Assembly (NCBI RefSeq): GCF_032444005.1
Contig: NC_091284.1
Coordinates: 841,216,001 to 841,280,000, forward strand
Length of the DNA: 64,000 nt
Source of the DNA: Ranitomeya imitator
Lineage: Eukaryota
Direction: 5' to 3'
How positions within the stretch are numbered: position 1 is the stretch's first letter; every line of letters begins with the position of its first letter. The notes beneath the pieces are model-generated. The model saw nothing but the letters and a program-made list of their open reading frames with translations, was not told where the DNA came from and made no database searches. This document shows, in pieces, positions 1-64,000 of this stretch. The position numbers and the translations under genes are program-made.

Positions 1-24811: not shown

Positions 24812-26375
24812 CACTACCGTTCAAAAGTTTAGGGTCACCCAGACAATTTTGTGTTTTCCATGAAAACTCATACTTTTATTAATCAAATGAGTTGCCAAAT
24901 GAATTGAAAATCTAGTCCAGGCATTGACAAGGTTCGAAAAAATGATTTTTATTTGAACTAATAATTTTCTCCTTCAAACTTTGCTTTTGTCACAGAATGC
25001 TCCTTTGCAACAATTCCAGCATTGCAGACCTTTGGCATTCTAGCAGTTAATTTGCTCAGGTCATCTGGAGAAATTTCACCCCATGCTTCCAGAAGCCCCT
25101 CCACAAGTTGGTTTGGCTTGATGGGCACTATTTGTGCACCATACGGTCAAGCTGCTCCCACAACTGCTCAATGGGGTTGAGATCTGGTGACTGCACTGGC
25201 CGCTCCATTACAGATAGATACCAGCTGCTGCTTCTTCCCTAAATAGTTCTTGCATAATTTGGAGGTGGCTTGGGGTCATTGTCCTGTTGTAGGATGAAAT
25301 TGGCTCCAATCAGGCGCTGTCCACAGGGTATGGCATGGCGTTGCAAAATGGAGTGATAGCCTTATTCAAAATCTCTTTTACCTTGTACAAATCTCCCACT
25401 TTACCTTACCTCCACCATGCTTGACAGATGGCGTCACACTCTTCCAGCATCTTTTTAGTTGTTCTCCGTCTCACAAATGTTCTTCTGTGTGATCCAAACA
25501 CCTCAATCTTGGACTCGTCTGTCCATAACACTTTTTCCAATCTTCCTCTGTCCAATGTTCTTTTGCCCATATTAATCTTTTCCTTTTATAAGCCAGTCTC
25601 AGATATGGCTTTTTCTTTGCCTCTCTGCCCTGAAGGCCAGCATCCCGGAGTCGCCTTTTCACTGTAGATGCTGACACTGGCGTTTTGCGTGTACTTTTTA
25701 ATGAAGATGCCAGTTGAGGACCTGTGAGGCGTCGATTTCTCAAATTACAGACTCTAATGTACTTGTCTTGTTGCTCAGTTGTGCAGCGCGGCCTCTCACT
25801 TCTCTTTCTACTCTGGTTAGAGCCTGTTTGTGCTCTCCTCTGAAGGGAGTAGTACACACCGTTGTAGGAAGTCTTCAGTTTCTTGGCAATTTCTCGCATG
25901 GAATAGCCTTAATTCCTAAGAACAAGTACAAACTGTTGAGTTTCACATGAAAGTTCTTTTTTTCTGGCCGTTTTGAGAGTTTAATGGAACCAACAAATGT
26001 AATGCTCCAGATTCTCAACTAGCTCAAAGGAAGGTCAGGTTTATAAGTTCTCTAAACAGCCAAACTGTTCTCAGCTGTGCTAATATACTTGCACAAGGGT
26101 TTTCAAGAGTATTCTAACCATCCATTAGCCTTCTTTCACAGTTAGAAAACACACAGTACCATAAGAACACTGGAGTGATGGCTGTTGGAAATGGGCCACT
26201 ATACACCTATGAAGATATTGCGTTACAAACCAGACGTCTGCAGCTCGAATAGTCATTTACCACATTAACAATGTATAGAGTATATTTCTGAATCTAAATG
26301 TTAGCTTCATTGGAAAAAAACTGCTTTTCTATCAAAAATAATTTCTAAGTGACCCTAAACTTTTGAACGGTAGTG
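24812..26375 (-). mobile_element. Degenerate Tc1 transposon (1564 bp)
   Basis: Perfect 27-bp TIRs CACTACCGTTCAAAAGTTTAGGGTCAC and a TA TSD. Transposase fragment 25471-25899 (MREIAKKL...RPRCTT...LRNRRLT...STVKRRL). Confidence 0.93.
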
Positions 26376-27586
26376 TACATATAATTTTTCTTCTTTATAA
26401 TATCTTTTATACTTTGTAAACACTGCTTACTTTTTTTTAGAGTAAAATATAAAAGTACTAGCTTGTCTCTCCTTGTTCTATAACAAACTGTCGTGTCCAG
26501 TCACGATATTGTATGAAATATCATATAAGTTTAGTTTCTCTTGTTAGCCCAGGCTGTGGGCTAAAACCCCCCTTCCCTTTCACTCAGGCAAGAGCTTGCC
26601 TTGTCAATGTATGTGGGGGAGTTTTATTGAAGAAAAATATTTAAGACTGGCATAGCTGCAGTGGAAAGTTGTACCAGCTGAAACTGGTCGGAATCCCCTT
26701 TGAAAAACCTGAGGGTCTTTGTTCTAATATGATAAGATATTGGGCCAACAACTTGGGGTAGGAGAATATTGAATACATATTGTTAACGTCCATCGGCGGA
26801 TCTGTCAGCCACTGTAAAAATGAGTTTCTAACTATATCAGGTAAAAAGTAGGGATTTCTCTGTAATTATGCATCACAAATAGGACATATTTGATCTCATT
26901 AGAATGCCAATGTTAATACGAGATGAATGCTGGGTTTGTTATGACTATGACATGTTCTGTAGCGGAGTTACAGGCATTAGACAAATTTAGGTTAAATTTA
27001 GTTAAACTGAAGAGATAGGAGGGTCTGGGAAAACCAGCTCTTTTTGTGATGTCATCAGGTTGAGCTATAAGTCTGCCAGGCACCCCAGCCTGCGGCTGTC
27101 TATCTGCTGGAGCCTATGTGAGACTGACTTGAAGAGCTGTTCCTAACCAGATCCCTGATGCACTGGGACAGATGGAAACTCCACCACTAGCCTGGATGCC
27201 TCACATGATCTAGTGTGATGTGATGTAAGTGTTATTTCTCATTTAACCCCTGTTATTTTTATAATTACTTTGTACATATTTTCAATTGTCTCATATTGTA
27301 ACATCTTTATATAACTGTTTATAAACACCGCCTTAAACCTTTTATGGAGTATAATATTTAATATACTAGATTCGTTCTTCCTGTTCTAAAACGTACCCTA
27401 AGTCTTCTGAAGGGAATTACGCTACTGTTTTGGGTTAGCTTCGGACCCGTTTAAACGAAGCTGGTGGCAGCATATCATGTGCGGGCCTTTGGGTGTCGTT
27501 GTAGTGACTGCGGCGTTGATAATTATTGTTCCTGCCTGAGCGGGAGTAGTCAAATCGCGTCGCTGCAGCGTGCCCAATAGCCAGTA

Positions 27587-27953
27587 ACATAGTAACATAG
27601 TAACATAGTCAGTAAGGCCGAAAAAAGACATTTGTCCATCCAGTTCAGCCTATATTCCATCATAATAAATCCCCAGATCTACGTCCTTCTACAGCACCTA
27701 ATAATTGTATGATACAATATTGTTCTGCTCCAGGAAGACATCCAGGCCTCTCTTGAACCCCTCGACTGAGTTCGCCATCACCACCTCCTCAGGCAAGCAA
27801 TTCCAGATTCTCACTGCCCTAACAGTAAAGAATCCTCTTCTATGTTGGTGGAAAAACCTTCTCTCCTCCAGACGCAAAGAATGCCCCCTTGTGCCCGTCA
27901 CCTTCCTTGGTATAAACAGATCCTCAGCGAGATATTTGTATTGTCCCCTTATA
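27587..27953 (-). mobile_element. 5'-truncated CR1 LINE in the 5' LTR of element B
   Basis: Same family as 2905-3690, with a (CTATGTTA)n tail and TSD CAGTA (27582-86 / 27954-58). It is absent from the 3' LTR (about 41597). Confidence 0.95.
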
Positions 27954-28278
27954 CAGTACATAGCAGGCAGCCTTTCTGGTGATTCATTACCCTAGGTGCA
28001 GTACCTAATCTGACCTAAGAGTAAGGAGGGCACCAGAGAGCTGCAACTTTCAAGTAGTACTGTAAGTGGGATATACATAAATCCCTGCAGTTCGTGGTAT
28101 ATTGAATACAGTAGGATACCTAAAATAAGCCCCTGCAGTAAACTATAGGTCAATAGCCTTGTGTGTATGGAGGGATAACTAAGATAAGCCCCCCTGCACA
28201 TGTGATAGCCGTCTGTTGGCCTAAAGTCACCCCGATCTGTGATGTGGGGGTGGCGGTCACGGTGGAATCGTGACAAAT

Positions 28279-28299
28279 TGGTGGCAAGGCGGTGGGATC
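28279..28299 (+). promoter_or_regulatory. Primer-binding site of element B, complementary to the tRNA-Leu 3' end
   Basis: TGGTGGCA(AG)GCGGTGGGAT versus the reverse complement of vertebrate tRNA-Leu 3' end, TGGTGGCAGCGGTGGGAT; 2-nt insertion. Confidence 0.75.
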
Positions 28300-28310
28300 T
28301 TAGAGCATTA

Positions 28311-29013
28311 AGGTACCTTCACACTCAGCGACGCTCCAGCGATGCCGACAACGATGTCGATCGCTGCAGCGTCGCTGTTTGGTCGCTGTAGCGCTGTCAC
28401 ACAGACAGCTCTCCAGCGACCAACGATGCCGGTAACCAGGGTAAACATCGGGTTACTAAGCCCAGGGCCGCGCTTAGTAAACAGATGTTTACCCTGGTTA
28501 CCAGCGTAAAAGTTAAAAAACAAACACTACATACTTACCTCCCGCTGTCTGTCCCCGGCGCTCTGCTTCCTGCACTGACTGTAAGCACAGCGGCCGGAAA
28601 GCAGAGCGGTGATGTCACCGCTGTGCTTTCCGGCTGGCCGGCGCTCACAGTCAGTGCAGAGAAGCACAGCGCCGGGGACAGACAGCGGGAGGTAAGTATG
28701 TAGTGTTTGTTTCTTTTAACTTTTACGCTGGTAACCAGGGTAAACATCGGGTTACTAAGCGCGGCCCTGCGCTTAGTAACCCGATGTTTACCCTGGTTAC
28801 CAGTGAAAACATCGCTGAATCGGCGTCACACACGCCGATTCAGCGATGTCTGCGGGAGTCCAGCGACCAAATAAAGTTCTGGACTTTCTGCAGCGACCAA
28901 CGACATCACAGCAGGATCCTGATCGCTGCTGCGTGTCAAACTGAACGATATCGCTAGCCAGGACGCTGCAACGTCACGGATCGCTAGCGATATCGTTCAG
29001 TGTGACGGTACCT
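28311..29013. mobile_element. Harbinger-type MITE, strongly palindromic
   Basis: TIRs AGGTACCTTCACACT / AGTGTGACGGTACCT and TTA TSD. Internal GTAACCAGGGTAAACATCGGG hairpins. Confidence 0.9.
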
Positions 29014-29196
29014 TTAGTGATTTGGTTTGAGCAATCACTCTTCTCACAAAAAACTTGCAAAGTTCTTGCGAGGACTCTGCGCAAATAAATTTGGAGAACG
29101 AACTCAGTGTTTATTAGTCCTGAGACAATTGTGTGTACTGGTAATTATCCCCTCCCTTTCTCTTTGTTTTTCTGTCCTATCTTTTATTTGGCAACC

Positions 29197-30679
29197 ATGG
29201 TTGTGCTGGGAGAAACCTTTTATAAGCAGCAGACCAAAGACACCCTTATTGCCTTATGCAGGTCACAGCACATTGACTTTGCTGGCAAAAACAAAGCCCA
29301 ACTGGTCTCAGACCTGGTGCAATGGGAAGCCGCCCTAGACCAAGCCAGGCCACAGAGCCCAGTGGCCGCAGAAGCCAGCACAAGCGAACATGGTGCTGCA
29401 GCAGAGGTCCAACCATTAAATGCCGGCTCTATTAGCATTTAGCGAATTGGACCCCCACCTGCTGGCGGTCTTGAAACTACTCCCCGCCGATGACCGTGAT
29501 GGACGTCGGTAGCTGATCCAGCAACACCAGGAGAGAGCCGAGCGGCAAGCGGAGCGGGAGTACCAGCTGCAGTTAGCTCGACTGCAAATGCAGGGGTCGT
29601 CCCAGTCCAGCCGTGAGCCCAGCAGTGCTCAGACACCGAAGCCCCGGCCTGAGCACTTTCCTGTGATGGAAAAGGATGGGGACTTGGACACTTTTCTGTG
29701 GGCCTTTGAGAAAGCCTGCAGACAGTACGGGCTGCCTGGGGACCAATGGGCACGATACCTGACCCCTGGGCTGAGAGGCAAAGCTCTGGAGGCGTTTGCT
29801 GCCCTCCCTCAAGAACAAGATGGAGACTATGAGGCCATCAAGCAGGCTCTGATAGCCAAGTACCAGCTTACACCCGAGGTGTACCGTAGAAAGTTCCAGA
29901 CCCTCCAACGTGGCCCACACGACAGCTACGGCAATGTGGTGCATGGACTGAGGACCCACTTTATCCAGTGGATCCAAGGACTGTCAGTGACCACCTTTGA
30001 GCAGCTGGGATACCTGATGATCAAAGACCAGTTCTTTCATCTTTGCCCAGCTGGGGTGCGACAGTTCGTGATGGACAGAGAACCCAAAGATGTGACGAAA
30101 TCAGCGCAGATTGCCGATGCCTATGAGGCCAACCGTAGATCGGAAGTGCGGAAACCAGTCACCACCAGCTGGAGAGGGGGTAAGCCTGCAACCAACGCCA
30201 GTACCCCTGCCAGCCAACATACCAGAGGTCCTGTCTCCGCGGCCAACAGCACCAGACCTACCAATGAACCTCGCCAGTGTTTCCACTGCAAGCAGACTGG
30301 TCATATCAGTCCCTACTGTCCAGACAAGCCGAAGAACCCCCCAGCCAAGGCCCCAGGGCCTAATGCAGCAGTTCTTTTAGTGGGTGGTGTGGTTGGGAGG
30401 GTGTGTGACAACGTACAGCACGTCACTGTGGGAGGCCATGTTGCTACAGGCCTCAAGGACATCGGGGCTGAATGAACACTCATCCGACCCGAACTGGCGG
30501 CCCCTGAAGAAATCATTCCGGGGGAAACCCTAACTGTCACTGGGATTGGGGGCATCAGCTGTCCCTTACCGATGGCCCGGGTTTTTATTGATTGGGGTGC
30601 TGGGAGCGGGGTGAAGGAAGTGGGGCTGTTTGATAATTTGCCCACTGATGTTTTGTTGGGGACTGATTTGGGGAGGATG
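29197..30679 (+). pseudogene. Element B gag (SCAN domain, CCHC knuckle) and protease; broken
   Basis: SCAN-like TPEVYRRKF...W...DQFFHLCP..VRQFV...P...A..ADAY; CFHCKQTGHISPYC; degenerate protease motif DIGAE followed by a stop. Confidence 0.9.
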
Positions 30680-33600
30680 TGTTAGGAGTCGAGTTTCCTC
30701 TGCTGCACAGGGGGAATCTCGATCCGTCTCCGCTGCGGTCTCCCATTCCCCTCCAGCCGCAGTGGAGTCTGCTCAGCAGGGACGTCGATCCCAGCGTCTC
30801 GCTCAGTCTGACTCTGTGAGAAGAGTTATTGCTGCTTCTCCAGCTTCTGCCTTTGAAGCCTATTCTGGTCAGCAGCGAGCGGACTTCTCTGGGACTAAGT
30901 CCTTATCTGCACACACTGAGCATGCCCAGGGCAAGATCTCCCGTTGGAGATCGAGGGTCATGTGCTCAGGCTCTGCGGCACATTCCATTGGTCCTCTTGG
31001 CAGGTCCTAGAAGGGCAAAAGTTCTATAGCCATTTCCTGTGCTGCAGCTATATAAACTGTGCATGACCGCACGGCCATGCGCTAGTATTGTCTTACAATT
31101 GATATGTGTGTATGTGTGAGTGCAAGTCGTTCTTGGTTACCCCTTCCCTATTGAATGTCTGTTCGCGGAAGGTGTACGGCTGCTATCTAGCGCCCGACTT
31201 AGCTTACTACACTAAACACACATCACAGCGTCTTGTAGCTGTGCCTGCCAGTACGGCGCCGTGCGCCTGCCTTGCGCTTTCCATACCCAAGTCTGGGTGG
31301 TTAGTGGCGTCCGTTAGTGCGGCATCGCTCGCGCACTTGTGCGCTTATATTTCTGAAGGTTCTCTACACACCCAGTTGCGGTGTTGTGCCAGCAAGGGCC
31401 TAATCGGGCTTCAATCCCTTCTGGGGTTAAGTCCGCTGGCCACTTGCTCGCACTCTAGTGCGGTATTGCGGTCCTGTGAATTAACAGGATCGCTTTCCTC
31501 ACGCTGGGTGAGGTTTAACCCACGCGTGTTTACTTTAGTGTACCGCTATATAGTCTGCAAATTGCTAGCAGCAGGTTCTCACCTGCACGGTGGACCCCGG
31601 ACTGCGAACGCATCTTTGTCACCTGTCTTGGTGCGTTCCGCCAGTCCTAACATAATACTAGCGCCAGGGTCTGGCTAGTAAATGGCAGACGGTCAGCGTC
31701 TACAGCAGTACATCCAGCAGCTGGAGGGTAGGTTGGCGGCTCTCGAGCGCACAACCTCAGCTGTGGACGTTACTGCTGTCGCTGTTCAGGCTGCAAGTGC
31801 AGCTGCAGCCAGTTTGTCCGCTGCTACCCCTGCTCCGACCTTATCCCGTCTCCCGCTTCCAGACAAGTTTGCTGGTGACAGTAAGCCATGTCGGGGATTC
31901 GTGAGCCAGTGCTCCATACATCTCGAGCTGCTGGCTGCACGTTTTCCTACGGAACGGGCGAAAGTGGGATTCATTATATCTCTCTTGTCGGGCAGGGCGT
32001 TGGAGTGGGCAACGCCGCTTTGGGAACGTGGTGATCGTGTGGTGCAGAGTGCTCCTATCTTCCTGGACGCTCTGAGGCAGGTCTTTCTGGGACCTCGTGT
32101 CACCCACGATACCGCGCTCCAATTGTTGGCAATTACTTAGGCTTCGTCCATGGTCAGCCAGTTTGCCATCCTATTCCGGACTCTAGCTTCTGAGCTGGAA
32201 TGGCCGGATAAAGTCCTTATTCCGGTGTTCTGGAAAGGACTGGCAGATCATGTGAAGGACGCCTTGGCCACCAGGGAGATTCCCGCCACACTGGAGGAGC
32301 TTATTACTATAGCTACCCGCATCGATCTCCGTTTTAACGAGCGGAGGTTGGAGCGGACCCAGTGTAGGCAGAGGTTTCGGCTGGCTCCCATCTTTGCCAA
32401 ACCTCTAGAATCTCCTGTTATGGCGTCCGACTCCCATGAGGCCATGGAGGTTTCTCGAGCGGGATCTAGGTCTCAGACCGCTCGAGTACCTGTGCTATGT
32501 AAAAATTGCCAGCAACCGGGACATTTCGCTAATAAATGTCCACGGCGGTCGGGAAAACGATCGCGTCTAGTGTCCATTGGAGGAGGTTCACTGGACACCG
32601 CGGCATTTTCCTCAAAATTGTCCTTTAAAGGGACAATCCTGTTAGGCACATCCACTCTTACAGTAGAGCTTTGTGTGGATTCAGGAGCAGAGGGAAATTT
32701 TATGTCTTCTGCTTTTGCTCAGCGCCACGCAATACCTCTGGCTATGCTAGCCAAACCAGTAACCGTGAGAGTGGTGAATGGGTCGACACTTCCATTACAG
32801 ATCACACATCAGACTGTCCCTTTCACGTTAGCCATGTCCCCATCCCACCAGGAGACTATTTCCCTTCTTGTCCTTCCCGAGGGAATGGATGAGATTCTGT
32901 TGGGAATACCCTGGCTTCGTTTCCACTCCCCACATATTGAGTGGACCTCTGGGAGGATATTGGGTTGGAGTGAATCCTGCAAGGGCAGATGTGTGAAAGA
33001 GTGCGTTCAGGTTTCCACCACTGAGATACCCGCAGATCTCTCTACTCTCCCCAAACACTATTGGTCTTATGCAGACGTCTTTTCCAAAAAAGCCGCGGAG
33101 ACCCTTCCGCCTCACCGTCCCTATGACTGTCCTATAGATCTCTTGCCTGGAGCAGAACCTCCTCGGGGACGTGTCTATCCCCTCTCTCTCCCGGAAACGG
33201 AGGCTATGTCCCAATACATCCAGGAGAATTTGGCAAGAGGATTTATTAGGAAGTCAGTGTCACCAGCTGGGGCAGGGTTCTTCTTCATACAGAAGAAGAA
33301 TGGAGAGTTGCGTCCTTGCATAGACTACAGGGGTCTTAACGCCATCACCGTTAAAAATAAGTACCCGCTGCCCCTGATTTCTGAGCTTTTTGATAGGCTA
33401 CGGGGAGCTAAGGTATTTACCAAATTAGACCTGCGGGGAGCTTATAACCTGATTCGCATTCGTGAGGGGGACGAATGGAAGACGGCGTTTAACACCAGAG
33501 ATGGGCATTATGAGTATCTGGTGATGCCCTTCGGGCTCTGTAATGCCCCAGCCGTTTTCCAAGACTTTGTCAACGACATCTTCCGGGATATGCTTTCCAC

Positions 33601-36600
33601 CTCGGTCGTAGTCTATCTGGATGATATTCTCATCTTCTCTCCAGATATTGACTCCCACCGGAGAGATGTTGGCAGAGTCTTCGACCTCTTACGGGCAAAC
33701 TCTCTTTACGCAAAGTTGGAGAAGTGTGTGTTTGAGCAGGAGTCTTTACCTTTCCTGGGCTATATCATCTCTGCCCAAGGATTGGCTATGGATCCTGCCA
33801 AACTACAGGCTGTGATGGACTGGCAAGAACCCCATTCACTTAAAGCGGTGCAGCGCTTTATGGGGTTCATTAATTATTACCGCCAGTTCATCCCTCATTT
33901 CTCAACTTTGGTAGCTCCCTTGGTAGCCCTCACCAAAAAGGGAGCAAATCCCAAAGTGTGGTCTGAAGAGATCTCCAGGGCCTTTTCTTCTACTAAGTCT
34001 CATTTTGCTAGCGCTCCCATCCTACATCGTCCCGATGTCGATAAGCCGTTTATAATGGAGGTGGATGCCTCTTCCGTTGGTGCTGGAGCAGTCCTCTTCC
34101 AGAAGGATGCTCAAGGTCGGAAGCATCCGTGCTTTTTCTTCTCCAAGACCTTCACACCAGCGGAGAGGAATTATTCCATCGGGGACAGGGAGTTGCTAGC
34201 GATGAAATTGGCTTTCTCTGAGTGGAGACATCTCTTGGAGGGGGCTCGTTTTCCCTTTCAAGTATTTACAGACCATAAAAATTTGCTATATTTGCAAACA
34301 GCCCAGAGGCTAAATTCTCGCCAGGCCAGATGGTCCTTATTCTTCTCCCGATTCCACTTCACCCTCCATTATGTCGCTGGGGAGAAGAACATTCGAGCTG
34401 ATGCTCTTTCTCGCTCTGTTGTGTCATCTGAGGAGGAGGAAGGAGAGCCTCGGCTTATTGTTCCTTCTGAGAGCTTGAGAACCGTGGCTCCGGTGTCGCT
34501 TGAGTCTGTGCCTCCGGGCAAGACTTTTGTGCCCATAAATTTGCGACCGGAGGTTCTCTCTTGGGCTCATTCCTCCAGGGTGGGTGGACACTTTGGGACT
34601 AAAAGGACATCTGAGCTGCTGGCGAGGACGTACTGGTGGCCGCATATGCTGCGAGATGTCAGGGATTACGTTCTGGCGTGTGTCTCATGCGCCAAAAATA
34701 AGTCTCCTCGACAACGGCCGTCTGGGTTACTCTATCCCTTGCCGGTGGCAGACAGGCCCTGGGAGATGGTCGGGATGGACTTTGTAGTGGGTTTGCCCAA
34801 GTCTCGCGGCTGTACCGTCATTTGGGTAATTACCGATCATTTCTCGAAAATGGTGCACTTGGTGCCGCTCCCACGGTTACCTTCTGCACGGGCCTTGGCA
34901 GCGTTGTTCATAAGACACATCTTCCGCCTACACGGCATGCCAGACAAAATTGTCAGTGACCGGGGTCCCCAGTTTGCGTCTCGGTTCTGGAGAGAGCTTT
35001 GTCGTCTTCTCAGCATTGAGTTAAATCTCTCTTCCGCATATCATCCCGAGACGAATGGGTTGGTAGAGAGGGCCAATCAGACTCTGGTCACATATCTGCG
35101 ACATTTTGTTTCTGCCAGGCAGGATGACTGGGTATCTTTATTACCATGGGCAGAGTTCGCCCTTAATAACGCTGTTGCCGATTCCACCGGTCAGACTCCT
35201 TTCCTCCTTAATTACGGCCAGCATCCGCGGGTTCCTGTGCCTATGCCCGTGTCCTCTGCTGACTCCAGGGTGGCAGACTGGGCAGTGGAGGCACGGGACA
35301 TTTGGGACCGCACTCAGGATGCCATTCGGGCCTCGAAGGAGAGAATGAGGTCCTCCGCCGATGCACATCGGCGCCCTGCCCCGGCCTTTGCTCCTGGCGA
35401 CTTGGTGTGGCTCTCCGCCCGTAACATCAGGCTGCGAGTTGAGTCCACTAAGTTTGCTCCTCGCTACTTGGGCCCATTCAAGGTCCTCGAGCAGGTTAAT
35501 CCCGTGGTCTACCGCCTGGCTCTTCCTCCACGCTTGGGTATCACCGACACCTTTCATGTGTCCCTCTTGAAACCCGTATACATGTCCCGGTTTTCCGAGT
35601 CATCTGCCGGGACATCGGGTTCGTCTACGGACGATTACGAGGTGAACGCTATTTTGGGGTGCAAGGTGGTACGCGGCAAAAAGTTTTATTTGGTGGATTG
35701 GAAGGGTTATGGTCCAGAGGACAGGTCTTGGGAGCCTGCTGAAAACATTCGGGCCCCACAGCTCATTGCTGCCTTCGAGCGTAGCGAGGCCCAAGGAGGG
35801 GGGGGCCCTAGGAGGGGGGGTAATGTTATAGGAGTCGAGTTTCCTCTGCTGCACAGGGGGAATCTCGATCCGTCTCCGCTGCGGTCTCCCATTCCCCTCC
35901 AGCCGCAGTGGAGTCTGCTCAGCAGGGACGTCGATCCCAGCGTCTCGCTCAGTCTGACTCTGTGAGAAGAGTTATTGCTGCTTCTCCAGCTTCTGCCTTT
36001 GAAGCCTATTCTGGTCAGCAGCGAGCGGACTTCTCTGGGACTAAGTCCTTATCTGCACACACTGAGCATGCCCAGGGCAAGATCTCCCGTTGGAGATCGA
36101 GGGTCATGTGCTCAGGCTCTGCGGCACATTCCATTGGTCCTCTTGGCAGGTCCTAGAAGGGCAAAAGTTCTATAGCCATTTCCTGTGCTGCAGCTATATA
36201 AACTGTGCATGACCGCACGGCCATGCGCTAGTATTGTCTTACAATTGATATGTGTGTATGTGTGAGTGCAAGTCGTTCTTGGTTACCCCTTCCCTATTGA
36301 ATGTCTGTTCGCGGAAGGTGTACGGCTGCTATCTAGCGCCCGACTTAGCTTACTACACTAAACACACATCACAGCGTCTTGTAGCTGTGCCTGCCAGTAC
36401 GGCGCCGTGCGCCTGCCTTGCGCTTTCCATACCCAAGTCTGGGTGGTTAGTGGCGTCCGTTAGTGCGGCATCGCTCGCGCACTTGTGCGCTTATATTTCT
36501 GAAGGTTCTCTACACACCCAGTTGCGGTGTTGTGCCAGCAAGGGCCTAATCGGGCTTCAATCCCTTCTGGGGTTAAGTCCGCTGGCCACTTGCTCGCACT

Positions 36601-36798
36601 CTAGTGCGGTATTGCGGTCCTGTGAATTAACAGGATCGCTTTCCTCACGCTGGGTGAGGTTTAACCCACGCGTGTTTACTTTAGTGTACCGCTATATAGT
36701 CTGCAAATTGCTAGCAGCAGGTTCTCACCTGCACGGTGGACCCCGGACTGCGAACGCATCTTTGTCACCTGTCTTGGTGCGTTCCGCCAGTCCTAACA
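30680..36798 (+). mobile_element. Young chromovirus (Tf1/sushi-type Gypsy) 'C' nested in B
   Basis: LTRs at 30680-31652 and 35824-36798, with no difference seen apart from a 2-nt insertion near the start. 5-bp TSD GGATG. Purine tract before the 3' LTR. Confidence 0.97.
31682..35965 (+). pseudogene. Element C gag-pol, single frame with one in-frame TAG at 32138-32140
   Basis: Gag (LPDKFAGD...; [14 protein letters not shown]), [34 protein letters not shown] plus D/D/E, GPF, and chromodomain [34 protein letters not shown]. ORFs 31682 and 32150 are in frame. Confidence 0.93.
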
Positions 36799-36803
36799 GG
36801 ATG

Positions 36804-39800
36804 GTTGCCTGACACCCCTCCCCAATCTACTAATAAGGGTAACGTTAACCCTGATGATGATGATGATGGGAAATTGCATGTGTTACCTGACCATGCTTTA
36901 TCTTGTAATGATGCATCTAATAACCATTTTTTCCCTAGGATTGATGGTGAAAATGTTGTACCTGTGCCAGCTGAACCTGATAATGATTTTTCTGTGAAGG
37001 TTAATGTGTCCATAGGTACAGGCGTGCCCAGCCACGTCGCTCTGCGGAGTGAGACGGCTGAGGAACCCCTAACAGGGGCAAGTGTCGGTGCTACAGGAAA
37101 TGGGGAGATGCATGGGAACCGTGAGAAAGGTGACGCCATGCAATTGACCAGTGCCACCAAGGAAGGTAACTGGCGCATAAATAGCACTGCCCCTGGAGTG
37201 TTGGGGGTGGATGGGGAGGTAGAGCCCATAGCAGCGCCGGCTGATGGGTCTGTAGAAACCCCCGGGGAGACAGCCTACGTAGCTGCTGTCACCCGCAGTC
37301 AGAGTGCCCGGAACGCAGATAACTGTCTGCCTTCCGGACCCTCCTCAGTCATCATTGTGACTGAACCAGAGATGGACCCAGAGCAGGTCCCAGAGGGTTC
37401 CCGTGGGGAAGGGACCTTGACTTCCTTCTGGCTTCCCCTAGCCAGGAGTTTCAGGCCGCTCTGCGTACAGATGCGAGCCTAGAGAGTTTGAGACAACTTG
37501 CCTTGACGCACTTCTCCGAGACTGATAAGGAGAAGGTGTTCTGGGAACGAGGAAGGTTGTACCGGGAGACAGTACCCGGAGAATCACAAAAGGAGTGGTT
37601 GAGGGAAAGAAAGCTGGTCGTCCCGCAGCAATTCCGGGGTGAGTTGTTACGGATTGCCCATGAGATCCAGCTAGCTGGACACTTGGGAATCAGCAAAACT
37701 AAGGCGCGGCTGTCTCAACACTTCTATTGGCCTAAGATGGGGACAGATGTGTCAAACTACTGCCGCTCCTGTATCACCTGTCAAAGAGTGGGAAAGGCGG
37801 GGGCCTGCTCTTAAGGCTCCCCTGATCCTTTTGCCAGTGATAGAGGAGCCTTTCCAGAGGATCGCGGTGGACATTGTGGGCCCGCTGGCCGTCTCCAGCA
37901 GCTCTGGAAAGCAATACATCCTTACTGTGGTAGACTACGCTACCCGGTACCCAGAGGCAGTAGCTCTGTCGTCAGCTAGGGCAGATAAGGTGGCGGATGC
38001 CCTGTCGGCCATCTTTTCATGTGTAGGATTTCCCAGGGAGATGCTTACTGATCAAGGGACCCAATTTATGTTTCGCCTAATGGAGGCTCTCTGTAAGAGA
38101 ATGCAGGTGAAGCACCTGTTATCGAGTGCGTATCACCCACAGACCAATGGCTTGTGTGAACGCTTCAATGGTACCCTCAAACAGATGCTACGCATGCTGG
38201 TTGAGACTCAAGGGCGCGACTGGGAGCGGTACCTCCCACACCTGCTGTTCGCTTACCGAGAGGTTCCGCAGGCCTCGACGGGGTTCTCCCCCTTCGAGCT
38301 CCTGTACGGCAGGCGAGTCTGGGGACCCCTTGGGTTGGTAAGAGAATCCTGGGAAGAGGAGCCGAACCCTTCTGAAGTGTCCATAGTGGAGTATGTCATG
38401 CGCTTCCGTGACAAGATGCAGACCTTGACGCAGTTGGTGCATGACAACATGACGCAGGCTCAGGCTGACCAGAAGCACTGGTACGACCAGAACGCCCGGG
38501 AGCGGACCTACCACGTGGGTCAAAAGGTGTGGGTGCTGGTCCCCATACCAAAGGATAAGCTTCAGGCAGCCTGGGAGGGCCCGTACGTCGTCCACCAACA
38601 GCTCAACCCGGTCACCTGCGTGGTCACGCTTGACCACGCTCGGGGTAGGCGAAAGGCCTTTCACGTCAACATGATGAAGGCTCATCACGAACGTGAACCT
38701 TTCGTCCTACTTGTCTGCAGCTTACCCGAAGATGGGGAGGAAGACACCCTCCTGGACATGCTGGCCCAAGCCAAGGCTGGTGGGTCCATGGAGGACGTGG
38801 AGGTAAGCGCCTCGTTAACTGAACCCCAGCGGTTGCAGTTGCAAACCACACTGGAATCCTTTCGGGTCATGTTCTCCAACCAACCTGGGAGGACTGAGTT
38901 AGCAGTCCACGAGTTGGACACCGGGAATCACGCCCCACTACGGCGAGCACCCTATCGAATCTCCGACCAGGTGCAACAGTTATGCGCCAGGAGATCAATG
39001 AGATGCTACAGCTGGGGGTGATTCGACGGTCAAAGAGTGCATGGGCCTCACCTGTAGTTCTCGTGCCAAAGAAAGACCGGTCCACCCGGTTCTGCGTGGA
39101 CTACAGGGGGCTCAACGCCATCACAGCCTCTGACGCGCACCCAATGCCGCGCATCGAGGAGCTGCTTGAGAGGCAAGCTGGCGCAAAATACCTGACAATA
39201 ATGGATCTGAGTCGAGGATACTGGCAGATTCCCCTGAGCCCCGAGGCGCAGGAGAAGTCTGCCTTTATCACACCCTTTGGACTGTACGAGTCCACGGTCA
39301 TGCCCTTCAGCATGAAGAATGCCCCTGCCACTTTCCAGCAGATGGTCAACCTCCTGCTTCAGGGACTGGAGAAGTACGCAGTGGCGTACTTGGATGACAT
39401 TGCCATCTTCAGTCCCTCCTGGGAGGAACACCTGCAGCATCTCGAGGAGGTGCTCAGGCGAATTCACCAAGCAGAACTGACTATCAAGCCGGGAAAGTGA
39501 CAGATGGGCATGAGGGAGGTCCACTACCTGGGGCACCGGGTAGGTGCGGGCACCCTAAAGCCAGAGCCTGAGAAAGTGGGAGTGATCGTGAACTGGCCCA
39601 CCCCCAGGACCAAGAAATAGAGGTGATTCAGAAGCGGTCCCGTATTTATTCTGCCACTGCAACGTTTCGGTCCGTGGACCTTTTTCAAGCACAGACCGAA
39701 ACATTGCAGATGGCAGAATAAATACGGGAGCTGTTTTTTCACAATTGCTGTGGTGCTGTCCTTCTCTTCATGCACTTCTGAATTTACCTACTGGGATGGA

Positions 39801-40460
39801 TCCCCTGGTGAGGACGTACACTCTGCTGTCCATAGAGACGTTGCCATTGTAGGGTGCGGCTTTACTATTAATATTTGAAACAAGAAATAGGTGATGTCCT
39901 TCCTGGGCACTGCAGGGTACTATAGGCGCTTCGTACAGCACTACAGTAGCATGGCAAATCCCTTGACGGACCTCACCAGGCAGAAGCTACCCCACATCGT
40001 CAACTGGACCGATGGCTGTGAGGGGGCCTTCCAGGCGTTGAAAACAGCACTGTGCAATGCCCCTGTGTTGAAAGCAGTCGACAGCAGTCGACCGTTCTTG
40101 GTGCAGACCGACGCCAGCGAGTTTGGCCTTGGTGCTGTGCTCAGCCAGGTTGACTCGGAGGACCAAGAGCACCCCGTGTTATACCTGAGCCGGAAACTTT
40201 TGCCGAGGGAAGTGGCCTACTCCACCATCGAGAAGGAGTGCCTGGCCATAGTCTGGGCCCTGCAGCGCTTGCAGCCCTACTTGTACAGTCGCACCTTCAC
40301 TGTAGTGACCGACCACCACCCTCTGCGCTGGCTAAACGCCATGTGTGGAACCAACGGCAAGTTGCTACGCTGGAGCCTTGCCCTTCAGCAGTTTGACTTC
40401 ACCATTGAACACAATGGGCAGGGAGCATGGCAATGCAGATGGACTGTCCCACCAGGGTGA
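36804..40460 (+). pseudogene. Element B pol: integrase, then RT, then RNase H; frameshifted and interrupted
   Basis: IN zinc finger (AHE..LAGHLG...CRSCITC), core (AVDIVGP...TDQGTQF...NGLCERFN), WEGPY, then RT (FCVDYRGLN...YLDDIAIF), then RH (QTDASEFGLGAVL). Confidence 0.93.
39621..39880. mobile_element. Penelope-like pLTR fragment with an inverted 5' segment and a hammerhead-like motif
   Basis: 10-bp TSD CAAGAAATAG. 39638-39671 is inverted relative to 39694-39728. Minus strand reads TTGAAAA-AGGTCCACGGACC-GAAACGTT. Confidence 0.7.
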
Positions 40461-43002
40461 ACCTACTGAGGTGCGCATGGAGGCATACCGGGGGGTTCTG
40501 CCTCCGTAGCGCACACCAAAAGGGGGAGGTGTCATGATATTGTATGAAATATCATATAAGTTTAGTTTCTCTTGTTAGCCCAGGCTGTGGGCTAAAACCC
40601 CCTTCCCTTTCACTCAGGCAAGAGCTTGCCTTGTCAATTTATGTGGGGGAGTTATATTGAAGAAAGGTATTTACGACTGGCATAGCTGCAGTTGTACCAG
40701 CTGAAACTGGTCGGAATCCCCCTTTGAAAAACCTGAGGGTCTTTGTTCTAATATGATAAGATATTGGGCCAACAACTTGGGCTAGGAGAATATTGAATAC
40801 ATATTGTTAACATCCATCGGCGGATCTGTCAGCCGCTGTAAACATGAGCTTCTAACTCCATCAGGTAAAAAGTAGGGATTTCTCTGTAATTATGCATCAC
40901 AAATAGGACATATTTGATCTCATTAGAATGCCAATGTTAATACGAGATGAATGCTGGGTTTGATATGACTATGACATGTTCTGTAGCGGAGTTACAGGCA
41001 TTAGACAAATTTAGGTTAAATTTAGATTAAGCTGAAGAGATAGGAGGGTCTGGGAAAACCAGCTCTTTTTGTGATGTCATCAGGTTGAGCTATAAGTCTG
41101 CCAGGCACCCAAGCCTGCGGCTGTCTGTCTGCTGGAGCCTATGTGAGTCTGACTTGAAGAGCTGTTCCTAACCAGAGTCCTGATGCACTGGGACAGATGG
41201 AAACTCCACCACTAGCCTGGTTGACTCACATGATCTGAACACATGTAAGTGTTATTTCTCATTTAACCCCTGTTATTTTTATAATTTCCTTGTACATATT
41301 TTCAATTGTCTCATATTGTAACATCTTTATATAACTGTTTATAAACACTGCCTTAAACCTTTTATGGAGTATAATATTTAGTATACTAGATCCGTTCTTC
41401 CTGTTCTAAAACGTACCCTAAGTCTTCTGAAGGGAATTACGCTACTGTTTTGGGTTAGCTTCGGACCCGTTTAAACGAAGCTGGTGGCAGCATATCATGT
41501 GCGGGCGGGTGTGGGTGTCATTGTAGCGACTGCGGCGTTGATAATTATTGTTCCTGCCTGAGTGGGAGTAGTCAAATCGCAGCGTGCCCAATAGCCAGTA
41601 CATAGCAGGCAGCCTTTCTGGTGACTCATTACCCTAGGTGCAGTACCTAATCTGACCTGAGAGTAAGAGGGGCGCCAGAGAGCTGCAAGTTTCAAGTGGA
41701 ACTGTAAGTGGGATATACATAAATCCCTGCAGTTCGTGGTATATTGAAGAGCAGTGGGATACCTAAAATAAGCCCCTGTAGTAAACTATAGGTCAATAAC
41801 ATTGTGTGTTTTTTCATCACATTGTGGAGTGGAGGGATAACTAAGATAAGCCCCCCTGCACATGTGATAGTCGTCTGTTGGCCTAAAGTCACCCCGATCT
41901 GTGACGTGGGGGTGACGGTCACGGTGGAATCGTGACATGTCCTCTGAAGTGAATTACGCTACTATTCTGGGTTGGCTCTGAACCCGTTAATAATTACGAA
42001 ATCGGAGCTGGTGGCAGTGGATTTGTCCTGTGCGTTTGGGAGGCTTTGTTGCGACTGGCGGCATTGATAATTATTGTTCCCGCCTGAATGGGAGTAGTTA
42101 TATCGCCCTCGCTGCAGGGTGCCCATTAGCCAGTACATAGCAGGCAGCCTTTCTGGCAACTAATTACCCTAGGTGCAGTACCCTGTCTGACCTGAGGGTA
42201 AGGGGGTGCCAGAGAGCTGCAAGTTCTAAACCGGAACTGGGAAGTGGGATATAGATAAATCCCCTTCAGAAAGAACCAGGGGCAACCAAACAACCCCGGT
42301 TCATGACGAATTGGTGTGAGGGGTGGGGATGATAGCGGTATCCTCCCCGGGATCCCTGACATATTGGGATTCGTGACACTGGCCAGGATTTGAGAGGAGA
42401 CTGCAGAGAAGCATACGTGTCCCCCTTTATCGCGGACATATATTGGGGCTGTTAATGCCGCAGCGCACAGCTTTATATACCGTATATGTTTTATATACAG
42501 AATTGGCTTCTTATGTCCCAGCTTTTTGTCGCCATGTTCTAGTGCTCTGGAGCCCAATCTCGGCTCTGCATGGACTCAGCACCGGACACCAGCGGCGTCT
42601 GCAGAATCCCGCACTGGTCGTTTCATCTGCGACTTTCTACAACGCGATCTAATTACAGCTGTGAATGCTCCTGACCATCGCTGCTGCCCGTCACCTCCAT
42701 CCTGGCCTGTGCTGCCGACGTCCATGTGACTCACAACGTGCTGCCGAGGCCTCCGGCACAGCTGGGTCATTTTCTCTGTAGATTCATTATGTTGTGACCA
42801 CAATAACAGTCATTGGAAACTTCTCAGCCATCCTGTCATGTGACCACAGTCGCCCTGAACTGTCACCTGAATAGCGACGGTTAGCTGCCGTGCATTGTGG
42901 GTGATGCTGGCTGTGCGGGACATCAGTACAAATGTCAGACGTGACCTACTTTACATTATGGCGGAAAAGACTAATGAAACACAACTCACTGCCGCTATGA
43001 TT

Positions 43003-43351
43003 ACGTGACTTCTCCAGGTATATGATGACACCAGTAGTGATCCGGTGTGGTGCGGGCACGTGAGTCTCCAGGTATATGATAACATCAGTAGTGATCCGGA
43101 GTGGTGCGGTCACGTCAGTCTCCAGGTGTATGATGACACCAGTAGTGATCCGGTGTGGTGCGGTCACGTGAGTCTCCAGGTGTATGATGACACCAGTAGT
43201 GATCCGGTGTGGTGCGGTCACGTGAGTCTCCAGGTATATGATGACACCAGTAGTGATCCGGTGTTGTGCGGTCACGTGAGTCTCCAGGTATATGATGACA
43301 CTAGTAGTGATCTGGTGTGGTGCGGTCACGTGAGTCTCCAGGTATATGATG
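43003..43351. repeat. 54-bp CpG-rich satellite, left part
   Basis: Unit CCAGGTATATGATGACACCAGTAGTGATCCGGTGTGGTGCGGTCACGTGAGTCT; continues at 57031. Confidence 0.95.
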
Positions 43352-45151
43352 TGTTATGGACCTGGTGGTTAGGAGCACCCGGAACGACCTGATGGTTAAA
43401 CTCTCACAGGACAAGCTCTGGGAAGTGGGAACTCTGCTGACCGCAACCCCTAATCCTATCACACAACTAGAAATAGCCGTGGAGCGTACCTAACTCGGCC
43501 TAGACGCCTCTTCACAGCCTAAGAGCTAACTAGCCCTAGAAATTAGTGTTGAGCATTCCGATACCGCAAGTATCGGGTATCGGCCGATACTTGCGGTATC
43601 GGAATTCCGATACCGAGATCCGATACTTTTGTGGTATCGGGTATCGGTATCAGATACATAGAGATGTGTAAAATAAAGAATTAAAATAAAAAATATTGAT
43701 ATATTTACCTCTCCGGCGGCCCCTGGACTCAGCGTGGGTAACCGGCAGGCTTCGTTGTTCAAAATCAGCGCTTTTAGGACCTGAGAATCACGTCCCGGCT
43801 TCTGATTGGTCGCGGGCCGCCCATGTGACCGCCACGCGACCAATCACAAGCCGCGACGTCACCGCAAGCTATTAGCGCGCTCATTTTTGAAAAATGAGCG
43901 CGTTAATGACTTTCAAAGACGTAGCGGCTTGTGATTGGTCGCGGCCACGCGACCAATCACAAGCCGCGACGTCACCGCAAGCTATTAACGCGCTCATTTT
44001 TAAAAATGAGCGCGTTAATGGCTTTCAAAGACGTAGCGGCTTGTGATTGGTCGCGTGGCCGCGACCAATCACAAGCCGCGACGTCACCGCAAGCTATTAA
44101 CGCGCTCATTTTTAAAAATGAGCGCGTTAATGGCTTTCAAAGACGTAGCGGCTTGTGATTGGTCGCGTGGCCGCGACCAATCACAAGCCGCGACGTCACC
44201 GCAAGCTATTAACGCGCTCATTTTTAAAAATGAGCGCGTTAATGGCTTTCAAAGACGTAGCTGCTTGTGATTGGTCGCGTGGCCGCGACCAATCACAAGC
44301 CGCGACGTCACCGCAAGCTATTAACGCGCTCATTTTTAAAAATGAGCGCGTTAATGACTTTCAAAGACGTAGCTGTTGTGAATTCTGTGGCTGAATTCAC
44401 TCCTGTGGTCACAAGTGGTACTGCAGCTTCTGAGCTTCCTCCCTCAGGTGTTCTGGTGAGCTCGTTAACTGCTTCATTACTTAACTCCGCCTGATGCTGC
44501 TATCCTTGCTCCTTGTCAATGTTTCAGTGTTGGATCTGAGCTTCTCCTGATTGTTCCTGTGACCTGCTGCTCTGTATAGCTAAGTGCTTTTTGCTTTTTT
44601 GTTGCTTTTTTTCTGTCCAGCTTGTCTTTTGTTTTGCTGGAAGCTCTGAGACGCAAAGGGTGTACCGCCGTGCCGTTAGTTCGGCACGGTGGGTTTTTTT
44701 TTGCCCCCTTTGCGTGGTTTTGCTTTAGGGTTTTTTGTAGACTGCAAAGTTCGCTTTACTGTCCTCGCTCTGTCCTAGAATATCGGGCCCCACTTTGCTG
44801 AATCTATTTCATCCCTACGTTTGTCTTTTCATCTTACTCACAGTCATTATATGTGGGGGGCTGCCTTTTCCTTTGGGGAATTTCTCTGGGGCAAGTCAGG
44901 CCTATTTTTCTATCTTCAGGCTAGCTAGTTTCTTAGGCTGTGCCGAGTTGCCTAGGTAGTTGTTAGGCGCAATCCACAGCCGCTTTTAGTTGTGTTTAGG
45001 ATAGGATCAGGTGTGCAGTCTACAGAGTTTCCACGTCTCAGAGCTCGTTCTTGTATTTTTGGGTATTTGTCAGATCACTGTGTGCGCTCTGATCGCTAAG
45101 CACACTGTGTTTCTGGATTGCCTTCATAACACCTGTCATTAGCAAACATAA

Positions 45152-45869
45152 AGGCCCCTTCACATTAAGCGACGCTGCAGCGATACTGACAATGATCCGG
45201 ATCGTTGCAGCGTCGCTGTTTGGTCACTGGAGAGCTGTCACACAGACCGCTCTCCAACGACCAACGATGCCGGTAACCAGGGTAAACATCGGGTAACTAA
45301 GCGCAGGGCCGCGCTTAGTAACCCGATGTTTACCCTGGTTACCATCCTAAAAGTAAAAAAAAACAAACACTAGATACTTACCTACAGCCGTCTGTCCTCC
45401 AGCGCTGTGCTCTGCACTCCTCCTGTACTGTCTGGGAGCCGGAAAGCAGAGCGGTGACATCACCGCTCTGCTTTCCGGCTCACAGCCAGTACAGGAGGAG
45501 TGCAGAGCACAGCGCTGGAGGACAGACAGCGGTAGGTAAGTATCTAGTGTTTGTTTTTTTTTACTTTTAGCATGGTAACCAGGGTAAACATCGGGTTACT
45601 AAGCGCGGCCCTGCGCTTAGTTACCCGATGTTTACCCTGGTTACCAGTGAAGACATCGCTGGATCGGTGTCACACACGCCGATCCAGCGATGTCTCCAGG
45701 GAGTCCAGCGACGAAATAAAGTTCTGGACTTTATTCAGCGACCAACGATCTCCCAGCAGGGGCCTGATCGTTGGTCGCTGTCACACATAACGATTTCATT
45801 AACGATATCGTTGCTACGTCACAAATAGCAACGATATCGTTAACAATATCGTTATGTGTGAAGGTACCT
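45152..45869. mobile_element. Harbinger-type MITE (same family as 28311-29013) at the extreme end of the 5' LTR of E
   Basis: TAA TSD, with TIRs AGGCCCCTTCACA / TGTGAAGGTACCT. It is absent from the 3' LTR (CATAACA). Confidence 0.92.
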
Positions 45870-46012
45870 TAACAGTACAAGGAGCCAACTAATGATTCTC
45901 AATAGAGGGAAAGAAAAAGTTCTGACATCATTTTTTTTTTTTTTTTCTGCTCTGTGTTCACTTTTTTTTTTTTCCCCTAGACATTTGGGTGATTCTGGAC
46001 ACAGGTGTGGAC

Positions 46013-49000
46013 ATGGATATTCAGGGTCTGTGCTCTTCAATGGATAATCTCGTTATAAATGTACAAAAAATTCAAGATACTATTGATCAGAAATCTATGT
46101 TAGAACCAAGAATTCCTATTCCTGATTTGTTTTTTGGAGATAGAACTAAGTTTCTAAGTTTCAAAAATAATTGTAAGCTATTTCTGGCCTTGAAACCTCA
46201 TTCTTCTGGTAATCCTATTCAACAGGTTTTGATTATTATTTCTTTTTTGCGCGGCGACCCTCAAGACTGGGCATTTTCTCTTGCGCCAGGAGACCCTGCA
46301 TTGAGTAGTGTCGATGCGTTTTTCCTGGCGCTCGGATTGCTGTACGATGAGCCTAATTCAGTGGATCAGGCTGAGAAAAATTTGCTGGCTTTGTGCCAGG
46401 GTCAGGATGATATAGAAGTATATTGTCAGAAATTTAGGAAATGGTCAGTACTCACTCAGTGGAATGAATCTGCGCTGGCAGCTTTGTTCAGAAAGGGTCT
46501 CTCTGAGGCTCTTAAGGATGTCATGGTGGGATTTCCTATGCCTGCTGGTTTGAATGAGTCTTTGTCTTTGGCCATTCAGATCGGTCGACGCTTGCGCGAG
46601 CGTAAATCTGTGCACCATTTGGCGGTACTGCCTGAGGTTAAACCTGAGCCTATACAGTGCGATAGGACTATGACTAGAGTTGAACGGCAGGAATACAGAC
46701 GTCTGAATGGTCTGTGTTTCTACTGTGGTGATTCCACTCATGCTATTTCTGATTGTCCTAAGCGCACTAAGCGGTCCGCTAGGTCTGCCGTTATTGGTAC
46801 TGTACAGTCCAAATTCCTTCTGTCCATTACCTTGATATGCTCTTTGTCGTCGTTTTCTGTCATGGCGTTTGTGGATTCGGGCGCTGCCCTGAATCTGATG
46901 GATTTGGATTATGCTAAACGTTGTGGGTTTTTCTTGGAGCCTTTGCGGTGTCCTATTCCATTGAGAGGAATTGATGCTACACCTTTGGCCAAGAATAAAC
47001 CTCAGTACTGGACCCAACTGACCATGTGCATGGCTCCTGCACATCAGGAAGTTATTCGCTTTCTGGTGTTGCATAATCTGCATGATGTGGTCGTGTTGGG
47101 GTTGCCATGGCTACAAACCCATAATCCAGTATTGGATTGGAATTCCATGTCGGTATCCAGCTGGGGTTGTCAGGGAGTACATGGTGATGTTCCATTTTTG
47201 TCGATTTCGTCATCCACCCCTTCTGAGGTCCCAGAGTTCTTGTCTGATTATCAGGATGTATTTGAAGAGCCCAAGTCCGATGCTCTACCTCCGCATAGGG
47301 ATTGTGATTGTGCTATCAATTTGATTCCTGGTAGTAAATTCCCTAAAGGTCGATTATTTAATTTATCCGTGCCCGAACACGCCGCTATGCGCAGTTATGT
47401 GAAGGAATCCCTGGAGAAGGGACATATTCGCCCATCGTCATCACCACTGGGAGCAGGGTTCTTTTTTGTAGCCAAGAAGGATGGTTCGCTAAGACCGTGT
47501 ATTGATTACCGCCTTCTTAATAAGATCACTGTTAAATTTCAGTATCCCTTGCCATTGTTATCTGACTTGTTTGCTCGGATTAAGGGGGCTAGTTGGTTTA
47601 CTAAGATTGATCTTCGTGGTGCGTATAATCTGGTGAGAATCAGGCAGGGAGATGAATGGAAAACGGCATTCAATACGCCCGAGGGTCATTTTGAGTATCT
47701 AGTGATGCCGTTCGGACTTGCCAATGCTCCATCTGTGTTTCAGTCTTTTATGCATGACATCTTCCGTGAGTATCTGGATAAATTCCTGATTGTTTACTTG
47801 GATGACATTTTGATCTTCTCAGATGATTGGGAGTCTCATGTGAAGCAGGTCAGAATGGTTTTTCAGGTCCTGCGTGCTAACTCTTTGTTTGTGAAGGGAT
47901 CAAAGTGTCTCTTCGGTGTGCAGAAAGTTTCATTTTTGGGGTTCATCTTTACCCCTTCTACTATCGAGATGGATCCAGCTAAGGTCCAAGCCATCCAGGA
48001 TTGGATTCAGCCGACATCTCTGAAAAGTCTGCAAAAGTTCCTGGGCTTTGCTAATTTTTATCGTCGCTTCATCTGTAATTTTTCTAGCATTGCCAAACCA
48101 TTGACCGATTTGACCAAGAAGGGTGCTGATTTGGTTAATTGGTCTTCTGCTGCTGTGGAAGCTTTTCAGGAGTTGAAGCGTCGTTTTTGTTCTGCCCCTG
48201 TGTTGTGTCAGCCAGATGTTTCTCTTCCGTTCCAGGTCGAGGTTGATGCTTCTGAGATTGGAGCAGGGGCGGTTTTGTCACAGAGAGGTTCTGATTGCTC
48301 AGTGATGAAAGCATGTGCTTTCTTTTCCAGGAAGTTTTCGCCCGCTGAGCGTAATTATGATGTGGGCAATCGAGAGTTGCTGGCCATGAAGTGGGCATTC
48401 GAGGAGTGGCGTCATTGGCTTGAAGGAGCTAAGCATCGCGTGGTGGTATTGACTGATCATAAGAACTTGACTTATCTCGAGTCTGCCAAGCGCTTGAATC
48501 CTAGACAGGCCCGTTGGTCGTTATTTTTTGCCCGCTTCGACTTTGTGATTTCGTACCTTCCGGGCTCTAAAAATGTGAAGGCGGATGCTCTGTCTAGGAG
48601 TTTTGTGCCCGACTCTCCGGGTTTATCTGAGCCAGCGGGTATCCTCAAGGAAGGAGTCATTGTGTCTGCCATCTCCCCTGATTTGCGGCGGGTGCTGCAA
48701 AAATTTCAGGCGAATAAACCTGATCGTTGTCCAGCAGAGAAACTGTTCGTCCCTGATAGGTGGACTAATAAACTTATCTCTGAACTTCATTGTTCGGTGT
48801 TGGCTGGTCATCCTGGAATCTTTGGTACCAGAGAGTTAGTGGCTAGATCCTTCTGGTGGCCATCTCTGTCACGGGATGTACGTACTTTTGTGCAGTCCTG
48901 TGGGATTTGTGCTAGGGCTAAGCCCTGCTGTTCTCGTGCCAGTGGGTTGCTTTTGCCCTTGCCAGTCCCAAAGAGGCCTTGGACACATATTTCGATGGAT

Positions 49001-50080
49001 TTCATTTCTGACCTTCCCGTTTCTCAAAAGATGTCAGTCATTTGGGTGGTCTGTGATCGCTTTTCTAAAATGGTCCATCTGGTGCCCTTGGCTAAATTGC
49101 CTTCCTCCTCTGATTTGGTACCTTTGTTCTTTCAGCATGTGGTTCGGTTGCATGGCATTCCTGAGAATATTGTTTCTGACAGAGGTTCCCAGTTTGTTTC
49201 AAGGTTTTGGCGAGCCTTTTGTGGTAGGATGGGCATTGACCTATCCTTTTCCTCGGCTTTCCATCCTCAGACTAATGGCCAGACCGAACGAACCAATCAG
49301 ACCTTGGAAACATATCTGAGATGTTTTGTTTCTGCAGACCAGGATGATTGGGTGTCCTTTTTGCCGTTGGCTGAGTTCGCCCTTAATAATCGGGCCAGCT
49401 CGGCTACCTTGGTTTCTCCATTTTTTTGCAATTCTGGGTTCCATCCTCGTTTCTCTTCAGGACAGGTTGAGTCTTCGGACTGTCCTGGTGTGGATTCTGT
49501 GGTGGATAGGTTGCAGCAGATCTGGACTCAGGTAGTGGACAATTTGATCTTGTCCCAGGAGAAAGCTCAACTTTTCGCTAATCGCAGACGCCGTGTGGGT
49601 CCCCGACTTCGTGTTGGGGATCTGGTTTGGTTATCTTCTCGTCATATTCCTATGAAGGTTTCCTCTCCTAAATTTAAACCTCGTTTTATTGCTCCGTATA
49701 GGATTTCTGAGGTTCTCAATCCTGTGTCTTTTCGTTTGACCCTCCCAGACTCCTTTTCCATACATAATGTATTCCATAGGTCGTTGTTGCGGAGATACGT
49801 GGCACCTATGGTTCCATCTGTTGAGCCTCCTGCCCCGGTTTTGGTGGAGGGGGAATTGGAGTATATTGTGGAGAAGATTTTGGATTCTCGTGTTTCTAGA
49901 CGGAAACTCCAGTATCTGGTTAAATGGAAGGGTTATGCTCAGGAAGATAATTTCTGGGTTTTTGCCTCTGATGTTCATGCTTCCGATCTTGTTCGTGCCT
50001 TTCATGCGGCTCATCCTGGTCGGCCTGGGGGCTCTGGTGAGGGTTCGGTGACCCCTCCTCAAGGGGGGGTACTGTTGTGA
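46013..50080 (+). CDS. Element E Gag-PR-RT-RH-IN-chromodomain polyprotein, uninterrupted (1363-aa ORF from GTG 45989; first ATG 46013)
   Basis: [65 protein letters not shown] and chromodomain YIVEKILDSR..LQYLVKWKGY. The stop TGA lies in the first 8 nt of the 3' LTR. Confidence 0.96.
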   Translation: MDIQGLCSSMDNLVINVQKIQDTIDQKSMLEPRIPIPDLFFGDRTKFLSFKNNCKLFLALKPHSSGNPIQQVLIIISFLRGDPQDWAFSLAPGDPALSSVDAFFLALGLLYDEPNSVDQAEKNLLALCQGQDDIEVYCQKFRKWSVLTQWNESALAALFRKGLSEALKDVMVGFPMPAGLNESLSLAIQIGRRLRERKSVHHLAVLPEVKPEPIQCDRTMTRVERQEYRRLNGLCFYCGDSTHAISDCPKRTKRSARSAVIGTVQSKFLLSITLICSLSSFSVMAFVDSGAALNLMDLDYAKRCGFFLEPLRCPIPLRGIDATPLAKNKPQYWTQLTMCMAPAHQEVIRFLVLHNLHDVVVLGLPWLQTHNPVLDWNSMSVSSWGCQGVHGDVPFLSISSSTPSEVPEFLSDYQDVFEEPKSDALPPHRDCDCAINLIPGSKFPKGRLFNLSVPEHAAMRSYVKESLEKGHIRPSSSPLGAGFFFVAKKDGSLRPCIDYRLLNKITVKFQYPLPLLSDLFARIKGASWFTKIDLRGAYNLVRIRQGDEWKTAFNTPEGHFEYLVMPFGLANAPSVFQSFMHDIFREYLDKFLIVYLDDILIFSDDWESHVKQVRMVFQVLRANSLFVKGSKCLFGVQKVSFLGFIFTPSTIEMDPAKVQAIQDWIQPTSLKSLQKFLGFANFYRRFICNFSSIAKPLTDLTKKGADLVNWSSAAVEAFQELKRRFCSAPVLCQPDVSLPFQVEVDASEIGAGAVLSQRGSDCSVMKACAFFSRKFSPAERNYDVGNRELLAMKWAFEEWRHWLEGAKHRVVVLTDHKNLTYLESAKRLNPRQARWSLFFARFDFVISYLPGSKNVKADALSRSFVPDSPGLSEPAGILKEGVIVSAISPDLRRVLQKFQANKPDRCPAEKLFVPDRWTNKLISELHCSVLAGHPGIFGTRELVARSFWWPSLSRDVRTFVQSCGICARAKPCCSRASGLLLPLPVPKRPWTHISMDFISDLPVSQKMSVIWVVCDRFSKMVHLVPLAKLPSSSDLVPLFFQHVVRLHGIPENIVSDRGSQFVSRFWRAFCGRMGIDLSFSSAFHPQTNGQTERTNQTLETYLRCFVSADQDDWVSFLPLAEFALNNRASSATLVSPFFCNSGFHPRFSSGQVESSDCPGVDSVVDRLQQIWTQVVDNLILSQEKAQLFANRRRRVGPRLRVGDLVWLSSRHIPMKVSSPKFKPRFIAPYRISEVLNPVSFRLTLPDSFSIHNVFHRSLLRRYVAPMVPSVEPPAPVLVEGELEYIVEKILDSRVSRRKLQYLVKWKGYAQEDNFWVFASDVHASDLVRAFHAAHPGRPGGSGEGSVTPPQGGVLL

Positions 50081-52057
50081 ATTCTGTGGCTGAATTCACT
50101 CCTGTGGTCACAAGTGGTACTGCAGCTTCTGAGCTTCCTCCCTCAGGTGTTCTGGTGAGCTCGTTAACTGCTTCATTACTTAACTCCGCCTGATGCTGCT
50201 ATCCTTGCTCCTTGTCAATGTTTCAGTGTTGGATCTGAGCTTCTCCTGATTGTTCCTGTGACCTGCTGCTCTGTATAGCTAAGTGCTTTTTGCTTTTTTG
50301 TTGCTTTTTTTCTGTCCAGCTTGTCTTTTGTTTTGCTGGAAGCTCTGAGACGCAAAGGGTGTACCGCCGTGCCGTTAGTTCGGCACGGTGGGTTTTTTTT
50401 TGCCCCCTTTGCGTGGTTTTGCTTTAGGGTTTTTTGTAGACTGCAAAGTTCGCTTTACTGTCCTCGCTCTGTCCTAGAATATCGGGCCCCACTTTGCTGA
50501 ATCTATTTCATCCCTACGTTTGTCTTTTCATCTTACTCACAGTCATTATATGTGGGGGGCTGCCTTTTCCTTTGGGGAATTTCTCTGGGGCAAGTCAGGC
50601 CTATTTTTCTATCTTCAGGCTAGCTAGTTTCTTAGGCTGTGCCGAGTTGCCTAGGTAGTTGTTAGGCGCAATCCACAGCCGCTTTTAGTTGTGTTTAGGA
50701 TAGGATCAGGTGTGCAGTCTACAGAGTTTCCACGTCTCAGAGCTCGTTCTTGTATTTTTGGGTATTTGTCAGATCACTGTGTGCGCTCTGATTGCTAAGC
50801 ACACTGTGTTTCTGGATTGCCTTCATAACACCTGTCATTAGCAAACATAACACGTAACGGCTTGTGATTGGTCGCGTGGCCGCGACCAATCACAAGCCGC
50901 TACGTCTTTGAAAGTCATTAACGCGCTCATTTTTAAAAATGAGCGCGTTAATAGCTTGCGGTGACGTCGCGGCCACGCGACCAATCACAAGCCGCTACGT
51001 CTTTGAAAGCCATTAACGCGCTCATTTTTAAAAATGAGCGCGTTAATAGCTTGCGGTGACGTCGCGGCTTGTGATTGGTCGCGTGGCGGTCACATGGGCG
51101 GCCCGCGACCAATCAGAAGCCGGGACGTGATTCTCAGGTCCTAAAAGCGCTGATTTTGAACAAAGAAGCCTGCCGGTTACCCGCGCTGAGTTCAGGGGCC
51201 GCCGGAGAGGTAAATATATCAATATTTTTTATTTTAATTCTTTATTTTACACATCCCTATGGATCCCAGGGCCTGAAGGAGAGTTTCCTCTCCTTCAGAC
51301 CCTGGGAACCATGAGAATACCTTCCGATACTTGATGTCCCATTGACTTGTATTGGTATCGGATATCGGTATCGGCAATATCCGATATTTTTCGGGTATCG
51401 GCCGATACTATCCGATACCGATACTTTCAAGTATCGGACGGTATGGCTCAACACTACTAGAAATAGAAAATAAAGCCTACCTTGCCAAAGAGAAATTCCC
51501 CAAAGGAAAAGGCAGTCCCCCACATATATTGACTGTGAGTAAAGATGAAGTCACAAACACAGAAATGAAACAGGTTTCAGCAAAGGGAGGCCAGACTTAC
51601 TAAACAGACTGAGGATAGGAAAGGTATCTTTGCGGTCAGCACAAAAAACTACAAAAGACCACGCAGAGTGTGCAAAAAGACCTCCGCACCGACTCACGGT
51701 GCGGAGGTGCCACTCTGCATCCCAGAGCTTCCAGCTAGCAAGACAAAATCATAATAGCAAGCTGGACAAGAAAACAATGAACAAATAATTAACTAGCAGG
51801 GACTTAGCTTCTGCTGGAGTAGACAGGTCAGCAGAAAGATCCAAGAGCGAACTGAACCAGTACAAGAACATTGACAGCTGGCATGGAGTAACGATCTGAG
51901 TGGTGTTAAATAGAGCAGCCAGCCAACAAATAAACTCCGTCACCTGTGGAAGGAACCTCAGAAGCAGCAGCTCCACGCACAGCCACCAGAGGGAGTCCAT
52001 GGACAGAACTCGCCGAAGTACCATTCATGACCACAGGAGGGAGTTCGATAACAGAAT

Positions 52058-55000
52058 TCACAACAGTACCCCCCCCCTTGAGGAGGGGTCACCGAACCCT
52101 CACCAGAGCCCCCAGGCCGATCAGGACGAGCCAAATGAAAGGCACGAACTAGATCGGCAGCATGAACATCAGAGGCAAAAACCCAGGAATTATCTTCCGG
52201 ACCATAACCCTTCCACTTGACCAGGTACTGGAGTTTCCGTCTCGAAATACGAGAATCCAAAATCTTCTCCCCCTCGACCAACACCGAGGCAGGAGGATCA
52301 ACGGAGGGAACCATAGGCGCCACGTATCTCCGCAATAATGACCTATGGAACACATTATGGATGGCAAAAGAAGCTGGAAGGGCCAAACGAAATGACACAG
52401 GATTGAGAACTTCAGAAATCTTATACGGACCAATGAAACGAGGTTTAAACTTAGGAGAGGAAACCTTCATAGGAACATGACGAGACGACAAGCAAACAAA
52501 ATCCCCAAAACGAATTCGGGGACCAACACAGCGCCGGCGGTTAGCGAAACATTGAGCCTTCTTCTGGGACAATGTCAAATTGGCCACCACATGAGTCCAA
52601 ATCTGCTGCAACATGTCCATCACAGTATCCACACCAGGACAGTCCGAAGGCTCAACCTGCCCTGAAGAGAAACGAGGATGGAAACCATAATTACAGAAAA
52701 AGGGCGAAACCAAAGTAGCCGAGCTGGCCCGATTATTAAGGGCGAACTCAGCCAAAGGCAAGAAGGACACCCAATCATCCTGATCAGCAGAAACAAAGCA
52801 TCTCAGATATGTTTCCAAAGTCTGATTAGTTCGTTCGGTTTGGCCATTTGTCTGAGGATGGAAAGCCGAAGAAAAAGACAAATCAATGCCCATCTTAGCA
52901 CAAAAGGACCGCCAAAACCTCGAAACGAACTGGGAACCTCTGTCCGAGACGATGTTCTCCGGAATGCCATCCAAACGAACCACATGCTGGAAAAACAATG
53001 GCACCAAATCAGAGGAGGAAGGCAATTTAGACAAGGGTACCAAATGGACCATCTTAGAGAAGCGATCACAAACCACCCAAATAACCGACATCCTTTGAGA
53101 GACAGGGAGATCTGAAATAAAATCCATGGAAATATGCGTCCAGGGCCTCTTCGGGACCGGCAAGGGCAAAAGCAACCCACTGGTACGAGAACAGCAGGGC
53201 TTAGCCTGAGCCAAAGTCCCACAGGACTGCCCAAAAGAACGCACATCCCGTGACAAAGAAGGCCACCAAAAGGATCTAGCCACCAAATCTCTGGTACCAA
53301 AGATTCCCGGATGACCCGCTAACACCGAACAATGAACCTCAGAGATAACTCTACTAGTCCATCTATCAGGGACAAACAGTTTCTCCGCTGGACAACGGTC
53401 AGGTCTATCAGCCTGAAATTTCTGCAGCAAGCGCCGCAAATCAGGGGAGATGGCAGACAAAATTACCCCCTCTTTGAGAATACCCGTCGGCTCAGGAACA
53501 CCCGGAGAGTCAGGCACAAAACTCCTTGACAGGGCATGAGCCTTCACATTCTTAGAGCCCGGAAGGTACGAAACCACAAAATCAAAACGGGAGAAAAACA
53601 GCGACCGTCGAGCCTGTCTAGGATTCAACCATTTGGCAGACTCGAGATAAGTCAAATTCTTGTGATCCGTCAAGACCACCACGCGATGCTTGGCTCCTTC
53701 AAGCCAATGTCGCCACTCCTCGAATGCCCACTTCATGGCCAACAACTCTCGATTACCAACATCATAATTGCGCTCAGCAGGCGAAAATTTTCTAGAAAGA
53801 AGGCACATGGTTTCATCACCGAGCCATCAGAACTTCTTTGCGACAAAACAGCCCCTGCTCCAATCTCAGAAGCATCAACCTCGACCTGAAACAGAAGTGA
53901 AACATCTGGCTGGCACAACACAGGGGCAGAAGAAAAACGACGCTTCAACTCCTGAAAAGCCTCTACAGCCGCAGAGGACCTATTGACCACATCAGCACCT
54001 TTCTTGGTCAAATCAGTCAACGGTTTAGCAACACTAGAAAAATTAGCGATGAAGCGACGGTAAAAATTAGCAAAGCCCAGGAACTTCTGCAGGCTCTTCA
54101 CAGATGTCGGCTGAGTCCAATCATAAATGGCCTGAACTTTAACAGGGTCCATCTCGATAGTAGAAGGGGAACAAATGAAACCCAAAAATGAAACCTTCTG
54201 AACTCCAAAGAGACATTTCGACCCCTTTACAAACAAGGAATTCGCACGAAGGACCTGGAACACCATTCTGACCTGCCTCACATGAGACTCCCAATCATCC
54301 GAAAAGACCAAAATATCATCCAAATAAACAATCATGAATCTATTCAGGTACTCTCGGAAGATGTCATGTATAAAGGACTGAAACACAGATGGAGCATTAG
54401 AAAGCCCGAATGGCATAACCAGGTACTCAAAATGGCCCTCGGGCGTATTAAATGCTGTTTTCCATTCATCGCCCTGTTTAATACGCACAAGATTATACGC
54501 CCCTCGAAGATCTATCTTGGTGAACCAACTAGCTCCCTTAATCCGAGCAAAAAAATCAGACAGCAGCGGCAAAGGGTACTGAAATTTGACTGTGATCTTA
54601 TTAAGAAGGCGGTAATCAATACAAGGTCTCAAAGAGCCATCCTTCTTGGCCACAAAAAAGAACCCTGCTCCCAACGGTGATGACGACGGGCGAATATGAC
54701 CCTTCTCCAAGGATTCCTTTGCATAACTCCGCATAGCGGCGTGCTCTGGCACAGATAAATTAAACAGTCGGCCCTTAGGAAACTTACTACCAGGAATCAA
54801 ATTAATAGCACAATCGCAATCCCTATGAGGAGGTAGGGCACCGGATTTGGGCTCTTCAAATACATCCCGGTAATCTGACAAAAACTCAGGGACTTCAGAA
54901 GGAGTGGAAGGTGAAATTGACAGCAATGGAACATCACCATGTACCCCCTAACAACCCCAGCCGGACACAGACATAGATTTCCAATCTAATACTGGATTAT

Positions 55001-56100
55001 GGACCTGTAGCCATGGCAACCCCAAAACGACCACATCATGCAGATTATGCAACACCAAAAAGCGAATATCCTCCTGATGTGCAGGAGCCATGCACATGGT
55101 CAATTGAGTCCAGTACTGAGGCTTATTCTTGGCCAAAGGCGTAGCATCAATTCCTCTCAATGGAATAGGATGCTGCAAGGGCTCCAAGAAAAAACCACAG
55201 CGCCTGGCAAACTCTAAGTCCATCAAATTCAGGGCAGCGCCTGAATCCACAACAGAATTGGACGACAGAGAGCAAATCAGAGTAACGGACAAAAGAAATT
55301 TAGACTGTACCGTACCAATGGTGGTAGACCTAGCGAACCGCTTAGTGCGCTTAGGACAATCGGAGATAGCATGAGTGGAATCACCACAGTAAAAACACAG
55401 CCCATTCCGACATCTGTGTTCTTGCCGTTCAGCTCTGGTCAAAGTCCTATCACATTGCATAGGCTCAGGCCTATGCTCAGAGAATACCGCCAAATGGTGC
55501 ACAGCTATGGCGCTCCCGCAAGCGCCGATCGATCTGAATGGCCAAGGACATAGACTCATTCAGACCAGCAGGCGTGGGAAATCCCACCATGACACCCTTA
55601 AGGGCTTCAGAAAGACCCTTTCTGAAAATTGCCGCCAGGGCACACTCATTCCACTGAGTAAGCACAGACCACTTTCTAAACTTCTGACAGTACACCTCCA
55701 CTTCATCCTGACCCTGACACAAAGCCAGCAAGATTTTCTCTGCCTGATCCACTGAATTAGGTTCATCATAAAGCAATCCAAGCGCCAGAAAAAACGCATC
55801 TACATCACGCAATGCAGGATCTCCTGGCGCAAGGGAAAATGCCCAGTCTTGAGGGTCACCACGCAACAAAGAAATAATGATTTTTACTTGTTGAACGGGG
55901 TCACCAGAGGAGCGGGGTTTCAAAGCTAGAAACAATTTACAATTATTTTTGAAATTCAGGAACTTAGATCTATCCCCAGAAAATAAATCAGGAATAGGAA
56001 TTCTAGGCTCTAACATCAGATTCTGAACCACAAAATCTTGAATGCTTTGTACCCTTGCAGTGAGGTGATCTACACAAGAGGACAGACCTTGAATGTTCAT
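52058..56100 (-). pseudogene. Element D gag-pol with several frameshifts
   Basis: Four ORF pieces (55477-56214, 54948-55559, 53733-54926, 51958-53808) are collinear with and highly similar to the E polyprotein. Confidence 0.95.
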
Positions 56101-57030
56101 ATCTACACCTGTGTCCTGAACCACCCAGAGGTTAAGGGGAAAAGAAAGACAAAACACACTGCAGAGAAAAAAAAATGGTCTCAGAACTTCTCTTATCCCT
56201 CTATTGAGATGCATTAATACTTTGGGCCAGCTGTACTGTTATGGACCTGGTGGTTAGGAGCACCCGGAACGACCTGATGGTTAAACTCTCACAGGACAAG
56301 CTCTGGGAAGTGGGAGCTCTGCTGACCGCAATCCCTAATCCTATCACCCACACTAGAAATAGCCGTGGAGCACTCCTGATGGTCCCTAGGTGCCTTGTCA
56401 CAGCCTAAGAGCTAGCTAGCCCTAGAGATAGAAAATAAAGCCTACCTTGCCTCAGAGAAATTCCCCAAAGGAAAAGACAGCCCCCCACATATATTGACTG
56501 TGAGTAAAGATGAAGTCACAAACACAGAAATGAAACAGGTTTCTGCAAAGGGAGACCCGACTTACTAAACAGACTGAGGATAGGAAAGGTATCTTTGCGG
56601 TCAGCACAAAAAACTACAAAAGACCACGCAGAGTGTGCAAAAAGACCTCCGCACCGACTCACGGTGCGGAGGTGCCACTCTGCATCCCAGAGCTTCCAGC
56701 TAGCAAGACAAAATCATAATAGCAAGCTGGACAAGAAAACAATGAACAAATAATTAACTAGCAGGGACTTAGCTTCTGCTGGAGTAGACAGGTCACCAGA
56801 AAGATCCAAGAGCGAACTGAACCAGTACAAGAACATTGACAGCTGGCATGGAGTAACGATCTGAGTGGAGTTAAATAGAGCAGCCAGCCAACGAATAAAC
56901 TCCGTCACCTGTGGAAGGAACCTCAGAAGCAGCAGCTCCACTCACAGCCACCAGAGGGAGTCCATGGACAGAACTCGCCGAAGTACCATTCATGACCACA
57001 GGAGGGAGTTCGATAACAGAATTCACAACA

Positions 57031-58410
57031 ATGATGACACCAGTAGTGATCCGGTGTGGTGCGGTCACGTGAGTCTCCAGGTATATGATGACACCAGTAG
57101 TGATCCGGTGTGGCGCGGTCTCGTGAGTCTCCAGGTGTATGATAACACCAGTAGTGATCCGGTGTGGCGCGGTCTTGTGAGTATCCAGGTGCATGATGAC
57201 ACCAGTAATGATCCGGCGTGGCACGGTCACGTGAGTCTCCAGGTATATGACACCAGTAGTGATCCGGTGTGGCGCGGTCTCGTGAGTCTCCAGCTGTATG
57301 ATGATACCAGTAATGATCCGGTGTGGCGCGGTCACGTGAGTCTCCAGGTGTATGATGACACCAGTAATGATCCGGTGTGGTGCCGTCACGTGAGTCTCCA
57401 GGTGTATGATACCATTAGTAGTGATCCGGTGTGGTCTCGTGAGTCTCCAGGTATATGATGACACCAGTAATGATCCAGTGTGGCGCGGTCACTTGAGTTT
57501 TCAGGTGTATGATGACACCAGTAATGATCCGGTGTGGTCTCGTGAGTCTCCAGGTATATGATGACACCAGTAATGATCCGGTGTGGTGCGGTCACGTGAG
57601 TTTTCAGGTGTATGATGACACCAGTAATGATCCGGTGTGGTGCGGTCACGTGAGTCTCCAGGTGTATGATGACACCAGTAATGATCCGGTGTGGTGCGGT
57701 CACGTGAGTCGCCAGGTGTATGATGACACCAGTAATGATCCGGTGTGGTGCCGTCACGTGAGTCTCCAGGTGTATGATACCATTAGTAGTGATCCGGTGT
57801 GGTCCCGTGAGTCTCCAGGTATATGATGACACCAGTAATGATCCAGTGTGGCGCGGTCACTTGAGTTTTCAGGTGTATGATGACACCAGTAATGATCCGG
57901 TGTGGTCTCGTGAGTTTTCAGGTGTATGATGACACCAGTAATGATCCGGTGTGGTGCGGTCACGTGAGTCTCCAGGTGTATGATGACACCAGTAATGATC
58001 CGGTGTGGTGCGGTCACGTGAGTCGCCAGGTGTATAATGACACCAGTAGTGATCCGGTGTGGTGCGGTCACGTGAGTCTCCAGGTGTATGATACCATTAG
58101 TAGTGATCCGGTGTGGTCTCGTGAGTCTCCAGGTATATGATAACACCAGTAGTGATCCGATGTGGCACGGTCACGTGAGTCTCCAGGTGTATGATACCAT
58201 TAGTAGTGATCCGGTGTGGCGCGGTCACGTGAGTCTCCAGGTGTATGATGACACCAGTAATGATCCGGTGTGGCGCGGTCTCGTGAGTCTCCAGGTGTAT
58301 GATAACACCAATAGTGATCCGGTGTGGTCTCATGAGTCTCCAGGTATATGAAGACACTAGTAGTGATCCGGTGTGGCGTGGTCACGTGAGTCTCCAGGTA
58401 TAGAGGACAC
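57031..58410. repeat. 54-bp satellite, right part
   Basis: Same unit as 43003-43351, with deletion variants. Confidence 0.95.
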
Positions 58411-58630
58411 TGATAATAGGCAGGCAGAGATGCTGCGGAGCTGACGCTCATTAGCTGTAGTTACGGCTGGTTAGGTCCTCACGTCTGGGCTCAGGTGTGA
58501 TCTCCCCGGGGGGATCTGTCTCAGCTCCGTTACTAAGGTTTAGTGTCACCTGTGCCTCCGGCAGCGACTGACGTGCAGAAAGCACACATCACAGGGATAG
58601 TAATGGTGGCCGGACCCTCTAGCTGCCGCC

Positions 58631-58749
58631 ATGAATACCCTGACCCAGATGATGTCCCATCGAGCCGAGAGGATGAAGGAAGAAGTGAAGATGGAGAAAG
58701 AGGAGATCAAAGCCTGGACCAAACCCATGGAGAACGCGGAAAACCCCAG
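58631..58749 (+). CDS. Probable first coding exon of an unidentified host gene (MNTLTQMMSHRAERMKEEVKMEKEEIKAWTKPMENAENP, phase-2 donor)
   Basis: Perfect Kozak GCCGCCATG, a purine-rich exon-like composition, and donor CAG|GTATGA. Candidate acceptors at 58564 and 58594. An alternative frame is also open. Confidence 0.55.
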
Positions 58750-58815
58750 GTATGAGGAGTAGGAGATAACTCTGGGGTATGGGGCGTGAGAGAAGACCCC
58801 TACTTAATGCAGAGA

Positions 58816-58920
58816 GAGGTTGATACAATGTATCAGTAACACAGAATGTATCAGAGACGACAGTCCTTTGTGAGCTCCATCCAGACTGATTGCTTGTACT
58901 GATACATTGTAACAAACCTC
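58816..58920. repeat. Short inverted-repeat element (about 23-bp arms), probable MITE relic
   Basis: GAGGTTGATACAATGTATCAGTA versus TACTGATACATTGTAACAAACCTC. Confidence 0.6.
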
Positions 58921-59207
58921 ATTCCTCCACATTATGGCGGGAAAAGAAGAGTTAAACATATTGCCGCACGCATGGTAATTTGTATTTAACACTAAGCCAC
59001 GACCCTAAACTTGCCCGCTCCTCGATAGGTGCTGTGGGAATGCTACTCACTTGGGTGCGTTGGGAGGCAAAACAGCTAACGTTTCCATTTAAATGTCCAG
59101 GCTGGTTTATTGCTGCTTCATAAGTGCAGGCAAAACAAAGGAAACTGTTCCTTATATAAACTCTCCTAAGAGTCAGTCCTGGTCACACAGGCTGGATAGC
59201 ATGCAGT

Positions 59208-59211
<4 letters not shown>

Positions 59212-59247
<36 letters not shown>
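59212..59247. repeat. (TA)n microsatellite
   Basis: Directly visible. Confidence 0.95.
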
Positions 59248-59249
<2 letters not shown>

Positions 59250-59653
59250 TCAGTCTGGACATTACACATAGGAGGCCTTCTCCCTGCACACAGACCATGT
59301 GTCAAACAATGGACTCCATCATAACATGCAAACCACACCCAGAGATGTGAACAGCCACACCCAGCCATCTCTCAGGCTGCCTATAAAACTCGGCCCAGAT
59401 GCACTAAACAAGCCTCTTGGCACTAAATGCACTAGCGCAATTCTCCATGTTTACATCACAGAGGACAACCACCTCCATGATACATACCTCCCAACAACTA
59501 TGTGTCCGGCACCACCATACATAGCTCCCCCTCTGCCTAAAGCTGTGGGGCTTGGCACCTTCTACTACTGCACATGCCAGATGCCTTACAGTGCCCACAT
59601 ATATCAAGGAGTGGGAATATTTAGGGTACTCGCTTAGTGTAAAATAAAAATTA

Positions 59654-62191
59654 CTGTGTATGTGGGTAATGTACTATGGGGATATCATACTGTGTGTGGG
59701 GGGGTAATGTACTGTGGAAACATATTGCATGTGTGGGAATGTACTGTGGGGACGTGAATCTGTATGGGTCATGTCCCCTCAGTACATTCACCCAAACACA
59801 GTAAGATGTCCCCACATTACATTCCCCCACATAGTATTATGTCCCCACAGTACATTCCCCCACACACAGATGTCCACACAGTACATTCCCCACACATAGT
59901 ATGATGTCCCCACAGTACATTCCCCCACACAGAGTATGATGTCCCCACAGTACATTCCCCCCACACAGAGTATGATGTTCCCACAGTACATTCCCCCACA
60001 CACAGTATGATGTCCCCACAGTACATTCCCCCACACAGAGTATGATGTCACCACAGTACATTCCCCCACACACAGTATGATGTCCCCACAGTACATTCCC
60101 TCCACACACAGTATGATGTCCCCACATTACATTCCCCCACACACAGTATGATGTCCCCACATTACATTCCCCCCACACACAGTATGATGTCCCCACAGTA
60201 TATTCCCCCCACACACAGTATGATGTCCCCACAGTACATTCCCCCACACACAGTATGATGTCCCCACAGTACATTCCCCCACAAACAGTAAGATGTCCAC
60301 ACAGTACATTCCCCCCACACACAGTATGATGTCCCCACAGTATATTCCCCCCACACACAGTATGATGTCCCCACAGTACATTCCCCCCACACAGAGTATG
60401 ATGTCCCCACAGTACATTCCCCACACACAGTATGATGTCCCCACAGTACATTCCCCCACACAGAGTATGATGTCCCCACAGTACATTCCCCCCACACAGA
60501 GTATGATGTCCCCACAGTACATTCCCCCACAAACAGTAAGATGTCCACACAGTACATTCCCCCCACACACAGTATGATGTCTCCACAGTACATTCCCCCA
60601 CACAGAGTATGATGTCTCCACAGTACATTCCCCCCACACACAGTATGATGTCCCCACAGTACATTCCCCACACACAGTATGATATCCACACAGTACATTC
60701 CCCACACACAGAAAGTTGTCCACATAGTACATTCCCAACACACAGTAGGATGTCCCCACAGTATATTCTCCCCACACAGTATGATGTCCCCACAATACAT
60801 GCCCCCCCACACAGTATGATGTCCCCACAGTACATTCCCCCCCACACAGTATGATGTCCCCAAAGTACATTCCCCACACACAGATGTCCACACAGTACAT
60901 TCCCTACACACAGTATGATGCCCCCACAGTACATTCCCCCATACGCAGTATGATGTCCCCACAGTACATTCCCCACACACAGTATGATGTCCCCTCAGTA
61001 CATTCCCCCACACACAGTATGATGTCCCCTCAGTACATTCCCTCCACACACTCTATGATGTTCCCACAGTACATTCCCAACACACAGTATGATGTCTCCA
61101 CAGTACATTCCCAACACACAGTATGATGTCCCCACAGAACATTCCCTACACACAGATGTCCACACAGTACGTTCCCCACACACAGTATGATGTCCCCTCA
61201 GTACATTCCCCCCACACAGTATGATGTCCCCACAGTACATTCCCCCACACAGTATGATGTCTCCTCAGTACATTCCCCCCACATACAGTATTATGTCTCC
61301 ACAGTACATTCCCCCCACACACAGTATGATGTCCCCACAGTACATTCCTCCCCCCACAGTATGATGTCCCCACAGTACATTCCGCCACACACAGTATGAT
61401 GTCCCCAAAGTACATTCCCCCCACACAGTATGATGTCCCCACAATACAAGCCCCCCCACACAGTAGGATGTCCCCACAGTATATTCTCCCACACACAGTA
61501 TGATGTCCCCACAGTACATTCCCCCCACACAGTATGATGTCCCCACAATACATTCCCCCCACACAGTATGATGTCCCCACAATACATTCCCCCCACACAG
61601 TATGATGTCCCCACAATACATTCCCCCACACACAGTATGATGTCCCCACAGTACATTCCCCCCACACAGTATGATGTCCCCAAAGTACATTCCCCCCACA
61701 CAGTATGATGTCCCCACAATACATTCCCCCCACACAGTATGATGTCCCCACAATACATTCCCCCACACACAGTATGATGTCCCCACAGTACATTCCCCCC
61801 ACACAGTATGATGTCCCCACAGTACATTCCCCCCACACAGTATGATGTCCCCAAAGTACATTCCCCACACACAGATGTCCACACAGTACATTCCCCACAC
61901 ACAGTATGATGCCCCCACAGTACATTCCCCCATATGCAGTATGATGTCCCCACAGTACATTCCCCACACACAGTATGATATCCCCTCAGTACATTCCCCC
62001 ACACACAGTATGATGTCCCCTCAGTACATTCCCTCCACACACTGTATGATGTTCCCACAGTACATTCCCCCACACAGTATGATGTCCCCACAGTACATTC
62101 CCCTACACACAGTAAGATGTCCACACAGTACATTCCCAACACACAGTATGATGTTTCCAAGTACATTCCCAACACACAGTATGATGTCCCC
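59654..62191. repeat. About 32-bp satellite (CACAGTATGATGTCCCCACAGTACATTCCCCC); first three or so units inverted
   Basis: Tandem units of 30-34 bp. 59654-59752 is in the opposite orientation. Confidence 0.95.
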
Positions 62192-64000
62192 TGTTGTGAA
62201 TTCTGTTATCGAACTCCCTCCTGTGGTCATGAATGGTACTTCGGCGAGTTCTGTCCATGGACTCCCTCTGGTGGCTGTGAGTGGAGCTGCTGCTCCTGAG
62301 GTTCCTTCCACAGGTGACTTAGTTTATTCTTTGGCTGGCTGCTCTATTTAACTCCACTCAGATCGTTACTCCATGCCAGCTGTCAATGTTCTTGTACTGG
62401 TTCAGTTCGCTCTTGGATCTTTCTGGTGACCTGTCTACTCCAGCAGAAGCTAAGTCCCTGCTAGTTAATTATTTGTTCATTGTTTTCTTGTCCAGCTTGC
62501 TATAATGATTTTGCCTTGCTAGCTGGAAGCTCTGGGATGCAGAGTGGCACCTCCGCACCGTGAGTCGGTGCGGAGGTCTTTTTGCACACTCTGCGTGGTC
62601 TTTTTGTAGTTTTTTGTGCTGACCGCAAAGATACCTTTCCTATCCTCAGTCTGTTTAGTAAGTCTGTCCTCCTTTGCTGAAACCTGTTTCATTTCTGTGT
62701 TTGTGACTTTCATCTTAACTCACAGTCAATATATGTGGGGGGTTGCCTTTTTCTTTGGGGAATTTCTCTGAGGCAAGGTAGGCTTTATTTTCTATCTCTA
62801 GGACTAGTTAGCTCTTAGGCTGTGAAGAGGTGTCTAGGCAGAGTTAGGTACGCTCCACGGCTATTTCTAGTGTGTGTGATAGGATTAGGGGTTGCGGTCA
62901 GCAGAGCTCCCACTTCCCAGAGCTTGTCCTTTGTTAGTTTAACCATCAGGTCATTTCGGGTGCTCCTAACCACCAGGTCCATAACAGTACAGCTGGCCCA
63001 AAGTGTTAATGCATCTCAATAGAGGGATAAGAGAAGTTCTGAGACCATTTTTTTTTCTCTGCAGTGTGTTTTGTCTTTCTTTTCCCCTAAACCTCTGGGT
63101 GGTTCAGGACACAGGTGTAGCTATGGACATTCAAGGTCTGTCCTCTTGTGTGGATCATCTCTCACTGCAAGGGTACAAAACATTCAAGATTTTGTGGTTC
63201 AGAATCCGATGTTAGAGCCTAGAATTCCAATTCCTGATTTGTTTTCTGGGGATAGATCTAAGTTCCTGAATTTCAAAAATAATTGTAAACTGTTTCTTGC
63301 TTTGAAACCCCGTTCCTCTGGTGACCCCGTTCAACAAGTAAAAATCATTATTTCTTTGTTGCGTGGCGACCCTCAAGACTGGGCATTTTCCCTTGCGCCA
63401 GGAGATCCTGCATTGCGTGATGTAGATGCATTTTTTCTGGCGCTTGGATTGCTTTATGATGAACCAAATTCAGTGGATCAGGCAGATAAAATCTTGCTGG
63501 CTTTGTGTCAGGGTCAGGATGAAGCGGAGGTATATTGTCAGAAGTTTAGAAAATGGTCTGTGCTTACTCAGTGGAATGAGTATGCCCTGGCGGCAATTTT
63601 CAGAAAGGGTCTTTCTGAAGCCCTTAAGGATGTCATGGTGGGATTTCCCACGCCTGCTGGTCTGAATGAGTCTATGTCCTTGGCCATTCAGATCGATTGG
63701 CGCTTGCGTGAGCGCAAAGCTGTGCACCATTTGGCGGTATTCTCTGAGCATAGGCCTGAGCCTATGCAATGTGATAGGACTTTGACCAGAGCTGAACGGC
63801 AAGAACACAGACGTCGGAATGGGCTGTGTTTCTACTGTGGTGATTCCACTCATGCTATCTCCGATTGTCCTAAGCGCACTAAGCGGTTCGCTAGGTCTGC
63901 CACTATTGGTATGGTACAGTCTAAATTTCTTTTGTCCATTACTCTGATTTGCTCTTTGTCATCCTATTCTGTTATGGCATTTGTGGATTCAGGCGCTGCC
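62192..64000 (+). mobile_element. Chromovirus 'F' (same family as D): 5' LTR 62192-62986 and a frameshifted gag from ATG 63123; runs off the window
   Basis: The LTR is the reverse complement of the D LTRs. Gag sequence matches D/E (EPRIPIPDLF...CFYCGDSTHAISDC...FVDSGA). Confidence 0.95.

Follow-up and report, generated by a model that had tools for sequence, protein, structure and literature searches.

How an LTR retrotransposon that lacks a tRNA-type primer-binding site (PBS) might start reverse transcription is the question raised by Element C, a Tf1/sushi-type chromovirus (Ty3/gypsy LTR retrotransposon) at positions 30680-36798 of a 64,000-nt stretch of Ranitomeya imitator DNA. We refer to this whole stretch as the window, and the features of Element C are given on its forward strand. 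The original prediction was that Element C primes itself in the manner of Tf1, with the 5' end of its own RNA annealing just downstream of the 5' LTR.

Anatomy and coding content of Element C

LTR-to-LTR alignment and self-BLAST delimited a 5' LTR of 973 nt (TGT...ACA, 30680-31652) and a 3' LTR of 975 nt (35824-36798). The two LTRs are 99.8% identical, and their sole difference comprises 2 nt near the start. The element is flanked by copies of the target-site duplication GGATG at 30675-30679 and, after the 3' LTR, at 36799-36803, beyond which the reading frame of the host element picks up again. A polypurine tract with a 3-nt spacer (35810-35823), read directly from the sequence, precedes the 3' LTR. 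The insertion looks recent, indeed very young, and the family looks recently active.

The coding content is divided between two open reading frames that share one frame, as judged from the list of open reading frames and Pfam searches. The first (31682-32140) encodes the N-terminal part of gag with a DUF4939/RTL-type capsid of the sushi/RTL kind (PF16297, DUF4939/RTL1-8_LDOC, E-value 2.6e-10) and ends at an in-frame stop (32138-32140). The second (32150-35965) includes the remaining gag with its zinc knuckle, followed by pol with protease, RT, RNase H, integrase, Tf2-type SH3 and chromodomain (Pfam E-values from 1e-34 to 1e-5). The gene order is PR-RT-RNaseH-IN with the chromodomain at the C-terminus, and the individual matches include RVT_1 (9e-34), RT_RNaseH (1e-33), Integrase_H2C2 (2e-20), rve (1e-11), SH3_Tf2-1 (4e-21) and Chromo (2e-13). 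Past the chromodomain the pol frame stays open across the polypurine tract, and its stop is reached only about 140 nt inside the 3' LTR (35824-35965).

By this domain signature, and by matches that their sources label as Tf2-like, Element C is assigned to the Tf1/sushi group. Its closest protein matches were found in R. imitator itself at 81-94% identity, followed by other dendrobatid frogs at 55-72%; on such sequence matches, the Element C family is specific to dendrobatid frogs. Logan contigs, whose RNA or DNA label is uncertain, matched positions 30600-35800 and point to many copies of the family, with numerous insertion flanks and with variants of subfamilies; they revealed neither transcript starts or ends nor poly(A) tails. 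At the gag stop, contigs of other copies from three public runs have a different letter, and hence the stop is private to the Element C copy. Because of this in-frame stop the copy is non-autonomous, and its mobility would depend on proteins from other copies.

Putative primer motif and primer-binding site

The predicted promoter element of the 5' LTR is a TATA box, TATATAAA (31049-31056), read directly from the sequence. It is followed by the motif GCGCTAGTATT (31079-31089), the first base of which lies exactly 30 nt past the first T of the box, so the coordinates of the original prediction hold. The motif is the perfect reverse complement of AATACTAGCGC (31654-31664), with 11 of 11 positions paired. 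We take GCGCTAGTATT as the predicted self-primer, that is, the first 10-11 nt of the RNA, and AATACTAGCGC as the putative PBS that pairs with this RNA 5' end. In the LTR-to-LTR alignment the 5' LTR ends with ...TAACA at 31652, and therefore one base (T, 31653) separates it from the site, in agreement with the predicted spacing. The claimed lack of a tRNA PBS with a TGG start was also confirmed: no TGG occurs for 19 nt past the 5' LTR, and the first one (31672-31674) is 20 nt away.

A transcription start at G 31079 would use a pyrimidine-purine step (T then G), and a start at exactly this base is probable. The helix between the motif and the site can be extended to 13 pairs via one G.U and one U-A pair. 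When at most one mismatch was allowed, the PBS itself was the sole place in the 64-kb window that matched its 11-mer; the reverse complement was found once per LTR, at 31079 and at 36225-36235, where the primer motif is repeated in the 3' LTR. Mononucleotide shuffles gave a complement of at least 11 nt between the LTR and the first bases after it in 9 of 5000 cases.

Two R. imitator loci, L001 and L002, were fetched as loci of related proteins and represent sister families, with LTRs about 80% identical to that of Element C. Both keep the region from the TATA box to +16, as well as the last ~100 nt of U5 together with the PBS, while the R-U5 interior is mostly replaced or deleted relative to Element C. 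The 11-bp pairing of L001 is the same as in Element C. In L002 the TATA or TATA-like box lies ~30 nt ahead of the primer motif, and 10 pairs are formed, with a C.T mismatch at position 11. The core kept in relatives consists of 10 bp after a 2-nt spacer (CA + 2 nt + 10 nt), and therefore the 11th pair of Element C and L001 may be extra and perhaps not part of the primer.

Covariation of putative primer and site in distant families

The comparison was extended to five further families, of which L003, L004a, L005 and L004m come from Ranitomeya and Phyllobates and L006 from an ENA assembly; L008 was left out because its LTR ends are unclear. The pol proteins of the five distant families are 46-57% identical to that of Element C, with L006 at 46%. 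Each family has a distinct 10-nt site after the LTR that is a perfect complement of a motif in its own LTR, and in every family CA and a spacer of 1-2 nt precede the site.

The position of the motif relative to the promoter is also largely shared. For instance, the TATA box begins exactly 30 nt upstream of GCCCGAGCAA in L004a of Phyllobates terribilis and of GCCTGATTGT in L005 of R. variabilis. A TATA-like box was found at about -31 for GCCTTTGCTT in L003 of R. imitator and at -30 for GCCAGATTGT in L006. For GTCGGTGAAA in L004m, the second Phyllobates element, no upstream box was found. In all families the motif starts with G and is preceded by a pyrimidine. Complements of this kind arose in 2-16 of 2000 dinucleotide shuffles per family in the four distant families tested, L006 being left out.

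In the comparison of the families, covariation extends to nine of the ten helix columns, and pairing the motif of one family with the site of another yields matches at only 3-6 of 10 positions. The smallest step was observed between L005 and L006, which are one compensated pair apart. Altogether, the six families including Element C have one site each; all six sites are different, and every one has its complement within the LTR of the same family. Exactly such covarying pairs of primer and site are predicted by self-priming, and the original reading of Element C as a Tf1-type self-primer thus draws support from its domain content, from the TATA spacing and from covariation in five other families. 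The signature was present in all five chromovirus families that we sampled in three frog genomes and in the one from the ENA assembly.

Less complete cases were also noted. Within the 64-kb window, Element B has a 9-nt equivalent of the primer/site complement, and a quick scan of Elements D and E returned no complement of at least 8 nt directly after the LTR. The Logan contigs L009/L010 have a PBS-type site, and the contig stops 20 nt past a TATA-like box, short of the primer motif.

Folding of the leader

The 622-nt RNA spanning 31079-31700 is predicted to fold with z = -6.1, and both its MFE and its centroid structures are closed by the helix between the 5' end and the PBS. Pair probabilities for this helix in the ensemble fold of the ~620-nt leader are 0.95-1.00. 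Among the seven leaders folded, the central duplex between 5' end and PBS was predicted in five; in L002 the helix is missing from the MFE fold.

A conserved stem-loop at the end of U5 (31599-31647), 6 nt upstream of the PBS, emerged from the RNAalifold consensus of Element C, L001 and L002. It has 18 consensus pairs, two of them with compensatory changes, and is also present in the MFE fold. As modelled, this stem-loop may be the counterpart of the U5-IR stem-loop. In L001 and L002 (about 3925-3935 of these loci) its loop contains AATAAA, unlike in Element C. Neither AATAAA nor ATTAAA, the canonical poly(A) signals, occurs after the predicted start in the Element C LTR (31079-31652).

The flanking duplexes of the 'pretzel' described for Tf1 were sought with RNAduplex by pairing nt 11-50 with the U5 end and the leader body with the 32 nt after the PBS. 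In most families they were no better than shuffles.

Proposed mechanism of priming

The anatomy, the complementarity, the shuffle statistics, the TATA position, the folding, the conservation, the covariation and the literature lead us to the reading that the Element C family starts reverse transcription by Tf1-type self-priming, which we regard as very likely on sequence grounds. Less in keeping with it are the mismatch at position 11 and the missing MFE helix of L002, the lack of AATAAA and ATTAAA past the predicted start, and flanking duplexes that did not exceed shuffles. The transcription start, cleavage and priming that we infer for Element C are drawn by analogy with Tf1. Pol II would start at G 31079, ~30 nt downstream of the TATA box, and the leading 10-11 nt of the transcript would fold back across the 574-nt R-U5 onto 31654-31664. 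The RNase H of the element would then cut the RNA after about nt 10-11, and the freed 3' end would prime minus-strand DNA into U5. In retroviral replication logic the primer gets copied during PBS regeneration. As a consequence, primer and site stay perfectly matched within each family.

The rival that survives best accepts a genuine, selected pairing of the 5' end with the post-LTR site, and assigns it another purpose, such as leader closure for packaging or dimerisation or masking of the gag start, with a different true primer. The site abuts the gag ATG (GGCC ATGG) in L003, L004a, L005 and L006, so that the helix could affect translation there, and the leader of Element C is, as noted above, unusually structured. 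However, the ATG of Element C lies 18 nt further downstream of the site, no alternative PBS is present, and in every family the site lies exactly where a minus-strand primer must anneal. Since self-priming is moreover documented for the group (PMC10085805), we consider another purpose improbable.

The RNA that anneals at or near 31654-31664 might instead come from the host, as a tRNA, a tRNA half or another small RNA, the LTR complement being incidental; priming by half-tRNAs is indeed known in some copia and gypsy lineages (PMC6317226), and ARAGORN found no tRNA genes in the window or in the five frog loci with which the site could be compared. Such priming is very improbable for Element C. 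The absence of TGG within 19 nt of the LTR speaks against it, as does the fact that Rfam returned no match in 30600-31800. The family comparison speaks against it too: because the sites differ and each is matched in its own LTR, a fixed host tRNA, tRNA fragment or other host RNA cannot produce the pattern.

The probability that the complement is a chance match within the 973-nt LTR is close to nil. Although dinucleotide shuffles of Element C yielded a complement of this length in 4 of 2000 cases, the observed one lies exactly 30 nt past a TATA-like site, of which the LTR has only two; this is a further coincidence to be expected about once in a hundred times or more rarely. Five other families moreover have such a complement, each with a sequence of its own, and their covariation makes chance untenable.

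Comparison with known self-priming systems

Self-priming as the most probable reading of Element C can be set against the systems in which the mechanism has been described. Tf1 RNA anneals to the PBS through its initial 11 nt and is cleaved by RNase H between nt 11 and 12 (PMC7175516); the Tf1 leader forms a 'pretzel' of three duplexes (PMC10085805). Self-priming is common across the Tf1/sushi group, vertebrate members included (PMC10085805, PMC6317226, PMC4600332). For vertebrates two of these papers describe or implicate it, with reference to Lin and Levin 1997 and to Butler et al. 2001 (PMC6317226, PMC4600332). The literature agrees with the earlier statement that Tf1 self-primes and that the same has been proposed for vertebrate Tf1/sushi elements (PMC7175516, PMC10085805, PMC6317226, PMC4600332).

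Tf1/Tf2 of Schizosaccharomyces pombe, the founding self-priming chromoviruses, share with Element C a chromodomain integrase, a single gag-pol frame and the lack of a tRNA PBS. In both cases the first 11 nt of the RNA, as predicted here for Element C, complement a site just after a 5' LTR that ends with CA (PMC7175516, PMC10085805). Element C differs from Tf1/Tf2 in host and sequence and in its gag of the sushi/RTL type, and its cleavage and priming are predicted ones. With an R-U5 of 574 nt, the helix of Element C would close a very long loop, unlike in Tf1/Tf2. In contrast to Tf1, the two flanking duplexes of the 'pretzel' were not detected above shuffles.

Sushi-ichi and other vertebrate Tf1/sushi elements are, like Element C, vertebrate chromoviruses with RTL/PEG10-type gag (PF16297). 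For these elements self-priming was deduced from the same complementarity between primer and PBS (Butler et al. 2001, as cited in PMC6317226, PMC4600332 and PMC10085805). What sets Element C apart from them is the restriction of its family to dendrobatid frogs, as far as the protein matches indicate. Tj1 of S. japonicus and plant chromoviruses of the Tcn1 clade have also been predicted to self-prime, with an LTR segment complementary to the PBS as in Element C (PMC4600332, PMC6317226), and their hosts differ from that of Element C. In Tj1 gag ends at a programmed stop, whereas the stop of Element C lies inside the capsid region and is the one private to this copy.

Significance for frog retrotransposons

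Publications on vertebrate Tf1/sushi elements already describe the mechanism; Element C is a well-supported but ordinary case of it and leaves the known mechanism unchanged. Its family provides a clean amphibian example of Tf1-type self-priming, backed by statistics and covariation. For the annotation of frog genomes it also suggests a simple rule, namely CA, then 1-2 nt, then 10 nt that are complementary to the stretch found 30 nt past a TATA box.

A broader consequence is far more speculative. Elements primed by tRNA are described as vulnerable to PBS-directed silencing by 3' tRNA fragments (PMC7472051), and a massive, germline-expressed Gypsy content has been reported in a related frog (PMC6278860). 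The several self-priming gypsy families sampled from giant poison-frog genomes could escape such silencing, because self-primers are independent of a tRNA-complementary PBS, and this might have aided their expansion. The idea, which we rate as unlikely, is prompted by the presence of the signature in all sampled chromovirus families together with the Gypsy reports (PMC6278860).

Neighbouring elements and other loci

An older gypsy element surrounds Element C, which interrupts its protease-coding part. The LTR-like repeats of this older element (26500-28275 and 40531-41937) are ~94% identical. In contrast to Element C, it has the ordinary tRNA-type layout, with a TGG site 3 nt past the LTR (28279-28299). 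The TGG-starting site appears to resemble the 3' end of a tRNA-Leu.

Other features of the window concern the remaining chromovirus copies. Between its LTR and PBS, Element B has an insert of ~720 nt (45152-45872) that is MITE-like and contains internal inverted repeats; it is 84.5% identical to part of the leader of the older gypsy element (28306-28997). Arrays of 54-nt and 112-nt tandem repeats (43003-44444 and 57031-58410) flank chromovirus copies B and D, and the 54-nt arrays on either side are 87-92% alike. Masked stretches of N are located within 7627-15920 of the window.

Two arrangements were noted at the loci of distant families. In Phyllobates terribilis (L004, 3225-16262), two chromovirus copies are joined in tandem as LTR-internal-LTR-internal-LTR with the middle LTR shared. 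In Ranitomeya variabilis (L005, 22000-43226), a higher-order tandem unit of 8.48 kb combines a self-priming chromovirus with satellite units of ~120 nt that are arrayed over ~2.9 kb.

What the first reader, a model, noticed from the sequence alone, without database searches (positions are those of the whole stretch)
44478..45885. Four compensatory substitutions between sister families preserve 5'-end/PBS pairing
Seen: E has TACTTAA at 44478, GCTCCTTGT 30 nt later (44508-16) and PBS ACAAGGAGC (45877-85). F has TATTTAA at 62345, GCCAGCTGT 30 nt later (62375-83) and PBS ACAGCTGGC (62989-97). D repeats this on the minus strand (56877, 56847-39, 56234-26). The 9-mers differ at 4 positions and all 4 are mirrored in the PBS. 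Pairing starts 2 nt (GT) past the LTR end, fitting integrase 3' processing. With C, three families share the geometry and a GC start. Inference: strong covariation support for tRNA-independent self-priming in vertebrate chromoviruses. The mechanism is established for fungal Tf1; I cannot verify how far it has been demonstrated in amphibians.
Basis: partly seen in the sequence, partly recalled or inferred. Interest (0 to 1): 0.85.

Follow-up and report, generated by a model that had tools for sequence, protein, structure and literature searches.

The report
Self-priming frog chromovirus retrotransposons
Several gypsy-type (chromovirus) retrotransposons in this poison-frog-like genome carry, instead of a tRNA primer site, a site that pairs with the predicted first 9-11 bases of their own RNA; this is the self-priming trick first shown in fission-yeast Tf1 and already described for its vertebrate relatives, so it is a clean confirmation and not a new mechanism.

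Summary
In E, F and D a TATA-like heptamer lies 30 nt upstream of a 9-mer. That 9-mer is the exact reverse complement of the 9 nt that start 2 nt (GT) after the 5' LTR. E and F/D differ at four adjacent positions of the 9-mer, and all four changes are mirrored in the PBS.

A 9-nt complement somewhere in the LTR is only marginally unlikely: p is about 0.01-0.03, and cross-family controls also reach 9. The position is what makes the case. Seven unrelated chromovirus families show the same layout: C, E and D/F here, plus four fetched from other assemblies. Each has T at -30/-31, a primer starting with G, and a PBS 1-2 nt after the LTR's ACA. All 63 of 63 positions pair, against a mean of 33 when primers and PBSs are mismatched. 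None has a tRNA-type TGG start, while a Gmr1-like neighbour, B, does.

Tf1-type self-priming is therefore well supported in silico. The start site, the RNase H cut and the priming itself remain inferred, because only contigs and no raw RNA reads were available.

The mechanism is already described as a common feature of Tf1/sushi chromoviruses "from fungi to vertebrates" (Butler 2001; PMC6317226; PMC4600332). First-stage readers of this scan (unchecked notes) reported the same signature at six other places in this genome. I class it as a new member of a known kind, of modest interest.

The parts
44374..45874 (+). Element E 5' LTR (TGTTGTG...CATAACA), interrupted by a 718-nt MITE at 45152-45869
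   Evidence: blastn against the 3' LTR, 99.7% over 783 nt. MITE has TSD TAA and ends AGGCCCC.../...GGTACCT. Contigs from other copies join ...AGCAAACA directly to 45870 (loose ends and table 5c).
44478..44484 (+). E TATA-like heptamer TACTTAA, T at -30 from the 9-mer
44508..44516 (+). E predicted self-primer GCTCCTTGT, taken as the first 9 nt of the transcript (start of R)
   Evidence: Exact reverse complement of 45877-85. 9/9 pairs in the MFE of the natural 1418-nt leader, mean pair probability 0.92.
45875..45876 (+). GT spacer between the LTR's terminal CA and the PBS
   Evidence: 1 nt in the other families
45877..45885 (+). E primer-binding site ACAAGGAGC (no TGG start)
45989..50080 (+). 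E single gag-pol ORF, 1363 aa: gag, RT, RNase H, integrase, Tf2-1 SH3, chromodomain
50061..50069 (+). E polypurine tract AAGGGGGGG, followed by TAC and then the 3' LTR
50073..50852 (+). E 3' LTR, uninterrupted, with the 9-mer copy at 50207-15
62192..62986 (+). Element F 5' LTR; the element runs off the window end
62345..62351 (+). F TATA-like TATTTAA
62375..62383 (+). F predicted self-primer GCCAGCTGT
   Evidence: 9/9 in MFE, pair probability 0.99
62989..62997 (+). F PBS ACAGCTGGC, 2 nt (GT) after the LTR
56237..57030 (-). Element D 5' LTR, same family as F (95-97% identity)
56839..56847 (-). D predicted self-primer GCCAGCTGT; TATTTAA at 56877-71
56226..56234 (-). D PBS ACAGCTGGC
30678..31652 (+). 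Element C 5' LTR, a third chromovirus family; 3' LTR at 35824-36798, 99.8% identical
31049..31056 (+). C canonical TATA box TATATAAA, T at -30
31079..31089 (+). C predicted self-primer GCGCTAGTATT
31654..31664 (+). C PBS AATACTAGCGC, 1 nt after the LTR's ACA

Best explanation
E, D/F and C are chromovirus (Ty3/gypsy, Tf1/sushi or V-clade type) LTR retrotransposons that start reverse transcription by Tf1-type self-priming.

Proposed sequence of events:
1. RNA polymerase II starts about 30 nt downstream of a TATA-like box in the 5' LTR, at a G that follows a T.
2. The first 9 nt of the RNA (11 in C) fold back over about 610-650 nt of R-U5 and pair with the site 1-2 nt past the LTR's terminal CA.
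3. The element's RNase H cuts just after the paired stretch, freeing a 3'-OH.
4. Reverse transcriptase extends it through the GT spacer, U5 and R to make minus-strand strong-stop DNA, which then transfers to the 3' R.
5. The 1-2 spacer bases are the bases beyond CA that integrase trims.
6. The primer is later copied to regenerate the PBS, so a change at the RNA's 5' end is carried into the PBS. That explains why sister families E and D/F differ at four mirrored positions without losing pairing.

Shown by sequence: the complementarity, its fixed geometry, its covariation across families, the absence of a tRNA-type PBS, and the chromovirus protein set.

Inferred: the start site, the RNase H cut, the priming itself, and copying of the primer into the PBS.
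For: - Exact complements at fixed places in E, F, D and C.
- The same layout in four further families from other assemblies, with unrelated primer sequences: L001 GCGGTTTATA, L002 GTCAGATCCTT, L003 GCCTGTTATT, L004/L005 GTTCAGTCTTG. Each has a T-A-rich heptamer at -30/-31, T at -1, G at +1, and a PBS 1 nt after ACA.
- Across seven families 63/63 positions are Watson-Crick paired, with 2-4 pair types at 8 of 9 positions. Mismatched primer/PBS pairings give a mean of 32.7 and a maximum of 40, and 0 of 20,000 reach 63.
- The helix is in the MFE of the natural leaders of E (9/9, probability 0.92) and F and D.
- Pfam finds gag, RT, RNase H, integrase, Tf2-1 SH3 and chromodomain.
- None of the seven post-LTR sequences begins with TGG. 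The Gmr1-like element B in the same window has AAT-TGGTGGCAAGG....
- In contigs of three runs from two organisms the stretch 44374-44694 is read with no differences at the TATA-like box or 9-mer. About 98 variable places were found elsewhere in the 1.8 kb.
- Literature: self-priming is described as a common feature of Tf1/sushi elements, with start site, TATA box and self-primer aligned.
Against: - There is no RNA-level evidence. All public runs holding the sequence were kept as contigs, which cannot show a start site.
- The duplex in E and D/F is only 9 bp, against 11 in Tf1 (Jia et al. preprint; PMC4600332) and 10-11 in the other families here.
- E's TACTTAA is a poor TATA box.
- A 9-nt complement somewhere in an 800-nt LTR arises in 1-3% of shuffles, and in 3 of 56 cross-family controls.
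- No canonical poly(A) signal was found in E's LTR, so the extent of R is undefined.
- With a longer 3' extension the MFE drops the helix in C, L002 and L004.
- Only the central duplex of the three-duplex 'pretzel' required by Tf1 was clearly predicted.
Confidence: 0.85

Rival explanations
1. The 5' 9-mer/PBS helix is real and conserved but is a structural long-range (cyclising) helix of the leader RNA. It would serve packaging, dimerisation or translation control. Priming would then use something else, such as an internal cut, a host small RNA or a tRNA fragment.
For: Predicted folds extend the helix into a long imperfect R/U5 panhandle in F, D and L001. The start site is unmeasured, so the 9-mer is not shown to be the RNA's very end.
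Against: The paired site sits exactly where every LTR element has its PBS, 1-2 nt after CA. No alternative PBS (TGG...) is present. The 5' partner begins at the TATA+30 position in 7 of 7 families. The group's founding member has been shown experimentally to self-prime (PMC4600332).
Confidence: 0.08
2. The PBS is complementary to a host tRNA or tRNA fragment, and the LTR complement is coincidental.
For: F's PBS region contains TGGCCC internally. A 9-mer complement alone is only p of about 0.01-0.03.
Against: No TGG lies at the PBS start in any of the seven families. PBS sequences are unrelated between families, yet each matches its own LTR at the same geometry. E and F PBSs differ at 4 of 9 positions, which a shared tRNA primer would not allow. 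No tRNA gene was found in the window, though that search is not genome-wide.
Confidence: 0.03
3. Chance complementarity with no function.
For: Off-diagonal 9-nt matches occur in the cross-family control.
Against: Seven of seven families show the same geometry. 63/63 positions pair against about 33 expected, and 0 of 20,000 mismatched pairings reach that. The substitutions between sister families are mirrored.
Confidence: 0.01

Closest known systems
Tf1 / Tf2 of Schizosaccharomyces pombe (self-primed chromoviruses; Levin 1995, Lin & Levin 1997, as cited in PMC4600332 and bioRxiv 10.1101/2022.12.06.519325)
   Same: [quoted passage not shown] A TATA box lies upstream of the start site, which is the primer start. 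The integrase carries a chromodomain, and there is no tRNA PBS.
   Different: The duplex is 9 bp in E and D/F against 11 in Tf1. The intervening R-U5 loop is much longer, about 610-650 nt. The two flanking duplexes of the 'pretzel' were not clearly predicted here. The host is a frog. Nothing has been shown experimentally.
Vertebrate Tf1/sushi group or V-clade chromoviruses (sushi-ichi of Fugu; Amn-ichi, Amn-ni and Amn-san of fish and Xenopus; Butler et al. 2001 J Mol Evol 52:260; PMC2774666; PMC4131045)
   Same: The domain set is the same (gag, PR, RT, RNase H, IN, chromodomain). The nearest protein hits are fish and frog chromovirus polyproteins at 57-67% identity. Secondary sources report predicted self-priming for the group. 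Amn-san-type elements are the most abundant and most transcribed LTR elements in frogs (PMC4131045).
   Different: These are dendrobatid-frog families not individually described in what I could read. E and its relatives L001 and L003 have one gag-pol ORF, whereas -1 frameshifting is said to predominate outside fission yeast. I could not read Butler 2001 to see whether amphibian LTR/PBS sequences were analysed there.
Tj1 of S. japonicus and Tosmo1-3 / Tcry1 (PMC4600332; bioRxiv 10.1101/2022.12.06.519325)
   Same: Self-priming is inferred from the same in-silico signature: a 5'-LTR segment complementary to the PBS, with start site and TATA box aligned to the primer.
   Different: Tj1's transposition activity was tested. 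No such test exists for the frog elements.

Membership tests
Tf1/sushi-group (self-priming) chromoviruses | Ty3/gypsy domain order with a chromodomain at the integrase C-terminus | tested here: met
   Pfam on the E and C ORFs finds RVT_1, RT_RNaseH, Integrase_H2C2, rve, SH3_Tf2-1 and Chromo, in that order. L003 gives the same.
Tf1/sushi-group (self-priming) chromoviruses | No tRNA-type PBS (no TGG... complementary to a tRNA 3' CCA end) next to the 5' LTR | tested here: met
   Post-LTR sequences of seven families lack TGG at offsets 0-5. Element B in the same window has one. No frog tRNA set was available for an exhaustive comparison.
Tf1/sushi-group (self-priming) chromoviruses | PBS complementary to a segment of the 5' LTR lying at the start of R | tested here: met
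   Exact complements of 9-11 nt, 63/63 paired over seven families.
Tf1/sushi-group (self-priming) chromoviruses | That segment is the actual 5' end of the transcript | not testable with these tools
   It is predicted only from the TATA-like box at -30/-31 and T(-1)G(+1) in 7 of 7 families. The runs found are contigs only.
Tf1/sushi-group (self-priming) chromoviruses | Three-duplex 'pretzel' leader structure (central primer:PBS duplex plus two flanking duplexes) | tested here: inconclusive
   The central duplex is in the MFE of E, F, D, L001 and L003 in both settings, and in all seven families with a 40-nt extension. An adjoining R/U5 duplex is predicted in F, D and L001. No clear third duplex appears, and MFE folds of 400-1400 nt are unreliable.
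Tf1/sushi-group (self-priming) chromoviruses | Placement inside the group on an RT-IN tree with reference elements | not tested
   No reference sequences (Tf1, sushi-ichi, Amn-san) were available as tool outputs. There is only hit-list evidence: vertebrate chromovirus polyproteins at 57-67% identity, fungal and plant ones at about 41%.
Tf1/sushi-group (self-priming) chromoviruses | RNase H cleavage after the primer, and priming of minus-strand DNA from it | not testable with these tools
   Needs biochemistry or cDNA sequencing.

The most novel reading that the evidence does not exclude
Because the PBS is recopied from the primer in every replication cycle, a change at the RNA's 5' end spreads automatically to the PBS. 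Co-resident sister families such as E and D/F would then acquire private primer/PBS 'addresses' quickly. That would isolate them from one another, with no cross-priming in mixed particles, and would make them immune to host defences aimed at tRNA-type PBSs. It would act as a built-in speciation mechanism for self-primed retroelements. The contiguous four-base block difference between families whose coding regions are 82-88% identical fits this idea but does not show it.
Probability: 0.12. Interest if true: 0.55.

Novelty: new member of a known kind. Interest (0 to 1): 0.25.

Why it matters
It gives a clear, checkable sequence signature for annotating self-primed chromoviruses in frog genomes: a TATA-like box, a G-start primer 30 nt downstream, and its complement 1-2 nt after the LTR's CA. 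LTR finders that insist on a tRNA PBS would miss or mis-score such elements. It also offers a natural pair of sister families with different primer/PBS pairs, which could be used to study how primer and PBS co-evolve. It does not change what is known about the mechanism.

Tried and rejected
1. Start-site mapping from public RNA data failed. The look-up of sequencing runs listed no run on record as RNA and none kept as raw reads. Read laying on four runs returned contigs only, with no molecule starts. It did show that other copies lack the MITE and that the 9-mer region is invariant in the dominant contigs.

2. Fetching more copies from frog assemblies failed. The Dendrobates gene model spanned more than 100 kb, and the Ranitomeya and one ENA sample file were too large. 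A within-genome census of young copies could therefore not be done.

3. Lin & Levin 1997 (PMC1369541) is not held. Butler 2001 is not in the library. Both are cited through secondary sources only.

4. The poly(A) signal search found nothing canonical in E's LTR and only a weak AATATA in F and D, so R's 3' end is unassigned.

5. Target-site duplications of E and C are ambiguous. E sits in a palindromic 112-nt repeat (CGTAGC against CGTAAC). C's flanks fit AGGAT only if the LTR ends are shifted by one base.

6. MFE folding as a test is soft. The helix is in the MFE of all seven leaders with 40 nt of 3' extension, but only in E, F, D, L001 and L003 with 60 nt.

7. For two of those folds I modelled E's uninterrupted leader inside a script, taking R-U5 from its 3' LTR with the PBS from the 5' copy. 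I then repeated the fold on the natural, MITE-containing 5' leader and deleted the scratch file. The report relies on the natural sequence.

8. A tRNA-Leu match for B's PBS is from memory only and was not tested.

Full report
**What is in the sequence**

| Element | TATA-like box | 9-mer | Spacer | PBS |
|---|---|---|---|---|
| E | TACTTAA 44478-84 | GCTCCTTGT 44508-16 | GT 45875-76 | ACAAGGAGC 45877-85 |
| F | TATTTAA 62345-51 | GCCAGCTGT 62375-83 | GT 62987-88 | ACAGCTGGC 62989-97 |
| D (minus strand) | TATTTAA 56877-71 | GCCAGCTGT 56847-39 | GT 56236-35 | ACAGCTGGC 56234-26 |

I fixed the LTR ends independently.
- E's LTRs are 44374-45874 and 50073-50852. They read TGTTGTG...CATAACA, are 99.7% identical over 783 nt, and the 3' LTR is preceded by the polypurine tract AAGGGGGGG plus TAC.
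- D's 5' LTR is 57030-56237. Its target duplication CATCAT is visible once the split 3' LTR is reassembled.
- F's LTR is 62192-62986.

So the PBS does begin 2 nt after the LTR's terminal CA.

E's 5' LTR carries a 718-nt MITE (45152-45869, TSD TAA) between the 9-mer and the PBS. Contigs from other copies join the flanks directly, so the MITE is a later insertion in this copy.

**What the elements are**

E's 1363-aa ORF and C's 1271-aa ORF carry RT, RNase H, integrase zinc-binding and core domains, the Tf2-1-type SH3 and a chromodomain. E's ORF also has a gag match. C's has a CCHC zinc knuckle and an aspartyl protease match. They are chromoviruses.

The best protein hits (96-99% identity) are Ranitomeya imitator models, so the host is a dendrobatid frog or a close relative. 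Fish and Xenopus chromovirus polyproteins follow at 57-67%, and fungal and plant ones at about 41%.

E and D/F are sister families. Their internal regions are 82-88% identical and their LTRs about 75%. C is a third family.

**Is it more than chance?**

Taken alone, a 9-nt complement is weak evidence.
- With PBS offsets 0-4 and any LTR position allowed, it arises in 3.2% (E) and 0.9% (F) of shuffled LTRs. C's 11-mer arises in 0.1%.
- In a cross-family control, three of 56 wrong PBS/LTR combinations also reach 9.

Three things carry the case.

1. The E and F 9-mers and PBSs sit at homologous, gap-free positions. They differ only at positions 3-6 (TCCT against CAGC), and the PBS shows the exact mirror (AGGA against GCTG).

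2. The geometry is fixed. In C a canonical TATATAAA (31049-56) has its first T 30 nt before GCGCTAGTATT (31079-89). The complement AATACTAGCGC begins 1 nt after the LTR's ACA.

3. The layout recurs. I fetched four further chromovirus families from other assemblies through protein homologues: L001, L002, L003 (67% identical to E) and L004/L005. Each has a T-A-rich heptamer at -30/-31, a T at -1, a primer of 10-11 nt starting with G, and its exact complement 1 nt after the LTR's ACA. The primer sequences are unrelated.

Over the first nine primer positions of the seven families, 63 of 63 cells are Watson-Crick pairs. There are 2-4 pair types at eight of nine positions. Pairing each primer with another family's PBS gives a mean of 32.7 and a maximum of 40, and none of 20,000 such pairings reaches 63.

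None of the seven post-LTR sequences starts with TGG. The neighbouring Gmr1-like element B does, with AAT-TGGTGGCAAGG... after its LTR. That provides an in-window contrast.

**Folding**

- The natural 1418-nt leader of E, MITE included, has the 9-bp helix in its minimum-free-energy structure, with mean pair probability 0.92.
- F and D also have it, at 0.99 for F.
- With 40 nt of 3' extension all seven families show it. With 60 nt, C, L002 and L004 lose it to alternative pairings.

Folding is therefore consistent with the model but not decisive.

Tf1 is reported to need a three-duplex 'pretzel' (bioRxiv 10.1101/2022.12.06.519325). Here the central duplex is clear, and an adjoining R/U5 duplex is predicted in F, D and L001. 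I did not see a third.

**Variation among copies**

Contigs of four runs from two organisms were laid on 44300-46100.
- They read 44374-44694 without a single difference in two runs of two studies. A further contig over 44477-44592, from a third study, is also identical.
- The second organism's contig (44373-44863) has one other letter. The only X8-specific difference listed in that span is at 44721, outside the 9-mer.
- About 98 variable positions were found elsewhere in the 1.8 kb.
- No difference was listed at the PBS, but 58 rows were not shown and coverage just past the PBS is thin. This is supportive only.
- All runs were contigs, so no transcript start could be seen.

**Mechanism**

The best reading is Tf1-type self-priming.
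1. Transcription starts at the G about 30 nt after the TATA-like box.
2. The first 9-11 nt fold back onto the PBS.
3. RNase H cuts after the duplex.
4. RT extends through the spacer, U5 and R.
5. Integrase later trims the 1-2 spacer bases beyond CA.

From general retroviral replication, the PBS of the plus strand is copied from the primer. In a self-primed element a change at the RNA's 5' end would then be carried into the PBS. That would generate mirrored changes without separate selection events. This part is my inference. It makes the covariation if anything more diagnostic of self-priming. It also means the adjacent 'four compensatory substitutions' should not be counted as four independent events.

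**Comparison with what is known**

- Neumann et al. [quoted passage not shown] 2001, Lin & Levin 1997 and Atwood-Moore 2006.
- Guo et al. [quoted passage not shown]
- Jia et al. [quoted passage not shown] They align TATA boxes, start sites and self-primers in the same way as done here.
- Frog chromoviruses (Amn-san type) are known as the most abundant and most transcribed LTR elements in frogs (PMC4131045), though that paper does not analyse PBSs.
- I found no paper combining self-priming, primer binding site and Xenopus, and I could not read Butler 2001. An explicit amphibian LTR/PBS analysis may or may not exist.
- First-stage readers of this scan (unchecked notes) reported the same signature at six other places in this genome and for element C.

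**Verdict**

Novelty is low: these are new frog members of a known self-priming group, with a tidy sister-family covariation example. Interest is 0.25.

Noticed in passing
43003-58440: Four-deep nesting. A 54-nt satellite (43003-43351 and 57031-58440) holds element D (minus strand, TSD CATCAT). D's 3' LTR is split (52066-51457 plus 43543-43352) by a roughly 1.4-kb hAT-like non-autonomous element X (43544-51456; TIR TAGTGTTGAGC, 8-bp TSD ATTTCTAG, internal 112-nt palindromic repeats). X holds element E, and E's 5' LTR holds a MITE.
   Followed up: partly
45152-45869 and 28306-28997: A 718-nt MITE with a long internal hairpin (arms 45272-45457 and 45460-45645, 97% complementary), TSD TAA and ends AGGCCCCTTCACA.../...TGTGAAGGTACCT. 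A second copy, 84% identical, lies next to element B's LTR. Depth in contigs suggests it is very abundant.
   Followed up: partly
26500-41937: Element B (LTRs about 94% identical, more than 1.4 kb, one carrying a 365-nt insertion also found at 3328-3692) encodes a SCAN-domain gag with a zinc knuckle. Integrase comes before RT and RNase H, which is the Gmr1-like gypsy arrangement with copia-like order. Its post-LTR sequence is a tRNA-type PBS (TGGTGGCAAGGCGGTGGGATC). Element C is nested inside it.
   Followed up: partly
32138-32140: Element C has a single in-frame stop inside the gag capsid-like domain (DUF4939 / RTL1-8_LDOC match), although its LTRs are 99.8% identical.
   Followed up: partly
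44663-44702 (E); 62549-62590 (F): A G+C-rich hairpin followed by a T-run lies about 150 nt into the predicted R. It is conserved between E and F with changed stem sequences. This is the subject of another note (s1-288234) and was not examined here.
   Followed up: no
45989-50080; L001:948-5207; L003:50-4339 against L002:5090-9348 and L004:4868-9270: E and its closest relatives have one continuous gag-pol ORF. The fish-type families have separate gag and pol ORFs, overlapping in L002 and about 110 nt apart in L004/L005. Frameshifting is said to predominate in non-yeast Tf1/sushi elements.
   Followed up: no
50061-50072; 52067-52080 (minus); L001, L002: The polypurine G-run is separated from the LTR's TGT by the same three bases, TAC, in E, D, L001 and L002 (TAA in C).
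   Followed up: no
1247-23700: The first third of the window is dominated by several tandem-repeat arrays (periods 43, 8, 12/18, 17 and 39 nt) and by eight N gaps (7627-15920).
   Followed up: no
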